From an uncultured Candidatus Saccharibacteria bacterium (GTDB lineage Bacteria > Patescibacteriota > Doudnabacteria > UBA920), in the NCBI GenBank assembly GCA_964612745.1, contig CAZTCH010000005.1, positions 5,448-69,447 on the forward strand: a DNA stretch of 64,000 nucleotides, in the 5' to 3' direction. Every line of letters begins with the position of its first letter. Position 1 is the stretch's first letter. Both the position numbers and the translations under genes were made by a program. Of the stretch, positions 1 through 64,000 are shown piece after piece. The notes under the pieces were generated by a model. That model saw only the letters and a program-made list of their open reading frames with translations, had not been told where the DNA came from and made no database searches.

Positions 1-1130
1 GAATACCAATCAAATCTGCATCTGCAAATTTTTCCCCAGCCGAAGCCGTTGCGCGGTCATCGAACAACACTTCTACTCCTGCTTTCGTCAAGGTATCGTA
101 CAGATTTTCCGCTGCAGCCATCACTGCTTCGCCTTCTTTCCCCGCAAGCGCCAACAAATGCACTTTAAACGGTGCAACACTCTCTGGCCAGATTAACCCT
201 TTCTCATCTGCGCATTTTTCTGCTATCACACCCATCAGTCGGCTCACTCCAATACCATAGCACCCCATAATTGGGTACTGCTTTTCACCTTGCTCATCGG
301 TGTAGCTTAGATTAAAATCTTTGCCATATTTCTGACCGAGATCAAACACATTACCCACCTCAGAAGCCTTGGCCCGAGCCAGGACACCACCGCACGTCCG
401 TGGACATGCAGCGCCTTCGGTTAGTTCAGAAATTTCTGTGTTCACACAAAAATCACACACACCACAATACAAAATATCGTCTTCACCTGCATCGGTCAGC
501 ACCATAAACTCATAGGAGATTTTCTTGCTAAAACTACCGCCAGAGGCTTCGGTAGCTTTTGCCACTAAGCCTGCTTTTTCGTACACCCGAAAATACGCTT
601 GTTTTACTTCTGCATAAAACCGATCAAAATCAGCTTGCGTTGCGTGAAAGCTGTACATATCTTTCATTAAAAACTCACGCCCCCTGAGCAAACCAGACTT
701 CGCTCGTAGTTCGTCTCGAAATTTCCAATGTATCTGGTAGACAGCCAAAGGCAAATCTTTGTACGATTGGACACGACTCATGACTAGCGGGGTTACCACT
801 TCTTCTTCACTTTGACCTAAAGCATACTCTCGCTCAGTGCGAGAATGTATCTTAAAAAGCACATCAATAGACTTCCACCCACCAGTAGTCTCCCACACTT
901 CTTTTGGGTGCAACATTGCCATAAGCACTTCCTGCCCACCCACTGTATTCATTTCAGTGCGTACGATTGCAGAAATTTTTTGCAGCACTCGCAAGCCAAG
1001 CGGTAGATAGCTGTATACACCCGCCATTAACTTATCGACATACCCTGCCTGCTCAAGCAAACGGCCATTCACCGTTGGTTCATCGGTGGAAGTTGTTTTA
1101 CTTGTTTTTAAAAAAAGTTTTGATTGTCTC
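1..1130 (-). CDS. proS: Prolyl-tRNA synthetase (bacterial type), N-terminal ~376 aa; the 3' end of the gene lies left of the window
   Basis: Minus-strand translation from ATG at 1128-1130 reads MRQSKLFLKTSKTTSTDEPTVNGRLLEQAGYVDKLMAGVYSYLPLGLRVLQKI...REFLMKDMYSFH. This is collinear with E. coli ProRS (MRTSQYLLSTLKE...RSREFLMKDAYSFH). It is absent from the ORF track because it runs off the window edge. Confidence 0.85.
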
Positions 1131-1241
1131 ATATATACAGATCTACGAATCAAACCGATCTACAGATACCTACAGATACCAGCCAACCGGACAATATCCG
1201 TAGGTATCCGTAGATTCGTATGCCATCTGCAGATCAGCGTA

Positions 1242-2381
1242 TTACTTAAATAACTTACCAATAAAACTAAAACCGTTAAAATCATTCACCGTCACCACTA
1301 CCATAAGGAGTAACAGTGCCAAGAAACCCACTACATTCACCGTTTGTTCCAACTGCGGGTTGTTTGGCTTCCTGCGGATTTTCTCAATCAACAAGAACAG
1401 TACCCTTCCTCCATCAAGCGCAGGAATAGGTAGCGCATTCAAAACCGCCAAATTCAGAGAGAGAAATGCAGCGAATTGGAGTAGGTACACAAACCCCAAC
1501 CGACTCGCCTGTCCAGTGAGCTGTGCAATTTTAACTGGCCCCCCAACTTGAGACAGCTCAACCCCGCCACTCACCATCTGACCTAACCCCTCTACAATTG
1601 CCCACAGTTGTGAGCCAGTAAAGGAAAGTGCCACGACGGGTGCTTTATACCACGGGTACGAAAGCTTCCCCACCGTGCCCAGTGCAATCCCTGTCGGACC
1701 TTCACCCGCCGGTGGCTCTGCGAGCGAAGCAACTGCTATTTGCAATGGAGCGTCCCCTCGCTCAATAGAAAATTGTATAGTGGAACCCTTGCGAGGCAAA
1801 ATATATTCTTGTATCTCACGCACCGAGGTTACCCCTGCTTCATCAAGCTTCACCACAACATCCCCAATTTGCAAACCAGCACGAGCCGCAGGAGATTCTG
1901 GCTTTACCTCTACAATAGTCACTTTCGGCGTAGTCATCTGCGCACCTGCAGGCAGTGTTGTTTCGGCATCGAACACCGTTGGCACACCAACAAACAAAAC
2001 AATAGTAAGCAATACCCATGCCAGTACCACGTTCATGGTTACCCCAGCCAATAACGTTGCTAAACGAGCAAAGAACGACTTTTTTGAAAAACTGTTTGGG
2101 TTATCTGGTTCGTCGTTATTCTCTCCAACAATCTTTACAAACCCACCAAGTGGGATTGCGTTAATAGAGTACACTGTACCAAGTGCGTCAGGAGGAGTCT
2201 TTGGTCCAAAGACTACCTTTTTCCCGTTCGGCCCGGTGTAAAACCCAATCACTCGAGGGGGAAACCCAAAACCAAACTCATCTACCTGCATCCCACTTCG
2301 TTTAGCTACCAAAAAATGCCCGAGCTCATGCACGAACACCAGCAACCCCAGAACAGCAATAAAAATTAAAATAGTAATCAT
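1242..2381 (-). CDS. rseP: RIP zinc metalloprotease RseP (site-2 protease) with PDZ domain
   Basis: An HELGHF zinc motif sits near the N-terminus. The protein has multiple TM segments, a central PDZ-like segment and a C-terminal LDGG motif. Confidence 0.8.
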   Translation of the reverse strand: MITILIFIAVLGLLVFVHELGHFLVAKRSGMQVDEFGFGFPPRVIGFYTGPNGKKVVFGPKTPPDALGTVYSINAIPLGGFVKIVGENNDEPDNPNSFSKKSFFARLATLLAGVTMNVVLAWVLLTIVLFVGVPTVFDAETTLPAGAQMTTPKVTIVEVKPESPAARAGLQIGDVVVKLDEAGVTSVREIQEYILPRKGSTIQFSIERGDAPLQIAVASLAEPPAGEGPTGIALGTVGKLSYPWYKAPVVALSFTGSQLWAIVEGLGQMVSGGVELSQVGGPVKIAQLTGQASRLGFVYLLQFAAFLSLNLAVLNALPIPALDGGRVLFLLIEKIRRKPNNPQLEQTVNVVGFLALLLLMVVVTVNDFNGFSFIGKLFK

Positions 2382-2469
2382 ATTTTACACAACCACGGAT
2401 TCACAGATCACACGGATAACACAGATACAGAACGGAATGAACTATCTGTGCCATCTGTGTATCTGTGGT

Positions 2470-3027
2470 CTATACGGTCATTACTTCTTTTTCTTTCTCT
2501 TCTACAATGTGCTTGATTTGCGCGTTGTAGCCATCGACTAAGTCTTGTATTTTCTTTTGCAACGCTGCTACATCGTCTTTGGTTGCATCACCATCTGCTT
2601 CTGCGCGCTTCGCTGCTTTCAAAATATCTTCGCGTACGTTACGAATACCTATGCGTGCTTTTTCCGCCAACTGACCAACTACTTTCACCAACTCCTTACG
2701 ACGCTGCTCTGTAAGTGACGGCAAAGTAATGCGCAGCAACTGCCCATCGCTCGACGGGTTCAAGCCTAAATTAGCCGCACCAATTGCTTTGTCGATTGCC
2801 GGCAACAAACCTTTATCCCACGGCGTCACCACCAAGGTTTTGCTATCTGATACAGAAATACTTGCCACCTGCCCAATAGGCTGTGTGGCACCATATGCTT
2901 CTACCATCACACTATTCAGCAGTGCTGGGTTCGCACGTCCAGTCCGAATCCCAACCAAGTCTTCGTGTAAGTGTTCGAGTGTCTTTTCGAATTGTGCTTT
3001 ATGCTCTGCCAGAGAAGAATCGTTCAT
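2470..3027 (-). CDS. frr: Ribosome recycling factor
   Basis: The 185-aa size and the sequence ...VRTGRANPALLNSVMVEAYGA...LNPSSDGQLLRITLPSLTEQRRKELVK are typical of RRF. Confidence 0.9.
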   Translation of the reverse strand: MNDSSLAEHKAQFEKTLEHLHEDLVGIRTGRANPALLNSVMVEAYGATQPIGQVASISVSDSKTLVVTPWDKGLLPAIDKAIGAANLGLNPSSDGQLLRITLPSLTEQRRKELVKVVGQLAEKARIGIRNVREDILKAAKRAEADGDATKDDVAALQKKIQDLVDGYNAQIKHIVEEKEKEVMTV

Positions 3028-3063
3028 GGTTCTATAATCTACTTTAACTAAAAATTAAGGCGC

Positions 3064-4212
3064 TTATCGTGTACCAATAAACCCCATATACGCCACAGAA
3101 GAGAGCGTTGAGTCTACTAAAATATAGTTGATAGTGGCACTTGTGGCAATAGCGGTCACTTGCCACGAACTGCCCGCATTTGTGGTTTTATACAAGGTAT
3201 TTCCCACAGAAGCATACACCACACCTGATTCGCTACCCAAAGCGAGCCCCCTCACTTCGGTCGCGTCTGCACTTCGGATAGGCAACTTCATATATTGCCA
3301 ATTTTCTCCACCGTCAGCACTAGAGAATAGCCCATTATTTGCCCCCACAAAGATCTGTGCCGGATTATCCCCGATCGCCACCTTATAAAACGTATTGGTT
3401 GGTTGTGTCGGTATTTCTATCTCTGCTACTGTGGTGTCATCTTGGAGTGGGTTCAGTTCGCGTAAGCGTTTTTGCCACTCGCTAAAATCGAGTAGTGGTT
3501 TGGAAATACTTTCGATGGTCGTGGCTCGGTCTGCGCTTTTATACAACCCTTTCGATTTCGTTAAAATAAACAGCGTGCGGTTCTTGTGCCAGATAAGCTG
3601 TGTGACTTGGTCTTGAAAATTCTGCAACAGCGACCACGTCGTTCCCGCATCGCGACTCAACAACAAGTTCCCCGCAGTTGTACCGACTACCAGCGTCTTG
3701 GAATCGGCAGGATCAATAGCAATACTTCGAGCAATGTTGCCTGCTGCAGCATCTGTGTAAACCGACTCCCATGACTTACCACCATTTTCGCTCACCAACA
3801 CCTTTGCCTGATTCTGTGCTCTACCGGCTACAAAAATACGCTCAGGGTTCGTTGGATCTACAACCATATCGTACGCAGCAAAGTCAGACAAAATCTGGCT
3901 CCATGAATCTGCGGCGTTATCGGTAAGGAACACCCCGTTTGTTTGGGTTGCCGCATACAGCTTCTTTGTATTCTCGGGAGCAAATCGTAACGAAAATACA
4001 CTCCCAGAAGCCAATGGAGAATCTGTCTGCTTAGCTTTCTTTTTGGCGGTACTCGGCAACGTTGCTTTATTGGCAAACACCCAGTCGTTGCCTCCGTTGG
4101 TTGTCTTCGCAACCCCTGCACCAGCGGTACCGGTAGCAAAAGGACTCGCACACCCTGCAGCCAACAAGCATATACTCGCAACTACACTAAATTTTTTTGC
4201 TCTCATAAACAT
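3064..4212 (-). CDS. Lipoprotein with BNR/Asp-box (S-x-D-x-G-x-x-W) beta-propeller repeats (Ycf48/sialidase-like fold)
   Basis: A lipobox LLAAGC follows MFMRAKKF. Five Asp-box-like repeats are visible (NGGNDW, ENGGKSWESV, SRDAGTTWS, ADGGENWQ, TNAGSSWQ). The ORF-track start at 4239 is probably too far upstream; ATG at 4212 or 4206 is the likely start. Confidence 0.55.
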   Translation of the reverse strand: MFMRAKKFSVVASICLLAAGCASPFATGTAGAGVAKTTNGGNDWVFANKATLPSTAKKKAKQTDSPLASGSVFSLRFAPENTKKLYAATQTNGVFLTDNAADSWSQILSDFAAYDMVVDPTNPERIFVAGRAQNQAKVLVSENGGKSWESVYTDAAAGNIARSIAIDPADSKTLVVGTTAGNLLLSRDAGTTWSLLQNFQDQVTQLIWHKNRTLFILTKSKGLYKSADRATTIESISKPLLDFSEWQKRLRELNPLQDDTTVAEIEIPTQPTNTFYKVAIGDNPAQIFVGANNGLFSSADGGENWQYMKLPIRSADATEVRGLALGSESGVVYASVGNTLYKTTNAGSSWQVTAIATSATINYILVDSTLSSVAYMGFIGTR

Positions 4213-4219
4213 ATTTGTT

Positions 4220-5029
4220 TTATACATGGAGACATACATACTCGCACACTAATTTTCTATTTGCATTTGCTTTTAAGCGATGGAGCGCTTCTGCCAAAAC
4301 AGACAACCGGTGCGCCGCTTCTGGACCATGCAATTCCATTCGTTGCAAACGCAACCAAAAAGTAAATTTTTCTTGCAATACTGGTACTTCTTCCCCTGCT
4401 AACCGTTGGGAAACCAGCAGTCGCACAAAGTCATCGGCATGAACCAATGTTGCCCATTCTTTTTTCCACACTTCCAGTGCGTCGGCTGTGCCTGCCGCAA
4501 CTCGCGCCAATAGCTCTCCAGGGCTCAGTAGTCCTTCGAATCCTACAGGTGCACCACCGTGCATTGCAACGACCTGCTGTGCGTCTTCCGCAGAAAGGTT
4601 ACCAAAATAGAAAGTTGCACACCGGGACCGGATAGTAGGCAGTACGTTATTCTCTGCACTCAGCAAGAAAAAGTACGTATGCTGCGGTGGTTCTTCCAGC
4701 GTCTTCAGAAGTGTGTTTGCCATTACTACAGTGAGCGATTCTGCGTGTTGCAACACCACCACTTGCGCACGTGCCCCAGCTGGTAAATAGGTGGTCGTTG
4801 TCAAAAAATCCCGAAACGATTCTATATTTCCAGCGGCAACATCGAACTCTAAGATACTGTGTGTTTCTGCTCCCAAAAAATGAGCCACTTCGTGCACGAG
4901 AGTAGCCTTTCCCACTCCAGAAGGCCCAATACAGAGAACAGCTTGTGGGAAATTACCCGCACGCAACCCTTGTTCGAATCGCTGTTTTATTGCTGTATGC
5001 CCAATTGTTTGCCATGCATATTCTTGCAT
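4220..5029 (-). CDS. holB: DNA polymerase III delta-prime-like clamp-loader subunit
   Basis: Both the P-loop GPSGVGKAT and the clamp-loader sensor motif TIRSRC are present. Confidence 0.65.
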   Translation of the reverse strand: MQEYAWQTIGHTAIKQRFEQGLRAGNFPQAVLCIGPSGVGKATLVHEVAHFLGAETHSILEFDVAAGNIESFRDFLTTTTYLPAGARAQVVVLQHAESLTVVMANTLLKTLEEPPQHTYFFLLSAENNVLPTIRSRCATFYFGNLSAEDAQQVVAMHGGAPVGFEGLLSPGELLARVAAGTADALEVWKKEWATLVHADDFVRLLVSQRLAGEEVPVLQEKFTFWLRLQRMELHGPEAAHRLSVLAEALHRLKANANRKLVCEYVCLHV

Positions 5030-5034
5030 ATAGG

Positions 5035-5553
5035 TTACTCCCTCACTTCGACAGTGCCGGTACTACTTGACTGCAGCATATCTCCATACGGCCACACCCC
5101 AGCTTTTTGAAAGGTAAATTGAAATTCTCCACCAGAAGCCACAGGCGCTGGCGCAGCAAAAGCTGGATACTCTACACTTTTTGGTTGGAAAGGTTTTTCT
5201 GAACTATTCCGAAAAATAACAATGTCACCTACACGGACGCGCACTTGCTTCGGAGTAAAACTAACTCCATTGTATTCAACCGCAAACACTTGCGTATCGA
5301 CACCTAGTTGTTCTTCTTCTGCAGTAAACGTTCCAGTCACTACTTTTTCCGTTGGGGTGGGAGTTGGAGTAGGCGCTGGAGTAGCAGTCACTGTCGGCGT
5401 AGGCTGCCCCAAAGTAGTTTTAACTGTCGGAGTGGGTACTACTTCTACCTGCTCAGACGCAGGACTCGTCATGGGCCGGGTTAGCACCAACACGACCGCA
5501 CCCAAAACCACACACAGTACGATAACCGCAGGGATTATTTTTTTGGTTTTCAT
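5035..5553 (-). CDS. Membrane-anchored secreted protein with PT-rich linker and a small beta-sandwich (cupredoxin-like?) domain
   Basis: An N-terminal TM (IIPAVIVLCVVLGAVVLVL) is followed by a TPTPTPTPTP linker. The likely start is the internal MKTKKII. Confidence 0.4.
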   Translation of the reverse strand: MKTKKIIPAVIVLCVVLGAVVLVLTRPMTSPASEQVEVVPTPTVKTTLGQPTPTVTATPAPTPTPTPTEKVVTGTFTAEEEQLGVDTQVFAVEYNGVSFTPKQVRVRVGDIVIFRNSSEKPFQPKSVEYPAFAAPAPVASGGEFQFTFQKAGVWPYGDMLQSSSTGTVEVRE

Positions 5554-5638
5554 GTTGTGTTGCCCAACGGAAAACACAGACTGTATCTGTATTTTTACCA
5601 ATAATATCTATATACTTATTGTACCATAGGCACACTAT

Positions 5639-6877
5639 ATGAGTATTTCCACCCTTCATGTCGTCATTGGCCCTACAGCCAGTGGAAAAAGTGAATACGC
5701 CGTCACCCTCGCAAGCCAACTGAACGGTGAAATTATTTCGGCAGACTCCCGCCAAGTCTACCGCGGGCTTGATATTGGCAGCGGCAAGGTGGAAGGAGCA
5801 TGGAAGCCAGTACCGAGTAACGAGTTGCGAGTAACGAGAAAGCGGGAAGATGCAACCCCTCAAAACCAATCTAACCTTACATCGAAAAAGAAAACCCTAT
5901 CTAATTTGTCATTGCACAGGCAAGCGCCCTCTAATTTGTCATTGCAGAGGCAAGCTTTCTCTAATTTGTCATTGCGAGGAAGCTTTGTGACGAAGCAATC
6001 TACAGAACCACCCAGTCAAAAGTCGTCACGTCTTAATGTCTTCACGTCAGAAGAAAATTGGAAATTAAAAATTGAAAATTCTCTATACGTTTACAAAAAC
6101 ATTCCACACCACTGCATAGATTTTGTTGACCCCAACTACCAGTACACGGTTGCAGATTTCAAGCGCGACGCAGAACAAGCCATTGCAGACATTGTCGCTC
6201 GCGGAAAAACCCCAATTCTTTGTGGCGGCACTGGTCAATACATAGACGCGATAGTGTTTTCCCAAACACTCCCAGAAGCAAAACCAAATCCTAAGCTCCG
6301 CAAAGAGCTAGAAACTAAATCCATCGAAGAATTATTTGCACTCCTACAAAGCCAAGATCCAGAGCGTGCAGCAAACATTGACCCACATAACCCGCGCAGA
6401 CTCATCCGTGCACTAGAAATTATTCACGAGACAGGCAAGCCGGTACCACCATCAGCAAAGGGTAACCCTTTTGCTGCAAAAGGGTTACCCTTTGTGCCAG
6501 TAATACATTACCTGAACCCACCAAGAGCAGAACTGTACGCAAAAATAGAAACACGACTTCGCGAGCGCGTAGTACAAGGCATGCTCGAAGAAGTAGCACA
6601 GCTACACGCGCAAGGCGTTTCGTGGGAACGCATGGAAGACTTCGGACTAGAATACCGCTACACCTCTCGCTTTCTCCAAGCCCAAAGTATTGCCTCCCCT
6701 CCTAGAATAGGAGGGATTGGGGGTGGTAGATCACACCAAGAAAACCAACCAGCTGAAGCTATTTCTCAGTTATTCCTTGATTCAGCTTTTTTCCAAGAGT
6801 TACTCACCCAAATCAAACACTACGCCAAGCGGCAGCAAACATGGTTCAAAAAGTACGAACCGGCAGAAAAAATATAG
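5639..6877 (+). CDS. miaA: tRNA dimethylallyltransferase carrying an in-frame insertion of about 100 aa
   Basis: The N-terminus VVIGPTASGKSEYAV...ADSRQVYRGLDIGSGK and the later IPHHCIDFVDP...ILCGGTGQY are canonical MiaA. An extra segment (roughly residues 65-165) separates them. Confidence 0.85.
   Translation: MSISTLHVVIGPTASGKSEYAVTLASQLNGEIISADSRQVYRGLDIGSGKVEGAWKPVPSNELRVTRKREDATPQNQSNLTSKKKTLSNLSLHRQAPSNLSLQRQAFSNLSLRGSFVTKQSTEPPSQKSSRLNVFTSEENWKLKIENSLYVYKNIPHHCIDFVDPNYQYTVADFKRDAEQAIADIVARGKTPILCGGTGQYIDAIVFSQTLPEAKPNPKLRKELETKSIEELFALLQSQDPERAANIDPHNPRRLIRALEIIHETGKPVPPSAKGNPFAAKGLPFVPVIHYLNPPRAELYAKIETRLRERVVQGMLEEVAQLHAQGVSWERMEDFGLEYRYTSRFLQAQSIASPPRIGGIGGGRSHQENQPAEAISQLFLDSAFFQELLTQIKHYAKRQQTWFKKYEPAEKI
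5900..5986 (+). repeat. Approximately 30-bp tandem repeat, three copies, inside the miaA coding sequence
   Basis: The copies read TCTAATTTGTCATTGCACAGGCAAGCGCCC, TCTAATTTGTCATTGCAGAGGCAAGCTTTC and TCTAATTTGTCATTGCGAGGAAGCTT. They translate to the SNLSLxRQA repeats. Confidence 0.85.
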
Positions 6878-7027
6878 CTTAAATAAGTGGTTTATTTGCC
6901 AAAACATTGACAAATACTCCTAAAAATGCCAGAATAAATAGTTGCACACCGGTGCAACTATTTTCTGTATGCAGACTTTACGTAAGTAAACCTGCATACA
7001 CCTCAGCAACCCCAGAGGAAAAAAGAA

Positions 7028-7396
7028 ATGGGATACGTAATTTTTGGTGTCTTTGTTGCCGCGTGCCTATATCTCCTCTCGGGGAGAATAGAAAAACAGC
7101 AAAAAGAGGCACAAAAAATAAGAGAGGAGCAGTCAGACAGAGTAGTCTGGCAACTCTCCTCTCGCGCAAAAAGCCAAGTAGAGAGCGCCGTACGGCTAAA
7201 AGAAGCACAGGCTCACTCACGAGCACTAGCTGCGCAAAGAACAATAAGACCAGTTCAAAGCGCTGAAAGAAAAGCGGCGATGCGAACCAAATCAAAAAAC
7301 AAAAGCTCTGCGGCTAAAACAAGCTCAAGAAATAGAAGAGCCGCAGCAGTACAGAAACGTAAAGAAAACTGGAGTTTGTTTGACCACAACTCCTAA
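7028..7396 (+). CDS. Small membrane-anchored Lys/Arg/Gln-rich coiled-coil protein
   Basis: An SD-like GAGGAAAAAAGAA precedes the ATG. There is an N-terminal TM. The competing antisense ORF 6978..7295 is less plausible. Confidence 0.4.
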   Translation: MGYVIFGVFVAACLYLLSGRIEKQQKEAQKIREEQSDRVVWQLSSRAKSQVESAVRLKEAQAHSRALAAQRTIRPVQSAERKAAMRTKSKNKSSAAKTSSRNRRAAAVQKRKENWSLFDHNS

Positions 7397-7432
7397 AAAA
7401 CAAAACCCACAAAATCATACAAAGGAGACGCC

Positions 7433-8455
7433 ATGAGAAAACTAATCATGGACTTATTCCCCACAGACCAAACAATTGCGATTTGGGTCGTGGGAGGATT
7501 GCTTATATTGTCATTAGTTGTTCTTGTGAGAAAGTCACTGACAACGAGACAATACCTGATTGCAGCCCTGATAAGCGTCGGGGCAGTGGTTACATGCAAA
7601 GTGTACTTAGGCACGAACATCCTCTCGCTCGATAACACTTGGCTTACGTTGCATCTACTCGCTGTTGCGTATGCGGCGGCGACCTGCTGGTGCAGCCGTA
7701 CTGGTGGGGGCATGTCCGGGGGAGAAACAAGTACCCTTTTCATCCTTGGACTGTTGGCTGTATTGGGCGTTGGCATGTTTTACCAAAGCACACTCAAAGC
7801 CGGTCTCGCACTTTTTGTTGTATTTGCCATCTTAGTTCCGTACTATCTCAAGTACGGCTACGAAGTAGTTAGTGACGGCTACGCAAACAGGAAGTCAGAC
7901 GTGCCAGTTCAAAAGCTGGCATTCCTAGGAGCAGCACTGCTTCTTGGCGGCGCTCTTCTCTACTACTACGCTGGTGGTGGAGTCAGTGAGAGCATCGGCT
8001 GGGTAGCCGAAAAAACCACCACCATTCTTGGTGGAGCTGCAGAAGGAGCTGCAGGAGCAGCGACGGAAGCAGCCGCCAGAAAACAAACAAAAACTGGTCA
8101 AGGTGGAAGCAAAACCGCCGACACCTCTGATTCACCCACCACCACATCAACAGCACAAATCGGTGTCCAGAGAGAGGCAACACCAGCCGAATACGCACAG
8201 CTTCGCGGCTGTTACAAGTATTCAGAAAACAAGGGTGAAGCAACCCTGCACATATTAAACACAAAAAATGAGCTGGTTCAAAGCAGTATGAAACCAGCGA
8301 AAATCATCGGTTGGGGAGCAAAAGCCCGCGCCAACATGGGCTGGAGCCTTCCATTTATTTTGTTTGGTGAAACAGACAAAAAAAAGGAGTTTCCAATCAT
8401 TTTCAACCTTGCGTCGTGCGGAAAAACATCCGCAAAGGAGGACAATTCATTTTAG
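7433..8455 (+). CDS. Hypothetical polytopic membrane protein with soluble C-terminal domain
   Basis: An AAAGGAGA RBS sits 6 nt upstream. The protein has five or more predicted TM helices and is followed by a rho-independent terminator. Confidence 0.5.
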   Translation: MRKLIMDLFPTDQTIAIWVVGGLLILSLVVLVRKSLTTRQYLIAALISVGAVVTCKVYLGTNILSLDNTWLTLHLLAVAYAAATCWCSRTGGGMSGGETSTLFILGLLAVLGVGMFYQSTLKAGLALFVVFAILVPYYLKYGYEVVSDGYANRKSDVPVQKLAFLGAALLLGGALLYYYAGGGVSESIGWVAEKTTTILGGAAEGAAGAATEAAARKQTKTGQGGSKTADTSDSPTTTSTAQIGVQREATPAEYAQLRGCYKYSENKGEATLHILNTKNELVQSSMKPAKIIGWGAKARANMGWSLPFILFGETDKKKEFPIIFNLASCGKTSAKEDNSF

Positions 8456-8468
8456 TAACAACAACCAG

Positions 8469-8508
8469 AAAGAGCTGAGTGAACCGCAAGGATTACTCAG
8501 CTCTTTTG
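8469..8508 (+). terminator. Rho-independent terminator
   Basis: The hairpin AAAGAGCTGAGT...ACTCAGCTCTTTT directly follows the stop of the 7433..8455 gene. Confidence 0.6.
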
Positions 8509-8612
8509 CATTTTATGTATATATTTCACCCCAGAAATTACCCATACAAAAAGTCTCTGGTCGAAAGCGCACCGCGCTGTCTACCAGAGACTTAGACTGA
8601 CTACTTCATAAA

Positions 8613-9083
8613 CTATTGTGCGCAAAGATTCACCGTTTCCCCTTCCGAGCCGAACCCGCTAAACGAATATCTGGTATTTCTTATGGTCATCTCAAATGAT
8701 TCGCCAGGCATTCGACCAGTGAATTCTGCTCGACGACAGTTCGGATAAATTTGTGTTAAGTCTTGAGGACACGCACGAAATGTCTGCCTGACCTCCCCTA
8801 CAAACAATGCATTGGGCAACTGTTTGTCTTTAGTTGCATAAATAGTTATATGCCCAACCTCTGACAGCTCACCTTTGACCCAAAAGCGATCATCTGGACA
8901 AACTGGTGTTGGAGTTGGTTTAGGCTTGTTATTGGCTCTGGCTGCTGCACCTTGTTGCTGGATTGGCCCAGCAGATTTGACTGTCACAAAACTACGTGCA
9001 GAATTTTTCGGCTCAAGAGCCCCTGCTGTTTTACAGCCAACAAACGCGCAGCACAATGCTGCGAGCATGATTATCTTTGCCAT
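8613..9083 (-). CDS. Secreted lipoprotein
   Basis: A GGAGGAAG RBS is immediately upstream of the ATG at 9081-9083. The signal peptide MAKIIMLAALCCAFVGC is followed by a PT linker. The ORF-track start at 9182 is probably upstream of the true start. Confidence 0.5.
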   Translation of the reverse strand: MAKIIMLAALCCAFVGCKTAGALEPKNSARSFVTVKSAGPIQQQGAAARANNKPKPTPTPVCPDDRFWVKGELSEVGHITIYATKDKQLPNALFVGEVRQTFRACPQDLTQIYPNCRRAEFTGRMPGESFEMTIRNTRYSFSGFGSEGETVNLCAQ

Positions 9084-9375
9084 ACTTCCTCCTGTGGCAA
9101 AATCGAACAGTATACAAACTTGCTGCACTTCTGTTAACACTGCGTTAACCAGCACAACTGGTACAGTATGCCACACCCCCACAAATTTTCAACCCCCATT
9201 TAGCAGAAAGCACCAAATAACAATTTTCAAATCCTAAACAAGCACCAATATCCAAATGTTAAAAATTCCAAATCTCATTTTTTGTTTAGAACTTTGTCTC
9301 CTATTTTGAATATTGGAACTTATTTGTTATTTGGAGTTTGTGATTTGGAGTTTGCTAAAGTTTGGCGTGAAGACC

Positions 9376-10542
9376 TTAAGACGTGAAGACGTGACGACAC
9401 CGCCTTTCTTGCGTTTCAAAATTCACTTCCACCAACCCAAATTTTAACCCATACCCATTATGCCATTCGTATGTGTCCAGAAACGACCAGTACACATAGC
9501 CACGCACGTCTACCCCTTCGGCTCTGGCTTGCAGTGCCCAATGTACGTGCTCTGCAATAAACCTTTGGCGCATGTCGTCACGAGCATTGGCAATACCATT
9601 TTCGGTAATGTAAATTGGTTTTTTATATTTCCCAATTTGTTTTAACAGATAGTACAGTCCTTTAGGATACGTTCTCCAGCCCATGTCATTTTTGCACGCT
9701 TTCTTAGTAGTTCGCCCGCGTACAGATACGGAGTCAAAGAAGTAGTAATTAAGTCCGATTATGTCTAAATGGTCCAGAATCTTTTCTAAAATATATTCGT
9801 TACCTATGTAACTCAAAGCCCGCACCACGGCTCTATCCAATAGATTACTATAGTACGGTTCGTAGAATACATTATTTTTCACAATGCCAACTTGGGCGCT
9901 CGGAAGACACTTCTTTACCTGCTCGTACATAGAGCGGTGAGAAGCTAAAATATTCCGCAGTACGCGTGGCACTAACAACACATTCTTTTTAAATGGCGGG
10001 TGCAGGCCACGAACATAGCTCATGAGCAGCACCACTTCTGGTTCGTTTATAGTAAAGAATATATCCACCTCAGAACCAAGCAGCTCTGCCACCACCTTCG
10101 CATAGTTACCCAACCACTCTGCTATGCGTGGATTTTCCCAACCACCCTTTGCTGCCACCCATTGTGGCAACGTAAAATGCTGTAACGTCACCATGCGTAC
10201 GAGCCCATGCCGCTTCATGTTTTGCAACATACGTCGGTAGTGCTCTACAGATTCCATATCAAGCCTTCCCTCTTCTGGCTCTATGCGTGACCATTCAATG
10301 GCAATGCGAAATACATCAAGTCCCATGTCTTGTGCCAACGCAAAATCTGTTTCGTATCTGTTGTAAAAATCTGCTGCCACACCCGAAACTGGCAACTTGC
10401 CCTGCTGCTCCGCGTACCACCAGTCACTGTGCACATTGTCCCCTTCTACTTGGTGCCCGCTCACTCCCGCGCCAAACAAAAAGCCTTCGGGTAGGGCACC
10501 CATAAATAGTTTTTCAGAATTTGTATTCGTAACTGTTTTCAT
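9376..10542 (-). CDS. Glycoside hydrolase family 1 beta-glucosidase
   Basis: The GH1 catalytic motifs TINEPEV (acid/base) and YITENGIA (nucleophile) are both present. The likely start is the internal MKTVTNT. Confidence 0.8.
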   Translation of the reverse strand: MKTVTNTNSEKLFMGALPEGFLFGAGVSGHQVEGDNVHSDWWYAEQQGKLPVSGVAADFYNRYETDFALAQDMGLDVFRIAIEWSRIEPEEGRLDMESVEHYRRMLQNMKRHGLVRMVTLQHFTLPQWVAAKGGWENPRIAEWLGNYAKVVAELLGSEVDIFFTINEPEVVLLMSYVRGLHPPFKKNVLLVPRVLRNILASHRSMYEQVKKCLPSAQVGIVKNNVFYEPYYSNLLDRAVVRALSYIGNEYILEKILDHLDIIGLNYYFFDSVSVRGRTTKKACKNDMGWRTYPKGLYYLLKQIGKYKKPIYITENGIANARDDMRQRFIAEHVHWALQARAEGVDVRGYVYWSFLDTYEWHNGYGLKFGLVEVNFETQERRCRHVFTS

Positions 10543-10645
10543 ATCCATATACACACAAGCACCACCACCGCTGCAAACACAGATGGGCACCATCTGCCAG
10601 CTGGCGGATGGTGCCCATCAGAAATGCACTTATCAGAAATTCTTA

Positions 10646-12250
10646 CTACGATTGCAATTTCTGCTTTAAAATTTCGTTTATCACGCTTGGATTAGCTTTG
10701 CCTTGCATTTTCTTCATAACCCCACCAACCAGCGCTCCAAATGCCCGCTCGTTACCATTTTTATAATCTTCTGCCGCCTTCGCATTTTCTTCCAACACAG
10801 CGACTATTGCTTCTTCTATTGCTGCCGTATCACTCACCTGTTCGAGTCCCAAGTCTTTCACAAGCTCACTTGGATCCCCGCCAGTTTCGAGCATTTTCTT
10901 GAACACCTGTTTTGCTGCAGCAGAAGAAATAACACCAGAGTCTATCAGCTTGACTAACTCTGCTAAATTTTCTGCTGTCACACGAGAGTCTGCTGGAGCA
11001 CTATGCGCGCTGTTTAGTGCGGCGGAAAAATCCTGCAAACACCAGTTCGCTGCAAGCTTTACTAACTTTTCCTTACTACTGACCGCTTTCTGGCTACTCT
11101 GCTCCGAAAGAATCCATGCGTCCAACTCACTCACAACATCTTCAAAAAAGAATGCCAACTCTTTCCAGTTCAACAAGTTTTCTATATCTGCTTCTGGTAA
11201 AGCGTATTCCTCGCTAAACCGCAGCCGTTTTGCGTTTGGCAACTCCGGAAGCGACCGACGAATTTCCTCTACGTACGCTGCAGTAAACTGAAGTGGAGGC
11301 AAATCTGGCTCTGGCAAATACCGGTAATCATTCGCCTCTTCTTTGCTTCGCTGCTCCACTGTCTGGTTCAATTTTTCGTTCCAACCCATGGTCACCTGCT
11401 TGGGAGTTTCACCACGGAGACGCATTTCCGACTGGCGCGCAATTTCGTAGGTAATCGCCTGCTCTACAAATTTAAATGAGTTAATGTTCTTTACTTCACA
11501 TTTATATGGCGGCAACCCTTGTTCGCCTGGCAAGCGCACCGAAATACTTGGTTCGCAACGCATGCTCCCTTTTTCCATATCTGCATCGCTTGCGCCTACA
11601 TAGCGCGCAATACGCTGGAGCTCTTCCAAGTATTTCCGAGCTTCTTCTGCAGATTCAATAACTGGGTGGGTCACAATTTCTAAGAGCGGTGTACCCGCAC
11701 GGTTGTAGTCAACCAAGCTGTAGGAAAGACCTTCGGGATGCATATTCTTTCCTGCGTCCTCTTCCAAATGAGCCCGTTGAATAAGCACCCGTTTCGTGCG
11801 AGTACGAGGTTTCGAAACCCCACTAGCATCGTTCGTAGCGCCAGCGAATTTGCCCGCCGAAGCTTCTAGCGAAGGCTGGGCTGTTTGCTCGCTATCAGTT
11901 ACTTGAATTTCGATAAAGCCTTCTTTAGCAATTGGATGGTCCAACTGTGAAATCTGGTACCCTTTTGGTAAGTCAGGGTAAAAATAGTGTTTGCGATCGA
12001 ACTGACTCCATTCATCTATAGAACAGTTCAGTGCCAACCCCATTTTGACGGCAAGCCGAATTGCCTCTTCATTTGCCACAGGCAAAGACCCTGGCTGCGC
12101 AGTCACCACTTCATCGACATTCACATTCGGCTGCTCCATATCTAACCTGTTGGGAGCACTACTAAACATCTTCGACTTCGTTTTCAGTTGAATGTGAACC
12201 TCAAGACCAATAACGGGTTTTAGTAAATCAGACATAGTTCTAATTGCCAC
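10646..12250 (-). CDS. gatB: Asp/Glu-tRNA(Asn/Gln) amidotransferase subunit B, with an approximately 30-aa insertion
   Basis: VIGLEVHIQLKT...FDRKHYFYPDLPKGYQISQ...IQRAHLEEDAGK is canonical GatB. There is extra sequence between IEIQV and RVLIQRAHLEEDAGK. Confidence 0.9.
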   Translation of the reverse strand: MAIRTMSDLLKPVIGLEVHIQLKTKSKMFSSAPNRLDMEQPNVNVDEVVTAQPGSLPVANEEAIRLAVKMGLALNCSIDEWSQFDRKHYFYPDLPKGYQISQLDHPIAKEGFIEIQVTDSEQTAQPSLEASAGKFAGATNDASGVSKPRTRTKRVLIQRAHLEEDAGKNMHPEGLSYSLVDYNRAGTPLLEIVTHPVIESAEEARKYLEELQRIARYVGASDADMEKGSMRCEPSISVRLPGEQGLPPYKCEVKNINSFKFVEQAITYEIARQSEMRLRGETPKQVTMGWNEKLNQTVEQRSKEEANDYRYLPEPDLPPLQFTAAYVEEIRRSLPELPNAKRLRFSEEYALPEADIENLLNWKELAFFFEDVVSELDAWILSEQSSQKAVSSKEKLVKLAANWCLQDFSAALNSAHSAPADSRVTAENLAELVKLIDSGVISSAAAKQVFKKMLETGGDPSELVKDLGLEQVSDTAAIEEAIVAVLEENAKAAEDYKNGNERAFGALVGGVMKKMQGKANPSVINEILKQKLQS

Positions 12251-12270
12251 TTAAGTTCCAAAAAACAATA

Positions 12271-12310
12271 TACAAATCTCAAATAAATTCCAAACTACAA
12301 ATCACAAATA
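12271..12310 (+). repeat. Left inverted repeat flanking the four-helix-bundle gene
   Basis: CAAATCTCAAATAAATTCCAAACTACAAATCACAAATAA. Its reverse-complement partner lies at 12685..12726. Confidence 0.7.
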
Positions 12311-12311
12311 A

Positions 12312-12683
12312 TTACTTGTTCACAATAGCAGAAAAAATCTTTTTCAATTCACCAGCTTCTTGCAGCAACCGTACGCCTTCAACTTTATCTACGGTTTCGT
12401 TAATTTCTAAGAGCAAACGTATCCAATACTCTGACTCTTTTGCTTCTTTTCTGCAGATTTTTACTCGCATCACAAAATCCTTTTTACTCAATGACTCATT
12501 AGCTTCAATATAATTAGCACCCACAGAACCAGACGAGCGAACTAACTGCTTGACGTCCTCTAAAGCACTAATCGTTCTTGGCAGAGACCGCACAAACTCT
12601 CGAATATCACGAGCAAAAATAAATGTTCTCTCCTCTAAATCATAGACCTTATCGACCTTATCGTTTTGGCCATTTTGAGTCAT
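12312..12683 (-). CDS. Four-helix-bundle protein (family formerly called 23S rRNA intervening-sequence protein)
   Basis: The 123-aa size and the family-typical segment SSGSVGANYIEANESLSKKDF (S-x-x-AN-I/Y-x-E) support this call. Confidence 0.65.
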   Translation of the reverse strand: MTQNGQNDKVDKVYDLEERTFIFARDIREFVRSLPRTISALEDVKQLVRSSGSVGANYIEANESLSKKDFVMRVKICRKEAKESEYWIRLLLEINETVDKVEGVRLLQEAGELKKIFSAIVNK

Positions 12684-12684
12684 T

Positions 12685-12726
12685 GGATTTTGGAATTTAT
12701 TTGTTATTTGTGATTTGAGATTTGTT
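12685..12726 (+). repeat. Right inverted repeat flanking the four-helix-bundle gene
   Basis: GGATTTTGGAATTTATTTGTTATTTGTGATTTGAGATTTG. Its reverse complement, CAAATCTCAAATCACAAATAACAAATAAATTCCAAAATCC, matches the left repeat. Confidence 0.7.
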
Positions 12727-12731
12727 TTTTA

Positions 12732-14213
12732 CTACCTTGGTAGTTTCTTGTGCCACTCAGTCACGCTCTGATACGCCAAACCAACATCAAATAACTTTTG
12801 CTCTCCCCACTGCGGTCCAATAAGCTGTAAACCAACTGGCATACCATCTGCACTTGGTTGGTTACCTTCGAGTGGCTTTGCAAAACCGCACGGCACCGAC
12901 AACGCAGGCAGCCCCGCAAGAGAGGAAGGTATGTTCAACTGATCCGCAATGTACCCAAACAAAGGATCGTCTGCCGCCTTACCAAGTGTCACTGCGACCG
13001 TTGGGCTGGAAGGTGCTGCAATCACGTCGACGTGCTTAAATGCCTCTGCAAATTCATTTACAATCAAGCGTCGTACTTTTTGCGCTCGCTTGTAGTAGGC
13101 ATCGTAGTACCCTGCAGACAGCACGTAGGTGCCAGTCATAATGCGGCGCTTGGCTTCGTCGCCAAAACCTTCCGCGCGGGATTTTTCATATACTTCTAGC
13201 AAATTTTTTGCCTCGCTCGACACATGACCATAGCGAATACCGTCGTACCGAGATAGGTTCGACGCAATTTCAGCTGGCGCTACAATTGCATAGACCAGTG
13301 AACCATATCGTGTGTTAGGCAAATCAATTTCTACTAATTCTGCACCCAACTTTTCGAGCTCCTTGGTTGCTGCCAACACCCGCTCTTTCACTTCTTCTTG
13401 GAGACCTTCAGGGAAATACTGCTTGGGAATACCAATACGGAGACCAGACAGAGAGGTTGTAGGGGTTAGGTTGTAGGTTGTAGTAACAGACCCTGTAGTA
13501 GAGTCTTTCGGGTCATGACCAGATATTACATTTGCTATTTGCACCAAGTCGGCAACAGAATGCGCGTGCGCACCAGGACTATCGAGACTGCTCGCCATAG
13601 CAATAACCCCATAGCGACTGACTCGTCCATATGTCGGCTTCCAACCAGACACACCACAGAGCGAAGACGGCTGGCGAATGCTTCCGCCAGTTTCGGTACC
13701 AAGTGTCCACGGCGCCATGCCTGCAGCCACAGCAGCAGCGCTTCCACCAGAAGACCCACCAGGAATACGTGAAGTATCCCATGGGTTCTTTGTAGGACCA
13801 TATGCAGATGTCTCTGTAGAAGAGCCGTGTGCAAACTGGTCCAAGTTAGTCTTACCAATCAGTACTGCGTGCTGCTCTTTTAACTTTGCTATAACAGTAC
13901 TATCGTATGGTGGAATGTAGCTATCTAAAATTTTGGAAGATGCAGTGGTTCGAATGCCTGCAGTACAAAATAAATCTTTTGCTGCAAAAGGTATTCCACA
14001 GAGGGGTGGATTTTGGCCACTCGCAGCCATGTAGTCATCCGCAGCACGGGCTTGCGCCAAAGCTTCTTCGCGCGAAATAGTGACAAATGCATTTAGTTCT
14101 GCATTCAGTTTTTCTGCACGTGCCAAAAAATATTCGGTTAACTCTACCGAACTTACTTGCTTGGTGTCTAATAATTCTCGCAACTCATGGATTGTCTTCT
14201 GTTCAAAATTCAT
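12732..14213 (-). CDS. gatA: Glutamyl-tRNA(Gln) amidotransferase subunit A (amidase signature)
   Basis: The amidase signature GGSSGGSAAAVAAG is present. The likely start is the internal MNFEQKTIHELREL. Confidence 0.9.
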   Translation of the reverse strand: MNFEQKTIHELRELLDTKQVSSVELTEYFLARAEKLNAELNAFVTISREEALAQARAADDYMAASGQNPPLCGIPFAAKDLFCTAGIRTTASSKILDSYIPPYDSTVIAKLKEQHAVLIGKTNLDQFAHGSSTETSAYGPTKNPWDTSRIPGGSSGGSAAAVAAGMAPWTLGTETGGSIRQPSSLCGVSGWKPTYGRVSRYGVIAMASSLDSPGAHAHSVADLVQIANVISGHDPKDSTTGSVTTTYNLTPTTSLSGLRIGIPKQYFPEGLQEEVKERVLAATKELEKLGAELVEIDLPNTRYGSLVYAIVAPAEIASNLSRYDGIRYGHVSSEAKNLLEVYEKSRAEGFGDEAKRRIMTGTYVLSAGYYDAYYKRAQKVRRLIVNEFAEAFKHVDVIAAPSSPTVAVTLGKAADDPLFGYIADQLNIPSSLAGLPALSVPCGFAKPLEGNQPSADGMPVGLQLIGPQWGEQKLFDVGLAYQSVTEWHKKLPR

Positions 14214-14287
14214 AACAGTATATAGTGCGCAGTGAACAGTGGAGAGAAATACAGGCATTGCACTGTTGGCTGTCCACTTTCCACTTC

Positions 14288-14569
14288 TTACAATATTGCT
14301 TTCACTTTATAAAAACCGTCTTTCATTTCTGGTGCTTGCGCGAGCAGAGCTTCGCGACTCGCAGACTCGCGCGCGACGTCTGGTCGCTGGGCATTTACCA
14401 GACCAGTCACCTGCGTGATTTCTTCTACACCCTCAACGTCAATCTGGTTTAACTCAGCAACGTAATCGAGCACTGTAGATAAATCTTTTTGGAACTTCAC
14501 AACCTCTTCTGGACTCAGTGAAATCCGAGCCAAATGAGCTATTTTTACTACTTCTTCTTGGGTTAACAT
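14288..14569 (-). CDS. gatC: Glutamyl-tRNA(Gln) amidotransferase subunit C
   Basis: MLTQEEVVKIAHLARISLSPEEVVKFQKDLSTVLDYV is typical of GatC. The gene order is C-A-B. Confidence 0.85.
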   Translation of the reverse strand: MLTQEEVVKIAHLARISLSPEEVVKFQKDLSTVLDYVAELNQIDVEGVEEITQVTGLVNAQRPDVARESASREALLAQAPEMKDGFYKVKAIL

Positions 14570-14619
14570 AGAGCTAGTATACAAAAAAAGGGCGCCCACT
14601 ACAAGGAGGCTATAATGCA

Positions 14620-15075
14620 GTAACGAGTAGCTAGTTGCTAGTTACGAGAAAGAAATAAGTCGTCACGTCTTAAAGTCTTAACGGCTTCACACCAGAAAAA
14701 CAGTAGAGTTAGATGGGCACCATCTGACACCATGCTCGTAGTTATGGTTTTGAGGGTACATCAACACAAGTAAATATAGAACTTACATGTCAGATGGTGC
14801 CCATCTAACGACAGAAAACTAGAAACTCAAAAGTCAAAACGCAAAACTTCAGGTCAAAACTGTAAACTTTAAATTCTGACCAGTTTTTAGTTTGCAGTTG
14901 AAGCTCCAGTCCGCCAACTGACGGATTTGAACTTTGTTATTTGTTTTTTAAAAAGCCGGAGCACCTGCTCCGGCTTTAAACTATTCTCTATTCTCCCCGC
15001 ACCTTGCGGAGCCCCGATGCGGCATCGGGGCTACTCTCTTCTCTTTCTCGTAACTAGCAACTAGCTACTCGTTAC
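14620..15075. mobile_element. 456-bp non-autonomous TIR-bounded repeat unit with perfect 33-bp terminal inverted repeats
   Basis: GTAACGAGTAGCTAGTTGCTAGTTACGAGAAAG at 14620-14652 is the exact reverse complement of 15043-15075. A MITE-like unit is nested inside. Confidence 0.7.
14709..14808. mobile_element. Approximately 100-bp MITE-like element with 21-bp TIRs (TTAGATGGGCACCATCTGACA)
   Basis: TIRs lie at 14709-14729 and 14788-14808. A second full copy is at 48892..48990. Confidence 0.7.
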
Positions 15076-15095
15076 TTAATCCGCCTACCGGCGGA

Positions 15096-18000
15096 TTACT
15101 GCACTTCCTTCAAAAATGGTACCGGCAACCCACGGAAGAACAACACAAGCGGTGTACGAAGGGAGCAAGACAGCGGATACGAATCACAATTAATCTCTTC
15201 ACCTGCTGCAGAAACTGGATCAGTGTAGGAAATTCGCGCTACATTACTAAACCGGAATATGGAAGCCGTGGTCCCTGTGGGGCCTTTGGCATATGCAGTA
15301 TAGACAATACTCAAATACTCATTTTGGGCGAGCCCACCAGCTTTCGCTTGTGATTCAATTGCAAATGTAATCTGCTTCAGAGTGGGATTGTAGACAACGC
15401 TGTTCAACACATAATCACCCCTATCGCATGGGATTCCATTACAATTGAGTGTAACCGTTTTGTCATCCCATCCGGCTGATGGCGGACCCAAGTTAGTAAG
15501 TGTATCCACCACAGTAAAGTCACCACCGACCGTCGCAGTACCAGAATTTACAATGTGTATAGCAAACTCAATCGGACTCCCCTCTGCTACGCTCGCAGAG
15601 CCAATGTCTGCTTCGGCAATCCCATCGGTAGGATTATACGACACCGCACGACCATTCACCGAGACTATATCTTTGTTGGACAAACTTAAATCAGCCCATG
15701 GCCCAGGGAGTGACCCCGTGAGCACTTCTGTATCGAGCAATGTAAACGCTGTGTACTTTGCTAAAACAATATCTATATATGCTGGTACACTGTTCTGCGA
15801 ATCAACTGTGTACGTCACTGCATGCGTGTGTGAGCTGGTAGACCCGTTAGCAGAAAAGCCGCTCCTTACTAAATTATTATTTCCGGGAGCACCAGAAGTT
15901 CCCACCACCGAGCCGCCATGGTTGTGCGTTGCAGAGCCACCGGTAGAGCCAAAACTAGCGCTACCACGAAGCATTCGCTGATAATAGCTACTAGAGGAAC
16001 CAGACACTGTTGTCCAACCAGAAGGCACAGCACCAGTGAAAAAGGCAATCATCCCAGCTGGTGCTGCGGTATCTGCTGTGGCCTGTCCAAAAATTACATC
16101 AATATAAGGTGGTGTGTTAGAAGAGGCAGTCAAAGCAGTGCTCGCAATGGTGTGAGAATGACCGGTTGCTACCGTGGTGTTATTCGCAGTATCACGAAGA
16201 GCCCCAGAATCTACACTAGAAGTGGCAGTAAACGTGTGGGTGTGCGTAGCAGAACCACCAGTGTTTGCATCTGGCCCACCCCGCAAATATGTCCCGTCCA
16301 AAGATGAATACCGAGTCCAACCCGAAGGAACACTGGCGTCAAACAACGCAATGGCTCCAGCTGGAATGCTTGGAGGATTGGTGCGACTAATAAATTTGAG
16401 GTGTTTGTATGGAGGAATGATACTGTCAGTCGAGGACGTCACATTACTCCACGTGTGCGTATGCGAATTAGTTGGATAAAATCCGCCACTAGAGCTTTCG
16501 CCAGTGCTTTGTGATGCTCCAGCAGTTTGGGATTGGTACGTTAAGGTGTGCGAACCAGTATCAGTGCCACCTGTAGCTCCGTAAGAATCAGAAGCACGTG
16601 GAAACTTCCCATACAATGGGTCGCCCACGTTACACGAAATACATGTCCAACCAGAAGGCACCGCACCGGAAGCGGTATCCCAGAGCAACACGACTGTGCC
16701 CGTTAGGCTTCCACCAGGGAGAGTAAAGCAGTCCGCTGCAGCATATAATTTAAACTGATACTGCTCGACAACACTCCCACTTGCAGACACACTGCGTGGT
16801 AACCCAGTTGGGTTGTTTGCAGCACACCCAGAATTAAATAGAGTGTACGGTCCGTATGTGGCAGTATTTGGATCGTACTGACTCACTAACACCTGCGCGT
16901 AAGTAGTATTCGTCGTAGACCACGATACTTGTGGTGTTGGACTACAACTGGTCGCAGGTGGCGTAATAGCACAAGGACTAGAAGGAGTAATGGTAATGCT
17001 ACCTGTGGTGGTGCACCCACCGCACGCATTTTGTGTATACGATTGTGTGTCAGAATCTGTGCCATATGCATTGGTACAGACAATAGTGTAGGTATGACCG
17101 CCCACAGTCGGCACTAAACTTTCTGTATTCGGACCAGCCGCTGTAGCCTTTGACCCTGTCCAATCGTTCGTGCTGCTACTCGCAACACAAGACGTTGGCG
17201 CGTTGGTAGTTGTCCAACTGAGTGTGGTGCTTGCAGGGTACGTACCGGATGTTGGATTCACACTCAGCACCACATCGGGCACCGGAGACACATTACGCGT
17301 AAAATTAGCCACGCCACACCATGTGTTACCAACGGTAGCACTGCTCATGTAAATATGCACATTTATAGTTCCATATTCTGGACTGCCCACTTTGTGACTC
17401 GCTAGATTCACAGACGCGCGCCATGTGCCACCGCCTAAGTTTGTACCAGCATACCAAATAATATCATCTTGCCCACCAGTGTCTCCCCATGTTGGGAACA
17501 CCACCGCAGTCGCACCGGTTACCCCGTAGGCATATACATAAAAAGTTCCGGAAGTACTACCCGTACTTGTCGCTTCTGGCGCGCTGCTCGTACACGCTGG
17601 CGTTTCACCATTTACCAAAACTGTTACCGAATCTGTCGCGGTACCGCCTGCACCCGTACAACTAATAGTAAAAGTAGTTGCGCTGGTCAGTACGCTCGAT
17701 GGGTCAGAGCCAGATGTAGCACCGCCGGTCGAAAACCCAGGACCTTGCGTTGCAGTACAGGAGTCCACAAACCCAGAATTCCACGAGAGTGTTGTTGCAG
17801 CATTGTAGTTCACTGGGTTTGGGCTCGCAGATAAGTTTACATATGGGCCCGCAGGGTTCACGGTTACATCACCACAATGCGCAGACTGCCCGGCGCTCGT
17901 GGAAACATCCACACTAAATTGCCCAGCATTGCCATATTGAGCCCCAATAATTGCCCCACTACCCCACGTACTTGTTGCACCAGGTGTGGACCACGTAAAA

Positions 18001-19121
18001 GAGCCACTACCATTCACTGCAGTAGCGTCTATAGAGCCGCCTTGCGCAATATTTGAATTTGAAATACTACAACTAAAAGGTGGGGGTAACACATCGACTA
18101 GCACAGAGTCGCTCGCGGTGCCCCCAGGGCCGGTACAGCTCACGGTAAAAGACTCATCTGCGGTGAGGTTATCAGAAGTATCACTCCCGCTCGTACCACC
18201 ACTCGTAGAAAAACCAGATCCTTGCGTAGCGGTACAACTTGTTGCATACACCGAAGTCCACGAAAGCACTGTCGAGCTACCGTAGTCCACAGGATTAGGC
18301 GCAGCGCTCAAATTAACTACCGGTGTAACCGAAGCGCTAGTACCAGTACACGTACTGGTTATACTCGAACCAGAATTTGGATATAGTTCTGCAGTAAAAG
18401 TAATTTGATTTCCCGTAGAAGGTCCTTCGTAGGTGAGCACTTTCGTACCACTCGCAGATGTGCCAACAGAATCACTGGCGCCACCATTCGGCCCCGTAAC
18501 ACCAACAGTTCCATAGCTACTACTTGGTGATGAATACGGTTCAAAAGACCAGTTCAAAGAAATATCCCACGTCTCTGCATACGTGCCCCAAAAATCACTG
18601 TACCCAATTGGTGTTGGCCCACTCGCAGTACAGCTTACAGAAAGTGGCGTCCCAGGAGGTGTATATGGTGGAGCAGAACAGCTAAAGGGAGATGAGTCTA
18701 CCTGAACACCAGCGCCACCACCAACTGGATACTCATATAAAACTGCCGTTCCAGCAAAAGAGCTCACTGGCCCTGACCCACTAAAACTTGGTGGTAAAGT
18801 AGACCCAGCAGACGGAGCAGGGTCAATATTCCACGATCCAGAATTTGTTGTAGCCGTACCACCAGCGCTCGCACCAAACTCGTACCCAGGAGTTGGCGAA
18901 CCGGAAATAGAAAAAGACACATCAACACTCCCCACTGTATTACTTGGATTAAAAAAAGAAGGGAAGTTACTAATAGAGCAACTCGCACCGGAAAGCGACC
19001 CAGCCGCTTTAACCGTATTCACATGAAAAAAATCAAGCCCTGAAACACCAAACAAAAATAAGACCAGAAGCAAAGAAGCTTGTAAGAAAATTTTGATTCT
19101 TGATTTTATTTTACGAGTCAT
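15096..19121 (-). CDS. Giant (1341-aa) secreted S/T/G-rich surface protein with tandem Ig-like modules and phage tail-collar (MdpB-like) repeats bearing H-x-H motifs
   Basis: An N-terminal signal/TM is present. There are two ~80-aa near-identical modules (NLSAAPNPVDYGSSTVLSWTS...SCTGPGGTASDSV and NLSASPNPVNYNAATTLSWNS...SCTGAGGTATDSV). The repeats AGAIALFDASVPSGWT...YLRGG...GGSATHTHT and AGMIAFFTGAVPSGWT...GGSATHNHG match the Tail_Collar consensus (G-I-x-F-x-x-x-P-x-GW...LRG...H-x-H). Confidence 0.55.
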   Translation of the reverse strand: MTRKIKSRIKIFLQASLLLVLFLFGVSGLDFFHVNTVKAAGSLSGASCSISNFPSFFNPSNTVGSVDVSFSISGSPTPGYEFGASAGGTATTNSGSWNIDPAPSAGSTLPPSFSGSGPVSSFAGTAVLYEYPVGGGAGVQVDSSPFSCSAPPYTPPGTPLSVSCTASGPTPIGYSDFWGTYAETWDISLNWSFEPYSSPSSSYGTVGVTGPNGGASDSVGTSASGTKVLTYEGPSTGNQITFTAELYPNSGSSITSTCTGTSASVTPVVNLSAAPNPVDYGSSTVLSWTSVYATSCTATQGSGFSTSGGTSGSDTSDNLTADESFTVSCTGPGGTASDSVLVDVLPPPFSCSISNSNIAQGGSIDATAVNGSGSFTWSTPGATSTWGSGAIIGAQYGNAGQFSVDVSTSAGQSAHCGDVTVNPAGPYVNLSASPNPVNYNAATTLSWNSGFVDSCTATQGPGFSTGGATSGSDPSSVLTSATTFTISCTGAGGTATDSVTVLVNGETPACTSSAPEATSTGSTSGTFYVYAYGVTGATAVVFPTWGDTGGQDDIIWYAGTNLGGGTWRASVNLASHKVGSPEYGTINVHIYMSSATVGNTWCGVANFTRNVSPVPDVVLSVNPTSGTYPASTTLSWTTTNAPTSCVASSSTNDWTGSKATAAGPNTESLVPTVGGHTYTIVCTNAYGTDSDTQSYTQNACGGCTTTGSITITPSSPCAITPPATSCSPTPQVSWSTTNTTYAQVLVSQYDPNTATYGPYTLFNSGCAANNPTGLPRSVSASGSVVEQYQFKLYAAADCFTLPGGSLTGTVVLLWDTASGAVPSGWTCISCNVGDPLYGKFPRASDSYGATGGTDTGSHTLTYQSQTAGASQSTGESSSGGFYPTNSHTHTWSNVTSSTDSIIPPYKHLKFISRTNPPSIPAGAIALFDASVPSGWTRYSSLDGTYLRGGPDANTGGSATHTHTFTATSSVDSGALRDTANNTTVATGHSHTIASTALTASSNTPPYIDVIFGQATADTAAPAGMIAFFTGAVPSGWTTVSGSSSSYYQRMLRGSASFGSTGGSATHNHGGSVVGTSGAPGNNNLVRSGFSANGSTSSHTHAVTYTVDSQNSVPAYIDIVLAKYTAFTLLDTEVLTGSLPGPWADLSLSNKDIVSVNGRAVSYNPTDGIAEADIGSASVAEGSPIEFAIHIVNSGTATVGGDFTVVDTLTNLGPPSAGWDDKTVTLNCNGIPCDRGDYVLNSVVYNPTLKQITFAIESQAKAGGLAQNEYLSIVYTAYAKGPTGTTASIFRFSNVARISYTDPVSAAGEEINCDSYPLSCSLRTPLVLFFRGLPVPFLKEVQ

Positions 19122-19263
19122 AGCTTAATGCGCAGTGCATATATTTAACACGTATAAGATTACTTTAAGTATATCATGCAAATACATACAAAACGAAAAC
19201 CCAGCCAAGAACGAATGCTAATAAATTAGCTTCGCTCAAGACTGGGTTGAAAGGGCAATATCG

Positions 19264-20376
19264 CTACTGCCGGTCAAATGAGAGATCTGAAACCAAGAGT
19301 TCAAGATAAGTTGAAGCGCAGACTTCTCCAACTTTAACTGTAACTACCCCTCTTGGTGTTAAGGTTGGATTAAGTTCCCGAGTGCCTAAATATAGTCGGT
19401 CCGCATAAAGGCCTGTAACTGCTGCGAAATCAACACCGTAGCGTAAAGGCGTGATTAATCTGCCACCGAAAACCACCAGCGGGTCTTTGATGTCAGTACC
19501 CGCTATTTGAAACGGATATGCAGCTGTAAAACCAGCAGAATAGCCATTCACTAGGCGAATCAAAGGTATGCGACCGTTGCCATAAAGCCGAAGCTGGCCT
19601 GCGGGCGCAGTTTGCGGCCCATCGAGCGGGAAAGAAACATTTTGCTTCAAGGTAGCATAGCCCCCGGTATCGGGAGCATAATAAACCGTTAAGGTACCAC
19701 GTCCTTGCAAACCTTCGATCGCTGATTTCAACGACACACGGAACCCCGCTGGAAGTTGTTGGCTAAATTTCTTTGCAGCAACTTCGATAAGATTGCCTGC
19801 GTCTTCGGCGACGAATAACACAACACCCGGCTCAAGAGCTGCGTAAGTTTGGAAAAATGGGGCAAGCTCGGAACCAACCGGTTCCAAACCTAGCACGGCA
19901 GGCGCAGAATCTAGTTTGTACCTATTGGTCACTTCTTGACGAAGCTGAGACAGGCTCGTTGTGACGTCTTGCATTACTTGCGGAGCACGAGTCGGCAAAT
20001 CTTCACGAGCAGGTGTATTGTTTCGCGTTGGGATTGACGGTGCTTTTGGTTCAACATAAAGCTGACCACAAAGCGCAATATCGCCGCCAACACTAATCAC
20101 AAACACATGCCTGAGTCCAGGTGCGGCATACTTTACTGCGACAGCTGAATTGGAAAGAGTTCTCATTTCAGACGTATCAGCAGTAAAAAAGTACCCATAC
20201 CCATCTGCGTCCACACCCCGACCACCATCCGCTTTTGCGACGACTGGTAGATCAGTTGTAGTGGTATATGCAGATAAGCTGCACGTAAGTGGCTTTTCTT
20301 GTGCAAAAGCAACTTGTTTCAGCGAAAGCAATGCGGCCATTGTGAGGACCGCGACGAAACCGATTTTCGTTTTCAT
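19264..20376 (-). CDS. Secreted hypothetical protein (signal peptide), first gene of the giant-protein operon
   Basis: The signal peptide MKTKIGFVAVLTMAALLSLKQVAFAQ is present. Confidence 0.5.
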   Translation of the reverse strand: MKTKIGFVAVLTMAALLSLKQVAFAQEKPLTCSLSAYTTTTDLPVVAKADGGRGVDADGYGYFFTADTSEMRTLSNSAVAVKYAAPGLRHVFVISVGGDIALCGQLYVEPKAPSIPTRNNTPAREDLPTRAPQVMQDVTTSLSQLRQEVTNRYKLDSAPAVLGLEPVGSELAPFFQTYAALEPGVVLFVAEDAGNLIEVAAKKFSQQLPAGFRVSLKSAIEGLQGRGTLTVYYAPDTGGYATLKQNVSFPLDGPQTAPAGQLRLYGNGRIPLIRLVNGYSAGFTAAYPFQIAGTDIKDPLVVFGGRLITPLRYGVDFAAVTGLYADRLYLGTRELNPTLTPRGVVTVKVGEVCASTYLELLVSDLSFDRQ

Positions 20377-20916
20377 ATCAAACTCCTAGAAAAATGAAAA
20401 TCGCGGCTGGGAATGCCGCGGCGTTAAAGGTTTACCCAGCTAGTCGCATGACTAGCCAAGCTCGTATTTGCAAAGTAGTATCAAAGCAGAAGACGTTCTG
20501 CTCAGACACTACTTTGCAAAGACCTTTAACAAACCGGACCACTTCAAATCTCTCTAAATAATATCCTCCTCAGGATAAAAAATGTACAAATTATAGCAAA
20601 AACACTCTGTGCTCTTGCTGGAAAAGGGCTTGTTTACAAGAAAACAAGGACTTTTCTAGCAAGGGTATTCTTTTTTTCTCACGGTTTTATGTTAATGCAA
20701 ACTATAGCACATAATCGTAAATTAGTCAATATCTGAGTATTTATTGGGTATTTTGTGAAAATTAAAAAAAAATACGCAAGGCGCACGGCCTTACGTAAGG
20801 AAATCACAACAAAACTTCATGGACAACGCACAAAACTACCCTCTCCACCCGACCTATCCTAATTCCTACATTTGGTACATTCATACGTTAGAAGAAGTGT
20901 ACTATATTTCGGCAAA

Positions 20917-21450
20917 CTACTCAAGAATTAAAAACCCAGAGAAATTCGTAAACGCCGCATCTTTTTGCACAAGCGTTACTACCACTCTCCCTGCGGGTTT
21001 TTCTGTTTTAAATGCAAACATGCTCGTCGTGTCGCCCAATCGGTAACTGAGCAGAGATTTGTTTTCCACAAGTCGAGAACGAAGCGAAGTATTTATAGTC
21101 GCAAGCGAACTGGGGATTTCTCTCTGAAAGGCATACCCTGTCTTCCCGCCTTCAAACACTACCTTAGCAACTTTACCTTCTACTTTCGTTTCCCCAAAAA
21201 AAGTAGTCACTGCAGCAGGTAACTCCCCTGTGGTAATTGTTTCGGTAGAAGTAACCCGAGGCATAACAAACTGCGCTTCTGCCGAACTCGTGCCAGTAGG
21301 TGCTGGAGTATTTTGCAATGCCGCAGCTTGCTCTTGTTCATTTGGCGCGACACTCTTTTTTGCACGAAACAAACGGGTCGAAACAAGACCCAAACCAATA
21401 ATTACGACAAACCCGAGGACTATTCCAACTATATATTTATTTTTATTCAT
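20917..21450 (-). CDS. Membrane-anchored hypothetical protein
   Basis: A single N-terminal TM (IVGIVLGFVVIIGLGLV) is predicted. Confidence 0.4.
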   Translation of the reverse strand: MNKNKYIVGIVLGFVVIIGLGLVSTRLFRAKKSVAPNEQEQAAALQNTPAPTGTSSAEAQFVMPRVTSTETITTGELPAAVTTFFGETKVEGKVAKVVFEGGKTGYAFQREIPSSLATINTSLRSRLVENKSLLSYRLGDTTSMFAFKTEKPAGRVVVTLVQKDAAFTNFSGFLILE

Positions 21451-21461
21451 ACGAATGCTTA

Positions 21462-21968
21462 TTACTGGACAGCCTCACCCACTGTTGGTACAGCAGCTTC
21501 TGCCACAATGGTCCCCGGTTGTGCACCAGTGCCACGCTTACTCACTACTAACTTTTCCACATCGTACACAGAAAGATCTGCTGCACCACCAAACAAATAC
21601 ACTTCTGTCTTACTCTCTACAGGTATAAACTTTCCGAGCAACACGAGAGTACCATCTGTTTGTTTTGCGTACGCTTCATACTGTTCTCCAGAAGAAAGCT
21701 TTGGAGCCGCTGTTAACCGCGCGCCTACAGAAGTCAAATCTGTTTTCAAAGTCATACTGCCATCACCTCGCACACCACTGTCCGCAACAGCAGCTAAGGT
21801 AAACCGTTTAACTCCCTTTTTTACAGACACTGCTGGCGTTTGTGAATTGACTTGATTTTGGCTCGCTAGATTGTTCCGAGCACGCCTGTCTTGCCAATAA
21901 CCATACACCCACGTTGCTGCTGCCAATATGACAGAACAGAGAACTATACCTACAATGACTTTCTTCAT
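21462..21968 (-). CDS. Membrane-anchored hypothetical protein
   Basis: An N-terminal TM (VIVGIVLCSVILAAATWVYGYW) is predicted. Confidence 0.4.
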   Translation of the reverse strand: MKKVIVGIVLCSVILAAATWVYGYWQDRRARNNLASQNQVNSQTPAVSVKKGVKRFTLAAVADSGVRGDGSMTLKTDLTSVGARLTAAPKLSSGEQYEAYAKQTDGTLVLLGKFIPVESKTEVYLFGGAADLSVYDVEKLVVSKRGTGAQPGTIVAEAAVPTVGEAVQ

Positions 21969-21979
21969 ATGAGTACTAA

Positions 21980-22831
21980 TTATTTTTGTTTTTCTGCTAA
22001 CGCTTGTTCTATCGCTGCTTTAAATTGTTCGTATGGCAGCGCTCCTACATACATTTTACCATTTACTAAAACCGTTGGAGTACCTGTAACCCCAATAGCT
22101 CTCCCCGCTGCAGTTTCTGCTTCTACTGCTGTTGTGAGTGTGCCTTGCTGCAAGCATGTGTTAAATGCGCCCTGCTGCAAGCCTACCTTACCTGCAAACG
22201 AGCGCAGCTTTGCGTCGGACAAAGCCCCTGCATTCTCTCCCGACTGCTGGGTAAATAAGTAGTCGTGGTACTCCCAGAACTTCCCTTGTGCTTTTGCGCA
22301 CTTTGCTGCAAGAGATGCCCTGGTAGACTCTTCGCCCAAAAATGCAAAATCTTGGTAGACAAAAGAGGCTTTACCAGTATCGATATACTCCGCTTTTATG
22401 CGTGGATACACTTCTTGTTGAAACTTCGCGCAGTATGGACATTGGAAATCGGAAAACTCTACGATCTCTACTGGAGCAGACACATCTCCCAGTCGTGGCG
22501 CGTCTGCTGGTGAAGTAAAAGATACTTGTTGTGGTGGTTGTGGGCGTGGACGAACCACCGCTTCAAGACTGACCAAACGAGCATTCATTTGCTGCAAGAC
22601 ATCTGCGGTCGCTTGGCTTTGTGCGGTTTGTGTCGCTATGACATAGTAGGTCGAAAGCCACCCCATGAGCAGCATGATTACCAACGCCACAGCAATGCTG
22701 TAGTACGCCACGCGAGCACTGCGCGCATGCACACCTGTAGACCCTAGCTGTTCAACCGCCTCGACAACTTCTTCGAGCTCGGCTACTGCACTTGTGTCAT
22801 CGCTTGTTTTTTTTGTGATTCGTACGTTCAT
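21980..22831 (-). CDS. DsbA-family thiol:disulfide oxidoreductase, membrane-anchored
   Basis: The thioredoxin active site FSDFQCPYCAKF (CxxC) lies after an N-terminal TM. Confidence 0.75.
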   Translation of the reverse strand: MNVRITKKTSDDTSAVAELEEVVEAVEQLGSTGVHARSARVAYYSIAVALVIMLLMGWLSTYYVIATQTAQSQATADVLQQMNARLVSLEAVVRPRPQPPQQVSFTSPADAPRLGDVSAPVEIVEFSDFQCPYCAKFQQEVYPRIKAEYIDTGKASFVYQDFAFLGEESTRASLAAKCAKAQGKFWEYHDYLFTQQSGENAGALSDAKLRSFAGKVGLQQGAFNTCLQQGTLTTAVEAETAAGRAIGVTGTPTVLVNGKMYVGALPYEQFKAAIEQALAEKQK

Positions 22832-22845
22832 GCAAATTTGGTTAG

Positions 22846-25326
22846 TTATTGGATTTCTTCAATCGTAGGCGTTCCAACAGGAAGCACCAGAATATATGGC
22901 GTAGTAAGCAGCAGACCAGTAACACCATTTACAAATGCTTGGTTGCGGAAACGGAAAGGCTGTCCCCGTTTATTGTTTGGTGCTTTTGTCTCTGCAGTCA
23001 GAAAAATAGTCCATACCTCCTGAGATCCTGCCGCCAAAGTATTTTTCCCTACTGGGGTAACGGTCATGCGAATTGTTTTTGTTGCGGCAGTGTACCCATC
23101 TACATTGACCGAACATTGATTACTGCACGCAGCAGTAATCTGGAAACCATTTTTTGGCTCGGTCATATTCGTAAGCACATCGGAAATAGCAATTGGACCA
23201 GCGATTGGCTCTGACCCACCATTCACCAAATTAATGGCAAAGGTCACCGCATCTCCTTCGCTTACTGGCAACGCAGGCTTTACTGGGCTGTCTTGGTCAT
23301 TATACGGATTGCACACGCCAACTGCGCACAAATTAATGGAGCGAATTTTTACAATATCTTTGTTCGATGGAGCAAGGTTTGCAGACCCACCACAAGGTAC
23401 TGGCAGCAAAGGCGAGCCGCTCGCATCTCTGGTTGCTACATACTCTACCGAGTCTAAGTACGCATACACACGATACCGCAGAGCAACCGTAGTGCTTGGA
23501 GCTGCAAACACTGTCTGGTATCGTTCACCATACGGTTGTAACTGTGCATTTGGAATATCTACTAATCGTACCCATGTTGCAGTATCGGGGTTGTAGTAAT
23601 ACACTCGATACCCAGACACAGCCCGTTCGGATTTGGTCCACACCGCTGCTATTTGGTTACAAGCTGGAGCAAGCCCTGCTGGTGCAGTGGCACCGTTGTA
23701 CACCCACGCGTCTACTAATGGTGGTAGCACCGGTGGTGTTGGCGTCACCAAAACTTCTACCACGTCTCGCGCCCGCCCACCTGGTCCGGTACATACAATC
23801 CCAAATACCGTCCGCCTCCCAACAACGACAGACTCTTGGCCAGCAACTGCGGTGCTGGTCGTCCACTCAGATTCTGCTTCACACTGTGTTGCATTTTGGC
23901 TCTGCCATGACACAACCACAGAGCTCCCTGTGACAACCGTTACAGGACCATCGGACCCGTTTGCTTTAATATCTACAGTTGGCACGTTCGGGCACGGTCG
24001 CTGCGTTACCACTACTGCGACACGCGCAAGTTCCACTCCGCTCGCCAGTGGGGTTACCAGCCGAAACTCCGTACCATTTTTTACCCACGAACCTGTCTCG
24101 CGCACTACTTGCCCATTGGCAGGAACTGTGGCGAACACAAAACCATCTGCTAAATTTGAATTATATACTCGTATTTCTGCAAAGGCAGAAGCAGTTGCAG
24201 TCACGGTTGTTATCCCACTGACATTCGGTTCACAAACAGAAATATTCGGCGCAGAAAGAGTACCTGTGTTTACAGAAGGCACAACAGAAATAGTCGTCGG
24301 CTCAAGCCCGCAACCATTCGCCCCCGTACTCGTCGTCCAACCAGATCCAGAAATCTCTGCAAGCCCAGCCCCGACTGCTGTAACCACGGCAAAGTTACTA
24401 CCGGTAGATACAGGAGCAATACTTACCTTATCGCTTGGACCGCTAAAGCTCCCACCAACCCAGCCAGTTGGCGCAAATACTCGAGTCGTTTTACCAACTT
24501 CTACGGTGTATGACTCTGCCACCACACGAAAACCAGTCGGGCACGGTGGTGTTACTGGACAAGTAATTGGTTTTGGACTACCAGATAACAACGTATTCTC
24601 TGAACCAGCCGTTGCATTAATCCCATATATGTAGACTTGGTGTGTTTGTCCATTTTTGAACACATCAGGTGTGGGAATAGTAAAACCATGGTTTCCAGAA
24701 ATACCAAAAGCAGCGTTCACATCGGGACGAGGCTGGTTCGCCAAAAAGCGACCCACAAAGCTCCCCTGTCCAACTGGACCATTGCGGTACAAATCTACGT
24801 AAATAGAATCATTCGGCGCATCTGGGTCAAACGCCCAACCAGAAATAGTCGCACAGGTGACTGCTTCAAAATTTCCTTTTGGTGTCTGATCAGGTGCAGC
24901 TTCTTCGCCACCACCAGAGCCTTGGCAAGAGCTACCACTCCCTGCAAGACCAGGCTCTTCGTGCGTGCTCGCATAGGCAGACCAAGGAGCCAGCACTGCC
25001 CCAGGCACAATAACTGTAACACTCGCAGACCCAGAGCCAGACCCGAAATTCAAACCAATCGCAACGTCTACAGTTGCATTTGGGTGCGCCCCTTCTGCAG
25101 TAGCGTTCGCACGAATTTCCCATTCAAAAATTTCACCCACTGCGTTACGATGTGCTTCTTGCTCACAGCTTACTTCAACATCAATAACTTGATCTGCTGG
25201 ATTTCCAAAAGCTTGTGCGGGTTGCACAGAAGGAAAAAACGTACCCAAAAGTAGCGCAAAACCCGCAATGCCGGTAACGCCAAGCAAAAAGGATCGAGCA
25301 AAACTATTTCTTGAAAACATCTTCAT
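22846..25326 (-). CDS. Large (826-aa) secreted hypothetical surface protein
   Basis: The signal peptide MKMFSRNSFARSFLLGVTGIAGFALLLG...AQA is present. The composition is Gly/Thr/Val-rich and beta-rich. Confidence 0.45.
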   Translation of the reverse strand: MKMFSRNSFARSFLLGVTGIAGFALLLGTFFPSVQPAQAFGNPADQVIDVEVSCEQEAHRNAVGEIFEWEIRANATAEGAHPNATVDVAIGLNFGSGSGSASVTVIVPGAVLAPWSAYASTHEEPGLAGSGSSCQGSGGGEEAAPDQTPKGNFEAVTCATISGWAFDPDAPNDSIYVDLYRNGPVGQGSFVGRFLANQPRPDVNAAFGISGNHGFTIPTPDVFKNGQTHQVYIYGINATAGSENTLLSGSPKPITCPVTPPCPTGFRVVAESYTVEVGKTTRVFAPTGWVGGSFSGPSDKVSIAPVSTGSNFAVVTAVGAGLAEISGSGWTTSTGANGCGLEPTTISVVPSVNTGTLSAPNISVCEPNVSGITTVTATASAFAEIRVYNSNLADGFVFATVPANGQVVRETGSWVKNGTEFRLVTPLASGVELARVAVVVTQRPCPNVPTVDIKANGSDGPVTVVTGSSVVVSWQSQNATQCEAESEWTTSTAVAGQESVVVGRRTVFGIVCTGPGGRARDVVEVLVTPTPPVLPPLVDAWVYNGATAPAGLAPACNQIAAVWTKSERAVSGYRVYYYNPDTATWVRLVDIPNAQLQPYGERYQTVFAAPSTTVALRYRVYAYLDSVEYVATRDASGSPLLPVPCGGSANLAPSNKDIVKIRSINLCAVGVCNPYNDQDSPVKPALPVSEGDAVTFAINLVNGGSEPIAGPIAISDVLTNMTEPKNGFQITAACSNQCSVNVDGYTAATKTIRMTVTPVGKNTLAAGSQEVWTIFLTAETKAPNNKRGQPFRFRNQAFVNGVTGLLLTTPYILVLPVGTPTIEEIQ

Positions 25327-25338
25327 AAGTATCTAAAT

Positions 25339-25878
25339 TTAACGGCCTCCAACTTCTAACAACGTCTTACCAGAAGCGGTATCTGTTTGTATGCTAACGC
25401 TCAGAGTAACGTCTGCCTTACGACCAGCCAACAAGTACTGTGTTTGCTCTGCCACATCCAGCGAAATTTGCCAACTATTACTCTGTAAATAATTTTTGTA
25501 CACCGAGTACACATCAAACGGCTTTGCGTCCACCAACCACTTGCGCACCCCTTGTGTATCCTCGCCCGAAGCAACTTCGAAGTTGTGTACTACTACTTGG
25601 TCGGCGTACACATATGGCAAATCTGTTGGCACATTTGCAGGAAGCTGTTCACTGCCAACCTCTGTCCGCACAGGAGCAACTGGCAGCTGATTCGTTTCTT
25701 TGAGCCACAGAGTACGCACAAAAAAGAGCACAGCAAGTACTACCACTGCAAAAACACCAAGCCAATATTTGTGCTCGTACCACCACATGCCCCAAGTTTT
25801 ATTTTGCAGTTGGAGTCGTTCACCAAATCCCCGAGTAGAACGGATTGATTCTGGTAACCCAGTGTCGTTTTGTTTCAT
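25339..25878 (-). CDS. Membrane-anchored hypothetical protein
   Basis: A TM (WLGVFAVVVLAVLFFV) follows a short N-terminus. Confidence 0.4.
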   Translation of the reverse strand: MKQNDTGLPESIRSTRGFGERLQLQNKTWGMWWYEHKYWLGVFAVVVLAVLFFVRTLWLKETNQLPVAPVRTEVGSEQLPANVPTDLPYVYADQVVVHNFEVASGEDTQGVRKWLVDAKPFDVYSVYKNYLQSNSWQISLDVAEQTQYLLAGRKADVTLSVSIQTDTASGKTLLEVGGR

Positions 25879-26420
25879 TTTTACACTACAATAAAGCTAG
25901 TTTTAGTATACCACACACAAATAAAAAAACGGCCTCAGCAGTTTGTTAGTTCTTAGAGGTAAACCCTCGTGTACGTTTTTACAAACGTACCAAAACTAAC
26001 AAATCACTGAGACCGAAACAGCTTCAAGCTAATACTTTCTGCAAAGCAACACAAAACCCACGGCTCCGAAAGAGGGCGCTAATATCTTTGAGGTGTATTA
26101 TGCTCTTTGCTTACATTTGCTACATATTGTTATAACGATCAATTTCTGTTGTTTTGTGTCGTTATAAGTTTGCTTAATCCACGAATGAGCCCCACCTCTT
26201 GGGCACTTTGGACTTGCCATAACACTCCTCCTACAGAATACTGGGAATTACTTTACTTCTCACAAAGCAAAGTGATAAATCTGCCGCTGTATAATGAGCG
26301 GTAGCGAATTGCGATTATAACCCACAAGCAGATTGCGGATTGCCTCTCGAAATCAAGTATCGTGCAAAAAAACACGAAACCTGAATGTACAACTTTCCCC
26401 CACTTTTGTCAACCTCTTAC

Positions 26421-26471
26421 CCGTTACCATGGTCACCTTCGTAACCGTTACGAAGGTGACCATGGTAACGG
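26421..26471. repeat. 51-bp palindrome with perfect 24-bp arms and a 3-nt spacer
   Basis: CCGTTACCATGGTCACCTTCGTAA ccg TTACGAAGGTGACCATGGTAACGG. Confidence 0.9.
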
Positions 26472-27015
26472 TGTTGGAATAGACAAATATAAAAGAGTTC
26501 GACCTAGGGCGAACTCTTTCGGTAAACTTTTCTCATCTGGGTATGAGTGCGTATCTGATATATATCAGATAAGAAAAGTTTTGTAGCCCCTCCTCGAAAT
26601 TTAGAGCTACGTTTCCAAGTTTTTGCCCGCACAAACGGCGAGCGGCAATAATTGTGTTTTTACCCTTTACAAGAGCGAATTTTAGTAACTTGAGAAAGCT
26701 ACAAAAACTTTTTTGAGTACACTGGCACTCAATCGCTCTCCGAAAAGGAGAAATATTTGGCAAAAAGCCAAAAACTAAATAAAAACACTAAAAAAACAAT
26801 AACTTGGATATTTAGTATACCAGCGTTCAGGTAAATAGCCAAGTGAAGAAACAGGAAACATGAGAGCATATAAGCATGCAAACATCTAAACAAAATACGT
26901 AAAATGCAGATGGTGCCCATCAACACCTATGTTGATGGGCACCATCTGCAAACAAGATAAATGCGAAAGCCATTCTTACTAGCAAAAATGCCCTAGGCCA
27001 ACTCAAACACCCGAA

Positions 27016-27049
27016 GGACCTAATTGTGACGGCCGTCACAATTAGGTCC
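27016..27049. repeat. 34-bp perfect palindrome with a GACGGCCGTC core
   Basis: GGACCTAATTGTGACGGCCGTCACAATTAGGTCC. Confidence 0.9.
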
Positions 27050-27106
27050 TAAGCGCAAAGAGCCTACGCCAACTCAATAGCAACAACAAATGGTATAATA
27101 ACGTAC

Positions 27107-27487
27107 ATGCACAAAAACCAACTCCCAACACTCAGTAATATATTTTTTCTGCTCCCTGCGTACTACGCTCTACACACGCACGTATACTGGTATGCAATCT
27201 TGGTCCTCAGTGCTTGCATTGTATCGACCGTGCACCACATTGTTGGCAAAAATAAACTATTACCTCTCGATAAGTTTTTTGCGTTTACACTTGTACTCGT
27301 AAATTTTTATTTACTATTTGCAGGTGGATTACTCCCCCTACACACCACCATCTTTGCGCTACTCACCGCAACTATTGCAACAACTTTGTTTGTATTGCAA
27401 CGGCGCAACTACTGGCTCATGCACAGCCTCTACCACTTCCTATCCGCCATAGTCTGCCTCCTCTGTCTGTACGTATATTTATATTAA
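27107..27487 (+). CDS. Small polytopic membrane protein (four TM)
   Basis: Hydrophobic helices run throughout. A terminator hairpin follows at about 27598-27627. Confidence 0.35.
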   Translation: MHKNQLPTLSNIFFLLPAYYALHTHVYWYAILVLSACIVSTVHHIVGKNKLLPLDKFFAFTLVLVNFYLLFAGGLLPLHTTIFALLTATIATTLFVLQRRNYWLMHSLYHFLSAIVCLLCLYVYLY

Positions 27488-27493
27488 AAACTT

Positions 27494-27527
27494 GGTCGTA
27501 AAGTAGACGGCCGTCTACTTTACGACC
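27494..27527. repeat. 34-bp perfect palindrome GGTCGTAAAGTAGACGGCCGTCTACTTTACGACC
   Basis: The palindrome is perfect. A near-identical copy (one mismatch) lies at 35749..35782. Confidence 0.9.
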
Positions 27528-27788
27528 AACGCAATAGTGATAACACAATGCACACAAGACGTATATAAAAGACAACTATTGTGATAAATAAAAAAAAGGG
27601 TGATCACTATGCAAGCTGATCACCCAGACAGACCCCATTACATTTTAAGATAGGAGAAGTAAAATATAATTGCTTTGCTTGGAAAACCAAGCAATTCTCC
27701 CTAAAATGATTAGGATCGGTTAATTTACCCTCCGGTAAATTTTTTGTGGGTAGGGGGCCCTTGAAGAGCCCCTTTCCCGTTCTTAGTT

Positions 27789-28220
27789 TTAGGTTGCAAC
27801 AATGGCCGAAGCCGTGGCCAATACATATCCGGCATGAGCGTGGAAACCTGCCACGGTAGGCAAGATGACGTCGAAGTCACCTCTGCCACTGGTTATTTGC
27901 GCCACCGCTGCGCCTGCGTCTGCCATCGCCACATTCGCCGTTGCTGCATCCACCACAGTGCAATTTTCGAGGGTAGTAACAGCCGTCGTCATCACAGCAA
28001 ATTTTGCTGCAGGAGAGGTATCAACGGCGGTTGCCGCGGATACCAGGTTGATTTGATTTGTCGCCGGCATCGCTGAATTTTGGCAGGCAGCTTTTGCTAC
28101 GGCATACGTTGTTTGTTGGTCGTTCTGGGCAGCGTCAGTCTTTGCCAAAGCACTACCGGCAAAAGTCGTGACAACAGCCATCACTGCAAGTGCGAGGATC
28201 CAGCTTTTCATCTTTTTCAT
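27789..28220 (-). CDS. Secreted Ala/Thr-rich hypothetical protein
   Basis: An AAGGAG RBS precedes the ATG at 28218-28220. The signal peptide is MKKMKSWILALAVMAVVTTFAGSALA. Confidence 0.5.
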   Translation of the reverse strand: MKKMKSWILALAVMAVVTTFAGSALAKTDAAQNDQQTTYAVAKAACQNSAMPATNQINLVSAATAVDTSPAAKFAVMTTAVTTLENCTVVDAATANVAMADAGAAVAQITSGRGDFDVILPTVAGFHAHAGYVLATASAIVAT

Positions 28221-28658
28221 AGATGCAAAACTCCTTTTTCTGCAGAAGTTGACTTCCAACCCCACCCTTCAAATACAAGCAAGGAGGGAATGATTTGTCT
28301 ATACAGAGCAAAGCCCTGCAAGACAAAAGAGCAAATCTAAAGCTGGCCGAGCTAGCTTTAGATAAGAAAATAAACTTTTCACTACAAAACAGGGGTTACT
28401 TCTTCAAAAGAAGGGAGCAATTACAGCTCGTAACTTGAAATCGCAGATGAAAAATAAATTAACTTGCACGCATTGTATACCCGCTGGGAAAAACGTGCAA
28501 GGCTTTTCAATAGAACACAAATACCCCTTAAAATTGAGTGTTTAATTGTACATTTGTTATTTCCACAAAAGTTATCCACTGGAGGCATGCAAACATGTAA
28601 GCATTAGACCATGTAAATAAGAAGTACACAGCCCAAGCAGCCGTATTTTCCTGTTTTT

Positions 28659-28746
28659 ATGCTTCCATGCTTACATGTTTCTGTGTTTTGATGTTTTAAT
28701 GTTTACATGCTTACATGCTTAAATGTTTTGATGTTTAGATGTTTCA
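28659..28746 (+). repeat. Array of eleven 8-bp tandem units ATGYTTNN
   Basis: The units read atgcttcc atgcttac atgtttct gtgttttg atgtttta atgtttac atgcttac atgcttaa atgttttg atgtttag atgtttca. Confidence 0.85.
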
Positions 28747-28748
28747 AA

Positions 28749-28760
28749 AATGCTATACTA
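28749..28760 (+). promoter_or_regulatory. Candidate extended -10 promoter element for lemA
   Basis: TGCTATACT (TGn + TATACT) lies about 40 bp upstream of the lemA start. Confidence 0.35.
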
Positions 28761-28798
28761 GGGGGAGGAATGGGATTATTAACTATATATAGAACACT

Positions 28799-29347
28799 AT
28801 GTGGGTATTTTTGATTATTTTGGCAGTAATAGTTATTGCTGCTGTTGGTTTGTACAATTCACTCATTCGCTCTCGCAACCGCGTGGACGAAGCATGGAGT
28901 GACATCGAAGTTCAGCTCAAGCGCCGCTATGACCTTATCCCAAACTTAGTAGAAACCGTGAAAGGTTTTGCTAAGCAAGAATCCAGTGTACTCGAAAACG
29001 TGACCAAAGCTCGCACCATGGCAATGAACGCTGGCACCTTAGAAGAAAAATTGAAAGATGAAAACATGCTTTCTGGTGCACTCAAGTCTTTGTTTGCAGT
29101 AAGCGAAAGCTACCCAGACTTGAAGAGCAACCAAAACTTCTTGCAAATGCAAGGCGACCTCCGCGAAACAGAAGACAAGATTCAAGCTTCCAGACGCTTT
29201 TACAACGGCACCGTCCGTGACTTCAACACAAAGCTCCAAGTCTTCCCTACTAACCTATTTGCTTCCATCCTTGGCTTTACAGCACGCACCTTCTTCGATA
29301 TAGACGAAAATGGGGTTGAGGGACAGAATGTCGCGGTAAAATTCTAA
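28799..29347 (+). CDS. lemA: LemA family protein
   Basis: An N-terminal TM is followed by a LemA-family signature region (ESSVLENVTKARTMAMNAGTLEEKLKDENMLSGALKSLFAVSESYPDLKSNQNFLQ...RRFYNGTVRDFNTKLQVFP). Confidence 0.8.
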   Translation: MWVFLIILAVIVIAAVGLYNSLIRSRNRVDEAWSDIEVQLKRRYDLIPNLVETVKGFAKQESSVLENVTKARTMAMNAGTLEEKLKDENMLSGALKSLFAVSESYPDLKSNQNFLQMQGDLRETEDKIQASRRFYNGTVRDFNTKLQVFPTNLFASILGFTARTFFDIDENGVEGQNVAVKF

Positions 29348-29392
29348 AATAGCACAGATACACAGATAAAACCGATTACTCAGATACCTACT

Positions 29393-29761
29393 ATGGAAAT
29401 TCCACCAGAAGAATTTACTTATAAGGTTATACGAGCGGTGTACGATGTATACAATGAGCTCGGTTTTGGCTATCAAGAAAAATACTACTACCGAGCATTA
29501 AAGTTAAAATTTACCTCACTAGGCTTTTCAGTAGAAGAGCAATTGCTTACCAGGCTTATGTTTGAAGGCAAAAGCATCGGTCGGTATTATTTAGATTTTC
29601 TACTGAACGGCTGTTTAGTAGTAGAACTAAAAGTAGCAACACAGGTATACCAAAAACATATCAATCAAGTATTGGGCTACCTAAAAGCAAACAATCTAAA
29701 ACTGGGAATCCTTGCAGTATATACTTCCCATAAAGTTATAATTAAACGGGTCATCAATTGA
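29393..29761 (+). CDS. GxxExxY-family protein
   Basis: The 122-aa size and the GxxExxY motif within ELGFGYQEKYYYRAL support this call. Confidence 0.6.
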   Translation: MEIPPEEFTYKVIRAVYDVYNELGFGYQEKYYYRALKLKFTSLGFSVEEQLLTRLMFEGKSIGRYYLDFLLNGCLVVELKVATQVYQKHINQVLGYLKANNLKLGILAVYTSHKVIIKRVIN

Positions 29762-29844
29762 TTCGTGTTATCAGTGTAATCTGTGTATCTGTGGTTATAT
29801 AAAATGCATTTAAATCATGCTCTTTTAGTGGTTCGTGGACAATT

Positions 29845-30744
29845 ATGATTACCTACACACACATATCGCAGAACAAACGTAACTCCGTACTGCTCATCCT
29901 TGGCTTTTTGCTGGTGATTACCGCACTTGGCTATGTGTTTAGCCGTGTCTACGACAATGCAGCAATCCTCTTTGTAGCAGTAGCATTTTCCAGTGTATCG
30001 GCAATCTTTTCCTACTACTTCTCCGACTCCATTACCCTTGCCATGTCCGGCGCCAAACAAGTAGACCGCAAGACTGCGCGCGACCTGTACAACCTTGTGG
30101 AGAACCTCACCATTGCCGCAGGGCTACCTATGCCACGAGTCTTTGTTATAGACGATACTGCCATAAATGCATTTGCGACCGGCAGAGACCCGAAGCACGC
30201 AGTTATTTGTGTAACAACTGGCTGCCTTTCAAGGCTTACCAAAGTAGAGCTGGAAGGCGTGCTTGCCCACGAACTTTCCCATATTGGCAATTACGACATC
30301 CGTTTTATGACGCTCGTAGTTGTTCTGGTTGGTGTGGTAACACTCCTTGCAGATTGGTTTATCCGCATTGGTTTGTGGGGCGGCAGAAAACGAGATGACC
30401 GCGAAGGTGGTGGACAAATATTTGCCATTGTTGGCATTGTACTTGCTATCCTCTCGCCAATCATTGCCACACTTATTCAATTTGCGGTTTCCAGACAACG
30501 CGAATATCTAGCAGATGCTTCCGGTGCGCTACTCACCCGCTACCCCGAAGGGCTCGCCAGCGCGCTTGAAAAAATTGCCGCCGACCAAGAACCGCTCGAA
30601 GCTGCAAACAAAGCAACTGCCCACTTATACATCGCAAACCCGCTCAAAAACCAGCACGATGGTATTGGTTGGTTTTCTGGCATGTTCAACACCCACCCAC
30701 CAGTTACCGAACGCATTAAACGCCTCCGCGAAATGAATCTGTAA
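29845..30744 (+). CDS. htpX: Protease HtpX (M48 zinc metalloprotease)
   Basis: The motif HELSHIGNYD is present, with TM helices and a C-terminal NTHPPVTERIKRL. Confidence 0.85.
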   Translation: MITYTHISQNKRNSVLLILGFLLVITALGYVFSRVYDNAAILFVAVAFSSVSAIFSYYFSDSITLAMSGAKQVDRKTARDLYNLVENLTIAAGLPMPRVFVIDDTAINAFATGRDPKHAVICVTTGCLSRLTKVELEGVLAHELSHIGNYDIRFMTLVVVLVGVVTLLADWFIRIGLWGGRKRDDREGGGQIFAIVGIVLAILSPIIATLIQFAVSRQREYLADASGALLTRYPEGLASALEKIAADQEPLEAANKATAHLYIANPLKNQHDGIGWFSGMFNTHPPVTERIKRLREMNL

Positions 30745-30765
30745 GCACTGCCTTACTCTAGAGAT

Positions 30766-30803
30766 TTACAAAAACCCTGCACGCCGAACGCAGGGTTTTT
30801 TAT
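30766..30803. terminator. Bidirectional rho-independent terminator between htpX and recX
   Basis: The hairpin AAAAACCCTGCACGCCGAACGCAGGGTTTTTT has flanking A and T tracts. Confidence 0.65.
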
Positions 30804-31292
30804 TTAGGAAGCAAGTGCAGCATGGATCGCAGCAGAGCGAAACCCACGCGCTTGAAGCTTACCGAGTATTTTTTGCTTGTCTGTAAAAACAAGTTCGGAA
30901 AATGACTCAATCGTATGACCAAATTTTTGTAATGCACGTACCACCGCTTGTTGTTCTTGCACAAGCCCAAAACCATCTTCTAACGCTTGTGTAATAATCG
31001 TGTTCGGAATGCGTTTTTGCAGCAGCTTGGCTTTGGCGTGGTGGAAGCCATACGATTTTACTTCTGCAAAACTCCTAACCAAACTTTCTGCATACCGTGC
31101 ATCATTTATATATCCCAGTTTCCGCACGTACTCTAAAGTCGACTCCACCACAGAAGCTACAAACCCTTTTTCTACCAACTTTTGTCGCAGCTCTGCTTCC
31201 GACTTCCAAGCAACCTGCAAAACCCGCAACACATACCCTTGCGCTACTACTTCCGATTCTGGTTGTTTTGTTCGTACAGTCTTTCCCCACAT
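30804..31292 (-). CDS. recX: Regulatory protein RecX
   Basis: The 162-aa protein has three-helix repeats typical of RecX (SEAELRQKLVEKGF...YINDARYAESLVRS...). Confidence 0.65.
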   Translation of the reverse strand: MWGKTVRTKQPESEVVAQGYVLRVLQVAWKSEAELRQKLVEKGFVASVVESTLEYVRKLGYINDARYAESLVRSFAEVKSYGFHHAKAKLLQKRIPNTIITQALEDGFGLVQEQQAVVRALQKFGHTIESFSELVFTDKQKILGKLQARGFRSAAIHAALAS

Positions 31293-31840
31293 ATACCAAT
31301 ACTATACAATAACTAGTTCCTAGTAACTAGTCGCGAGTTGCGAGAAAAACAGAACAGTCGAACGTCTTCATGTCTTAAGGTCTTCACGCCAGATTGTGAG
31401 AAGCACCAAACAATTACAAGTTTAAGTCAAAAATCAAAACTCAAAAGTCAAAACTTCAAATCAAAACTTTAAACTTTAATGCAATTCAGTTTTGAGTTTA
31501 TAGTTGCAGTTTTGCGTTTTGATTTTTGACTTTATAGTTCTTTCTTATGCTGTGCTTGTGATTTGGAATTTCTTCTTGCTACCCCCTAATTCCTAACTCC
31601 TAATTCCCAGCATTTGAAAGCTCTGTCTACTCTCTATTCTCTACCCTCCCTCCTACGCTAAAGCTTCGGCGGACTCCGCTTTTCGAAGTCTCTCTAATTC
31701 TACTATTTCTTCTCACTCTTCTATTTCTTCTTTCCACCCCTTTCTTGACAGTTATCACTCTCGTTGTTAGACTGACAATACATACGTACCCTACCCCAAA
31801 AATATCTGCTGGTACTGTGGCACTATAATAGAAACACCTT
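31293..31840. repeat. Mosaic intergenic repeat locus (modules M2, M1, the AAAACTCAAAAGTCAAAAC periodic block, CCTAATTCCTAACTCC and the GAGAATAGAG block in reverse orientation)
   Basis: It shares modules with 14600-15095, 45348-45780 and 48427-49091. Positions 31628-31740 are the reverse complement of 48480-48600. Confidence 0.75.
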
Positions 31841-34387
31841 ATGACAAACTTCAACTTTATTTTAGAACGCCTTTCATCGAGAGCGAAAAACGCCCTCATA
31901 GCTGCCCAGATAATTTCCGAAGAACAACTCTGTGACCATATTGGCACAGAGCATTTACTCTACGGTATTTATGCAGAAAAGAATTCTTTTGCTGCAGAAA
32001 TGCTTTCCCGCTCACAAGTCACTGCAGAAAAAATTAAAGCAGAGGTCTCCACACTAAACGCAAGCAATACTATCCCCGCTTGGAAGCCGATACTTTCAGA
32101 AAACCTGAAAACTGCCATAGAACGCGCTGCGATTGCTGCGAGTCAGTTTGGGTACCAATTTATTGGCACTGAACACTTGTTGTACGGCATTATTTCCTCC
32201 CCTGCCAACAAAGCAAAAACACTCCTGCAACAACTATCCATAGACAGCCACGAACTGGAGCACAGTTTGCTTGCGGTTTTTGAAAATATTTCTAAATTCC
32301 CCGAAGGGCAACAAAACGAAAACATGCCCAACAACCCAGCTATGGCGCAGCCTGGTGCACAACCCGCACGAGGCAACGTCCTAGAATTTTTCACTACCGA
32401 CCTTACCAAAAAAGCTGCAGCAGGAAAGATTGACCCCGTTATTGGCAGAAAAGCAGAAATCGAACGCATTACGTCCATATTGGCCAGACGAACCAAAAAT
32501 AACCCAGTTCTTATTGGCGAAGCAGGTGTAGGAAAAACTGCTATCGTGGAAGGACTTGCCCTTGCCATTAGCAAACGCGAAGTGCCAGATATTTTGCTAG
32601 ACAAAAAAATCTTAAGTCTCGACCTTGCGCTCGTAGTCGCTGGGTCCATGTTTCGTGGTGAGTTCGAAAACAGACTTAAGCAAATCTTGGACGAAGCCAA
32701 AGCAGACGAAGACATTATTCTGTTCATTGACGAACTCCACACCATGGTAGGCGCAGGCGCCACCCAAGGCAGCCTCGATGCAGCCAATATCCTAAAACCA
32801 GCACTCGCACGTGGCGAAGTCAGAGTTATTGGCGCCACCACGCTTGCAGAGTATAAAAAATATATTGAACACGACGCCGCACTCGAGCGACGATTTCAGT
32901 CAGTGCTCGTTGCCGAGCCAAGCAAAGCAGAAGCACTCGACATCTTACGTGGACTACGGCCAAACTACGAAGCACACCACAATCTGGAAATATCTGATGC
33001 AGCCCTGTCTGCTGCAGTCGAACTTTCTACTCGGTACATTCAAGACCACTTCTTGCCCGACAAAGCAGTCGACCTTATTGACGAGACCGCAGCATTTTTG
33101 CGCAGCCTGCATGAAAACTCAGCAGCGCTTCGCCAAAAAAAGAAAGTCGAAGCCGACCTCGCTACCTTAGAAGAAGAAAAGACCAAAGCAGTGTGGCAAG
33201 GCGATTTCGTGACAGCAGAGCACCTAAAAACCCAAGAGACACGCTTGCAAGAACAAATACAAAGCTTGGAAAAAGATATCACCGCGGAGCGCAAGAAACC
33301 AGTCCTCAAACTAACTGCAGAACACATCGCGCGCACTGTTTCTACCATTACAAAAATCCCTCTAGAGACTCTCTCCAAGACAGAAATTGGGCAACTGGCC
33401 ACCTTAGAAGAAACACTCAAGACACACGTGATTGGGCAAGATGAAGCAATTGGCGAAGTGGCCAAAGCAATTCGCAGAAGCAGAGCGGGACTGCACAACC
33501 CGCGCAGACCACTTGGCTCATTTATTTTCCTAGGACCAACTGGTGTTGGGAAAACTGAAACTGCCAAAGTTATTGCGCGCGAAGTCTTCCACGACGAATC
33601 TGCGCTCATTCGAGTAGACATGTCGGAATTCATGGAGCGCCACAATGTTGCCAGACTCATTGGTGCCCCTGCAGGTTATGTTGGGTACGAAGAAGGTGGT
33701 AGACTGACCGAATCTGTCCGCAGAAAGCCATATTCGGTTGTCCTATTCGACGAAATAGAAAAAGCGCATGGTGACGTGTTCAATATTCTGTTGCAAATTC
33801 TGGAAGATGGCATCCTGACCGATGCGCAAGGAAAAACAGTGTCATTCCGCAATACTATCATCATCATGACTTCCAACTTGGGCATGCAAGAGCTTACAAA
33901 CCAAGCAGTAAAGATTGGATTTGCAGACAAAGAAGAGCGCGGTACCAAAAACTCCCAAGTATCAGAACTCACCGAACAGTATGAATCTCTAAGAACTGGC
34001 GTACTCGCCCAAGTAAAAAAGCGTTTTAAACCAGAATTCGTAAATCGAATAGATAAAATTTTAGTATTCCGCCCACTCGGCATGGACGAACTCAAACGAG
34101 TAACCCAGCTCCAACTTATGGAAGTTGCCAAACGACTGAAAGAACGCCATATCAGTCTCAAGTACCCTGCGACGCTTGCGAAGTTCATTGCCGAGCAAAG
34201 CTTTGACCCTGCGCAAGGTGCACGATTCATTAGAAAAAACATAGAACGACTTGTAGAAGACCCTATTGCCGAAAAAATTATTCAATCGGGCATTCCCCCA
34301 AAGAGCACTGTAACCATAGAAGTGCGTGGCAATGCTTTGCGCTTTTCCGTAGAGAAAGCGCGCGTCCGCCAATTGGTAGCAGCATAA
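31841..34387 (+). CDS. clpC: ClpC-type AAA+ ATP-dependent unfoldase
   Basis: There are two Clp_N repeats, two Walker A motifs (GEAGVGKT and GPTGVGKT) and a short middle coiled coil, closer to ClpC than ClpB. A terminator hairpin lies at 34393-34423. Confidence 0.85.
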   Translation: MTNFNFILERLSSRAKNALIAAQIISEEQLCDHIGTEHLLYGIYAEKNSFAAEMLSRSQVTAEKIKAEVSTLNASNTIPAWKPILSENLKTAIERAAIAASQFGYQFIGTEHLLYGIISSPANKAKTLLQQLSIDSHELEHSLLAVFENISKFPEGQQNENMPNNPAMAQPGAQPARGNVLEFFTTDLTKKAAAGKIDPVIGRKAEIERITSILARRTKNNPVLIGEAGVGKTAIVEGLALAISKREVPDILLDKKILSLDLALVVAGSMFRGEFENRLKQILDEAKADEDIILFIDELHTMVGAGATQGSLDAANILKPALARGEVRVIGATTLAEYKKYIEHDAALERRFQSVLVAEPSKAEALDILRGLRPNYEAHHNLEISDAALSAAVELSTRYIQDHFLPDKAVDLIDETAAFLRSLHENSAALRQKKKVEADLATLEEEKTKAVWQGDFVTAEHLKTQETRLQEQIQSLEKDITAERKKPVLKLTAEHIARTVSTITKIPLETLSKTEIGQLATLEETLKTHVIGQDEAIGEVAKAIRRSRAGLHNPRRPLGSFIFLGPTGVGKTETAKVIAREVFHDESALIRVDMSEFMERHNVARLIGAPAGYVGYEEGGRLTESVRRKPYSVVLFDEIEKAHGDVFNILLQILEDGILTDAQGKTVSFRNTIIIMTSNLGMQELTNQAVKIGFADKEERGTKNSQVSELTEQYESLRTGVLAQVKKRFKPEFVNRIDKILVFRPLGMDELKRVTQLQLMEVAKRLKERHISLKYPATLAKFIAEQSFDPAQGARFIRKNIERLVEDPIAEKIIQSGIPPKSTVTIEVRGNALRFSVEKARVRQLVAA

Positions 34388-34392
34388 ACACA

Positions 34393-34423
34393 AGAGCAGG
34401 CACAGCGCCTGCTCTTTTGCATA
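34393..34423 (+). terminator. Rho-independent terminator after clpC
   Basis: AGAGCAGGCACAGCGCCTGCTCTTTTG. Confidence 0.6.
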
Positions 34424-34426
34424 CCC

Positions 34427-35131
34427 ATGAAGCAACTATTTCAAGACCTTTGCACCCTGTGTTTAAACGCCATACTCCCCGTTCGCTGTGTTGTCTGTAA
34501 GCAACAAGCCCCCGAAGCGCTGTGCGCGCAGTGTGTGGCAAAATGCGCCCCCGCAAGGCAACGATGCTTCGTCTGTCGCAAAAGTAGCCCCTTTGGGCTG
34601 ACGCACCCCACATGCACCACACGGACAAGCCCTGTGCAGTCACTCGCTTTGTTCGATTACGCCAATGCTGCAGTATCCGAAAGTATTATAATGGGTAAAT
34701 ACAACTTAATCCCCGACGTTTTTCGAGTACTCGGAAAACAGTGCGCCAGCCTGCACACCCTTGCAGTACACACTACAGAGTACGCCCTATGCCCTATCCC
34801 GCTACACCCCAGCAGACTTCGGTGGCGTGGCTTTAACCAATCAGCTCTCGTTGCCACTACCCTGGCAGAACAGTGGAATGTGCCGTACACACCAATCCTG
34901 AGACGCACCAAACGAACAACCCAACAAAAAAATTTAAACGCTCCCGCAAGAAAAGTGAATGTCGCAGACTGCTTTCAAGTCGACCCGAACGCCCCACTCC
35001 CCGCACCCACCACGCATATAGTGCTCATAGACGACGTCTCCACGACAGGGAATACTTTACACCAAGCAATCCGCGCCCTACAGGCAGCAGGGTTCCGCAC
35101 GATCTCCTGCCTCTGCATTGCCAATGAATAA
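34427..35131 (+). CDS. comF: ComF-family protein (double zinc ribbon plus phosphoribosyltransferase domain)
   Basis: An N-terminal Cys cluster (CxxC...CxxC) and the PRTase motif IVLIDDVSTTGNT are present. Confidence 0.75.
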   Translation: MKQLFQDLCTLCLNAILPVRCVVCKQQAPEALCAQCVAKCAPARQRCFVCRKSSPFGLTHPTCTTRTSPVQSLALFDYANAAVSESIIMGKYNLIPDVFRVLGKQCASLHTLAVHTTEYALCPIPLHPSRLRWRGFNQSALVATTLAEQWNVPYTPILRRTKRTTQQKNLNAPARKVNVADCFQVDPNAPLPAPTTHIVLIDDVSTTGNTLHQAIRALQAAGFRTISCLCIANE

Positions 35132-35160
35132 AAAATCACCCACGAATGGGTGATTTTTAT
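35132..35160. terminator. Bidirectional terminator between comF and the cytochrome b5-like gene
   Basis: AAAATCACCCACGAATGGGTGATTTTTATTTT. Confidence 0.6.
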
Positions 35161-35174
35161 TTTAGTACCGTGTA

Positions 35175-35657
35175 CTACTTCACGAAAGAGCCAATTTTGA
35201 AGCTTGCAAGAGCTGCTTCTGCTTGCGCTTGTCCGCCGTGCTGTTCGTTGAACTGCTTGCTACCATCAACACCACAGATTTTCGTAATAGCAGCTGGACC
35301 ACCAGGATGTTTTGCAATCCACGCAGTCAGATCGTACACACCGCTGTTCACTGCAGTCCAGCAGCTGGAACGAGAGTTGTGCGTAGCTACTTCAGCCATG
35401 GTATAGCTCGTTTTTGCTGTTGGGGTAGGAGTAGGAGTTGCTGTACCAACTGGAGTGGTAGTTGCCGTTGGAGTAGCAGTTACCGAAGGAGTGACAGAAG
35501 GGGTAGCAGTAGGAGCTGTATCGGTAGTAGTTGGTGTTGTGCTTTGCATGACTGTTTCAGTTTTGTCATCTGCGTCATTCATAGAGGCAACATATGCGCC
35601 TGCACCAACCAAAACTATTACCAATGCGACTATTCCGGCTATTACATTTTTAGACAT
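35175..35657 (-). CDS. Membrane-anchored secreted cytochrome b5-like heme-binding domain protein
   Basis: An N-terminal TM and a TP-rich linker are followed by the cyt-b5 signature HPGG (ATHNSRSSCWTAVNSGVYDLTAWIAKHPGGPAAI). Confidence 0.65.
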   Translation of the reverse strand: MSKNVIAGIVALVIVLVGAGAYVASMNDADDKTETVMQSTTPTTTDTAPTATPSVTPSVTATPTATTTPVGTATPTPTPTAKTSYTMAEVATHNSRSSCWTAVNSGVYDLTAWIAKHPGGPAAITKICGVDGSKQFNEQHGGQAQAEAALASFKIGSFVK

Positions 35658-35748
35658 ACGATATATACATTAATAAATAACAATATGCTTATTATATCAA
35701 ACTGACCAAAAAAACCACCTCCTACAATCCCCACAGTAATAGACAGAT

Positions 35749-35782
35749 GGTCGTAAAGTAGACGGCCGTCTATTTTACGACC
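35749..35782. repeat. Palindrome GGTCGTAAAGTAGACGGCCGTCTATTTTACGACC (second copy of the 27494 element)
   Basis: There is one mismatch relative to the perfect copy. It is flanked by GATGGTGCCCATC-type motifs (35807-35823). Confidence 0.85.
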
Positions 35783-36124
35783 ACGGGGAAAATACATGCC
35801 AGATGTGACAGATGGTGCCCATCATTAAGCTACTCCCCCACAAGAGAAAAACGACTATACAAACGATAGTCGTTTTTCTAGAAGCGGAGAGGGGGGATTC
35901 GGTCACCCACGGTGGAACTTCAACTCCTCAAGAGTCGTTTCAGTTCACACCTAACGAATTCGCGATGAATGGAATTCATTTCCATTCAAGCTCGTGTCGA
36001 CCCCGTCGCTATTTCATGCTCCAAGTATTCGCAGTTCATCCCGATGTACATCGGGACGCTCTTTTCGAACCCCAGCTCTCCTTATTCCAGAAGAAGCATA
36101 GCTACGAAGTAACTATGCTTCTTC

Positions 36125-36214
36125 TGGCGGAGAGAGGGGGATTCGAACCCCCGGACGGCTTTCACCGTCAGCGGTTTAGCAAACCGCCGCACTAGGCCAC
36201 TATGCGACCTCTCC
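36125..36214 (-). tRNA. tRNA-Ser (anticodon GCT), long variable arm, CCA encoded
   Basis: GGAGAGGTCGCATAGTGGCCTAGTGCGGCGGTTTGCTAAACCGC...GGGGGTTCGAATCCCCCTCTCTCCGCCA. A terminator hairpin lies at 36075-36123. Confidence 0.9.
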
Positions 36215-36363
36215 AGAACGTATCAAGCCTATTTCGCTACCTAGATATGGTAGCTAAAAAACACCCTCGCGTCAAAGTGCGACCCACACCCCCACCATTG
36301 CAAATACCCACAAAAACTAGGTATACTGAGCAGTAGAAACTGCAGACAATAAGCCCAATCTCT

Positions 36364-37089
36364 ATGTCTTACTTTTTACACACAGCAGAACTCACCACAG
36401 GCGGGCACGACAGCCTGACCGGTGAAGAAGCACGCCATGCGCTACACGCACGCCGGAGCAAAGTGGGTGAGCACATAGAAGTACAGACACCCGCAGGACG
36501 CCGCTATGACTGCGTCATAACCGGTATACAGAAAACAACTTTAGAGTTTACGGTTGCACAAGAAATATCCACACCAGCAGAACCAGCCGTAGCCGTAACC
36601 ATTTGTCTTGCCTACATTAACGAACAAGCATTAGACATCTGCATTCAAAAAGCAACAGAGCTTGGAGCAGCAGCACTTACTATATTCCCTGCAGCCAACT
36701 CTCCCCACGCGCCCAAAGAAACAAAACTTGCACGTTGGCAAAAAATTAGCACCGAAGCAGCCAAACAATGTGGCCGTCGCTTCCCACTAGCAATATCCAC
36801 CAGTCAATCACTAGAAGAGACACTTACCACCACTTCTGGCATCCGTATGTACACAGCAGCAAACGCCCCTGAATCACTCAGACTCCCCACTCCTTCGCCC
36901 ACCACAGTGTGCATCTGGGTTGGTCCCGAAGGCGGGTTTAGCACCGAAGAGGCCCACATCTTCGAAACACATGGCGTACAAGCTGCGTCCCTCCCCGGCT
37001 ACACCTTACGCTCCGAAACAGCAGCGATTACCGCGATTGGCGTTACATTGAGCCAAGCCGCCCAAACCAGCACCACACCCCTGAGTTAA
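36364..37089 (+). CDS. rsmE: 16S rRNA (uracil1498-N3)-methyltransferase, RsmE family (SPOUT)
   Basis: It shows RsmE architecture, with a PUA-like N-terminus and a C-terminal WVGPEGGFSTEE...SLPGYTLRSETAAI. Confidence 0.75.
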   Translation: MSYFLHTAELTTGGHDSLTGEEARHALHARRSKVGEHIEVQTPAGRRYDCVITGIQKTTLEFTVAQEISTPAEPAVAVTICLAYINEQALDICIQKATELGAAALTIFPAANSPHAPKETKLARWQKISTEAAKQCGRRFPLAISTSQSLEETLTTTSGIRMYTAANAPESLRLPTPSPTTVCIWVGPEGGFSTEEAHIFETHGVQAASLPGYTLRSETAAITAIGVTLSQAAQTSTTPLS

Positions 37090-37126
37090 CCATATATTTC
37101 CAATATTCTGGCTCATTTGTAACAAC

Positions 37127-37717
37127 ATGGACAGTCAAAACGTCTACAATATCAGGAAAGAAAACAAAGTGCCAGAACGTTCTTTAGAAACTGGAATTTT
37201 TGAACAAGCGCAAAAAGGGGATCTCGAAGCTCTGGGAGTAATTTACGATCAGTACTTTGAGCGAATCTTTAAGTTTGTGTACTTCAGAACCAGCCACAAA
37301 GAAACTGCGGAAGACATAACCGAGGCAGTGTTCAGCAAAGCATTCAAAGCACTCCCAACGCAAGATGGCGGTGCTGGAAAATTCTCTGCGTGGTTATTCC
37401 AGATTGCTCGAAATGCCGTTATTGACCACTACCGACAAAAGAAAGTAGTCATAGCGCTGGAAGATTTAGAGCACGAACCGAGTTACAACACCACCGTGGT
37501 AGATGAACTTGCCACACAGCACGAACACCACATGCTACTGAAAGGCTTAGACCAGCTCGACCCTCTCCAAGCGACTGTGGTAAAACTCCGCTTTCTGGAA
37601 GACTTGAGCATCAAAGAAATTGCAGCGCAACTTGGCAAGACCCAAGGTAACATACGCATTATGCAATTCCGCGCACTAGAACAACTCAGAAAACATATTA
37701 GTAAGCAACAATTGTGA
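37127..37717 (+). CDS. ECF-type RNA polymerase sigma-70 family factor
   Basis: Region 2 (FSAWLFQIARNAVIDHYRQ) and the region 4 HTH (LSIKEIAAQLGKTQGNIRIMQFRALEQLR) are present. Confidence 0.8.
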   Translation: MDSQNVYNIRKENKVPERSLETGIFEQAQKGDLEALGVIYDQYFERIFKFVYFRTSHKETAEDITEAVFSKAFKALPTQDGGAGKFSAWLFQIARNAVIDHYRQKKVVIALEDLEHEPSYNTTVVDELATQHEHHMLLKGLDQLDPLQATVVKLRFLEDLSIKEIAAQLGKTQGNIRIMQFRALEQLRKHISKQQL

Positions 37718-38799
37718 TATACGAACAGTTCCAAGCATATAGACTCGAAAAACGCCTACGCACACTAGGTGGTTTTGACGCTGGAACAAAAGACGAACTC
37801 ACTGCCCTTGCAGCAGCGATTTCACAAATCCCAAAAGCAAGCTACCCTACCCCACACAAACGCCGCGCCTATTTAACCACTGCAAGCCTCCCCCATGTCG
37901 CCCACGGACTCCGTATGGCAACACTCGCAGGCAGACTCGCTGGTGCTACTCTTGTGTTAGGAATACTCACTACAACCGTTTTTGCATGGGCAAGTAAACC
38001 TGGGAGCACTTTGTACGTATACAAAAACCGCACCCAAGACTTACGTCTAAAACTAGTCGCCAGCGAAACTGAAAAAGCAGACCTCAGACTGTCTTTTGCA
38101 GAGAGCAGACTAGCAGAAACGCAAACACTTTTGGAAAGCAACGCAGACAGCAGCACAAAGACTGCAGCTATTTCTGCACTCGCCAAACAAACCGAGCAAA
38201 CGGTAGCAATTGTAAAACAAGTTGCTTTAGACCAAAAAGATACTGGACTTCTGGACCGCTTGCAGACTATTACAGACAAGCAGACCGAAGTAATTTCTAG
38301 CACCTCTGACCCAGAAGTACAATCTGTTGCCCAAAGCGCTCTGAAAACTACCGCAGAAGGTACAAAGCAAATTGCCGAAACCAAACGCCTCGTTATAGCT
38401 GGTAGCGAAGCAGCGCTAGCAAAGCTAAACACCACAACTACCAGCACCGGCACAGTAACCAAAGTGACCTCCGACAAAGTATACATTGCAAAAGAAGTCT
38501 TTAGCATAAACGCCGAAACCAAAGTAGTGGTAGACACACAACTCGAAGCACTGAAACCAGTGGTACTCGCTGGACAACAAGTAAGTATTTCTGCAACACA
38601 AATAAGTACCGGAGAACTAGTCGCTACAGAAATTCGCATTACCGCAGTTGGAAAAGTAAGAGGCACCACGACTACCACCCCAGAGCCAACTCCAACCATA
38701 GAAGAAACAATCCCCGAAGACGCAAATCCAGAAAACGCTCCCCCAGCAGCACAAGCAGGATTCTTGGTAGAAGACCCTGCCCCACTCTACAACGAGTAA
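37714..38799 (+). CDS. Membrane-anchored protein downstream of the ECF sigma (putative anti-sigma factor / DUF5667-like coiled-coil ectodomain)
   Basis: There is a 4-nt ATGA overlap with the sigma gene. A single TM (LAGATLVLGILTTTVFAWA) is followed by a long helical ectodomain. Confidence 0.45.
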   Translation: MIYEQFQAYRLEKRLRTLGGFDAGTKDELTALAAAISQIPKASYPTPHKRRAYLTTASLPHVAHGLRMATLAGRLAGATLVLGILTTTVFAWASKPGSTLYVYKNRTQDLRLKLVASETEKADLRLSFAESRLAETQTLLESNADSSTKTAAISALAKQTEQTVAIVKQVALDQKDTGLLDRLQTITDKQTEVISSTSDPEVQSVAQSALKTTAEGTKQIAETKRLVIAGSEAALAKLNTTTTSTGTVTKVTSDKVYIAKEVFSINAETKVVVDTQLEALKPVVLAGQQVSISATQISTGELVATEIRITAVGKVRGTTTTTPEPTPTIEETIPEDANPENAPPAAQAGFLVEDPAPLYNE

Positions 38800-39075
38800 C
38801 TTCAGTTTTGGAACCGGCTCCAATCCCCGCATTGGAGCTCATTCCGGAACGGAAATCCATACCGGACAACAGCAGGCTCAATGCCCGCTGCGCAGAAACA
38901 AAGCAATTTTGTGCTCATAAACCGAGTGCAAAACAACACAAAAACAGCCTAATTCTAGAGATATGGCTGTTTTTGTTTTCTCTGGCATAACAAGACAAAA
39001 ATAGATATAATAAGCACAGGCAAATGGCGCTAAAGCAGTACGCAGCTGGTAGGGCTTCAGCGGCATATACATTGT

Positions 39076-39163
39076 GGAGAGGTCGCATAGTGGTCTAGTG
39101 CGGCGGTCTTGAAAACCGTTGTACCGAAAGGTACCGAGGGTTCGAATCCCTCTCTCTCCGCCA
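39076..39163 (+). tRNA. tRNA-Ser (anticodon TGA), long variable arm, CCA encoded
   Basis: GGAGAGGTCGCATAGTGGTCTAGTGCGGCGGTCTTGAAAACCGTTGTACCGAAAGGTACCGAGGGTTCGAATCCCTCTCTCTCCGCCA. Confidence 0.9.
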
Positions 39164-39361
39164 CAGATAGGTTGGTCAAATATGGTCAATCTATCTGTGT
39201 TAAATATAAGTCTGGTAGTTAAACCAAAAATAGTAAAGTAGGGTTTATTTAAAAAGAAGACATAATCAAAAAATATTCTAGCTGTAAAGCAACTATCTTT
39301 TGGTCTGGAAATCAAAACTAAGTAATTTTTTGTGCTTCAAAAAGTGTAAAATTTGAAATAT

Positions 39362-40408
39362 ATGGCTAACAAAAGTAAAAAAATAGAAGTTATTGATCTT
39401 TTCAGTGGAGTGGGAGGTTTAACGTATGGATTAAGAAAATCAGGATTATCAGTTTTAGCTGGTGTTGATAATGATGATTCATGCGCATATGCGTATGAGA
39501 AGAATAATAAAGCTAAATTCATCTCCGCTGATATTTCTGATTTTGATTTTAAAAAATTGAATAAAATTTACTCTAAAGATAGTGTTCGAGTGCTCGTTGG
39601 GTGCGCCCCATGTCAACCGTTTTCTTCTCATGCTTTTAAACTACGTAAAGACGCAAGTGATGTACGGTGGAATTTGCTAGATCATTTTATTCGCGGAGTC
39701 AAAGTCGTAAAACCAGACATTGTTTCAATGGAGAATGTCCGAGGTGTGACAAAGACTGATGTTTTTAAAAATTTTGTCAGCGAACTTGAAAAGCTTGGTT
39801 ATAAAGTTGATTGGAAAGTTGTATACGCTCCCAACTATGGTGTCCCTCAAAATCGTAGCCGCCTTATCCTGCTTGCTTCAAGGCTTGGTGAGATTGCGAT
39901 ACCAAAGGAAACTCATACGAAAGAAAATTATGTCACGGTCGGAGACATAATTTGTGAACTACCGAGTATTGAAGCAGGAGAAGTATCAAAGCAGGATCAA
40001 TTACACCAAGCAAAGAAACTTGAACCTATTAATAAAAAGCGGATTTTACAATCAAAGCCTGGCGGTACTTGGCGAGATTGGGATAAGAGCCTTTTACCAA
40101 ATTGCTACAAAAAAGACAGCGGGCAAACGTACACGGCTGTGTATGGGCGGATGAGATGGGAGGATGTATCACCAACCATTACTACACAATTTACCAGTTA
40201 TGGATCTGGCAGGTTCGGGCATCCAACGCAGAATCGAGCACTTTCCATCCGCGAGGGTGCGTTATTACAGACATTTCCCATTGATTACGATTTTGGGAAC
40301 TTTCCTGCCGCAAAGCTGAGTAGACACATTGGAAATGCAGTACCACCGCAATTAGGAATGGTTATTGGTAGGCAGATAAAGAAGCATCTTGAAACATATG
40401 GAAAGTGA
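39362..40408 (+). CDS. DNA (cytosine-5)-methyltransferase
   Basis: All C5-MTase motifs are present: I FSGVGG, IV GCAPCQPFS, VI MENVRG, VIII QNRSRLIL, X IGNAVPPQL. The ORF-track start at 39353 is a TTG; ATG at 39362 is more likely. The gene is AT-rich relative to its neighbours. Confidence 0.9.
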   Translation: MANKSKKIEVIDLFSGVGGLTYGLRKSGLSVLAGVDNDDSCAYAYEKNNKAKFISADISDFDFKKLNKIYSKDSVRVLVGCAPCQPFSSHAFKLRKDASDVRWNLLDHFIRGVKVVKPDIVSMENVRGVTKTDVFKNFVSELEKLGYKVDWKVVYAPNYGVPQNRSRLILLASRLGEIAIPKETHTKENYVTVGDIICELPSIEAGEVSKQDQLHQAKKLEPINKKRILQSKPGGTWRDWDKSLLPNCYKKDSGQTYTAVYGRMRWEDVSPTITTQFTSYGSGRFGHPTQNRALSIREGALLQTFPIDYDFGNFPAAKLSRHIGNAVPPQLGMVIGRQIKKHLETYGK

Positions 40409-42101
40409 AAAGTATACATTCAATATCTCACTGAGTGTTTTAAATCATCTTGGAAGGAACTTATATCGCAGTTTTCCCACTGTCTTAGGCGAAGCAATTT
40501 CTAACGCATGGGATGCAAATGCTAAAAATGTCTGGATTGAAATAGACAGAGACAATAACAGGTTCTGGATCAAAGATGATGGTGTTGGTATGGACTCCAA
40601 AGATTTTAAAGAAAAATTTTTAAAAGTTGGATATTCGAAACGAACAAGAGGAGGCATGACTTCACCAGAGCCATTTTCTCGTCCTTACATAGGAAATAAA
40701 GGCATTGGAAAGTTAGCTCTCTTATCATGCGCTGACAAAATAACAGTCATTTCAAGAAAAACAAAAGAAGACGACTACGTAGGAGGAGCAATTGACAACT
40801 CGGGACTAGATAAAGCAATACTGGATGATACATCTTCACATGACTACCCTCTTGAGCCCGCAGACGAATCGCTATTCACATCTATAAAAACCAGTCACGA
40901 CAACGGGACAATTATTTGTTTTGAAAATATCAAAGAAGGAATTCACAATACTGATGATTTTTTGAAAAAAATAATAGCACTTCATTTTCGGTTTTCTCTC
41001 GTTGATCCGAATTTCAATATTTATCTAGATGGCGAACTAGTAACACTTGAGTCGCTGAAAAGCATCGCGGAGAAAACCGAATTTGTTTGGAATATAAATG
41101 ATTGGACTGGCGATGATTATCTCGAAAAATATTGCGCTAATGTTCACAAAACTATACCTACTAAAATGTCCGACAATGTCACGGGCTTTATCGCGTCTGT
41201 TGAATTTCCAAAGGATAGAAACATACATTCGACAGGTGAAAAAGTTGGTGTGGACTTGTTTGTAAATGGGCGCGTAAGAGAAACTGACACCTTAAAACAC
41301 ATTCCTTCCGCCCAGCTCCCTGAGAACTATCTGTATGGACAGATCCACTTTAATGCACTGGATGAAGACGGGAAAGATCGGTTTATTAGTAGCCGAGAGG
41401 GCGTGCTCGCCGACGACCCCCTTTACAAAGGGTTTTTAGACGAGCTAAAAAAGACCATTCTTTCAATAATGGATCAATGGGATGATCTTCGTGATAAACG
41501 TGGCAAGGACGGAGATCTTGAAAAAGCATCCAAAATAAAAAAAGCAAAATCCTTGGTTCGGGAAGTTGCGAAAGAATACACAACTGGATCTAAAGATAAC
41601 GATGACTTTATTAGGAATCTTATCGACGACGCTGCTTATAATAGCAGTAGTTACGCCCAATGCTTTATCTCTGAAAATCTGTTACGTAGACATATTGACG
41701 GTGATGGAATGACGCCCTCTGTTTGTCTAAATAAAGAACCGAGTGGTAATACCTGCTCTGATAGGAACAAGTTAGATCAAAAAAACACCAGCTTCTGTGC
41801 ATATTGCAAAGGCGAGCGTCGCAAAAATTTATTGCAGGATGAAAAAAAGAATGCAGGAACTTCAATACAGATTAGAAGCGCCGAAGATAACCTCCTAATG
41901 TATTTGGACTATGTTGATCTCGCAAAAATTATTGATGACCGCATCCTCAAGGATGAGGACAAGCCTTATAAACCACTCAGAAATTCTGTCATGCACACTG
42001 CTAGACTAACAGAAGAAGCAAAAACAAAGCTGACATCCGTTTTTGATAATGTTGTAGCAACAGTTAAAAAACTGGTTAGCGATACCGAAGAAAAAGAATA
42101 A
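40398..42101 (+). CDS. GHKL-superfamily (HATPase_c / MORC-MutL-like) ATPase with uncharacterised C-terminal half containing a Cys4 cluster
   Basis: The Bergerat-fold boxes N (EAISNAWDANA), G1 (DDGVGMD) and G2 (GNKGIGKLA) are present. There is a C-terminal CLNKEPSGNTC...CAYC cluster. The gene overlaps the MTase stop by 11 nt. The ORF-track start at 40389 is a TTG. Confidence 0.75.
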   Translation: MESEKYTFNISLSVLNHLGRNLYRSFPTVLGEAISNAWDANAKNVWIEIDRDNNRFWIKDDGVGMDSKDFKEKFLKVGYSKRTRGGMTSPEPFSRPYIGNKGIGKLALLSCADKITVISRKTKEDDYVGGAIDNSGLDKAILDDTSSHDYPLEPADESLFTSIKTSHDNGTIICFENIKEGIHNTDDFLKKIIALHFRFSLVDPNFNIYLDGELVTLESLKSIAEKTEFVWNINDWTGDDYLEKYCANVHKTIPTKMSDNVTGFIASVEFPKDRNIHSTGEKVGVDLFVNGRVRETDTLKHIPSAQLPENYLYGQIHFNALDEDGKDRFISSREGVLADDPLYKGFLDELKKTILSIMDQWDDLRDKRGKDGDLEKASKIKKAKSLVREVAKEYTTGSKDNDDFIRNLIDDAAYNSSSYAQCFISENLLRRHIDGDGMTPSVCLNKEPSGNTCSDRNKLDQKNTSFCAYCKGERRKNLLQDEKKNAGTSIQIRSAEDNLLMYLDYVDLAKIIDDRILKDEDKPYKPLRNSVMHTARLTEEAKTKLTSVFDNVVATVKKLVSDTEEKE

Positions 42102-42451
42102 GGAGTAACCTACATGAGTAACGGGCTTGCGTCAGGAGAGAATAAACAGGCAAACGTATACAGGTTTGTTTGCACCCTCTAACAACCAGCAGCTTTTTTC
42201 CTTGCTACAAGTCACATCACGAATACCTTGAACACCGAAACAGTCGGCTCAAACTAATACCATCGGACCATGTTCAGGTAGTACGTATGATTTATATAGA
42301 CTAGAGCACAAAACGCAGATAGGTATACCTCAGAATTCCTGACAGGAAACAATCACACAATGTCCAAATAATTTAGCCAGTGACAATAACCCAGTTAAAA
42401 TCAGACTGCGCGAAAATCTGCTATACTACTAGTAGAAGTTAGATTTGTTCT

Positions 42452-42925
42452 ATGTCCGAAACAAACACAGTACATTTTGAATGGCAGGCGCACGAGTTTA
42501 AGCCGTACGAAAAGTCTATCGTATGGTACATTGGACTGTGTGTTATTGTAACACTCTTGGCGCTGTACCAGTTTTTTGTTGCAGACTACTTTGGTGCTAT
42601 TACCATGGTTATTTTGGGAGCGCTTATTATTTTCTTTGCCAAACGCAAACCAGAAATAGTACAACTCTCTCTCGACGACGAAGGAGTAGGCATTGGCGAA
42701 CTACGTTTCCCCTACCGCCACTTTAAACACTTTTGGATTGTAACCACCAAAGACCACAGAACACTAAACCTAGAAGCAAGCACTTATCTTTCGCAAACAG
42801 TTATACTAGAGCTCGAAGACCAAGACCCAGAAAAGATTCGCAAGTTTTTAGTAAAACATGTGCCAGAGTCGGAGCGAGTCATCCCTTCGTTCTCCCAGCG
42901 CATTGCTCACCGCCTGAAATTCTAA
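42452..42925 (+). CDS. Membrane protein with two TM helices and a bacterial PH-like domain
   Basis: The TMs are IVWYIGLCVIVTLLALYQFFV and ITMVILGALIIFFA, followed by a soluble ~90-aa domain. Confidence 0.45.
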   Translation: MSETNTVHFEWQAHEFKPYEKSIVWYIGLCVIVTLLALYQFFVADYFGAITMVILGALIIFFAKRKPEIVQLSLDDEGVGIGELRFPYRHFKHFWIVTTKDHRTLNLEASTYLSQTVILELEDQDPEKIRKFLVKHVPESERVIPSFSQRIAHRLKF

Positions 42926-42982
42926 ACATGCTCACCCGAGCATGTTTTCATTTCCCTGTTTGCTCACACGTTACTTATTTTC

Positions 42983-43030
42983 CTGTTTAGATGTTTCTAT
43001 GTTTACATGTTTGCATGTTTAAATGTTTCC
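42983..43030 (+). repeat. Second ATGTTTNN 8-bp tandem array (six units)
   Basis: The units read ctgtttag atgtttct atgtttac atgtttgc atgtttaa atgtttcc. The array lies 70 bp upstream of tRNA-Arg. Confidence 0.8.
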
Positions 43031-43097
43031 ACGCCCCACCCCTTGTCCCCCACCCGTATATTGCGTACAATAACCCTCGGGTGTACATACTTGTGTT

Positions 43098-43174
43098 GTT
43101 TTCGTAGCTCAACTGGATAGAGCGCAGCCCTCCGAAGGCTGAGGTTGTGGGTTCAAATCCCGCCGAGAACACCA
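43098..43174 (+). tRNA. tRNA-Arg (anticodon CCG)
   Basis: GTTTTCGTAGCTCAACTGGATAGAGCGCAGCCCTCCGAAGGCTGAGGTTGTGGGTTCAAATCCCGCCGAGAACACCA. This is a 77-nt cloverleaf with a G-U pair in the acceptor stem. Confidence 0.85.
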
Positions 43175-43253
43175 GAAGCTTGCACGCCACATACCCCACA
43201 GCTGCTCGTATACGCAGCTTTTTTATTTAGTTTCTGCGTGATACCATACATGC

Positions 43254-45347
43254 ATGCACTTACACACCCCCCTTGTACAACTGACTGGCGTTGGAGAAAA
43301 ACAAGCCAAAACCCTTCAGAGCATGGGTGTGTCTACCGTGGCAGATTTACTCCAGTATTTCCCCACACGGTATTTGGACTTTAGCAAGTTTGTACCAATT
43401 GCATCTGCTGTTGCGGGCGAAGTAGTCACTATTTCCGGGACTATTAGCAGTATTTCTTCTCGGTTTAGCTTTAAAACCAGAAAAACAGTCGCAGAAGCAA
43501 CTGTTACAGACGCCACCGGAAAAATACATGCCACATGGTTTAACCAAGGCTACATAGCCACTGCACTGCAAAAAGGTGACGCTGTGCTTCTTTCGGGCAA
43601 AGTAAATATATTTAAAGATAAACTGCAACTTGTAAACCCCATATACGAAAAAGCAACTACAGAGAGCATCCACACGGGCAGATTAGTACCCATATACAAA
43701 CTCCCGGAAGGCATGTTTCCTAAAACATTCCGCAAGCTGGTGCATGCAGCGTTACCTGTGGCAAAAGAACTGGAAGATGCGATACCGAAGACTACCAGAG
43801 ACGAATACAGCCTGCCCACACTTTCGGAAAGCATACAAGAGTTACATTTCCCCAAGTCCGAAGAATCGGTACAAGCTGCTCGCCACCGCATGGCTTTTTT
43901 TGAGCTGCTCGTCCAGCAAATGGCAGTCCTCGAACACAAAAAAATCCTGCGCGCACAAGCAGCACCGAGCATAGATCTTCCCAAAAAAGTACAAACCCAA
44001 CTTACCAAAAAACTCCCCTTTCGCTTAACCGAAGGGCAGCAAAATGCTCTGACAGAGATAGTGTCCGACCTTGCACACAAGCACCCCATGAACCGATTAT
44101 TGCAAGGAGATGTCGGCAGTGGTAAAACAATCGTCGCCCTCCTTGCTGCGGTTGCCTGCATTATGCACGGCTACCAAGCACTCTTTGTTGCCCCAACCGA
44201 AGTCCTCGCGCGCCAACACTTTTTATCCCTTGCCAAGCTACTGGAGACCATGGGTATTCCTGCGTCTGCGCTTCTCTATAGCAGAAGCTTTAAAGAAAGC
44301 TCTACTACGGGCACTCTTACAAAAAAAGCTGCACAAGCAGCTATTGCCAGTGGCGAAGCACGACTCATAGTTGCCACGCACGCCATTCTCCAAGAAGATG
44401 TGCAATTTGCACACGTTGCACTCGTCGTCATAGACGAACAACACCGGTTTGGGGTTGGGCAACGAGCAGAAGTCATACGGGCAGACAAAAACTGTAACGT
44501 ACCCGTAGCGGGAAGCAGCAACCAAAGCTGGACCCCACACCTTTTGTCCATGAGCGCTACCCCTATCCCAAGAACAGCAGCGTTAGCCTTGTGTGAAGAC
44601 TTAGACATTAGCACCATTCCCGAGCCACCCAAGCACAAACTCCCGATTAAAACATGGGTTGTACCAGAAGCTAAGCGCGCTGGCTCTTACGATTTTATAA
44701 CAAAAGAAATAGACGCAGGGCACCAAGCATTTATAGTGACCCCACTGGTAGAAGAATCCGAAAAGCTTGCAGCAAAGGCAGCAAAAGCAGAATTTGAGCG
44801 ACTCGCAAAAGAAGTCTTCACCACACAAAGACTCGGTTTGTTGTATGGCACCATGAAAGGGGTAGAAAAAGAACAAGTCATGGCGCAATTCGCTGCACGT
44901 GAGTTAGATATTCTCGTGTGTACCTCTGTAATCGAAGTCGGCATAGATATACCGAATGCCACAGTCATAGTAATAGAAAATGCAGATAGATTTGGCCTCG
45001 CCCAACTGCACCAACTCCGCGGTCGGGTTGGACGTGGAAGCGCACAATCGTATTGCTTTCTGTTTTCCGAAACAACTAGTGCAAATAGTCGGCTGAACTT
45101 CTTTAGCAAAGAAGCAGATGGCTTTGCCCTTGCGAAATACGACATGGAACAACGCGGCTTTGGGACGCTGTTTAGCAGCGCACAAACAGGATTCGCACTC
45201 ACATTCGGCGAATTTGTGACCATGCCGCTCTTGGCACAAGCCAAAGCAGCAGCGCATACAATAGACGCGAAAAGTAAGACTTTACCAGAACACAGCAGAC
45301 TACTCTCACTTGCAAATAAGTACTTGCAGGGAATGCATATGGAATAG
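43254..45347 (+). CDS. recG: ATP-dependent DNA helicase RecG
   Basis: The N-terminal wedge region (LTGVGEKQAKTLQSMGVSTVADLLQYFPTRY), Walker A GDVGSGKT, DEQHRFGV and the helicase C-terminal motifs (QLHQLRGRVGRG) are all present. Confidence 0.9.
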   Translation: MHLHTPLVQLTGVGEKQAKTLQSMGVSTVADLLQYFPTRYLDFSKFVPIASAVAGEVVTISGTISSISSRFSFKTRKTVAEATVTDATGKIHATWFNQGYIATALQKGDAVLLSGKVNIFKDKLQLVNPIYEKATTESIHTGRLVPIYKLPEGMFPKTFRKLVHAALPVAKELEDAIPKTTRDEYSLPTLSESIQELHFPKSEESVQAARHRMAFFELLVQQMAVLEHKKILRAQAAPSIDLPKKVQTQLTKKLPFRLTEGQQNALTEIVSDLAHKHPMNRLLQGDVGSGKTIVALLAAVACIMHGYQALFVAPTEVLARQHFLSLAKLLETMGIPASALLYSRSFKESSTTGTLTKKAAQAAIASGEARLIVATHAILQEDVQFAHVALVVIDEQHRFGVGQRAEVIRADKNCNVPVAGSSNQSWTPHLLSMSATPIPRTAALALCEDLDISTIPEPPKHKLPIKTWVVPEAKRAGSYDFITKEIDAGHQAFIVTPLVEESEKLAAKAAKAEFERLAKEVFTTQRLGLLYGTMKGVEKEQVMAQFAARELDILVCTSVIEVGIDIPNATVIVIENADRFGLAQLHQLRGRVGRGSAQSYCFLFSETTSANSRLNFFSKEADGFALAKYDMEQRGFGTLFSSAQTGFALTFGEFVTMPLLAQAKAAAHTIDAKSKTLPEHSRLLSLANKYLQGMHME

Positions 45348-45780
45348 GAGCTAGTTGCGAGTAACTAGTTACGAGTTGCGAGAAAGACAAAGAAGTCGTC
45401 ACGTCTTAAAGTCGAACGGAGAAGGAAAAAGAGAATAGAGAGTAGAGAATAGAGGGTAGTAAGACAGGAATTAGGAGTTAGGCTTTAGTCAGCACCAAAT
45501 CTCAAGCACGAAATAACAAACAAATTCCAATCCGCCAGCTGGCGGACAAAATCCCAAACAAATACACCAACAACTAAAAAATCAAAACTCAAAAGTCGAA
45601 ACTTCAAATCAAAACTGTAAACTGCAATGCAATGCAGTTTTGACTTTATAGCTCTTTTTTATTTCGTTCTTGTAATGTGGGGTTTCCCAATAAATACAGT
45701 AGGAGTTGGAAAAATTAAAAATTGAAAATTGAAAATTGAAAATTTATCCTTCCTATTCTCTATTCTCTACTCTCTACCCT
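45348..45780. repeat. Mosaic intergenic repeat locus between recG and radA
   Basis: The modules are M2 (45350-45390), M1 (45393-45420), GAGAATAGAGAGTAGAG (45425-45462) with its inverted partner at 45751-45785, GGAATTAGGAGTTAGG, CCAATCCGCCAGCTGGCGGAC, the AAAACTCAAAAGTCGAAAC block and GAAAATTGAAAATTGAAAATT. Confidence 0.75.
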
Positions 45781-47130
45781 CTACTTCCCCTTTTCAAAAA
45801 ACTGTGCGAGTTCGGAAATAAATTTAACACCAATGAGTCCAGCAATCTTCTTTTCTTTGGCAGGCGCAGAGACAATCTTCTCAAAGCCCAACTTGGTCGC
45901 CTCTTTTACTCTTTTTTCGGGCATCTGCACACCACGCACTTCTCCTGCCAATCCAATTTCGCCAAATGCAAGCAAGTGTGCAGGCAACGGCACATTGTAG
46001 AAACTAGATAATATCGCCAGTACTACAGGCAAATCTGCTGCCCGCTCGGTCAAGTTAAACCCGCCAGCCACGTTTACATACACATCTTGTGCGCTTAGTT
46101 TTACTCCGAGTCGTTTTTCCACAATAGCGAGTAATAACTGCAATCGGTTAGAATCAAACCCCGAAGCTGCACGTTTCGGGTAGCCAAACGCAGTCGGGTT
46201 TGTGAGCGCCTGCACTTCCAGCAGTAACACTTTTTGTCCTTCTAAGATTGCAGTTACACACGCCCCTGGAACATGCTCAGTTTTGTGTTCCAGAAACAGC
46301 GCAGCCGGATTCTTTACTTCGGCAAGGCCAGATTCGGACATGTCGAACACCCCCACTTCACCAGTGCTCCCAAAACGGTTTTTAATACAGCGCAAGAGCC
46401 GAAGCGCGGTAAACCGCTCTCCTTCCAAATACAACACGGTGTCTACCATATGCTCCAACGTCTTTGGTCCTGCCAGCATCCCTTCTTTGGTCACATGGCC
46501 AATCAGTATAAGCGTAATATGGAGCGACTTTGCCAAACGCATAAACGCATTAGTCGCATATGCTACCTGACTCACTCCACCCACAACACCATTTACTTCG
46601 GCGCTTACAATGGTCTGGATAGAGTCAATAACCGCGACTACGGGGCGCATATGTTCTAGTGTCGCCAAGATAACCTCAAGACTTGTTTCTGCTAACACAC
46701 CTAAGTCGCCGGAAGAATGCATCCGTCTACTGCGCAGCTGAATCTGTTGCGCAGACTCTTCTCCAGAAACATAAAGTACCTGTTTGCCCGCTTCTTGCAG
46801 CGTGAGCGCTGTTTGCAGGGCCAATGTAGACTTACCCACCCCAGGGTCTCCCCCAACCAACACAAGCGCCCCAGGGACCAGTCCACCGCCAAGCACTGCA
46901 TCGAACTCCCCCATGCCAGTAGAAAGCCTCTGCGCGGACACCGTTGTCACTGCCGCCAAATATTCCACCTTCCCACTGGGAAGAGCCCCACCCGCACCTT
47001 TACGAGCAGTGACTGTCCGTTGCTCTGCAAACGTATTCCACTCATTGCACTCTGGACACTTCCCCTGCCACCGAGAGGTAGTAAAACTACAGTTACCACA
47101 AACATACTGTGTGTTAGATTTTAAAGCCAT
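45781..47130 (-). CDS. radA: DNA repair protein RadA/Sms
   Basis: An N-terminal zinc ribbon (CGNC...CPEC), the Walker A GDPGVGKST, KNRFG and a Lon-like C-terminal domain are present. Confidence 0.9.
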   Translation of the reverse strand: MALKSNTQYVCGNCSFTTSRWQGKCPECNEWNTFAEQRTVTARKGAGGALPSGKVEYLAAVTTVSAQRLSTGMGEFDAVLGGGLVPGALVLVGGDPGVGKSTLALQTALTLQEAGKQVLYVSGEESAQQIQLRSRRMHSSGDLGVLAETSLEVILATLEHMRPVVAVIDSIQTIVSAEVNGVVGGVSQVAYATNAFMRLAKSLHITLILIGHVTKEGMLAGPKTLEHMVDTVLYLEGERFTALRLLRCIKNRFGSTGEVGVFDMSESGLAEVKNPAALFLEHKTEHVPGACVTAILEGQKVLLLEVQALTNPTAFGYPKRAASGFDSNRLQLLLAIVEKRLGVKLSAQDVYVNVAGGFNLTERAADLPVVLAILSSFYNVPLPAHLLAFGEIGLAGEVRGVQMPEKRVKEATKLGFEKIVSAPAKEKKIAGLIGVKFISELAQFFEKGK

Positions 47131-47286
47131 ACAAGTAAAATCAAAATTAAAAATCCAAAAACCAGAAAAACAAAACTCAAGAACACCAACACCTGTTTGA
47201 AATTTTGTATTCGTTTTTGGATTTTATGTGTCGCCTGAGCAGTCCGTGACGACTCCTACCTTTCACTCACACTGCTCAAAAGTCGG

Positions 47287-48426
47287 CTAGTTTCCGAGTT
47301 GCCCGACATTCAGGAAGTACAAGCCACCATCCAAGTTGTTTTTGAAGTATAGGGATCCACCGTCAGAAGAAGTAAACATGCTCACGGGAGAAATGCGAGT
47401 TGCAACCTCGACCAGCTTTTGTGAACCAGCGGCTGCATCCACACGGTAGAGCAAGTCTCCGGAAGTGCTCGCAGAAGCAGCGTACAACACCTTACTATCT
47501 GGCGCCCAGGTGACTTGGTCTAATTTCGCTTCTATGTTCATGTTTTGCAACTCACCGGTGTAAACATTGCCTACCCACAACTGCCACGCACCAGATGCAG
47601 ATTTTCTGTTAAACGCAAATTTTTGACTGTCTGGACTCCACAAAGCGCCTACGTTAAACCCGTCTTTCACAATAGTCCGGAACAATTTACCATCTGGACT
47701 GACTAAGTTTATTTTATTTGTCGCTTCTTGGCTTTGTGTTCTCCAATACACAATCACTTTACCGTCAGGAGAAATAGCTAAGGCATTATCGTTTTCCCAC
47801 ATGTCTGTAACGGTTTGCCATGTGCTCATGTCTGCGGGAGAGACATTCAAATTTGTTTTGCCATTTTCTAACCAGAAATACAGCAACTGTTCACCATCTG
47901 GCAACCATGCAATGGACGTCACTTGTGGTGGGACATCTACATACACACCTTTATTGCTCACATAGACTGCCCATGCAGTACCGCCACTTGCTGTGGTCAA
48001 CTCAACTAAGTAGTTATTACCTGTAGCTGGCCAGTGTACCTTGGTCACCCCTGCTTTTGCGGGCACACCCAATTCTCGCTTGTTGGTTAGTTGTGGAGTA
48101 CCGGTAGTCAAATCTAAATCTGCTTGGAACAACTGCCCTTGGGTATTAAAGTACGCAAGCCCGTTGCCCTGATAAAACAAAATAGGACTCACGACGCTAT
48201 CGCTCGTCAGGTTAATTGGGGTTACTCCAGACAACGCAGTAGTTGGTGTTGCGATTGGAGTAGGATCGACAACAACCCCGCCTTCCTCTGTTGGAGCTGG
48301 CGTTGGATTTGTTGTGTTATTGGTAGTAGAATTTGTTTCGGATCTCCTCTGGAAAATAAGGAAAGTTAAAGTTCCAACAATCAGTAAGAAAATAGCGCCT
48401 AAAATGGCGATGGCTTTTTTATTCAT
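47287..48426 (-). CDS. Membrane-anchored TolB-like beta-propeller (PD40/WD40-like repeats) protein
   Basis: An N-terminal TM is followed by repeated SPDGK / WSPDSQ / WAPDSK motifs. Confidence 0.55.
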   Translation of the reverse strand: MNKKAIAILGAIFLLIVGTLTFLIFQRRSETNSTTNNTTNPTPAPTEEGGVVVDPTPIATPTTALSGVTPINLTSDSVVSPILFYQGNGLAYFNTQGQLFQADLDLTTGTPQLTNKRELGVPAKAGVTKVHWPATGNNYLVELTTASGGTAWAVYVSNKGVYVDVPPQVTSIAWLPDGEQLLYFWLENGKTNLNVSPADMSTWQTVTDMWENDNALAISPDGKVIVYWRTQSQEATNKINLVSPDGKLFRTIVKDGFNVGALWSPDSQKFAFNRKSASGAWQLWVGNVYTGELQNMNIEAKLDQVTWAPDSKVLYAASASTSGDLLYRVDAAAGSQKLVEVATRISPVSMFTSSDGGSLYFKNNLDGGLYFLNVGQLGN

Positions 48427-49091
48427 TTATTTTTCGCTAGCCTACAATACATTTAGTATAGCATGGGAGCAATGAGGAGGATAGAAGAAATAGAAGAGTG
48501 AGAAGAATTAGAAGAATTAGAAGAATTAGAAGAATTAGAGAGGAATTTTGAAAGCGGAGCCCGCCGAAGCTTTAGCGTAGGAGGGAGGGTAGAGAATAGA
48601 GAGAATGTAGATTGCTAAGTGCTAAGTGCTAAGTGCTAAGGGCTATGGGCTAAGAAAGAGTGTAATTTTCAATTTTTAATTTTTCCTACTTGTTACTGCT
48701 TTTTAAAAATTCCAAATCACAAGCACGAAATAACAAATAAATTCCAATCCGCCAGCCGGCGGACGAAAATCCCAAACAAATACATTTTTAACTCAAAAGT
48801 CAAAACTGAGAGGTCAAAACTTCAAATCAAAACTGTAAACTGCAATGCAATTCAGTTTTGCGTTTATAGTTGCAGTTTTGCGTTCCTGTCGTTAGATGGG
48901 CACCATCTGACACAGTGCTCGCAATTTTGGTTTGAGGGTGTATCGACAGAAGTAAATATAAATCTTGTATGTCAGATGGTGCCCATCTAACTCTCCCGTT
49001 TTTCTGGCGTGAAGACCTTAAGACACGAAGACATGACGACTCATTATTCTTTCGTTTGACGTGAAGACATGAAGACCTTCGACTTCTTCCC
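48427..49091. repeat. Mosaic intergenic repeat locus (largest copy) including a MITE-like unit
   Basis: It contains (AGAAGAATT)n, the GAGAATAGAG block, (GTGCTAA)4, CCAATCCGCCAGCCGGCGGAC, the AAAACTGAGAGGTCAAAAC block, the MITE at 48892-48990 and M1 copies at 49005-49080. Confidence 0.75.
48892..48990. mobile_element. MITE-like element, second full copy (TIR TTAGATGGGCACCATCTGACA)
   Basis: The TIRs are identical to the 14709..14808 copy. The internal sequence is about 80% similar by eye. Confidence 0.7.
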
Positions 49092-50141
49092 CTACTGTCC
49101 AAAGCTACCAAATGCAGAGAACGGTTGGCACAGTTCATTTGCACTCGCTGCTGTGGTGGACACATATGAAGCAATTTTCAATGCAAGCCCAAAGCTACTT
49201 AATCCGCTACACGTTGAAACAACCACGACCGCTAAGATAACAGCTAACACAACAAAGAAAAGAAACCAGACCATACCCACAATAACCCGCTCAAATATAT
49301 TTAAAGAGTTTGGTACAAAGAATAAAATTGTACCGAGCAATAATGTAACTATCAAGGACAACAAACCAGTGAAGCCCATTACCCATGGGTCATATGATGC
49401 ACGAAAGAGAGTAAGCGCTGTAGACTTACCCAAACCAGTCACCGCGCGCACCGTAGCTTTACCTAAATGCAAGTTAGCTAAATCTCGCGCCGTGTCTTGT
49501 ACGGTATTTTTAATCCCCTTTGCATCTATAGCAGTAACCAGCCCCAGCCCAGGAACTGCCTTACTTGCCACAGTCGCCGCTGCTTTCGCACCATCTTTTA
49601 CAACCTCTTTGGCAACTTGTTTACCAGCATCTTTAACCAACTCGCCCCCTACCGTACTAACAGCACTCCCCGCCCCCCGAGCAACCCGAGCTTTATTCTG
49701 CTCTCTAAGTCCTTCCCTGAACCCACGATTCGCTGCTTTATCTGCTTTGCCTTGTACAAACTGCTCTTTGGCGCGGTCGTACGATAAATTCTTTAGACCA
49801 GAGCCAGTGCGTGCATTTTGCGCATTCATGTCTACCCCTAGCCCTTGCCCAAGCTTTGCTGCACCGCGCTCATACACTTTTGCTCCTACCTTGTCGGCAG
49901 CGGCATCGCGAACTCGCCCTGCCACTGTCGTAGCATCACTCGCGCGCACGTCTTTGTTTGCAGCACTATCCACAACTGCGCCAGATGGATCTTGCGCCGC
50001 CACTATCTCGGCCCCGCCTTCAGCAACCTGTTCGCTATCGGGTGCAGAATCTTGCCCAGCACCAGCCAACCCAGACGACGAAAAGCGACGCGCAGCAGCG
50101 TCGGCGTTTGGATCATAAAACTGTTGTGGTTCGGTGGCCAT
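49092..50141 (-). CDS. Hypothetical protein with Ala/Lys-rich N-terminal domain and two or three C-terminal TM helices (T4SS-cluster member)
   Basis: The protein composition is coherent and the C-terminal TMs (LLSLIVTLLLGTILFFV and VWFLFFVVLAVILAVVVV) are clear. The antisense ORF 49069..50118 is low-complexity A/S/P-rich and is rejected. Confidence 0.4.
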   Translation of the reverse strand: MATEPQQFYDPNADAAARRFSSSGLAGAGQDSAPDSEQVAEGGAEIVAAQDPSGAVVDSAANKDVRASDATTVAGRVRDAAADKVGAKVYERGAAKLGQGLGVDMNAQNARTGSGLKNLSYDRAKEQFVQGKADKAANRGFREGLREQNKARVARGAGSAVSTVGGELVKDAGKQVAKEVVKDGAKAAATVASKAVPGLGLVTAIDAKGIKNTVQDTARDLANLHLGKATVRAVTGLGKSTALTLFRASYDPWVMGFTGLLSLIVTLLLGTILFFVPNSLNIFERVIVGMVWFLFFVVLAVILAVVVVSTCSGLSSFGLALKIASYVSTTAASANELCQPFSAFGSFGQ

Positions 50142-50201
50142 AGGAAAACAAAACTAACACAGGGACAATCCTGCACCACACCGTACATGCGCTACCAATG
50201 T

Positions 50202-52055
50202 CTATACAGGAGTCGTTTGCTGTTTTTGCTGTTCTTTAATTTCCAGCAACTGCCGTGGGTCAGTAGTAATTATCTGGTCTTCTATGTACGAAGCGTACAC
50301 CTTAATTGCCGCATGCTTCGTGCCTGCAAAAAAGATACCTTCCCCTACTTCACTTTCCAAAAGTAAATACTTTTCCCCTTCAGTTAAAAAGAATGTTTCG
50401 GCAATAATATTAATGGAAGCAGGGCTTTGTTTGAGCAGTAACTGGATAGATGAGTTCGTCACAATTGGCTTTCCATACGGAGACGCCATAAAGTCAGCAA
50501 CGTCTTGCGTAATGGTGGTTAAGCCTAAGTAGTACTTACGGCAGCGCTTCGCAATCCCGAAAATAAACCGAGCACTATCTTCGTGTTGCATCATGACCCA
50601 CGCTTCATCGAGCACTAATATACGTCGCTTGAGCTCGCTCCGTACTAAATTCCAAATATGGTTTACCAACACGAACATCGCAATTGGACGCAACGTGTCT
50701 TCGAGGTCTCGGATTGAGTACACCACAAGACTATTTTGCAAGCCCACATTGCTTTGGTGGTCGAAAATGCCGGCAAATGTTCCTTGGGTGTATTTGGAAA
50801 GTCGCTGTGCTAAGTTTTCTGCACCCACCATACCAGACAACACCTCTACCAAGTCTCCCATGGTCGGGAATTCTACTCCGGTGTTATCGCTGGTAGCAGT
50901 AATGTCTTTTTTAGCGTACGCCTGCCAAATCGCACGGTCCATAAGAGCCTCTTCTGTTGGGTCAAGCTTCCCCAGCATAATATTCATGAGCCCAAGCATA
51001 AAGATGACCGCACTACGCATAACATCTTCTTGGCTTTCCCCTTCTAGACCTCTGGGCAAATCAAATGGGTTAATGCGTGATTGAGAATTAAGCGAAATAT
51101 TCACAAAACTACCCCCCACTGCTTCTGCTAGATGCTGGTATTCATTTTCTGGGTCAATCACAATAACGTCTGTGCCAATCATCAGACTACGCAGAATTTC
51201 TAGTTTGATTGCATACGATTTTCCCGCACCAGATTTCGCGAACACCACTGCGTTGGCGTTCTCCATTTTGAACCGGTCAAACAAAATCAAGCTGTTATTG
51301 TGCCGGTTTATACCATATAAAATCCCGTCGTTACTCGTCACATCAGGCGACACAAAAGGGAACGTGGTGGAAAGTGGACCCGTATTTAAATTGTTTCCAA
51401 TATTTATTTCGTCGAGTGCATACGGCAACGTCGAAGTCAGCCCCTGCTCTGTTTGCATGAGCGCCCGTTTCGTCACAATCAGCTTTGCCCCTAGTGTGCT
51501 TTCCAAAACAGTCGATTGCTCGTCTAGCTCTTTGAGAGAGTTTGCATAAATGGTCAGGTACAGCGCAAACCGAAAATACTTTTCTGTTCCTTGCAGGAGC
51601 GCATCTCGCAGACCTTCCACATCTTTATATGCTGTTTCCAGCATTGGATCGCGCACCATCCCCTTTTCTTGGTTTATGGTCATTTGCGAACCAATTTCAC
51701 CCACCTTCGATCGCAACTTTTTCAGAATGGTCGCAGAGTCAATAGGGTAAATAAACATGGACACGTCTAACTCACCTTCGGAGTTAATCACGAACGAAAG
51801 CCACCCTGTCGACAAAAACCGTGGATACGCGAGCACAAAAAAGCTACGGCCATATTTGCCGTTCAGCAAAAAATATGAGCTTTCGTATTTCAGCGCTGCG
51901 GGAGATAGTAAATCTTTCAGCGTGGTAATACCTTCTTGGTATATTTTTTCAATCTCTGCAACTTGTTTACCAACCGCAGCAGAAGACTTCACTGCTTCCA
52001 GCTTTTCTTTTTGTGCCTGTATTTCTTCTGGTGTTTTGCTTGCAAATAAAGCCAT
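50202..52055 (-). CDS. VirB4/TrbE/TraC-family type IV secretion ATPase
   Basis: The 617-aa protein carries Walker A VVFAKSGAGKSY and the VirB4-typical Walker B ILVLDEAW. Its overall size and architecture fit VirB4. Confidence 0.75.
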   Translation of the reverse strand: MALFASKTPEEIQAQKEKLEAVKSSAAVGKQVAEIEKIYQEGITTLKDLLSPAALKYESSYFLLNGKYGRSFFVLAYPRFLSTGWLSFVINSEGELDVSMFIYPIDSATILKKLRSKVGEIGSQMTINQEKGMVRDPMLETAYKDVEGLRDALLQGTEKYFRFALYLTIYANSLKELDEQSTVLESTLGAKLIVTKRALMQTEQGLTSTLPYALDEINIGNNLNTGPLSTTFPFVSPDVTSNDGILYGINRHNNSLILFDRFKMENANAVVFAKSGAGKSYAIKLEILRSLMIGTDVIVIDPENEYQHLAEAVGGSFVNISLNSQSRINPFDLPRGLEGESQEDVMRSAVIFMLGLMNIMLGKLDPTEEALMDRAIWQAYAKKDITATSDNTGVEFPTMGDLVEVLSGMVGAENLAQRLSKYTQGTFAGIFDHQSNVGLQNSLVVYSIRDLEDTLRPIAMFVLVNHIWNLVRSELKRRILVLDEAWVMMQHEDSARFIFGIAKRCRKYYLGLTTITQDVADFMASPYGKPIVTNSSIQLLLKQSPASINIIAETFFLTEGEKYLLLESEVGEGIFFAGTKHAAIKVYASYIEDQIITTDPRQLLEIKEQQKQQTTPV

Positions 52056-52066
52056 ACAAATATTCC

Positions 52067-52759
52067 TTATTGGGCTGTTCCAACCACCTTAATATCGCCA
52101 AGGCTTTCACTGTTGAGCGCTGGTGCCGATTCAAAATTGTACGAATTATAATACAACTCAATCAGCGCCCCTGTATCGAGCCGTACCACTCGTAAGCCCA
52201 ACCCAGAGAGGTTGCTTACCACAGAATCCACTCGCTGCTGTAATTGCTCGCTGTAGTGCTTAATATTTTCTATCTTTTTGTTCGCCTGTGTTGCTCCACT
52301 ACCACCAAAAAGACCGGAAAACAAACCGCTCGAGGCAGGAGTAACCGTTTGGGCAAGCGGCACCACAATATAAAACTCTTTGCTCATGACGTTGGCGTCA
52401 TTTACCAGCTCAGAAATAAAATCAATGTAGTACTGTGCTTGCATGCGCAATAGTTCATTTTCCAAACGCTGTGTTATCAGTTGCAATTTGTTGACATAGT
52501 CAGCTACATTCAACTTCCTGCTTTGCATTAAAATCTGTATGGGAAAATCCAAAGAATTCAGGAACCGTTGGTACCCAAAGATTATGCCGTTTTGCTCGTC
52601 TTCATTTTTTAAATCAAAATTGGTAGATCCCACTGCTAAAACAGCTCGCAACGTTCCGTCTTGCATGATTACAAGATTGTCGCGAATCTCTGAGATGCGA
52701 AGCACATGTCCTGTCGGTGTGCCTGCATGTGTGGTTGTTTTTTTGCTTTCAGATGCCAT
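52067..52759 (-). CDS. Hypothetical cytoplasmic protein (T4SS-cluster member)
   Basis: It is a 230-aa ORF tightly packed between the VirB3-like and VirB4-like genes. Confidence 0.4.
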   Translation of the reverse strand: MASESKKTTTHAGTPTGHVLRISEIRDNLVIMQDGTLRAVLAVGSTNFDLKNEDEQNGIIFGYQRFLNSLDFPIQILMQSRKLNVADYVNKLQLITQRLENELLRMQAQYYIDFISELVNDANVMSKEFYIVVPLAQTVTPASSGLFSGLFGGSGATQANKKIENIKHYSEQLQQRVDSVVSNLSGLGLRVVRLDTGALIELYYNSYNFESAPALNSESLGDIKVVGTAQ

Positions 52760-52779
52760 AAAGTAAAACTCTCTTCGGG

Positions 52780-53259
52780 CTATGGTTTACGATTGAGTAG
52801 CTCGGCTTCTTGCTGTTCACGCTGCTCAAGCTGGTACTGAATCTTCTTTAAGCGTGACCGAGTATCTTCTTGATTTACTACCACAGGGGCTGGTTTTTGT
52901 ACTATATTTTTCACTTCGGTAAACACCATACCAGCCATTTCTTTCTGAAATGTGAAAAACTTCGGGCGTGACCAATAGTTTATAAGTGCTCCAGCAGAAG
53001 CGTAAAGTGGCCTGCCATTAAACTGGCCAAAAGCCAGCACAATCCCTGGAATACCAAACAGGAACGCTACCAAGCCAGTAATATAGTAGTCTTTTGTTGT
53101 TGAGTACGCCACAAACACAATAGCTGCAGTCGCCAGCAAAATCACGAACTGCTTAACCGTAAGCGGTCCAATGATTCTATCTTCTACTTCGGTGAATTGT
53201 GGCACAGGAAATTGCATATATGTACCGTTTTGATACTCAATAGCCAAACTACAGAACAC
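52780..53259 (-). CDS. Small two-TM membrane protein (VirB3/PrgI-like candidate)
   Basis: The 159-aa protein has TMs FVILLATAAIVFVAY and LVAFLFGIPGIVLAF. Its position immediately upstream of the VirB4-like gene matches the usual placement of VirB3 homologues. Confidence 0.4.
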   Translation of the reverse strand: MFCSLAIEYQNGTYMQFPVPQFTEVEDRIIGPLTVKQFVILLATAAIVFVAYSTTKDYYITGLVAFLFGIPGIVLAFGQFNGRPLYASAGALINYWSRPKFFTFQKEMAGMVFTEVKNIVQKPAPVVVNQEDTRSRLKKIQYQLEQREQQEAELLNRKP

Positions 53260-53318
53260 AATCTAACACTGTGTCGCGCATAGTTATTATACCATGCAGG
53301 CATAGCGCAAGAAGCATA

Positions 53319-54173
53319 CTAATTGCTTTTTGCTTGTTGTAAAAAGTCACTCAGTGCTTCAAAGTCCTGCTTACGCAATACCGCCTTACCTGCCGCCACG
53401 AGTTCTGCTTCGAGCGCTTCGAATGTGACGTGCTCCCGCAAAATCCGAGCGCCAACGGCTAAGTATGTTTTGTACAACGGCGAGCGCTCGAATGCTAATT
53501 GCACAGAAAAATACCCAAATCGTTGTGCTAACTGCGCAAATGCCTGCTGCACAAAGCCCATACCTCGAGCTTGCAACGTCACAAGATTTATCCGACTCAT
53601 ATCTTCCAAACTTCGCACCTGTTCGAGCACTTCAGTTGAGGTATCTAAAAACTCTTTCTGTGTTTCTACAGGCGCAGCAACAACAGGTTGTTGCAGAGTC
53701 TGAGGGTTTTCAACACGCTCCACCTGCAGAACAGCTTTTTGCTCGGCCCGCACAGGAGCAGTCACAGGAATATTGTTAATCAATACCGTGCGACCACTTG
53801 CAGACGGCTGGGCGATATCTGCAACCGGTGACCGATGCAGTGTTGTGGCAAAGTTTCTATCCAAAAAGGCAGATACACTATTTTGGCTTGTTCCTGCTGC
53901 AGGAGTAACCACTTCGGGCTTTTGAGCAGGTGCGGGTAAATCTAACTCTGGCGGGGCAGCACCCAAACGAGCTGCGGTCTGTACAGGGATGCGCTTTACT
54001 ACAGGCGCTTCGGGTAATTCAGGCTTTGGTTCCAACACCGTGCACAGCTCTAGTAACTGTTTGTCGCTCATAAGCGGCAACAAAGACAACCATTCTGCGC
54101 GTTCGGCGTCAGAAAGATTTGGAGAAGTCTCCACCAATATTCGTGCGTGTTCGATTTGGTTTTGATTTACCAT
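53319..54173 (-). CDS. Hypothetical protein (T4SS-cluster member)
   Basis: It is a 284-aa ORF with a Pro/Ala-rich central linker. Confidence 0.4.
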   Translation of the reverse strand: MVNQNQIEHARILVETSPNLSDAERAEWLSLLPLMSDKQLLELCTVLEPKPELPEAPVVKRIPVQTAARLGAAPPELDLPAPAQKPEVVTPAAGTSQNSVSAFLDRNFATTLHRSPVADIAQPSASGRTVLINNIPVTAPVRAEQKAVLQVERVENPQTLQQPVVAAPVETQKEFLDTSTEVLEQVRSLEDMSRINLVTLQARGMGFVQQAFAQLAQRFGYFSVQLAFERSPLYKTYLAVGARILREHVTFEALEAELVAAGKAVLRKQDFEALSDFLQQAKSN

Positions 54174-54198
54174 AGACAGTTTTTTGGTAAAGCTGGAA

Positions 54199-55374
54199 CT
54201 AAAGCTTCTGTTTTAAATCTTCAAGTTTGTGGGCAATTTTTTCTGCCAATGCCGCGTCTGGAGTTGCAACTTTTTGCACTGGTTCAGATTGCTTCGGAGG
54301 AGCTGGCGGATTTACTGGCTGTGTTACTACTGGAACAGGAGGAGTAGGAACTTCCTCTTCTTTCTGAGACTCAGCACCACCAACCTCAAGTCCTGTTTTA
54401 TCTGACGCACCGAGTGGTACTTGCACCAAAACCCCTTGTACGTTTGGAGTCCCAGTCATAGTAGCTTCACCCTGCTCTCCTGCAACAACCTCCGCAAGTT
54501 CAGCACTTTGGTCTTGCACCACCAACCCAGCTCGACTCGTAGTTGGTGTAACATCTACAAATTCTTCTAGTTCAACTTCAGTAACGTAGGGATCACTGAG
54601 CCAATCATAGAGTTCGCACAATGCCAAGAGCACCGCCTGATCTTCTTTGGAAAGCTTTCGCGCGTTTTCTGAATCGTTCACAAATTTTATACGATCCAGC
54701 GCTCCTCTGGAAATAGCATCGCTTGTGCTAACCGCATCGTACTCTGCCAACCAATGCTCAACAGTCGCAGACACCATCTTATCTAAAACTTTTATCTCTG
54801 TCCCAAGCATTTCTTGGTTTTTTTTCAAATAAGGCACGAACTGCCTACCCCACTCCCCGCCGTCATATTCTGGTTCGGCAACGTAGTAGGCATAACGAAT
54901 ACTGCTCAAAAAAACTTCTCCCGCTTCCAAATAATACAAAATATCTGTTTGCAATAGAGCCGCCAACAAGTCATGACTAACGTATCGAATATTTTGAAAT
55001 ACGACAGAACGAACCCCTGAAAGCGCCCGCAATGCAACTACCGCCTGACCCAACCTGAGAACAAAAAAATCAGACACAACACACAAAATCCACTTCCCAA
55101 AGTAAAAGTCAGGATTGTGTGAAGCTGCAACCAATAGTTCATCTACCCTTGAAAAGTTCTCCGCTTTTGCATTCTGAAAAATTTCAAATACAACTTCGAG
55201 CCAAGCTGTCCTTGCGTTGAGCGTATCAAACTCACCCAACTCGAGCAAAGTATTAATTTGGTCAAGTGTTGCTGGGCCGCACAGCGAAAGACCTTCGCCC
55301 CCAAAAAGACTAGCTATTTGGGTGGGCAATTGTATTTTCGCTAACTTATTTTGAATATGTGCGGCTGTAACCAT
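54199..55374 (-). CDS. Hypothetical protein (T4SS-cluster member)
   Basis: It is a 391-aa ORF with a Pro-rich C-terminal tail (PTPPVPVVTQPVNPPAPP). Confidence 0.4.
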   Translation of the reverse strand: MVTAAHIQNKLAKIQLPTQIASLFGGEGLSLCGPATLDQINTLLELGEFDTLNARTAWLEVVFEIFQNAKAENFSRVDELLVAASHNPDFYFGKWILCVVSDFFVLRLGQAVVALRALSGVRSVVFQNIRYVSHDLLAALLQTDILYYLEAGEVFLSSIRYAYYVAEPEYDGGEWGRQFVPYLKKNQEMLGTEIKVLDKMVSATVEHWLAEYDAVSTSDAISRGALDRIKFVNDSENARKLSKEDQAVLLALCELYDWLSDPYVTEVELEEFVDVTPTTSRAGLVVQDQSAELAEVVAGEQGEATMTGTPNVQGVLVQVPLGASDKTGLEVGGAESQKEEEVPTPPVPVVTQPVNPPAPPKQSEPVQKVATPDAALAEKIAHKLEDLKQKL

Positions 55375-55387
55375 GGTAACTAGTTAA

Positions 55388-58369
55388 TTAAAACCCTGCG
55401 TCTGCCTTAAATTTCTCACGAAGTTTTTTAACTTCATCAGCATTTAAATCTTCTTTCCCCAACGCAGCGTCCAGCTCATCACTGCTATTTGAATACAAAT
55501 CTGCAAACTTACGCAACTTTTCCTTAGAAAGAGAGGCAATCACATCGAAAGGTTTATTACCTTTTAGCTTACCCCACTTTGCCATAAAGCTCGCTGCGAG
55601 TACTGGATCAGCAAACATATCTGCGTGCATATTTGCTGCTTGTTCGTTAGCGGATTTCTTCTCCCAGCGCTTCTTACGGAAGCGAGAGTTTTGCTGAGCA
55701 TCGGTATACACTTTCACATCATCACCAGATTTTTCACCATGCGTTGCAACAGTAGCAAACTCTTTCTTATCGCTAGTTTCGGAGCCATCAACCATCTTCA
55801 CCTCAACAGGATCAATGACATTATCCAGTTTTCCGTCGCTAATCATTTTCGCGTTCACTTTATCTCGCAATTGCTCCAAGTTTCGACGGCTCAATCCCGC
55901 CGCTGCACCCGCTTCATAAAAATGCTCAATCGAAGCATTCTTCCCTGCGGCAATAGCAGCGAGCTCTACAGTAGCCGCAGCTGCCCCTGGCCCACCAGAC
56001 GCAACCACACGATTCAAGTGGTCTTCTACCAAACGCTTTTTCATGTCATCAAAGCTACCTTTGTCCAAAGCAACATCTGTACGTGCCAACAACTCTACAG
56101 TCTTGGCAAAAGAGCTTGCCGCAGAGCCGAATACTGCTGCCAAGTTTTCTGTATTTTCTTTTGCGGTGTTATCGCGTATGTCTTCTTTTTTATCTTTTTG
56201 AGCTTTTGCCAGATCTGAATCTTTTAGAGCTTGCACAGCCTTTGGTGTTTCGCCTTTACGCAATGAGCGTGCATCTTTTGCATATGCCCCCATCAGATTT
56301 TGTCGGTCCTGAACATCGCTCTTGCGCTTCTTCTTTGCTGCTTCCCACACAGAGCCGCCGGTAGCAGCATTAAATGCAACACCTTTCCACCCCTTCATAT
56401 CATCTGCTTTTTTTGGCCCTAAATACTTTTCAACATTGTCATAGTACTTGATCTTAGCGTTATCTTTCAGCTTATCCACCCCCGCCTGCGCTAATACAAT
56501 TGGAGTTTTTGCCACAGTGGTTGCTGCTTTCCCCACAGAAGAAACAGCGCCTGCTGCGTACCCGCCCAAAGCAGCGGCAGGGGCAAATGCCATACCTGTC
56601 GTCTTGTTGAGTGTTTTGGTCACAAACCCACCAGCCCCGCTCCCAAAGCTAGTCGCCACCTTTAAAGTCATGTATAGAAACACCAGTGGGATAATGTTAC
56701 TTGCCAGAGCGAACGCCGCGCTATTTAACCAACTTTCGTTTAATGCCACTTGGCTCTTTGAAGCCAAATCTTGAATAACTGTTCTATTTTTTACAGTCAT
56801 GAGAGCAGTCAAGTTCAGCATGAACCCAACTGCAGGAGTAACAAGTGCCCAATTTATAAATTTATTCCACCAGTCCTTAGAGTAGCCTCCTGTTTTTGGA
56901 AAAATGGAAGCTACATACGGTATTGGCGAAAGCATTAAAAGCAACCACAGCATAACAACCCGAATACACGCCAAAATAGTAATTGCCAATATAGCAAAGA
57001 AAGCCGCAAAAGCAATAAAGAATTGCGTCACAATTCGAATAGTTTCAGAGAAATCACCCAACTGTGCCCCAGGGGTGTCCGCCCAGATGTTACTCACAAA
57101 AAGGGTATTGATGATTGCCCTCACAGCCCCACTGCCATCAGATAAAAACTGCTGCTGCAATGTATCTGCAATACCCAAAACAGCTTGCGCAATAGTTAAG
57201 CTAAAGTTAATGAGGATTGCCCCAATTATCAGTTTTACGAGCAAGTCTTTAACCGCATAACCGTTAATGCGGAACACTGTAGCCACACCAATTGCCACAA
57301 TAGCCAGAATGAACAATATGTTCCCAAGGTTGCGGAAAATTTCCCATGCTGGGTAAATAACCTGTGCAAATTCGTCGCTAAAAGTACGGATAGACAAGAC
57401 CGCTTCCAATAGGGTCCCAATTGCACTTGCAGCAGCTGACATGGTCGAAATAAAGAATTTCAATACTCCACCAATCACAAAGTTAACAAAACCAATCAAA
57501 GGATTATTTTTTCCAGGATCAGCTTGGTTAAGCTCATTTGTTTCGGTCCCAGTTACATTTAGCTTTGTTGTCCACTCAGCTTTAGGAATTGCTTGCAACT
57601 GGCCACCAACTGTTTGCATTGCCTGCACAACAATAGTGTACTCTTTTGGACTTTTAGGGTAGGAACATTCTAGCCGTGCTCCGAGTGCAGCAGCTTGCTT
57701 TATCCCCACCCCACAATCGTACTGAATACTAGTAGCAGCTGGCCCTCCTGCTTTTACATACGTCACATTGTATCTGTAGGTAACCGAAGTAACCCCAACT
57801 GAAGTGCCTCCAACTGGTAGAACTGCCAGAGAAGGGTCGCCGGTAGTTGTAGCAGCACCAGAAGTAACAACAAGACTCCCTCGAAGGGTTACTAAATACC
57901 TGTTTGACTCATTGTCATAGTCATACTGCATCTTCACTGTAAGCTGATGGTCGCCTGCAGTAGTAAATAAGTCTGGGGTTACAAGCAGATTAAAATCTGC
58001 AGTAAGTCCTGCATTTGCTTTAGAAAATATACCGAGCCCACCAGTATCTGGTCCGTTGTACAAATTTAAGCTATACCCAGAGCGGTCTGTTAAAGAACCT
58101 TTGCACTCCGGCTTTACCGTTGCCTGCAGCGCCATGTATTGGCCCACTACATAAGGGCCAGTTCGAATGGCCGTATCCTTCAGAATTATACCTTCTGTCT
58201 CACAAGCAGACGCTGCTTGCAGGACTCGTCCCCTCGGAGGCTCTACTTCTTGCGCAAAAGCAGACGGAACAAGGGGCGTAAAAGCCAAAGCCGCCACCCC
58301 AAACAGGGTAGCTGCTAAAGCTATTTTGCCATACAATTTCAAATTTATTTTAGAGAAGAAATTCACCAA
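55388..58369 (-). CDS. Large polytopic membrane protein, VirB6/TrbL-like candidate, with N-terminal ectodomain and Lys-rich cytoplasmic tail
   Basis: The 993-aa protein has a signal peptide and a ~280-aa ectodomain. Six to eight or more TM helices lie between residues ~300 and 620. A long charged C-terminal domain follows. Confidence 0.5.
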   Translation of the reverse strand: MVNFFSKINLKLYGKIALAATLFGVAALAFTPLVPSAFAQEVEPPRGRVLQAASACETEGIILKDTAIRTGPYVVGQYMALQATVKPECKGSLTDRSGYSLNLYNGPDTGGLGIFSKANAGLTADFNLLVTPDLFTTAGDHQLTVKMQYDYDNESNRYLVTLRGSLVVTSGAATTTGDPSLAVLPVGGTSVGVTSVTYRYNVTYVKAGGPAATSIQYDCGVGIKQAAALGARLECSYPKSPKEYTIVVQAMQTVGGQLQAIPKAEWTTKLNVTGTETNELNQADPGKNNPLIGFVNFVIGGVLKFFISTMSAAASAIGTLLEAVLSIRTFSDEFAQVIYPAWEIFRNLGNILFILAIVAIGVATVFRINGYAVKDLLVKLIIGAILINFSLTIAQAVLGIADTLQQQFLSDGSGAVRAIINTLFVSNIWADTPGAQLGDFSETIRIVTQFFIAFAAFFAILAITILACIRVVMLWLLLMLSPIPYVASIFPKTGGYSKDWWNKFINWALVTPAVGFMLNLTALMTVKNRTVIQDLASKSQVALNESWLNSAAFALASNIIPLVFLYMTLKVATSFGSGAGGFVTKTLNKTTGMAFAPAAALGGYAAGAVSSVGKAATTVAKTPIVLAQAGVDKLKDNAKIKYYDNVEKYLGPKKADDMKGWKGVAFNAATGGSVWEAAKKKRKSDVQDRQNLMGAYAKDARSLRKGETPKAVQALKDSDLAKAQKDKKEDIRDNTAKENTENLAAVFGSAASSFAKTVELLARTDVALDKGSFDDMKKRLVEDHLNRVVASGGPGAAAATVELAAIAAGKNASIEHFYEAGAAAGLSRRNLEQLRDKVNAKMISDGKLDNVIDPVEVKMVDGSETSDKKEFATVATHGEKSGDDVKVYTDAQQNSRFRKKRWEKKSANEQAANMHADMFADPVLAASFMAKWGKLKGNKPFDVIASLSKEKLRKFADLYSNSSDELDAALGKEDLNADEVKKLREKFKADAGF

Positions 58370-58420
58370 ATTACAAGATTAGCTATTTTTACTGTACAAT
58401 ATTTTGCAAGAATTCCCAAA

Positions 58421-60109
58421 TTATGTGGGTATAGGAGTTGGAGTATTTCTCGAATTTTCTTGTTGTTCGAAAATCATTGCCTCACACGCCTCAGGGCTTT
58501 GAATACACTCAGCAGCTGCATTATTAGTCACTGGCTTAGTAGAAGGAGTAAAATCACCAGGGATAAGGAAGTCAACTACTGGCACTTGTATGCACGATTC
58601 TTGCTCTCGTAATGTAACTCCGCCTTTTACGATGAGCTGATTTATAACACTCAGCAATATATTTGTTACAAAGTTCCCAAATCCTGGTCCGCCGGTTGTA
58701 GAATTACTTGGCAAAATATTAAATAGGGAATTAAGACCTGCCTGAATTTTGTTGCTAATAAAATCAACAGAAGAAACTATGGCGTTTGCAGACTTTGCGT
58801 CAATAGGGCTCTTCTTCCCTGGGGAGAGCAACTCTGCTTGCTTAGCTGTTTCTGCATTCGTTTTGGCGGCCTGCGCCAGTGCGTTGTAGAACAAATTGTA
58901 CCCTTCAGAATCTCCACGAAGACTATTACTGGCAATAATCTTCTCGTAGAACTTCGGATCGCTTGTATCGAGCGGCACCGATGGGTCAAACCCAAGGTAT
59001 TCCAAAGATTTTGCCTTGAGCGCCTTACGTATATCTTCTTGATCTCTTTTTTGACAGTTAAATTGTGGAATAAAAGCTTGAACAATGAGCTGATCTTTGA
59101 GCTCAGGAACATACTTCTCTAAATAGTTGTTCACATACTTACCGGTAACAGCATCACCGTAATATAAGAAGTTAGCAATGAGGTAGTTACTTTCAATTCG
59201 TAAAACCAATTCAGATATCTTATTTTTCGCAAAATTAAGCACCATAGCACCAAGAGCACTTCGCAGAAATTGCTCTGCCAAACGAGGAAGGTCCACCCCA
59301 ATTGCAACAGTAAACTGCGCATTGGCTACTTTTACAAACTTGCCTGTGGTCGCGTCTACGTATTGGGTTTCAGAGTAGAGCGGAATTTCTCCATACGTCT
59401 TCGTCAGCCCTTGCACTGCTTTGTTGATGGACGCCACTTGGTTTTGCGCAGCAGCAAATGCAGGATATGCTTGATCCCACTGCCTACCACGAGCCGCAAC
59501 ACCACGCGCAACCGCATCTGCATTTTCCACCGTTTGTTTTTGCACAGCAATAGCGCCCACCATCGACTTCTGCAAGTCTAGTGCATTTTTTGGTACTGGC
59601 AAACTGTACAAAGTATCTAACGTATCATCTACCAACTTAACTGCTTGTGCGGTTTGCACAGGGCTTGGATTTTCTCCGTAAACACCATCAAATGACCCTG
59701 ACGCTTCCAGATAATAAGTAGTCATAGCGTCCAGAGCTGCGGTAGCATATTTGCTTATCGCTTCCACAGAAGCTTCATTTGTTACTGTGAATCTACTTGC
59801 ATCTATTTTCGGCTGTAACGCAGGCTTATTTGCCCCTAAAGACGCATTCACATCTATTGCCAATGAACCTTCATCTACCACTTTACTTAAAATATCTCGG
59901 CTCGCAACCGGATCTACTTTCAACTCTGCCAAATAGGTCCGGTACTCTGCCAACGTCTTCTCTTGGTTATCTAAATACGCCTGTTTTTGTTCGGGCGTTG
60001 GTTGCTGGTAGCCAAACTCAGGATTACTCCAAATAGTAGTTGTCACCAAAACAACTACAGCAAGAGCAGAGACACCGATAATAAGTTTTTGTTGGTTTAT
60101 TAACTTCAT
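58421..60109 (-). CDS. Secreted/membrane-anchored hypothetical protein (T4SS-cluster member)
   Basis: The 562-aa protein has an N-terminal TM (LIIGVSALAVVVLVTTTIW). Confidence 0.4.
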   Translation of the reverse strand: MKLINQQKLIIGVSALAVVVLVTTTIWSNPEFGYQQPTPEQKQAYLDNQEKTLAEYRTYLAELKVDPVASRDILSKVVDEGSLAIDVNASLGANKPALQPKIDASRFTVTNEASVEAISKYATAALDAMTTYYLEASGSFDGVYGENPSPVQTAQAVKLVDDTLDTLYSLPVPKNALDLQKSMVGAIAVQKQTVENADAVARGVAARGRQWDQAYPAFAAAQNQVASINKAVQGLTKTYGEIPLYSETQYVDATTGKFVKVANAQFTVAIGVDLPRLAEQFLRSALGAMVLNFAKNKISELVLRIESNYLIANFLYYGDAVTGKYVNNYLEKYVPELKDQLIVQAFIPQFNCQKRDQEDIRKALKAKSLEYLGFDPSVPLDTSDPKFYEKIIASNSLRGDSEGYNLFYNALAQAAKTNAETAKQAELLSPGKKSPIDAKSANAIVSSVDFISNKIQAGLNSLFNILPSNSTTGGPGFGNFVTNILLSVINQLIVKGGVTLREQESCIQVPVVDFLIPGDFTPSTKPVTNNAAAECIQSPEACEAMIFEQQENSRNTPTPIPT

Positions 60110-60226
60110 ACTTTATTTCAAAAAAATTGTTCGCAAAAGTACTTTCAGTATATCACTTTTTTTCATGCACAGGCAAAAGAAAAGTTGCACTTACGCAAAG
60201 TAAGTGCAACTTTTATAAAATGAGCT

Positions 60227-62467
60227 CTACTGACCAAACTGTTTGCTTGTCGTCAAGCTCCAGTTACCAGCCCCGCCAATAGCAGAGTTAGAAATTGTTT
60301 TAATCTTTGCTTCCACAATACCGGTAACTACAGGACAGCTATTCTTGTTTGCAGAACATGCAAGCCAATCAAGCTTCTTCCAAGAGTCGTCTGCACCAGA
60401 ATCACTCAAGCGGTACCAGACTTCAAACTCGCCAGTCTTGAGCCCTGCCGCCATCGCTGCGGTTGGGCTAATTTTGGCTAGTTGCCTTCCAGTCGAGTCA
60501 GTTCCAGCGCTGGTAATACAAGGCATGGGAATTAACACCGAAACACTTTCTCGAGCGGTGAGGTCATCGGTCGTTGCCACATATTCACCTTGTGCAGTCC
60601 GAACCGAGAGCACGTCACCCTTCTTTAGAGTAAATGTTGTCCCAGATACTCTACGACCATTGATGTATATAGTTGCCCCTGCACTGTTTCGAGTATCTAC
60701 CGCTGCTAGTATTGTCCCGTTAGACTGCACATTCACCCCAATAATAGGATCAGTCGACCCAACAGAACCACCAGCATCACACTGAGCCAAGTAGCCACCT
60801 AAACCACGAACATCTCTGGTTGGAGTAGGAGTTGCTTGCCCAACAGGAGTAGTAGATGCTGCCGGAGTTGGAGTAATCAGTGGTGTACCGCCACCAACAC
60901 CCGCACCAGTCCCACCACACACCCACAGACCACTTGCACCAGTACCCGTACCACCAATACTTGTTCCAGGCGTTAGCGTAGCCCTACCAGAACAGCAGCG
61001 ACTTCCTGAGCCACCATAGCGGTTTACCGTACGATATGTGTACCCATCTGCCTCACATTGTGAAATCAAAGTTGTTCCTGGAGGCCTACATGCTTCTTGG
61101 CCACCAGCTACCAATTTCTTAGTATTCGTTGGGCAAGGTGCACAGTTGGGTGAAACACTCGTGCGAGATGAACTACCTATATTCACATATTCATCTGGGC
61201 ACAAAGAAATAAAAGTTCGAGTTGGGGTCGGTGTAGGTGTTGGAGTTACCAAAGGCACCGTCCCTGGAGCGCCACACCGTGCTGGCAAGCCTCGTTCGTC
61301 CACACACTTTTGATCAGTTGGAGTTGGAGAAGCAGTTGGTGTTGGGGTAAATGTCCCACCAGGGCCACCACCACACACCCAGAGACCACTTGCACCAGTT
61401 CCTGTACCACCAATACTGCTCCCCGAAATCAAAGTAGCACGTCCTGCACAGCAGCGACTTCCAGAGCCACCATAACGGTTAACCGTACGATATGTGTACC
61501 CGTCTGCTTCACATGAAAGGGTTAATGTCGTTTCAGGAGGGCGACACGCTTCTTGCCCGCCAGCTGTCATTTTCTTCGTACCAAGTGGGCACCGCACACA
61601 GTTCGGAGAAACGCTCGTGCGAGATGAGCTACCTATATTCACATATTCATCTGGGCACAAAGAGCCAGACGTTGTTGGGGTTGGCGTTGATCGTACAGTA
61701 GGAGTAGGAGTCGGGGTTGGAGTTACCAATGGCACCGTCCCTGGAGCGCCACACCGTGCTGGTAACCCACGTTCATCAACGCATTTTTGATCAGTTGGAG
61801 TTGGCGAGCTAGAAGGGGTTGCAGTTGGAGTAAACGTCCCACCGGCGCCACCACCACACACCCAGAGACCACTTGCACCTGTGCCTGTACCACCAACACT
61901 GCTCCCAGGAATCAAAGTGGCACTACCTGCACAGCAGCGACTTCCAGTGCCGCCAAATCTATTTACTGTTCTATATGTATACCCATCTGGCTCACAAGAC
62001 AAGGTAAGTGGCGTCTTCGAAGGAAGACACGCCTCTTGCCCACCAGCTGTCATTTTCTCAGTGTTCGTCGGACAAGGTGCACAGTTAGGAGAAACGCTCG
62101 TGCGAGAAGAGCTGCCAATATTTACCTGACCATCTGGACACAAAGAACCAGCCGCACCGCCACGTATTGGCAATTCAGAAGCCCCACTATCAGATCGAGG
62201 CGGTGCCGAAGTGCCCAAATTCACCTCAGTCGGAGTAGGTGTCGACATAGTACTGCCATTAAACACACGCCGTAAAGTCGAGAGTAAATCGGCACGAGCA
62301 ACACCTACCGAAAAAACCTTGCTTGGTTTTACGATATGCCCTGTGAATCCTGCCATAAAAGCACACACAAGTACACCTACTAGTGCGTAGCGCTTCCACC
62401 CAAGACTGCTAACACGCGTGCTCGCTTGTTTTAAGCGATGCATTTGAGAATTTAAAAAATGTACCAT
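60227..62467 (-). CDS. Cys-rich surface protein built from three ~152-aa tandem repeats plus a C-terminal beta domain
   Basis: An N-terminal TM is followed by repeats LCPD(G/E)xVNIGSSSRTSVSPNC..CP..T.KM.AGGQEAC...YTYRTVNR.GG.GSRCC.G.ATL..G.S.GGTGTGASGLWVCGG separated by PTPTPT linkers. Confidence 0.6.
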   Translation of the reverse strand: MVHFLNSQMHRLKQASTRVSSLGWKRYALVGVLVCAFMAGFTGHIVKPSKVFSVGVARADLLSTLRRVFNGSTMSTPTPTEVNLGTSAPPRSDSGASELPIRGGAAGSLCPDGQVNIGSSSRTSVSPNCAPCPTNTEKMTAGGQEACLPSKTPLTLSCEPDGYTYRTVNRFGGTGSRCCAGSATLIPGSSVGGTGTGASGLWVCGGGAGGTFTPTATPSSSPTPTDQKCVDERGLPARCGAPGTVPLVTPTPTPTPTVRSTPTPTTSGSLCPDEYVNIGSSSRTSVSPNCVRCPLGTKKMTAGGQEACRPPETTLTLSCEADGYTYRTVNRYGGSGSRCCAGRATLISGSSIGGTGTGASGLWVCGGGPGGTFTPTPTASPTPTDQKCVDERGLPARCGAPGTVPLVTPTPTPTPTRTFISLCPDEYVNIGSSSRTSVSPNCAPCPTNTKKLVAGGQEACRPPGTTLISQCEADGYTYRTVNRYGGSGSRCCSGRATLTPGTSIGGTGTGASGLWVCGGTGAGVGGGTPLITPTPAASTTPVGQATPTPTRDVRGLGGYLAQCDAGGSVGSTDPIIGVNVQSNGTILAAVDTRNSAGATIYINGRRVSGTTFTLKKGDVLSVRTAQGEYVATTDDLTARESVSVLIPMPCITSAGTDSTGRQLAKISPTAAMAAGLKTGEFEVWYRLSDSGADDSWKKLDWLACSANKNSCPVVTGIVEAKIKTISNSAIGGAGNWSLTTSKQFGQ
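60830..62160. repeat. 456-bp tandem DNA repeat, about three copies, inside the 60227..62467 gene
   Basis: Near-identical plus-strand shadow ORFs at 61038, 61494 and 61881 show the 456-bp period. The protein repeats are more than 85% identical by eye. Confidence 0.8.
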
Positions 62468-62504
62468 ACGATTTTGTTTCCTCTGGCCAAAAACGAACTA
62501 AGGT

Positions 62505-63086
62505 TTAGAGCGCTCTAAGTGCAGTACTGTTTATAATTTGACCCACAAAAGGGTCTTGAATATTGCCACTTGCTTGCATGACTATGTAATCGGTGTCACT
62601 TTTTTGGATTACTACGAGCTGAACAGTGCTTTTATTTTCTGTAAATGTAACTGTCGCAGTGCGTAAGCCACTATTGGTTACTCCTTCTACTACTTTAGTA
62701 ACGCCAGCCTTAGAAGCGGCTAAACTAGTCGCAACAGATGCCAAAGTTTTTTCTACTGTCTTCACGCCACGGCTAATGCGCAGTTGCGTGCTTCCTGCAG
62801 CTGTCGCAGAAATATCCAAGGTATTGCTCACCACCAACAGACCCTCTGCGCCTGTAACTTCCTGCGCATACCAAGAAAGTGGCATGGAGAAGGTATACCC
62901 TTCCGCTTCAAATGGAATCCACCCAAGCGGAGCCACAGTACCAGAAAGTACCTGTGAAGCTGCATCGGCAGTCATAGGCGTTGGTCCGGTATCTTTAGTT
63001 TGAGCAGTATCACCGCCCTTATTAGAGCAGCCTGCTGCGAGTAAGGCAATCGCAGAAGCGGCAATCACTATTTTTTTTGCTTGCAT
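62505..63086 (-). CDS. Lipoprotein (first gene of the T4SS-like cluster)
   Basis: The lipobox is MQAKKIVIAASAIALLAAGCS. Confidence 0.5.
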   Translation of the reverse strand: MQAKKIVIAASAIALLAAGCSNKGGDTAQTKDTGPTPMTADAASQVLSGTVAPLGWIPFEAEGYTFSMPLSWYAQEVTGAEGLLVVSNTLDISATAAGSTQLRISRGVKTVEKTLASVATSLAASKAGVTKVVEGVTNSGLRTATVTFTENKSTVQLVVIQKSDTDYIVMQASGNIQDPFVGQIINSTALRAL

Positions 63087-63173
63087 CTTAATTTTTTGTT
63101 CAATTATATATTGACCCCTTCACATAATAAAATAAAGGAGTGCATGTATTTTTAGTATACCACATAGTCCCAC

Positions 63174-64000
63174 TTACTGCTGCCAATTTTGTGCCAGTCG
63201 AATAAAATCTTCAACCGACAAATTTTGCGGGCGCGCGTCTCGTGTAATCTGCGCACTGGATAACAGCGCGTCAGCTTGTGCTGAACTCAAATGCAACCCC
63301 GCAGAAAGAGAATTGTGAATTTGCTTCCGCTTACCAGAAAAACAAGCTTTTGCCACAGTAAAGAGACTGACCTCTGCTGCTTCTGGCAATAGCGGTTTTG
63401 CATACACAGCAACATGTACCACTGCGCTATCTACTTTCGGCGCTGGAAAAAATGACCGCGCGGGCACTTCTCGAATAACCTGTGGTGTACCCACCAGTTG
63501 CACAGACAAGCCCAGCAAATTCATCCGACCAGCACGCGCGAGCATATTATGCGCCACTTCTTTCTGAACCAATAACGTAACACTACTTACAACAAAGCCT
63601 TTTGGGCGAATGAAAAGCTGCACCAACTTACCCGTTGCATAATACGGGATATTCGCCACAATCTTCACTGGTGTAGTCCGTGCCACTCCAGCGGAGTCTA
63701 ACAACGCCCCAAAATCACACTGGAGCGCATCTCCAAACTGCACAGAAAAATTAGGAAATTCAACAGTAAGCGCTTCCAAGAGTGGACGAAAACGCTCATC
63801 CTTTTCCACTGCAAACACTCGAGCCCCGCGGGAAAGCAATGCTCGCGTCAGAGTGGCAACCCCAGGACCCACCTCTATAACAACATCCCCTGCGGACACT
63901 GCCGCTGCCACAAGCATAGCGTCTAATACTGTTTCATCGAGCAAGAAATTCTGTCCGAACGTTTTGTTCGGTGAAAGCCCATACCGTCCAAGGCTCTTTT
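63174..64000 (-). CDS. rsmA: 16S rRNA (adenine1518/1519-N6)-dimethyltransferase RsmA/KsgA; the 5' end lies beyond the window
   Basis: The in-frame translation reaches the window edge as ...KSLGRYGLSPNKTFGQNFLLDETVLDAML..VIEVGPGVATLT. The ORF-track start at 63944 is a TTG inside the gene. Confidence 0.85.
   Translation of the reverse strand, partial: KSLGRYGLSPNKTFGQNFLLDETVLDAMLVAAAVSAGDVVIEVGPGVATLTRALLSRGARVFAVEKDERFRPLLEALTVEFPNFSVQFGDALQCDFGALLDSAGVARTTPVKIVANIPYYATGKLVQLFIRPKGFVVSSVTLLVQKEVAHNMLARAGRMNLLGLSVQLVGTPQVIREVPARSFFPAPKVDSAVVHVAVYAKPLLPEAAEVSLFTVAKACFSGKRKQIHNSLSAGLHLSSAQADALLSSAQITRDARPQNLSVEDFIRLAQNWQQ

Follow-up and report, generated by a model that had tools for sequence, protein, structure and literature searches.

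In-frame repeat modules of intergenic type within loop inserts of a patescibacterial miaA gene

We analyzed a 64,000-nucleotide stretch of DNA (the window) from an uncultured member of the Patescibacteria and found that one insert within the miaA gene contains repeat modules shared with the intergenic mosaics, ordered and oriented as in a compact intergenic composite. Two further sites in the gene also hold in-frame inserts. We consider it likely that three permissive surface loops of MiaA act as sinks for the short-repeat repertoire of this genome. By this explanation, the insert DNA is a set of tolerated, fast-turning-over repeats in permissive loops.

The miaA gene (5639..6877, plus strand) encodes a tRNA dimethylallyltransferase of 412 amino acids, as assigned from the list of open reading frames, Pfam, PDB and AF2. 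Its product matches the Pfam family IPPT at 1.7e-56 and otherwise only IPT and AAA_33, while the best match to a MiaA protein in the PDB is at 1.6e-40. Despite the inserts, the predicted core superposes on solved MiaA, and its target-normalised TM value against E. coli MiaA (3foz_A) is 0.73. The features expected of a MiaA protein are present, namely the IPPT domain, the P-loop, the DSxQxYRG motif and the fold of solved MiaA. Neither the catalytic P-loop nor the DSRQVYRGLDIG motif varies in the orthologue alignment, the strands GxW and xYK that border the first insert are invariant in 27 CPR orthologues, and dN/dS values for the core are 0.11-0.22. An earlier reading of this DNA, made from the sequence only, had called the gene essential. 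However, E. coli and Salmonella can do without miaA, and the label is therefore an overstatement.

The first insert (insert 1; 5804..6085, plus strand) consists of 282 nucleotides, or approximately 90 extra codons, between two conserved beta-strands. Orthologue alignments, pLDDT and the open frame place it at residues 56-149, in the loop between strands GAWK (54-57) and LYVYK (148-152). Solved MiaA structures align only to residues 6-52 and 154-328 of the product, which therefore has about 100 residues where MiaA of Bacillus halodurans has five; the sequence-only reading had likewise counted about 100 extra codons between conserved MiaA blocks. The alignment of orthologues delimits the insert in the same way, with most of 120 orthologues having only 6-10 residues at this position (site 1), where the window protein is the longest of all. 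The loop-length modes over these orthologues are 6 or 10, 14, and 27 residues, and the distributions are tight with long tails. The reading frame had been noted to continue through the insert, and indeed only one of its six frames is free of stop codons, the one that is used (P = 0.0025 versus shuffled sequence).

A HMMER search with the insert 1 peptide against 1.84e9 representative proteins returned a single match, an unrelated tandem-repeat protein of 1019 amino acids, and the insert is therefore not a shared domain. A word-indexed protein search with the 93-residue insert peptide returned nothing, its own parent included, probably because of low complexity. At the nucleotide level, one 10-nt inverted pair is present in 5790-6100, and the folding of insert 1 as RNA is no better than that of shuffled sequence (z = +0.67); an RNA structure was rejected on the latter result. 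An intron, an intein and the target of a diversity-generating retroelement were also rejected, given that 5600-6900 has no Rfam match at E<=1, the Pfam results, and differences between M1 copies that are not adenine-specific.

Intergenic mosaics of the window contain matches to three modules of insert 1, and one of these modules also matches the 3' end of a gene. Heptamer array A (5808..5842, plus strand) consists of AGTAACG/AGTTGCG units with GAGAAAG at its end, and local alignment pairs it with 14618-14652, 15076-15043 (minus strand), 31315-31347 and 45358-45386. This array had been overlooked by the sequence-only reading and is a third shared module. The M1 module (6013..6051, plus strand) is a short array of GTCTTCAC/GTCTTAAN octamers identified by motif search and local alignment. 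Its 27-mer GTCGTCACGTCTTAATGTCTTCACGTC at 6022-6048 recurs with three or fewer mismatches at 9364-9390 (minus strand) and 14659-14685 (plus strand), with no recurrence in 100 shuffles, and further copies near 31359, 45393 and 49005 are recovered by gapped local alignment (E 8e-6 to 2e-3). Thus all five sites for which the motif had been claimed do share it with miaA. Heptamer array B (6053..6080, plus strand; TRF and local alignment) is composed of GAAAATT units and encodes NWKLKIEN. It matches 45711-45744 and 48664-48682 (minus strand), including exact 19-mers, which confirms the earlier pairing of the segment after M1 with approximately 45715-45745 and 48662-48685. The best matches of insert 1 modules within the window have E values of 8e-6 to 3e-5.

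The matching intergenic regions are themselves mosaics. Alignment and an inverted-repeat check reveal a MITE-like composite of 458 bp (14619..15076) with perfect 35-nt terminal inverted repeats, which consist of heptamer array A. Its interior contains M1 (14657-14685), a hairpin with a 22-bp stem (14708-14809), heptamer arrays and a terminator-like hairpin, and no target-site duplication is obvious around it. By local alignment, array A is combined with M1 upstream of recX (31313..31393, plus strand) and downstream of recG (45351..45413, plus strand), where array B then lies at 45704-45745. Another mosaic (48664..49085, minus strand) holds array B at 48664-48690 and M1 copies at 48999-49045 and 49050-49085. 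The M1 copy at 9363..9398 (minus strand; open reading frame and alignment) forms the last approximately seven codons and the stop codon of a glycoside hydrolase family 1 (GH1) gene. An M1-pattern scan of the genome collection gave matches from one species representative, a sister MAG, in which four of the five exact matches are intergenic. The sister MAG also has compact intergenic composites of about 100 nt (e.g. L009 7388-7490 and L008 317-375), and A, M1 and B have the same order and orientation in insert 1 as in these.

Within the 64-kb window, modules are found inside a gene only in miaA. The proposal that housekeeping proteins, in the plural, are colonized is thinly supported, the other cases in 64 kb being the GH1 3' end and a weak module match in a 30-amino acid insert of gatB. 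A metagenome scan with the 16-mer WACGAGTTGCGAGWAA is unspecific; it returned at least 120 loci, and the matches listed are mostly chance; among these listed matches, about ten are true AGTTRCG heptamer arrays on other contigs, none of them in miaA.

Insert 1 also contains a 30-bp minisatellite (5870..5986, plus strand; TRF and self-alignment) with the unit TCTAATTTGTCATTGCAGAGGCAAGCKYYC, present as a degenerate copy upstream of the array (approximately 5870-5899), two good copies and a shortened third. The repeat at 5900-5986 had been described as perfect and of three copies. However, TRF on 5900-5975 gives a period of 30, 2.5 copies and 91% matches, 4 of the 30 positions distinguish copy 1 from copy 2, and two 1-nt gaps are required to align copy 3; a perfect tandem repeat was rejected on TRF and self-alignment. 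Outside miaA, neither the 64-kb window nor the compared loci contain a copy of the 30-bp unit, and the array is therefore not established as intergenic-repeat DNA, which it had been taken to be. It is an internal minisatellite rather than a dispersed repeat, with head-to-tail units whose number varies between strains, as in a VNTR. A relative 98-99% identical to the window (L001) differs in insert 1 by having one unit fewer, and one approximately 90% identical (L002) has one extra unit and is without heptamer array A. A CATTGCGAGG...GACGAAGCAATC unit closes the minisatellite (5970..6000, plus strand; pattern search), and the pattern has 0 chance matches in the window. The 30-bp array looks like tandem duplications of the 5' half of this unit. 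Site 3 of L005 miaA contains this pattern in frame, and the genetic code suggests that peptides of both its orientations are present in the inserts of other orthologues. Motif resemblance is what suggests that the 30-bp unit, and the hairpin of insert 3 described below, belong to repeat families.

Two further in-frame insert sites in miaA (6456-6494 and approximately 6686-6772) had been overlooked by the earlier reading. Insert 2 (6456..6494, plus strand; self-alignment) is a 39-nt palindrome, 97% self-complementary, with 15-17-bp arms AAAGGGTAACCCTTT, and is read in frame as KGNPFAAKGLPF. L012 miaA carries this AAAGGGTWACCCTTT palindrome in frame at the corresponding site, and relatives of the palindrome at L007 6931-6970 and 7598-7638 and at L010 5945-5984 lie directly after stop codons and are flanked by A/T runs. 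As in terminator-like or REP-type families, the GC-containing stem is conserved, the loop is variable, and intergenic copies carry a T run. In miaA the T run is truncated (TTTG), and a terminator scan did not call the palindrome there. At site 2, L001 and L002 have an octamer array instead of the palindrome, with 35% identity versus 98-99% in the flanks. This allele, a AAACATNN octamer array also carried by L006, matches the window at 42987-43028, 28652-28744 and 26871-26892. Site 2 has two unrelated alleles, each of an intergenic family. Insert 3 (approximately 6686..6772, plus strand), recognized from orthologue loop lengths and pLDDT, adds approximately 29 residues; the spacing from E338 to Y395 is 27 residues in 93 of 120 orthologues and 56 in the window protein. 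It contains a hairpin, CCCTCCTA-GAA-TAGGAGGG, at 6697-6715, with no second copy in the window or the compared loci.

In orthologues with 53-57% protein identity, arrays A and B are found at an unchanged codon position. Array A is identical at 24 of 24 nucleotides in L004 and 23 of 24 in L005, and array B, which L004, L005 and L006 all carry at this site, is identical at 24 of 24 to that of L006. By comparison, orthologues that share modules have 64% nucleotide identity overall and 43% at third positions, and the best-conserved eight-codon windows at the nucleotide level are NWKLKIEN and SNELRVT. The set of modules at site 1 differs, with B alone in L006, and A and B without M1 in L004 and L005. 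A clean 30-nt hairpin insertion interrupts the GAAAATT array in L133 and L134 and is absent from L004 and L005; its junctions are unreadable because they lie within heptamer repeats. Since A and B share a codon position in diverged orthologues, the insert must be partly old or continually homogenised. The sequence-only reading had held that an insert shared with unrelated lineages would point to a lineage-specific domain rather than a repeat. Such sharing does extend to diverged orthologues, but within one CPR clade only. The identity at 24 of 24 nucleotides fits concerted evolution or recurrent acquisition, and would also fit a function at the nucleotide level. Collinear in-frame inserts occur in independent assemblies from different samples.

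In the AF2 model, residues 64-145, 274-281 and 354-367 have pLDDT below 50 and coincide with the three inserts, and two short stretches outside the inserts (39-44 and 47-49) are also below 50. Strands are predicted on both sides of insert 1. The insert thus lies, as had been anticipated, in a loop of MiaA, between conserved strands and predicted to be disordered. Comparison of the window with L002 gives dN/dS of 0.11 for the core, 0.50 for insert 1 and 0.73 for insert 3, and the contrast with the core is significant by Fisher's test (p = 0.004 for insert 1; p = 0.001 for inserts 1 and 3 pooled). Protein-level constraint is relaxed in the inserts, and the core is under purifying selection. Given the model, the additional residues most likely form a disordered loop that is functionally neutral, and the GAAAATT-encoded NWKLKIEN may have been co-opted to extend a beta-hairpin.

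We suggest that insert 1 originated as a copy or recombination product of a compact composite with the order A, spacer, M1, spacer, GAAAATT array. A small hairpin-type unit would have become nested in it and then expanded to the 30-bp minisatellite. A terminator-like palindrome makes up insert 2, and insert 3 holds another small hairpin. Entry and turnover of repeat DNA could proceed by recombination, gene conversion or template switching among dispersed copies, with replication slippage responsible for changes within arrays. Selection would then act as a mere filter that passes lengths divisible by three, the absence of stops and positions tolerated by the fold. Classical cut-and-paste transposition into miaA is not indicated.

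The insert had been attributed to a selfish mobile element, and a classical non-autonomous element of the MITE or RPE type, moved by a transposase acting in trans and surviving because it was in frame, would have the merit that array A supplies the terminal repeats of the 458-bp element. With its terminal repeat and M1, the left end of the 458-bp element lines up collinearly with the outer parts of insert 1, and intragenic in-frame MITEs and RPEs are documented (PMC10969869). We nevertheless regard this origin as unlikely. Array A is single in miaA, with no inverted partner and no terminal inverted repeats in 5790-6100, and no target-site duplication is readable; no allele of high identity lacking insert 1 is present among the compared sequences. 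No transposase, reverse transcriptase or REP-associated/Y1 transposase was found by Pfam in 41 of the 52 open reading frames of the window, nor a transposase in the Pfam annotations of the first ten (nine of these ten are covered by the locus annotations; 62505-63086 and 63174-63944 were unscanned). Insertion by a mobile element can therefore only be inferred. Moreover, the modules are single or variously combined in orthologues (B in L006, A and B in L004/L005), a pattern that a single transposing unit does not predict.

The conservation of the modules might instead reflect a lineage-specific functional extension, in which the loop or the peptides NWKLKIEN and SNELRVT were selected in CPR MiaA, for example for contact with tRNA or a partner, and the intergenic similarity is secondary. 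Both peptides keep their position in orthologues of 53-57% identity, where they are the best-conserved windows, and the bordering GxW and xYK strands do not vary in the 27 CPR orthologues. However, module conservation reaches synonymous sites, which protein function leaves unexplained, and the two peptides are missing from most of the 120 orthologues. The region is predicted to be disordered, its dN/dS is 0.5, L002 lacks heptamer array A entirely, and coincidence would hardly make three modules collinear with intergenic composites. Such an extension is in our judgment very unlikely. Gene decay by repeat invasion, or chimeric assembly at repeats, is largely refuted and highly improbable. The dispensability of miaA in model bacteria and the tendency of repeat-rich DNA to be mis-assembled would allow it, but the reading frame is intact over 412 codons, the used frame alone is open, and independent assemblies agree. 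A pseudogene was rejected on the invariant P-loop and DSRQVYRGLDIG motifs and the low dN/dS of the core, and an assembly artefact on the agreement of assemblies.

A bolder extension of the preferred reading, in which the loops are sinks for short repeats, is a 'cassette' type of repeat mobility in CPR. Short arrays and hairpins would shuttle between intergenic mosaics and a few defined codon positions of conserved genes without terminal inverted repeats, duplications or a transposase, probably via gene conversion or template switching. We think this doubtful. If it is true, modules would stay identical in nucleotides while the synonymous sites of orthologues saturate, and a module at a given codon could be exchanged for a different one, as seen at site 2. 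These observations are equally compatible with a function of the modules at the nucleotide level within the mRNA or DNA, for instance in pausing, in attenuation or as a landing pad for recombination.

If the loops of MiaA are indeed sinks, reduced CPR genomes tolerate the spilling of intergenic repeats into conserved enzymes, and a few loops are recurrent landing sites where the nesting, expansion and exchange of modules keep pace with the divergence of strains. Inserts of this type make proteins longer, give rise to spurious low-complexity 'domains', and can cause errors in orthology assignment, in the estimation of dN/dS and in predicted structures from MAGs. They also provide a natural map of permissive sites in MiaA, and the contrast of saturated synonymous sites with identical modules offers a tractable test case for gene conversion among dispersed repeats in uncultured bacteria.

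The in-frame spread of repeats into genes is best known from Rickettsia, and we found nothing specific in the literature on intragenic repeats of CPR/Patescibacteria. Rickettsia palindromic elements (RPEs) are short dispersed repeats that are both intergenic and in frame within unrelated conserved genes, where they are tolerated by the fold and add a peptide (PMC10969869). The parallel drawn by the sequence-only reading may hold for the occurrence of both intergenic and in-frame genic copies. It fails for structure, since insert 1 is not palindromic and folds no better than shuffled sequence. An RPE is a single unit of approximately 100-150 bp that has the potential to form a palindrome and encodes a conserved peptide typical of its family, whereas insert 1 combines tandem arrays with units of 7, 8 and 30 nt, without a stable fold and with only the one 10-nt inverted pair; insert 2 alone is palindromic. 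Unlike the RPE cases, one gene here has three hot spots at which several modules have been nested or exchanged. Dispersal in the 64-kb window amounts to plentiful intergenic copies and internal genic copies only in miaA. The comparison is by description, and the host here belongs to the Patescibacteria rather than the Rickettsiales.

The inserts work like RPEs or intragenic MITEs and are not members of those families. Intragenic MITEs (enterobacterial ERIC/RU, Coxiella QMITE1 and those of Anabaena) provide in-frame fusions, C-termini and stop codons. Similarly, M1 gives the GH1 gene its stop codon, and the composite at 14619-15076 has perfect terminal inverted repeats, while the miaA copy has neither these nor a target-site duplication. 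Heterocystous cyanobacteria reportedly contain STRR heptamers and other small dispersed repeats, mostly in intergenic positions. The likeness to these lies in mosaics of tandem heptanucleotides with nested hairpins, here the 30-nt hairpin in the GAAAATT array; this link too is by description, and similar AGTTRCG arrays are seen on other metagenome contigs. The family of insert 2 resembles REP elements and the SPRITE of Streptococcus pneumoniae in its conserved 15-17-bp arms and variable loop. In contrast to those terminator-like hairpins, insert 2 lies inside a reading frame, with its T run truncated, in both the window and L012 miaA. A minisatellite of variable copy number nested in an intergenic MITE is described for Porphyromonas gingivalis (PMC4596501), and the 30-bp array, which in miaA is nested in the stretch from heptamer array A to M1, appears similar in arrangement. 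As far as that account describes it, the P. gingivalis array is intergenic, whereas the miaA array is in frame, with ten codons per unit.

The miaA gene (5639-6877, + strand) encodes a tRNA dimethylallyltransferase of 412 amino acids (Pfam IPPT, 1.7e-56). MiaA structures in the PDB match it to 1.6e-40, but these matches are confined to residues 6-52, 154-328 and 389-405. The protein thus has about 100 residues at a place where Bacillus halodurans MiaA has five. The segment between the invariant residues W55 and Y152 usually has 6 or 10 residues among the best 120 orthologues, with a long tail, and the 96 residues in the window form the longest. The host is an uncultured CPR bacterium, the closest labeled database relatives being Candidatus Doudnabacteria or Patescibacteria, and the order holB, cupredoxin-like gene, miaA is kept in relatives. 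To call miaA essential, as the sequence-only reading did, overstates the constraint, because E. coli and Salmonella can do without it.

Insert 1 (5804-6085) is modular. At its 5' end is a heptamer array, here called array A (5808-5842), of AGTAACG/AGTTGCG units ending in GAGAAAG. It is followed by a spacer and a degenerate 30-bp unit, then by three more such units, two of them good and the third shortened, which continues into a CATTGCGAGG...GACGAAGCAATC unit (5970-6000). After a short spacer come M1, an array of GTCTTCAC-type octamers (6013-6051), and, at the 3' end, an array of GAAAATT (6053-6080). RNA folding of the insert is no better than that of shuffles (z = +0.67), there is no Rfam match, and the insert peptide has no relatives among 1.84 billion representative proteins, bar one spurious repeat protein.

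Most statements of the sequence-only reading were borne out. The M1 27-mer lies exactly at 6022-6048, with two further copies at three or fewer mismatches against 0 in 100 shuffles, and gapped alignment recovered all five sites listed for it (near 9365, 14657, 31359, 45393 and 49005) and, next to the last, another at 49050-49076. The GAAAATT array (6054-6080) likewise matches 45711-45744 and 48664-48682, exact 19-mers included, and the reading frame is kept, being the sole stop-free frame of six, which occurs in 0.25% of shuffles. Array A, which that reading did not mention, is a third shared module, matching 14618, 15043 (- strand), 31315 and 45358. The 30-bp repeat fared differently. It had been described as perfect, but TRF gives 2.5 copies with 91% matches, 4 of the 30 positions distinguish copies 1 and 2, and copy 3 aligns with two 1-nt gaps. 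Nor was it an intergenic repeat in the sequences compared, where it was found solely inside miaA of the window's species group.

The arrangement of the shared modules recurs outside genes. In a sister metagenome-assembled genome (MAG; GCA_964652865.1), about 90% identical to the window in DNA, the M1 pattern occurs five times, once in miaA and four times between genes. Two of the intergenic copies (7388-7490 of sister locus L009, and 317-375 and onward of sister locus L008) each belong to a compact composite, about 100 nt long, in exactly the order and orientation of insert 1: array A with GAGAAAG, about 10 nt, M1, about 8 nt, and the GAAAATT array. Array A and M1 also occur together in the window at 14619-14700, 31336-31393 and 45367-45413. 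This shared order and orientation argues that insert 1 is this intergenic composite with about 190 bp nested in it. One intergenic element of 458 bp (14619-15076) is bounded on either side by array A, in inverted copies that match perfectly over 35 nt, and looks MITE-like; no inverted partner of array A is present at the miaA insert. The same element contains a long hairpin (14708-14809; 22-bp perfect stem, 58-nt loop), seen again at about 48893-48990, which had no Rfam match at the gathering threshold.

We read a modular series at this position from the DNA of eight orthologous loci. In L006 the GAAAATT array stands alone, in L004 and L005 it is preceded by array A and a different spacer, and L133 and L134 add to this a clean 30-nt hairpin inside the GAAAATT array. 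L001, an allele 98-99% identical to the window, lacks one 30-bp unit, and the L002 allele lacks array A and has one extra 30-bp unit. Other orthologues carry unrelated filler peptides (HPERSEGS, IASLPAVARNDE, PPKAGPPLAE, LARHSLDGGG) that look like translated small hairpin repeats. From the genetic code we infer that IASLP...ARNDE is the CATTGCGAGG...GCAATC unit in reverse-complement orientation.

Two further sites in miaA carry inserts. At site 2 (6456-6494) the insert is an in-frame palindrome of 39 nt. An orthologue of only 53% identity (L012) also has it in frame at that codon position, where the arms are identical but the loop is not. All its copies in the sister MAG are intergenic, lying directly after stop codons with A and T runs alongside, in the manner of a bidirectional terminator. 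The L001 and L002 alleles have a wholly different sequence at site 2, AAGCATGCAAACATAGAAACATATAAGCATGG, with 35% identity against 98-99% in the flanks for L001. This allele matches octamer arrays between genes of the window (42987-43028, 28652-28744 and 26871-26892). The two sequences that alternate at this codon position thus both come from the intergenic repeat repertoire. The insert at site 3 (about 6686-6772) is 29 residues long, is absent from 93 of the best 120 orthologues and contains the hairpin CCCTCCTA-GAA-TAGGAGGG; L005 has the CATTGCGAGG...GCAATC unit in its place.

The modules are far more alike than the genes that carry them. Between the window and L004, L005 or L006, miaA DNA is 64-65% identical (43-44% at third codon positions), whereas array A agrees with L004 at 24/24 nt and with L005 at 23/24, and the GAAAATT array agrees with L006 at 24/24. 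The array windows are among the best-conserved 8-codon windows of miaA, ranking top against L004 and L006 and tying with the catalytic motif (23/24) against L005. That synonymous sites are identical too cannot be put down to protein function. It could reflect concerted evolution with the numerous intergenic copies, repeated acquisition, recombination between lineages, or a function at the nucleotide level. Recombination certainly occurs among miaA alleles, since L134 shares the 5' two-thirds of L004 yet differs in the 3' third. The alleles are recombinant mosaics: in alignment A3, which compares L134 (669-1682) with L004, L133 and L005, the 3' part of L134 is divergent from about column 820, is without insert 3 and resembles the orthologue protein P0008.

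Changes in 30-bp copy number, shown by strain comparison, would arise by slippage or unequal exchange. Recombination, gene conversion or template switching between dispersed copies would best account for how modules arrive and are replaced, as suggested by the varying combinations in which modules occur across loci, by the lack of terminal inverted repeats and of readable target duplications at miaA, and by the lack of a transposase, reverse transcriptase or Y1 transposase in the ORFs scanned (41 of 52 by Pfam, and nine of the first ten through a precomputed Pfam list only, the last two ORFs lying outside the scan). Selection would afterwards filter for multiples of three, stop-free sequence and a permissive position.

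An AlphaFold2 model built with 27 orthologues as input (mean pLDDT 71) has segments with pLDDT below 50, of which the long or insert-sized ones (64-145, 274-281 and 354-367) coincide with the three inserts; two other such stretches, both short (39-44 and 47-49), fall within the conserved core, ahead of insert 1. Insert 1 is bordered by strands 54-57 and 148-152, and the core can be superposed on structures of E. coli MiaA with tRNA (3foz_A, target-normalised TM 0.73). Between the window and L002, dN/dS is 0.11 for the core, 0.50 for insert 1 and 0.73 for insert 3; the Fisher test gives p = 0.004 for insert 1 by itself and p = 0.001 when insert 3 is pooled with it. The inserts behave like loops that are tolerated and under weak constraint, with the rest of the enzyme under purifying selection. 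The readings of the insert as a domain and of miaA as a pseudogene were rejected.

Self-comparison of the 64 kb found array A, M1 and GAAAATT modules inside no gene other than miaA. A glycoside hydrolase family 1 gene takes its last seven or so residues (RRCRHVFTS) and its stop codon from an M1 copy (9363-9398, - strand), and its sister-genome orthologue ends differently, in MRRRRNV, inside its own M1 copy. The gatB gene (10646-12250) has a lineage-specific in-frame insert of 30 amino acids at a beta-hairpin tip (about 11801-11890, - strand; IEIQVTDSEQTAQPSLEASAGKFAGATNDASGVSKPRTRTKRVLI vs IEITKADGTKKKILI in relatives), of which 24 nt match the intergenic module at 48559-48581 at 22/24, a match that is weak alone (E = 0.14). 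AGTTRCG-type heptamer arrays, interspersed with heptamer arrays of other kinds, occur on unrelated metagenome contigs (L018, L042, L045, L062, L093, L094 and L109 among the matches listed), so the unit is not confined to the window's species group.

Other features accompany these. A small PDDEXK_3 nuclease-family gene (29393-29758; PF13366, 2.2e-26), wedged between the genes for LemA and an M48 peptidase, has short arrays in inverted orientation on either side (CACAGATA x2 at 29353-29368, TATCTGTG x3 at 29769-29793); this region (29353-29793) has the look of a small gene cassette whose ends are arrays. The same inverted arrays lie at 2402-2427 and 2442-2467 with no gene between. A four-helix-bundle gene of the 23S_rRNA_IVP family (PF05635; 12312-12683, - strand) lies between gatB and gatA. 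In the relative L006 a PF05635-type gene (16103-16471) interrupts gatA, leaving Amidase ORFs of 225 aa and 242 aa, and a second one adjoins holB. Adjoining miaA, the stretch 7009-9070 (about 2 kb; hypothetical ORFs of 122, 340 and 189 aa) is a strain-variable island: no similarity to the sister genome could be detected in its DNA, although both flanks are about 90% identical. A 483-bp tandem duplication (61239-62151, - strand; 1.9 copies, 81% matches) lies inside ORF 60227-62467, whose 746-aa product has no Pfam match. C-5 DNA methylase and HATPase_c_3 genes (39353-42101) follow shortly after tRNA-Ser(tga) (39076-39163) and precede tRNA-Arg (43098-43174), and, further on, TraG/VirB4-like ATPase and PrgI-family genes (50202-53259) indicate a type IV secretion-like cluster.

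In the literature searched we found no report of such repeat inserts in genes of CPR bacteria. Their building blocks appear similar to the heptamer (STRR) mosaics and small dispersed repeats of cyanobacteria. Interest would be greater if module homogenisation and codon-position-specific replacement reflect a dedicated mechanism. Although palindromy, which defines Rickettsia palindromic elements, and terminal inverted repeats, which define MITEs, are absent from insert 1, the inserts share their way of working with Rickettsia palindromic elements and intragenic MITEs (summarised in PMC10969869).

Follow-up and report, generated by a model that had tools for sequence, protein, structure and literature searches.

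Between gatA and gatB of a bacterial gatCAB operon stands a small gene of the four-helix-bundle (4HB) family, the family of proteins known from 23S rRNA intervening sequences (IVS). A preliminary description of the window, i.e. the whole 64-kb stretch of DNA analysed here, took this gene and its flanking inverted repeats for a discrete cassette inserted into the operon. Is there such a cassette, where does it end, and what kind of element is it?

The 4HB gene and its heptamer arms

As shown in Table 1, the minus-strand gene order is gatC, gatA, 4HB ORF and gatB, and the 123-amino-acid ORF splits the operon, as had been proposed, with all genes on the same strand. The gatA stop codon TAG (12732-12734) directly adjoins the 5' arm in the junction sequence, and the gatB ATG (at 12235) lies 16 nt past the 3' arm. 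The entire unit of array, ORF and reverse-complement array is about 480 nt long and occupies the full gatA-gatB spacer. A scan of 12100-12900 gave no promoter-like or terminator-like sites, and no Shine-Dalgarno-like sequence is visible in the 5' arm before the 4HB ATG.

Table 1. Positions of the cassette, its host operon and the ORF-less copies in the 64-kb window.
Feature	Position	Strand	Remark
gatC	14288..14599	-	first host-operon gene; PF02686 GatC, E=3e-19
gatA	12732..14258	-	PF01425 Amidase, E=3e-147
5' arm	12684..12731	-	heptamer array, runs up to ORF ATG
4HB ORF, 123 aa	12312..12683	-	PF05635/TIGR02436
3' arm	12252..12311	-	T/G-rich heptamer array, complementary to 5' arm
gatB	10646..12235	-	downstream host gene; PF02934 + PF02637
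ORF-less hairpin, type-A arms	9183..9360	-	between GH1 gene and next gene
ORF-less copy, best read as derivative of a second (type-B) 4HB cassette	14817..14903	+	alignment with L017/L004 type-B cassettes; self-blast
ORF-less type-B hairpin, second copy	31406..31572	+	89% identity to 48772-48884 over 113 nt
Type-A 5'-type arm without ORF	45483..45562	+	split by GC-rich palindrome
ORF-less type-B hairpin, third copy	45554..45686	+	alignment with L017/L004 type-B cassettes; self-blast
Type-A 5'-type arm without ORF	48707..48748	+	AAATTCCAAATCACAAGCACGAAATAACAAATAAATTCCAA
ORF-less type-B hairpin, fourth copy	48772..48884	+	self-blast

Unlike ordinary inverted repeats, each arm consists of five to six heptanucleotide units, AAATNNC upstream and its complement downstream. 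The 5' arm reads TAAAAAAC AAATCTC AAATCAC AAATAAC AAATAAA TTCCAAA ATCCA, and TRF assigned period 7 and 4.9 copies to 12697-12730. The 3' arm reads TTATTTG TGATTTG TAGTTTG GAATTTA TTTGAGA TTTGTAT ATTGTTTTTT, with 12254-12295 as its paired portion. The preliminary description does not mention this heptamer-array nature.

A repeat search returned 42-nt arms (12259-12300 and 12683-12724) with 76% complementarity; the repeats first noted at 12271-12310 and 12685-12726 fall within the arms of Table 1. That these repeats bracket the ORF was confirmed by RNAduplex, which joined the two flanks in an interrupted stem of 33 pairs at -27.8 kcal/mol. Shuffled flanks of the window cassette gave -15.3 +/- 3.4 kcal/mol, and the observed stability was reached in 0 of 500 shuffles. 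The full 508-nt RNA folded modestly better than its shuffles (z=-2.2), with long-range arm-arm pairing in the minimum free energy fold. The arms and hairpins of the window and 20 related loci matched no Rfam family, and three tRNAs but no rRNA were the only Rfam matches in the window.

The ORF matched PF05635 with 52 bits (cut-off 33.8, E=9e-14) and TIGR02436 with 72.6 (cut-off 24). The signature S-x-x-A-N-x-x-E, by which the gene had been recognised, is present inside R49-x3-S53-x3-N57-x2-E60, residues which satisfy the family motif R-x3-S-x3-N-x2-E, given as GxxRxxxSxxxNxxE in the literature (PMC3936711). Q46, S53 and E83 are invariant in the alignments, and the subfamily is under purifying selection (median dN/dS about 0.09). 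A 9-nt tandem duplication lies within the ORF at 12645-12663. The family is very large, with at least 8000 proteins at E<=0.001, and homologues sharing 70% identity occur across different phyla.

An AF2 monomer model (pLDDT 89) predicted helices at residues 16-32, 38-62, 67-94 and 100-122. Foldseek placed the model closest to 2RLD (BT_0352) and 2GSC (XCC0516), with TM 0.75-0.89, and next to the Avd structures 8UB7_E (TM 0.69/0.76) and 4DWL (TM 0.68/0.75) at 13-14% identity; the modelled fold is Avd-like. The PDB entries 2RLD and 2GSC have five chains apiece; 2RLD was also found by PDB sequence search, and 2GSC was reached by profile only. PADLOC and PHROGs gave no match of the 4HB protein to a known defence or phage role, and no catalytic motif suited to moving DNA can be recognised in a helical bundle of 120 aa. 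We know of solved structures of PF05635 proteins and of no function for them outside the Avd of DGRs.

Occupancy of the gatA-gatB site and ORF-less copies

Comparison with relatives bore out the claim of a discrete cassette: the gatA-gatB spacer is either empty or differently occupied. It is empty, with 13-70 nt, in the close relatives L003, L008, L009, L018 and L019. An orthologous 4HB gene stands there in L005, L162 and L177/178, a different 4HB subfamily (32% identical) in L006 and L017, and a decayed, internally deleted 4HB remnant in L004; some relatives have unrelated small ORFs instead. In the L005 gene, invariant Gln46 is replaced by a stop codon, which makes it a pseudogene. On a GatA+GatB tree, the empty, 4HB-type and remnant states are interleaved.

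The boundaries expected from insert-free spacers agreed coarsely and not to the nucleotide, because the terminal gatA and initial gatB codons differ between alleles. Chimeric junctions in L013 represent allele exchange through the conserved flanks, and homologous recombination via the conserved flanking genes certainly contributes to cassette exchange. The arms of the window, L162 and L005 differ chiefly by gain, loss and drift of units, and comparison of these orthologous arms gave no clean double substitutions as compensatory changes.

The related sequence pointed out earlier at 9320-9360 was recovered by blast (9306-9357 versus 12683-12734, 79% identity over 52 nt). It belongs to a hairpin whose 5'-type arm, CAAATAACAAATAAGTTCCAATATTCAA, is near-identical to 12684-12731 and which folds at -48.8 kcal/mol (z=-3.9). 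The motif CAAATCACAAATAA, with up to two mismatches, occurs 9 times in the window against 1.2 expected, and for strict heptamer arrays the expectation from the shuffled window is 0. In total, the 64 kb hold four ORF-less copies of type B, with identities of 72-89%, and three further type-A arms; apart from the one at 9.3 kb, these copies do not figure in the preliminary description. The copy at 14817-14903 retains the 5' array, about 11 codons from the beginning of the type-B ORF (with its ATG changed to ACG) and the 3' flank, and three of the four type-B copies have a common deletion junction in the alignment. The most plausible view of the gene-less arm copies is that they derive from cassettes and have lost the ORF. 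It had been considered that the arms might be a ubiquitous mosaic repeat present at most intergenic sites; the arms do recur without the gene, at 9.3, 45.5 and 48.7 kb, but most intergenic sites do not have them.

Heptamer arrays around other PF05635 genes

About 80 homologues from many phyla have period-7 arrays on both sides, mostly inverted. The heptamer sequence varies by lineage and the period stays 7. Arm pairing was evaluated on 64-65 unique metagenome loci: 5' and 3' flanks of the same locus paired at -27.8 kcal/mol, compared with -21.3 when the arm of another locus was used and -17.5 for shuffled arms. Lag-7 self-identity was 0.50 and 0.47 in the two flanks versus 0.27 in the CDS, and a two-sided period-7 signal was found for 58% of 4HB genes versus 7% of neighbouring genes. 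The register of the 5' array relative to the ATG is identical in 65 homologous loci, and the stop codon of the upstream gene stands at the start of the array. In a genome with two cassettes, the arm flavour of each is distinct. Because own arms pair best and the flavours stay separate, the arms are cognate flanks of the 4HB genes.

Cultured strains gave the same picture. In 12 plasmid-borne homologues, the best period was 7 for 23 of 24 flanks, and the arrays were inverted in about 10 of the 12, some weakly, as judged by eye on printed flanks. In Xanthomonas, accB is followed by a GGGAATC array, an XCC0516-type 4HB gene, the complementary array and accC, and a Planktothrix 4HB gene has AATCCCC arrays on its flanks. 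Further cassettes lie at metK|glmS, ald|cofD and dockerin|cohesin, and cmr3|cmr2 is another 4HB site (PMC3936711). The sites usually belong to conserved operons, and neighbours are mostly co-oriented with the 4HB gene (upstream 47/56, downstream 41/49); the cassettes at Nostoc cas2|cas1 and in Aulosira are antisense to theirs. The arrays of a Bernardetia homologue are direct, not inverted. A second 4HB gene that seemed present in L166 and absent in L163 proved to be an artefact of gene calling and an N-run, the DNA being identical. A full-text keyword search of the literature found no link of 4HB genes to flanking repeats, heptamers included.

The cassettes have imperfect terminal inverted repeats with arms of 34-48 nt. 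Many type-A arms end in TAAAT...ATTTA, in which a palindromic TA is indistinguishable from arm sequence. In about 60 loci, the search for target-site duplications recommended in the preliminary description showed no direct repeat beyond the arms. In the one clean filled/empty pair, from Nostocales plasmids, 33 nt are replaced by 510 nt, which is not a precise insertion, and no target-site duplication is present. The multi-copy cassettes of Nostoc flagelliforme were considered for terminus mapping and rejected; the copies lie inside larger segmental duplications. Judged from its distribution, the cassette is probably mobile. Arm duplexes have the same stability in sense and antisense (-27.8 versus -27.8; 31 versus 33 loci), and therefore no G-U asymmetry singles out selection on RNA over selection at the DNA level.

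Nature and relatives of the element

We consider the feature to be probably an IVS-type selfish hairpin cassette residing in the gatCAB intercistronic spacer. Presumably without its own promoter or terminator, the cassette would be transcribed along with the surrounding operon. The arrays of the transcript may then base-pair into an extended stem that encloses the ORF, like a 23S rRNA IVS with a gene of this family, and by analogy the stem would be cleaved by host RNase III. The unligated cut would be harmless between cistrons and in rRNA surface helices, and the elements may persist in such places because cuts there do no harm. The 4HB protein, an Avd relative, probably binds the heptamer arrays, with about five repeats for five subunits, and probably aids expression or spread of the element. 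The antisense cassettes of Nostoc and Aulosira are at odds with obligatory read-through.

Like the window cassette, 23S rRNA IVSs with a PF05635 ORF (Coxiella S23p, Leptospira) are about 430-480 nt in size, have complementary terminal arms forming a stem with the PF05635 protein encoded in the loop, and show a sporadic distribution suggesting horizontal transfer. The IVS of Coxiella burnetii (428-444 nt) has a 28-bp terminal stem with the 4HB ORF in its loop; RNase III was shown to cut it mid-stem, and its protein was reported as a decaying ORF that is not made in vivo (PMC4990558). By contrast, purifying selection acts on the window 4HB ORF, and the cassette lies between the protein-coding cistrons gatA and gatB instead of in helix 25/45.

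A DNA-level MITE-like transposon appears unlikely to us. On this reading the arrays would be terminal inverted repeats for a transposase or recombinase acting in trans from another locus, the 4HB gene would be carried along as a passenger or would supply a DNA-binding accessory, and pairing of the RNA would be a by-product. Such a transposon would account for the strand-symmetric complementarity of the arms, for nested elements and dispersed ORF-less copies with a deletion junction in common, and for cassettes antisense to their neighbours, and the TAAAT...ATTTA ends are compatible with a TA target. However, beyond that ambiguous TA no target-site duplication was seen, and the filled/empty pair is a 33-nt replacement. 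The arms diverge between lineages and even within a genome, which would demand a large set of trans-acting enzymes to match; a transposase is not regularly found close by; and a passenger is not expected to be the sole constant cargo under strong purifying selection. Correia/NEMIS elements of Neisseria and ERIC are multi-copy intergenic inverted-repeat MITEs found in operons, and RNase III cleaves their hairpin RNAs. They have unique-sequence terminal repeats, duplicate a defined target (TA for Correia) and lack an ORF. The window cassette, by contrast, has arms of tandem heptamers, showed no duplication and in its full-length form carries the gene for a conserved protein.

Integron cassettes likewise carry a promoterless small ORF and an imperfect palindromic sequence resembling a recombination site, and turn over at a fixed site. 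In the window cassette, however, the complementary halves lie on either side of the ORF, whereas attC lies downstream, and no integrase or attI is evident at the cassette, whose flanks are gatA and gatB. Cassettes of the window type are scattered among housekeeping genes; those of integrons stand in one array.

Less probable still is a regulatory gene of benefit to the host, in which an autoregulated 4HB protein would act on the arrays as operators or as sites of translational control, and the gene would spread solely by ordinary horizontal transfer and homologous recombination, without being an element. The strong purifying selection, the fixed register of the 5' array to the ATG and the allele exchange in L013 agree with this reading, as do TAACTGA heptamers placed directly upstream of start codons elsewhere, according to passages of PMC4679880. 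Against it, the gene is inserted in many phyla between housekeeping genes that have nothing to do with one another, and close relatives differ at a single site in whether it is present and in the subfamily to which it belongs. Copies are pseudogenised (L005) or internally deleted (L004), several ORF-less copies lie at unrelated loci, and homologues in different phyla are 70% identical.

That the 4HB protein assists the GatCAB amidotransferase and owes its operon position to this function is highly improbable and was rejected on comparative grounds: the gene is co-oriented and tightly packed in gatCAB and keeps its position in L005, L162 and L177, but close relatives lack it or have unrelated ORFs there, homologues lie at accB|accC, metK|glmS, cas genes and other sites, and L005 has its stop codon at Gln46. 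Chance pairing of A/T-rich low-complexity intergenic DNA has a negligible probability, since the observed energy was not reached by any of the 500 shuffles, strict heptamer arrays are not expected in the shuffled window and the pattern returns around homologues, built of another heptamer, in the GC-rich Xanthomonas, although the arms are compositionally complementary (A/C-rich versus T/G-rich) and shuffled arms still reach about -15 to -17 kcal/mol.

Another comparison is with Avd, the accessory variability determinant of diversity-generating retroelements (DGRs). To our knowledge, heptamer arrays such as those of the window 4HB gene have not been described for DGRs. Avd (4DWL, 8UB7) is a pentamer with the four-helix-bundle fold in common with the window 4HB model (TM 0.68-0.76), at a sequence identity of 13-14%. 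PF05635 has been noted to resemble Avd (PMC10053308), which binds a specific element of its own retroelement's RNA (10.1101/2023.10.23.563531). DGRs have a reverse transcriptase and template/variable repeats beside Avd, whereas the window 4HB gene adjoins gatA and gatB, and self-blast found no TR/VR-like repeat near it.

Heptanucleotide repeats have been described before. GGGAATC in Xanthomonas and GGGGA(T/C)T in Nostocales are over-represented according to sections of Rehm et al. (2015, PMC4692102), and passages of PMC4679880 describe TAACTGA repeats in Beggiatoaceae. As these passages have it, the published repeats, like the window arrays, have period 7, typically about four units, and are intergenic; they favour co-oriented ORFs, at <=50 bp from a stop or start codon. 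Part of PMC4692102 gives 70-75 convergent GGGAATC pairs per Xanthomonas genome, and the Xanthomonas 4HB flanks carry exactly the GGGAATC unit printed there. In the same passages the repeats are read as G-quadruplex or regulatory motifs, and the keyword-matched passages of both papers make no mention of a 4HB gene. The window unit AAATNNC itself is unable to form G-quadruplexes.

A wider proposal can be put forward tentatively, as possible though doubtful: PF05635 proteins would bind heptamer arrays sequence-specifically, either as RNA or as single-stranded DNA, with each subunit of a pentameric ring taking one heptamer, and together with the inverted arrays would form an unrecognised class of mobile hairpins. 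Copies of it, both full-length and ORF-less, might explain much of the heptanucleotide excess (GGGAATC in Xanthomonas, GGGGATT in Nostocales and possibly STRR-type repeats), ORF-bearing and perhaps ORF-less rRNA IVSs, and the origin of DGR Avd.

The results point to the 4HB gene with inverted heptamer arrays as a widespread, self-contained and probably mobile element and suggest a rule, namely that a 4HB gene is packaged in inverted 7-nt arrays and placed where a break in the RNA would be harmless, as between the genes of conserved operons or within rRNA helices. If the rule holds, rRNA intervening sequences and the intergenic elements would be unified, and heptanucleotide repeats, previously curiosities of G-quadruplexes or slippage, would have a concrete origin. 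A nucleic-acid ligand would be predicted for the orphan structures (XCC0516 with (GGGAATC)n; BT_0352), and caution would be due before 4HB genes in cas, R-M and metabolic operons are treated as functional partners. Xanthomonas accB-4HB-accC and the Nostoc plasmids are cultivable systems for such tests.

The 4HB cassette between gatA and gatB and its heptanucleotide arms

As shown in the table, the gene order at this locus, on the minus strand, is GatC, GatA, a 123-aa ORF and GatB. This ORF scored 52 bits against PF05635 (cut-off 33.8) and 72.6 bits against TIGR02436 (cut-off 24), the profiles of the four-helix-bundle (4HB) 23S rRNA IVS protein family, and it contains the R-x3-S-x3-N-x2-E motif. 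Its flanks are 42-nt arms, 76% complementary by repeat search, for which RNAduplex predicted 33 pairs at -27.8 kcal/mol, a stability equalled by 0 of 500 shuffled flank pairs. The family match, the complementary flanks and the real related sequence at about 9320-9360 thus confirm the preliminary description, which had a 4HB gene bracketed by inverted repeats splitting the gatC-gatA-gatB operon. It had overlooked that both arms are made up of tandem heptanucleotide arrays. In gene sense the 5' arm reads TAAAAAAC AAATCTC AAATCAC AAATAAC AAATAAA TTCCAAA ATCCA-ATG, and the 3' arm is the T/G-rich complement of this array. No promoter-like or terminator-like site was found in 12100-12900.

Features of the window
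Feature	Position	Strand	Remarks
GatC	14599-14288	minus	
GatA	14258-12732	minus	
123-aa 4HB ORF	12683-12312	minus	PF05635, TIGR02436
GatB	12235-10646	minus	
9-nt tandem duplication, GATAAGGTC x2	12645-12663		encodes DKV-DKV
Type-A complete hairpin without ORF	9183-9360		-48.8 kcal/mol, z=-3.9
Type-A arms without ORF	45483-45562; 48707-48748		
Type-B ORF-less copies	14817-14903; 31406-31572; 45554-45686; 48772-48884		~110 nt, 72-89% mutual identity
8-nt-unit repeat	6025-6055; 9363-9398; 14660-14690; 31364-31393; 49003-49076		CGTGAAGA / GTCTTCAC, as in GTCGTCACGTCTTAAnGTCTTCACG
Palindromic module, ~100 nt	14708-14809; 48891-48991		TTAGATGGGCACCATCTGACA...TGTCAGATGGTGCCCATCTAA, 86% identical
GC-rich mini-palindromes	~14910; 15080; 45530; 48750		TCCGCCnnnnGGCGGA
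35-nt perfect inverted pair	14619-14653 / 15042-15076		GTAACGA/GTAGCTA
Further period-7 arrays	48613-48654; 45753-45785; 45711-45744; 5809-5838		TGCTAAG x6, CTACTCT x4.7, AAAATTG x4.9, AGTAACG x4.3
LemA	28799-29347		
PF13366 cassette	29353-29793		
122-aa PF13366 ORF	29393-29761	plus	PDDEXK_3, 'GxxExxY'
M48 peptidase	29845-30744		
746-aa ORF	60227-62467		
483-nt tandem duplication	60912-62154		~78-81% identical

The arms are a general property of the family. We fetched 80 metagenome loci with homologues 57-72% identical and inspected both flanks of the ORF. Nearly all had a 5' array of AAATCCG/AAGCACG, AAATCCT or AAATCAC units, ending ...AAACAAAT(T/C)CAA-ATG in a fixed register relative to the start codon, and the reverse-complement array downstream. 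Mean flank pairing was -27.8 kcal/mol with a locus's own arms, compared with -21.3 when the 3' flank came from another locus and -17.5 after shuffling (n=64; p=2e-5 and 6e-11, respectively), and self-identity at lag 7 was 0.50 in the 5' flank and 0.47 in the 3' flank versus ~0.27 in coding sequence. With 113 neighbouring genes from the same loci as control, flank pairing was -27.5 for 4HB genes and -19.7 for neighbours (p=4e-8), and a period-7 signal on both sides was found in 58% and 7%, respectively. Strict arrays, of which 0 are expected in a shuffled window, lay within 110 nt of a 4HB ORF in 41 of 75 cases over 336 kb of loci. One genome carries two cassettes 3.5 kb apart (metK|glmS and ald|cofD), each with its own arm flavour, and the arms therefore evolve paired with their gene and not under a genome-wide factor. 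A discrete 4HB cassette with cognate heptamer arms is very probable.

Cultured organisms reproduce the pattern independently. A tblastn search of plasmids returned 26 records, mostly cyanobacterial. Among 12 plasmid homologues the best period (of 5 to 9) was 7 in 23 of 24 flanks, and the arrays were inverted in ~10, as judged by eye from flank sequence and in some cases weakly. The 5' and 3' units are AAGTCGG and CCGACTT in Nostoc punctiforme and N. commune, AAATTCA and TTTTGAA in Aulosira and N. flagelliforme, AAAAGTA and CTTTTNA in Nostoc TCL26-01 and Anabaena cylindrica, GATGAAG and TTCATCN in Chlorohelix, TTTTAGA and TCTAAAA in Gloeocapsa, and AATCCCC with AATCGTA, then CGATTTA, in Planktothrix. 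Bernardetia is an exception with direct arrays.

In Xanthomonas campestris, the gene of an XCC0516-type protein (PDB 2GSC family) lies between accB and accC, preceded by GGGAATC GGGAGTG GAGAATC GGGAATC and followed by CATTCCC CATTCTC GACTCCC TATTCCC-ATG(accC). The 5.3-kb locus has no other such arrays (7 matches, 0.42 expected). GGGAATC is exactly the heptamer of Rehm et al. (PMC4692102), and the Planktothrix AATCCCC complements the GGGGATT unit that they described for cyanobacteria. According to that paper, GGGAATC occurs at ~186 sites per Xanthomonas genome with a four-unit bias, prefers gaps separating aligned ORFs and distances of at most 50 bp from a start or stop codon, forms 70-75 convergent pairs per genome, and is read as a G-quadruplex motif; keyword look-ups in it brought up no reference to the 4HB gene.

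The ORF is under purifying selection. Median dN/dS was 0.09 over 31 homologue pairs and the differences between the window and its 98%-identical relative (L177/L178) were mostly synonymous; therefore the ORF encodes a functional protein. An AF2 model gave a four-helix bundle (pLDDT 89) whose best structural matches were BT_0352 (2RLD) and XCC0516 (2GSC), followed by Avd, both as part of the DGR ribonucleoprotein (8UB7) and in free form (4DWL). The Avd pentamer carries positive charge, binds a defined DGR RNA element and is needed by the reverse transcriptase (10.1101/2023.10.23.563531; PMC10053308). PADLOC and PHROG gave no match for the 4HB protein. The 9-nt duplication in its poorly conserved N-terminal part is missing from L177/L178, which also differ from the window in the outermost 5'-arm heptamer and the last two gatA codons.

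Habitat and turnover of the cassettes

The 4HB cassettes occupy intercistronic sites. Neighbours were co-oriented with the 4HB gene in 47/56 cases upstream and 41/49 downstream, both were opposed at once in 0 cases, and the distance from the upstream stop codon to the 4HB ATG is typically 41-50 nt, which puts that stop at the first heptamer. The host pairs are conserved and include gatA|gatB, accB|accC, metK|glmS, ald|cofD, dockerin|cohesin, RND adaptor and permease, helicase and methylase, and cas2|cas1; cmr3|cmr2 is another (PMC3936711). Several plasmid cassettes of cyanobacteria and Chlorohelix (L171 1117-2873, L184, L185, L188, L172) lie in or beside defence and mobile-element operons, at cas2|cas1, beside cas1, at DUF1156|Swt1-HEPN and at a helicase beside an N6-methylase. 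This agrees with 4HB-type genes reported inside cas loci (PMC3936711), and is more probably due to insertion into operons than to function.

The host is a member of Patescibacteria, and by GatB it is closest to MAGs labelled Saccharibacteria, Doudnabacteria or Patescibacteria. The gatA-gatB spacers of these MAGs were empty (13-70 nt; L003, L008, L009, L018, L019), held an orthologous, type-A 4HB gene (L005, 69% identity; L162, 71%; L177/L178, 96% amino-acid identity and ~98% of aligned bases), a type-B 4HB gene of only 32% identity (L006, L017), a 40-codon type-B remnant (L004), or unrelated small ORFs (L007, L011-L016). In L005, a TAG replaces the CAG codon of invariant Gln46 (5697-5699), which marks either a pseudogene or a sequencing error. 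In a neighbour-joining tree of GatA+GatB a single clade mixes empty, type-A and type-B states: type-B L017 is the sister of type-A L005, and the empty L003 lies next to the window; there has therefore been gain, loss and replacement at this site. The comparison with relatives proposed in the preliminary description bears out a discrete insert, since five insert-free spacers exist, but exact termini are unreadable because the last gatA and first gatB codons vary between alleles. The empty L003 junction (5945-5985) reads GAATTTGGAATAACAAATTACGATTT-ATG and holds a 6-bp mini-palindrome (AATTTG...CAAATT) of arm-like motifs, which could be a deletion footprint or chance.

In the L013 gap (3680-6000), chimeric junction copies that join the 5' end of gatB to the 3' end of gatA (such as MELKNYKPVIGLD-CTSS-QWGDEKVFNVGYAYQQVTDWHKQQRA) stand between four ORFs. 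These junctions are direct evidence that homologous recombination via conserved flanks exchanges cassettes here, and indicate that circularised allele fragments were integrated in this way. The small ORFs of L007, L011, L012, L013, L014 and L016 encode unrelated membrane and acidic proteins and mark the spacer as a hotspot in this clade.

For the cassette on Aulosira laxa plasmid 2 (L183), six empty homologous sites were found at ~90% identity, on plasmids of Tolypothrix, Calothrix and Nostoc carneum and on Aulosira plasmid 1. In the alignment, 510 nt (L183 306-815), comprising (AAATTCA)x4 and (TTTTGAA)x5 arrays, a 60-nt spacer and the ORF, stand in place of 33 nt (L190, an empty site, 406-438). 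These 33 nt include one host gene's stop codon and the initial eight codons of the following gene, whose start is now an ATG directly next to the array. Both host genes run antisense to the cassette. This replacement, with no target duplication in the L183/L190 alignment, speaks against cut-and-paste by a classical DDE mechanism; an insertion by recombination or repair that involved co-conversion would fit, as would remodelling of the site at a later time. That the cassette is or was mobile in some way is likely.

Possible mode of action and known relatives

The cassette would be transcribed passively along with its host operon. In the RNA the arrays would pair, the ORF lying in the loop of the resulting long stem, as in the 23S rRNA IVS of Coxiella and Leptospira; the IVS precedent is a 28-bp stem cut mid-stem by RNase III (PMC4990558). 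We give RNase III-type processing of cassette RNA an even chance. Intercistronic RNA and rRNA surface helices would withstand an unligated cut, and this would account for where the elements are found. Against this reading as a whole count the absence of G-U strand asymmetry in arm pairing, the cassettes antisense to their neighbours and the homologue with direct arrays. The 4HB protein may bind the arrays, five subunits against ~4-6 heptamers being suggestive only; we consider heptamer binding possible but rather unlikely.

The cassette would work like an rRNA IVS but sits outside rRNA, whereas an IVS is defined by lying within it. Its protein has the Avd fold without a DGR context. It resembles MITEs, but has no demonstrable target duplication and its arms are tandem repeats. 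The protein family (PF05635/TIGR02436) is known; an element of IVS type that lies outside rRNA and has arms built of heptamer arrays is probably a new form. No link between 4HB genes and heptamer arrays, in either direction, was found in the accessible full-text literature or by keyword look-ups; an earlier description in subscription literature is possible.

ORF-less copies and other repeats

The window also carries arms and hairpins without an ORF. Three aligned type-B copies (14805, 31420, 45570) match the cassettes of L017 and L004 and retain the 5' array, the first ~11 codons of the ORF (the ATG changed to ACG in one) and the 3' flank. Because they share a common deletion junction, their sequences suggest that they were copied as ORF-less units. 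The fourth (48772-48884) was assigned by its sequence and 89% identity to 31406-31518. Similar solo or nested hairpins occur in other genomes (L156/L158, L150, L130). The preliminary description raised the doubt that the arms are merely a ubiquitous mosaic repeat. They do recur without an ORF here, but by the family-wide data the mosaic is largely cassette arms.

Other repeats accompany these elements. The dispersed intergenic 8-nt-unit repeat often adjoins heptamer arrays, the palindromic module lies amid hairpin elements, the GC-rich mini-palindromes interrupt arms, and the 35-nt pair frames the entire intergenic mosaic at 14.6-15.1 kb. This pair and the further period-7 arrays may be arms of more cassette subfamilies.

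A second cassette, of a different family, has a PF13366 ORF wedged between LemA and the M48 peptidase and flanked by CACAGATA x2 and inverse TATCTGTG x3 (duplex -30.8 kcal/mol). Its plasmid-borne homologues either separate fabD from fabG (Sphingomonas) or carry flanking repeats of the ACACGGAT/ATCCGTGT type. In the L015 gatA-gatB gap (1530-1990), a 103-aa ORF, a putative GIY-YIG nuclease by motif, lies between the halves of the inverted repeat GCCGTCATCCTGAG...CGAAGGATC / GATCCTTCG...CAGGATGACGC, with xxxGTAG heptamers ahead of it; it would bring to three the kinds of small ORF found within inverted repeats at this site. The 483-nt tandem duplication lies within the 746-aa ORF and is unrelated to the cassette.

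Follow-up and report, generated by a model that had tools for sequence, protein, structure and literature searches.

Six loci in a 64-kb stretch of DNA (hereafter the window) are intergenic spacers of a CPR bacterium. Several families of short non-coding repeats, present side by side, have probably enlarged these spacers, and only in this lineage. All six lie in gaps between genes. An earlier note on this DNA had described them as assembled from the same six modules in varied orders and orientations; every one of these modules is found at, or close to, the place given for it, and the mosaic arrangement is borne out, the orthologous spacers of close relatives holding different module sets. For both the TolB-like protein and MiaA, the best homologues come from Candidatus Doudnabacteria or Patescibacteria, and the nearest genome record, from a RecX search of genome contigs with one true relative, is a MAG labelled Candidatus Saccharibacteria. 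The analysis covers the window and about 60 kb of contigs from related assemblies, designated by L numbers, whose sources are about 95% and about 90% identical to the window or, for the others, share about 70% protein identity with it.

The repeats fall into three classes: tandem arrays of 7-9-nt units, very small GC-rich palindromes, and composite blocks of 60-360 nt. The arrays are degenerate, with period 7 dominant, and are often paired as inverted arrays, which either fold into long hairpins or enclose a spacer or small gene. The palindromes are of two types, P1 (TCCGCC-N4-GGCGGA) and P2 (AGATGG-GCA-CCATCT), the latter occurring mainly as inverted doublets of 40-105 nt devoid of target-site duplication. 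The composite blocks combine the first two classes and recur between spacers in both orientations.

Recurrence was assessed against dinucleotide-preserving shuffles of the sequence. The M1 core GTCTTAAGGTCTTCACG has 8 matches where 0.09 are expected, P2 AGATGGGCACCATCT has 9 (0.03 expected) and P1 TCCGCCNNNNGGCGGA has 6 (1.08 expected), all of these palindrome matches being non-coding except for a single P1. Dispersed repeats cover 1653 of the approximately 8400 non-coding bases, and their presence in coding DNA is essentially confined to one repeat-domain gene, the tRNA genes and miaA. Period-7 tandem arrays make up 3.5% of non-coding DNA versus 0.01% of coding DNA, with 330 nt covered compared with a shuffled mean of 0.9 nt. 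The heptamer-hairpin block D4 (113 nt) is present in three copies alike at 78-89%, all in direct orientation (31406-31518, 45554-45666 and 48772-48884), with a partial copy at 14817-14903.

The set of repeat loci is larger than first listed: further members occur at 1151-1222, 2402-2467, 5795-6095 (inside miaA), 10581-10620, 12253-12300 / 12683-12731, 26856-26950, 28586-28752, 29341-29805 and 42960-43036. The locus at 47131-47286 is a weaker member than was proposed: none of its modules is significant, and it holds nothing beyond an A/T-rich hairpin and a weak remnant of M1; at the orthologous site, L005 carries a short AAAGTCAAAACT/AGTTTTGACTTT hairpin. Modules are also found outside the window: L009 has an E1 array at its far end, L008 has D4 and a P2 doublet, L004 has M2, and both L005 and L017 have a variant of P2. 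In relatives they occur at non-orthologous sites as well. The main features are collected in the table.

Table. Repeat modules and associated features in the window (positions in nt; families and inverted pairs under their working labels).
Feature	Position	Strand	Remarks
Modules in frame inside miaA	5795..6095	+	M2, 30-nt tandem repeat, M1, W
Spacer A	9183..9398		K (9208-9248), K' (9306-9357), M1 reverse complement (9363-9398)
P2 doublet with P1-like centre	10581..10620		17-bp hairpin, between GH1 gene and gatB; z -6.9
Spacer B	14600..15095		gatC / 1341-aa gene; whole-spacer fold z -14.2
P2 doublet, opposite (tail-to-tail) arrangement	26905..26950		I19
Spacer C, flagged mosaic	31293..31840		between recX (-) and clpB/C-like gene (+)
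M2, degenerate heptamer array	31313..31348	+	(CNAGTWR)n, end GAGAAA; family D9
M1, octamer array	31362..31393	+	(GTCTTNAN)3 then CGCC; family D11
K-D4-K' long hairpin	31399..31573	+	inverted AAAACTN/AAAAGTC heptamer arrays flanked by K arms
G1, heptamer array	31585..31610	-	(GGAATTA/GGAGTTA), here reverse complement CCTAATT
U left copy, inverted pair	31630..31743	+	E1 array, small GC hairpin, 9-mer array
Predicted sigma-70-like promoter of clpB/C-like gene	31745..31773	+	TTGACA-17-TAGACT; consensus match only, 10/12, TG before -10
Spacer D	45348..45788		convergent recG / radA, nested palindrome; fold z -5.1; I3, I21
Spacer E, weak set member	47131..47286		A/T-rich hairpin and M1 remnant only
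U right copy, inverted pair	48471..48603	-	6.4 TAGAAGAAT units; 44 nt upstream of TolB-like gene start
(TGCTAAG)6 heptamer array	48613..48654	+	
K arm, P1 palindrome and D4 hairpin block	48707..48884	+	P1 at 48748-48763; D4, D18
P2 inverted doublet, MITE/REPIN-like	48891..48991		perfect 22-nt arms, 57-nt interior; I18
Two M1 octamer arrays	49003..49076	-	49003-49032, 49058-49076

Spacer C illustrates how rapidly such a mosaic changes. Its flanks are kept in L001 and L016, with positions 31377-31633 replaced there by a different mosaic of 204 nt, and its M2 array is exactly one 7-nt unit shorter in L001. The K-D4-K' hairpin has an MFE of -46.7 compared with -28.2 for shuffles (z -5.2). The left copy of U is pyrimidine-rich (78% C+T), weakly structured (fold z -1.8) and 91% conserved in L001 and L016; it ends 1 nt before the -35 hexamer of clpC, whose predicted promoter is also conserved in L001. 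In spacer F, upstream of the TolB-like gene, a P2 doublet stands in place of the right K arm of the K-P1-D4 block; this doublet (fold z -6.1) has its interior flipped with respect to its flanks, relative to the copy at 14708-14809. Spacer F is 618 nt long in the window versus 270 nt in a close relative, with collinear flanking genes. A reading by eye of the heptamers AGTCAAA and GTGCTAA as CtsR operators or CIRCE-like elements was rejected, as their spacing and symmetry do not fit.

The other loci draw on the same stock of modules. Spacer B comprises, in order, M2 (14617-14653), M1, a P2 doublet (14708-14809), D4, P1 (14910-14925), K', a terminator-like hairpin (14951-14977), M2' (15042-15076) and a second P1 (15080-15095); the M2 and M2' arms that bracket it (I2) are complementary at 35 of 35 positions, though M2 copies differ from each other by about 18%. 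Spacer D holds M2, M1, E1, G1, K, P1 (45531-45546), D4, K', W and E1', and departs from L017 by four differences at the module level. In spacer A, M1 overlaps the end of the GH1 gene, and the orthologous spacer of L008 has an extra P2 doublet and a full D4 hairpin; the P2 doublet between the GH1 gene and gatB is conserved at its orthologous site in L008. Inverted arrays also bracket two small genes, forming inverted-repeat-flanked cassettes with a PF05635 ('23S rRNA IVS protein') gene and a PF13366 gene; an exact look-up of the IVS-protein gene matched only its source context.

One set of modules lies in frame within a housekeeping gene. The miaA insert is composed of M2 (5807-5842), a 30-nt tandem repeat (5870-5975) whose copy number differs among the MiaA of three populations, M1 (6020-6046) and W (6053-6080), and the M1-W succession is common to miaA and to the recX-clpC spacer of relatives. 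The peptides SNELRVT and NWKLKIENS encoded by the insert are conserved down to relatives of 53-57% identity; being old and conserved, they indicate that the insert is not simply a recent insertion. A 26-nt M2 core is unchanged in a relative with no more than 65.5% DNA identity in its MiaA. This identity and the persistence of hairpins at the same spacer in the 71% relative both hint at function and speak against pure selfishness of the elements.

The earlier note regarded each module as an independent unit. This holds only in part; modules also move as composites. At four sites M2 is succeeded by M1, and a collinear M1-MITE-D4-P1-K block of about 360 nt is shared by 14.6 kb and the reverse complement of 48.7-49.05 kb. 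Close relatives with collinear genes differ by the gain, loss or replacement of whole modules in spacers A, C, D and F. At a finer scale, arrays differ by steps of 7 nt in M2 (window versus L001) and 14 nt in E1' (window versus L017), and such whole-unit steps in copy number, like the unequal 9-mer counts of the two U copies and the varying 30-nt repeat of MiaA, are the signature expected of slippage. In L005 and L018, spacers of 67, 129, 26 and 55 nt (the last, in L018, being the orthologue of spacer B) correspond to 665, 156, 433 and 496 nt in the window, and the compactness of these spacers in relatives of about 70% protein identity implies that the expansion is lineage-specific. Small repeats also seem to be nested and to keep a constant context: a P1-like centre lies within a P2 doublet, P1 always comes after the same end of K, and in L017 a second P1 lies within a P1 loop, an arrangement that symmetric duplication of the two arms would explain just as well. 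Relatives differ mostly by replacements and not by clean insertions with defined ends, so that transposition and recombination are not separable.

The repeat spacers are strongly structured, with fold z-scores of -5 to -14 versus -0.7 in a repeat-free control spacer. Arms of P2 doublets are 94% paired, and across five family members 9 of 23 pairs are changed on both sides, a level reached by none of 500 shuffles. D4 hairpins are represented by five independent copies, three of them with truncated right arms, and their heptamer arms align ambiguously. As to the suggestion that covariance models might expose a structured sRNA, Rfam 15 yields no family on any module at E values up to 1, and only three tRNA genes reach the gathering score in the window.

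Could these hairpins and arrays be selected cis-acting RNA or DNA signals, their recurrence reflecting shared regulation? Candidates for such roles are terminators, RNase III stems bracketing spacers or small genes, UTR structures, and arrays of binding sites for a protein that recognises heptamers. The strongly non-random folding and the covariation of arms agree with this reading, as do the perfect 35-bp inverted arrays around spacer B, the inverted arrays around the two small genes, the canonical terminator-like hairpin in spacer B, the hairpin retained at the TolB-radA spacer in the 71% relative, the M2 core of miaA shared letter for letter by distant relatives, and the position of both U copies, in equal polarity, just upstream of two predicted promoters. 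However, whole modules come and go between populations that are 90-95% identical; one and the same block occurs between divergent gene pairs, convergent pairs and tandem ones, in either orientation; most of this material is missing from these sites in the 71% relative; the Rfam search is negative; a terminator scan of spacers C and F returned none; and U is absent from the orthologous TolB spacer of L004, a relative about 90% identical. We thus consider shared regulation an unlikely general explanation, and favour expansion of spacers by repeat families.

For that expansion, several processes have probably acted together. Replication slippage would alter the number of units in arrays, and palindromes could spread or grow symmetrically via their hairpin form, either through a Y1/RAYT-type transposase that recognises single-strand hairpins and is encoded elsewhere, or through template switching within the hairpin. 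Ectopic recombination or gene conversion would shuffle the composites among spacers with modules in common. Scans with Pfam and NCBIfam detected no transposase, RAYT or recombinase genes among the window ORFs covered. We take most of the elements to be selfish or neutral, though some hairpins may have been recruited as terminators or as sites of RNA processing.

A bolder proposal, which we hold to be rather improbable, is a self-propagating hairpin system. Small palindromes would lengthen into inverted arrays of 7-9-mers by duplicating their arms symmetrically, and copies would reach other spacers and coding sequence, either with no conventional transposase or through an undescribed one; a host factor recognising heptamer arrays would hold at least one of them, the 26-nt M2 core of miaA, at the level of DNA or RNA; and the K-armed hairpins would be ORF-less derivatives of the PF05635 and PF13366 cassettes.

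The earlier note had also singled out long inverted copies at 31.6 and 48.5 kb as a substrate for inversion of the intervening 17 kb. The pair itself is confirmed: 31630-31731 is 89% identical, over 103 nt, to 48501-48603 read in reverse complement, within a full extent of 31630-31743 / 48471-48603 and with a longest exact run of 43 nt. The D4 blocks at the two loci are in direct orientation, and the U copies differ in their number of 9-nt TAGAAGAAT units (4.3 on the left, 6.4 on the right). An exact run of that length makes inversion physically possible, and the flipped interior of the P2 doublet, seen between two composite copies, is compatible with it, but the inversion itself is unsupported. 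That the U copies mediate RecA-dependent flipping of the clpC-to-TolB segment, leaving the population structurally heterogeneous, is in our judgement very unlikely. Gene order at both junctions is unchanged in L001, L016, L004, L005 and L017, with recX-clpC adjacency kept in the first two and the order 349-aa gene, TolB-like, radA, recG in the other three, and no second orientation was seen among these five assemblies. GC skew is negative throughout the segment and across both junctions, without any flip. The inverted repeats expected at the ends of an invertible segment are present; an adjacent invertase or recombinase is not, no recombinase gene being detected among the ORFs scanned in or beside the segment. 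In the relative about 90% identical, at most 18 nt are common to the two spacers, which makes the long inverted pair a recent, lineage-specific copy. Finally, each U copy lies just upstream of the predicted core promoter of its own gene, with the same polarity relative to that gene, so that, judging from sequence, inversion would swap no promoter. In the favoured reading, the inverted pair is one such recent composite copy, a by-product of shuffling and not an inversion switch.

That the mosaics are chimeric joins made by assemblers at low-complexity repeats is scarcely credible: short-read contigs do often stop at repeats (L007 at window positions 533 and 11042, L011 and L012 at 1133, L009 in an E1 array, L017 8 nt before the TolB-like start), but an independent assembly of SRR12762304, from Logan, agrees at 100% over 533-11042, a stretch that takes in the miaA insert and spacer A, and contigs from other samples (L001, L016, L004, L008 and L017) extend across the orthologous spacers, where flanks are the same and modules are shared.

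Genomes of CPR/Patescibacteria are usually described as small and compact. Spacers grown up to ten-fold by fast-evolving repeats indicate that CPR genomes can host REP/SDR-like elements, and short-read assemblies of these organisms break at such repeats, which could in turn serve as strain markers. Populations at 95% and 90% identity provide a natural series for following the spread of tiny palindromes and heptamer arrays, and the in-frame copy in miaA illustrates that module sequences can become protein.

A full-text literature search returned no paper describing such repeat families in CPR/Patescibacteria. PLSDB plasmids yielded no relevant BLAST match to spacers C and F, and the exact M1 19-mer had two chance matches in metagenome contigs, in unrelated contexts, and none in viral contigs. 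Nostoc-type STRR/SDR repeats in a cyanobacterial host are ruled out by the Patescibacteria/Doudnabacteria homologues of the flanking proteins. The unit sequences in the window appear to differ from the STRR units of Nostocaceae.

Known systems share some properties with these repeats. As in MITEs derived from DDE-transposase insertion sequences, P2 doublets have terminal inverted repeats, with perfect arms of 22 nt in the window and 20 nt in L017; unlike MITEs, they show no target-site duplication (flanks AGA/GAC at 14708-14809, GTC/TCT at 48891-48991 and ATT/GAC in L017), and no full-length parent with matching ends turned up in the window or related loci. The in-frame, translated modules of the housekeeping gene miaA recall the small mobile sequences inside genes (Delihas 2007, PMC2759123; review PMC3184786), with the difference that part of the miaA insert is old and conserved. 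Heptameric simple repeats are generally in excess in bacteria (PMC4692102). The TAACTGA repeats of Beggiatoaceae, Cyanobacteria and Bacteroidetes (MacGregor 2015, PMC4679880) are likewise period-7 direct repeats in spacers, with occasional in-frame occurrence in ORFs and length variation between close relatives; that system has a single unit, whereas the window has many heptamer units, often in inverted, hairpin-forming arrays that are not preferentially located just upstream of start codons.

The closest parallels lie in palindromic and nested repeats. REP/BIME elements of enterobacteria, associated with Y1 'RAYT' transposases whose genes typically have the palindromes on their flanks (Ton-Hoang et al. 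2012, PMC3333891), are likewise short, GC-rich palindromes outside genes; as observed here, they cluster with further conserved motifs in mosaics whose order and orientation vary, and they too lack target-site duplication. The window has no sequence similarity to REP and no cognate RAYT (PF01797) gene among the ORFs scanned, its host is a CPR bacterium and not an enterobacterium, and its mosaics are dominated by A/T-rich tandem 7-9-mer arrays that BIMEs do not have. P2 resembles the REPINs of Pseudomonas, which are inverted REP doublets (Bertels and Rainey 2011, PMC3116915): the window has four doublets versus one singlet, the doublets fold as one long hairpin (z -6 to -7) with covarying arms, and members of the family are still present in relatives at about 70% protein identity; a difference is that the two P2 copies are separated by anything from 4 to 66 nt. 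SDRs have been reported from Nostocaceae alone (PMC5861425), and the CPR host sets our repeats apart from them. The SDR/STRR repeats of Nostocaceae (Mazel et al. 1990; Elhai et al. 2008, Genome Res 18:1484; PMC3116915, PMC5861425) and those of the window are alike in combining intergenic tandem heptamers with dispersed palindromes of about 16-27 nt, possibly in placing small repeats inside other repeats, and in differing between close relatives.

All six loci that an earlier note had grouped as a mosaic repeat family are intergenic spacers (A to F in the table), and every module it quoted is present in the window (G+C content 45.8%, coding share about 87%). Modules are indeed shared across the loci; spacer E is merely a weak member, however, and several further module loci had been overlooked. 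Three classes of module can be told apart: tandem arrays with units of 7-9 nt, the tiny GC-rich palindromes P1 and P2, and composites. Array units are M2 (CNAGTWR)n, M1 (GTCTTNAN)3, D4 (AAAACTN/AAAAGTC)n, E1 (AGAGAAT/AGAGGGT)n, G1, W (GAAAATT)n, K, (TGCTAAG)6, (TAGAAGAAT)n, (CACAGATA)n and (ATGTTTAC)n, and inverted pairing is frequent among them. Period-7 arrays occupy 3.5% of non-coding against 0.01% of coding DNA; arrays of period 8 and 9 have the same bias, and hardly any such arrays arise in shuffled spacers. Recurrence well exceeds chance: against expectations of 0.09, 1.08 and 0.03, the window holds 8 copies of the M1 core, 6 of the P1 palindrome TCCGCC-N4-GGCGGA and 9 of the P2 palindrome AGATGGGCACCATCT. 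Dispersed repeats cover about one fifth of non-coding DNA and, in coding DNA, essentially just one repeat-domain gene, tRNA genes and miaA. Arrays of the octamer ATGTTTAC and variants, partly inverted, lie in three spacers, and a 36-nt perfect palindrome, TGGTCGTAAAGTAGACGGCCGTCTACTTTACGACCA, constitutes an additional repeated hairpin family with two copies (97%), each right behind a gene end.

Positions in the window of the repeat-bearing spacers and other features
Feature	Position	Strand	Setting
Spacer A	9183-9375		precedes GH1 glycosidase gene
Spacer B	14600-15095		between gatC and 1341-aa surface-protein gene
Spacer C	31293-31840		between recX (30804-31292, -) and clpB/C-like gene (31841-34387, +)
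Spacer D	45348-45780		between recG and radA, convergent
Spacer E	47131-47286		between radA and TolB-like propeller gene
Spacer F	48427-49091		between TolB-like gene and 349-aa gene, the first of a PrgI/TraC-like/VirB4-like cluster
P2 inverted doublets	10581-10620, 14708-14809, 26905-26950, 48891-48991
ATGTTTAC arrays	26856-26892, 28586-28752, 42960-43036
TGGTCGTAAAGTAGACGGCCGTCTACTTTACGACCA palindromes	27493-27528, 35748-35783
miaA	5639-6877		repeat insert ~5795-6095
PF05635 gene	12312-12683	-	123 aa, between gatB and gatA
PF13366 gene with its arrays	29341-29805		122 aa, inverted (CACAGATA)n arrays either side
(CACAGATA)n hairpins	1151-1222, 2402-2467		flank M50 protease gene
Low-GC stretch	~36100-44000
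tRNA genes	36128-36214, 39076-39160		inverted near-copies
C5 cytosine (Dcm) methylase gene	39353-40408		in low-GC stretch
GHKL-ATPase protein gene	40389-42101		in low-GC stretch
746-aa ORF	60227-62467

K-D4-K' forms a hairpin of 175-196 nt (fold z about -5), spacer B is flanked by M2 and M2' with 35 of 35 bases complementary (whole-spacer fold z -14), and in spacer D the D4 array is enclosed by nested E1/E1' and K/K' pairs; a control spacer without repeats gave a fold z of -0.7. The main form of P2 is the inverted doublet, in which 4-66 nt separate the copies, the arms are perfect over 17-22 nt and target-site duplications are absent. In five members of the family, the doublet arms are 94% paired and 9 of 23 pairs are changed on both sides, which none of 500 shuffles reached, in a small sample whose arms were extracted by hand. 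The earlier note took each module for an independent unit. Orders and orientations do vary, but the modules are not fully independent, because composites recur and move together: M2 precedes M1 at 5807/6020, 14617/14657, 31313/31362 and 45351/45393; M1-P2 doublet-D4-P1-K runs collinearly at 14.6-14.95 kb and, on the opposite strand, at 48.7-49.05 kb; and M1-W is common to miaA and to spacer C of relatives. Although the two five-part composites are mutually inverted, the 57-nt interiors of their P2 doublets (starting at 14708 and 48891) are in direct orientation, which may reflect either a flip between the perfect 22-nt arms or two insertions at the same site in opposite orientations.

The window lies on a 90.5-kb contig of sample SRR12762304, and a separate Logan assembly of that run agrees with it at 100% across window positions 533-11042. 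Among genome records, the nearest is a MAG that carries the label Candidatus Saccharibacteria. The best named homologues of the TolB-like protein and MiaA belong to Candidatus Doudnabacteria and the Patescibacteria group, so a reading of the heptamers as Nostoc-type repeats was rejected. Relatives were compared at about 95-96% DNA identity (contigs L011, L012, L015 and L017; aquatic metagenome PRJNA377521), about 88-90% (L001, L004, L008 and L016; GCA_964652865.1 and ERZ4216102) and about 70% protein identity (L005 and L018; SRR14234069).

Gene content and order are conserved among these relatives, whereas the spacers are not. In L001 and L016, spacer C keeps both flanks, including M2, M1, the pyrimidine-rich block U and the clpC promoter-like site, while a different 204-nt mosaic stands in place of window 31377-31633 and M2 is shorter by exactly one heptamer. 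Spacer F, at 618 nt in the window, measures 270 nt in L004, where its modules differ and U, D4 and the P2 doublet are missing; conversely, a P2 doublet and a full D4 hairpin present in spacer A of L008 are both missing from the window's. Spacer D of L017, a 95% relative, contains a second P1 inside the P1 loop, about 170 nt of additional sequence that includes a P2-variant doublet (20-nt perfect arms), an E1' that differs by a two-heptamer step, and different modules at the position of M2. The relatives at about 70% have spacers of 67, 129, 26 and 55 nt against 665, 156, 433 and 496 nt in the window, and retain a short AAAGTCAAAACT hairpin together with a P2-variant doublet. Contig L009 ends in an E1 array about 3.9 kb past the window, so modules are present beyond the window and also at non-orthologous sites; failure to recur elsewhere in the genome is what the earlier note would have taken as a sign of chance similarity. 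Short-read contig ends from source and related populations (L007, L009, L011, L012 and L017) tend to fall at repeat arrays, at window 533, 1133, 11042 and 48434 and at the E1 array past 64 kb; assembly contiguity is thus limited by these repeats.

The same modules are also found in a coding sequence, that of miaA, where M2, a 30-nt tandem repeat, M1 and W together encode an in-frame insert of about 100 aa; residues 53-153 stand where the Bacillus enzyme structure 2qgn has five residues. The number of decapeptide repeats varies among three populations, and the peptides SNELRVT and NWKLKIENS are kept down to relatives at 53-57% identity. The 26-nt M2 core is 100% identical in L018, although DNA identity over the gene is only 65.5% and the next-longest exact run is 15 nt. 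Inverted arrays enclose each of two small genes. One, of the PF05635 '23S rRNA IVS protein' (intervening-sequence) family, is flanked by K-type arrays (region 12253-12731) and looks like an inserted cassette; in L018, which lacks it, the gatB-gatA gap is 6 nt. The other encodes a PF13366 (PD-(D/E)XK_3) nuclease fold, and its octamer arrays also occur as hairpins around the M50 protease gene. Elsewhere, the 746-aa ORF has no Pfam match and contains three DNA repeats, each about 456-483 nt long, at 73-83% identity.

Array lengths change in unit steps, whole modules are gained and lost, and hairpin arms covary. Slippage would alter the number of array units, and ectopic recombination between module-sharing spacers may shuffle composites. 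The spread or growth of palindromes would depend on the hairpin form, with a Y1/RAYT-type enzyme from another locus and template switching inside the hairpin as candidates. The 'P1 in P1' of L017, TCCGCCA-TCCGCCA-ACC-GGCGGA-GGCGGA, can be read as a nested insertion or as a symmetric duplication of both arms; the latter, if true, would also explain the origin of inverted short-unit arrays. A serious rival for individual hairpins is a functional role as terminators, RNase III stems or binding arrays. Such roles fit poorly with the rapid turnover and context freedom of the modules, none of which matched an Rfam family in the covariance-model search for structured RNAs.

The inverted pair from which the earlier note derived a possible 17-kb inversion does exist: identity between 31630-31731 and the reverse complement of 48501-48603 is 89% over 103 nt, including an exact run of 43 nt, and the D4 heptamer-hairpin block is, as described, in direct orientation at both loci. 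The two U copies hold 4.3 (31.6 kb) and 6.4 (48.5 kb) 9-mer units. As the two spacers of a relative at about 90% have at most 18 nt in common, the long pair is recent. Both copies stop just 5' of likely core promoters, TTGACA-17-TAGACT for clpC and, for the TolB-like gene, a predicted extended -10 (TGnTATACT) read by eye, upstream of which gene a promoter scan found none. Since their polarity to their own genes is identical, recombination between them would keep each gene's upstream sequence and alter solely the strand of 17 kb. Rare RecA-dependent inversion via the exact run is possible, but the claim is unsupported, and nothing indicates that inversion occurs or matters: recX and clpC are also neighbours in L001 and L016; L004, L005 and L017 retain the 349-aa gene, TolB-like gene, radA and recG in this order; GC skew remains negative all along and does not change sign at 31.6 or 48.5 kb; and no scanned ORF in or beside the segment matched a recombinase family in Pfam or NCBIfam. 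The single departure in skew, at 38-44 kb, is a low-GC stretch (0.41; skew near 0) that adjoins two tRNA genes and looks like an acquired island.

We class the region as a set of mosaic repeats, intergenic and specific to this lineage of CPR bacteria. Among known systems, those that come closest are REP/BIME mosaics and REPINs (PMC3333891, PMC3116915), although no RAYT gene was found within the window, Nostocaceae SDR/STRR repeats (Elhai 2008, as cited in PMC5861425) and the heptamer repeats of intergenic DNA (PMC4679880, PMC4692102). The region has no apparent sequence relation to these, its host is of a different phylum and it belongs to none of them, yet it resembles them all in its working.
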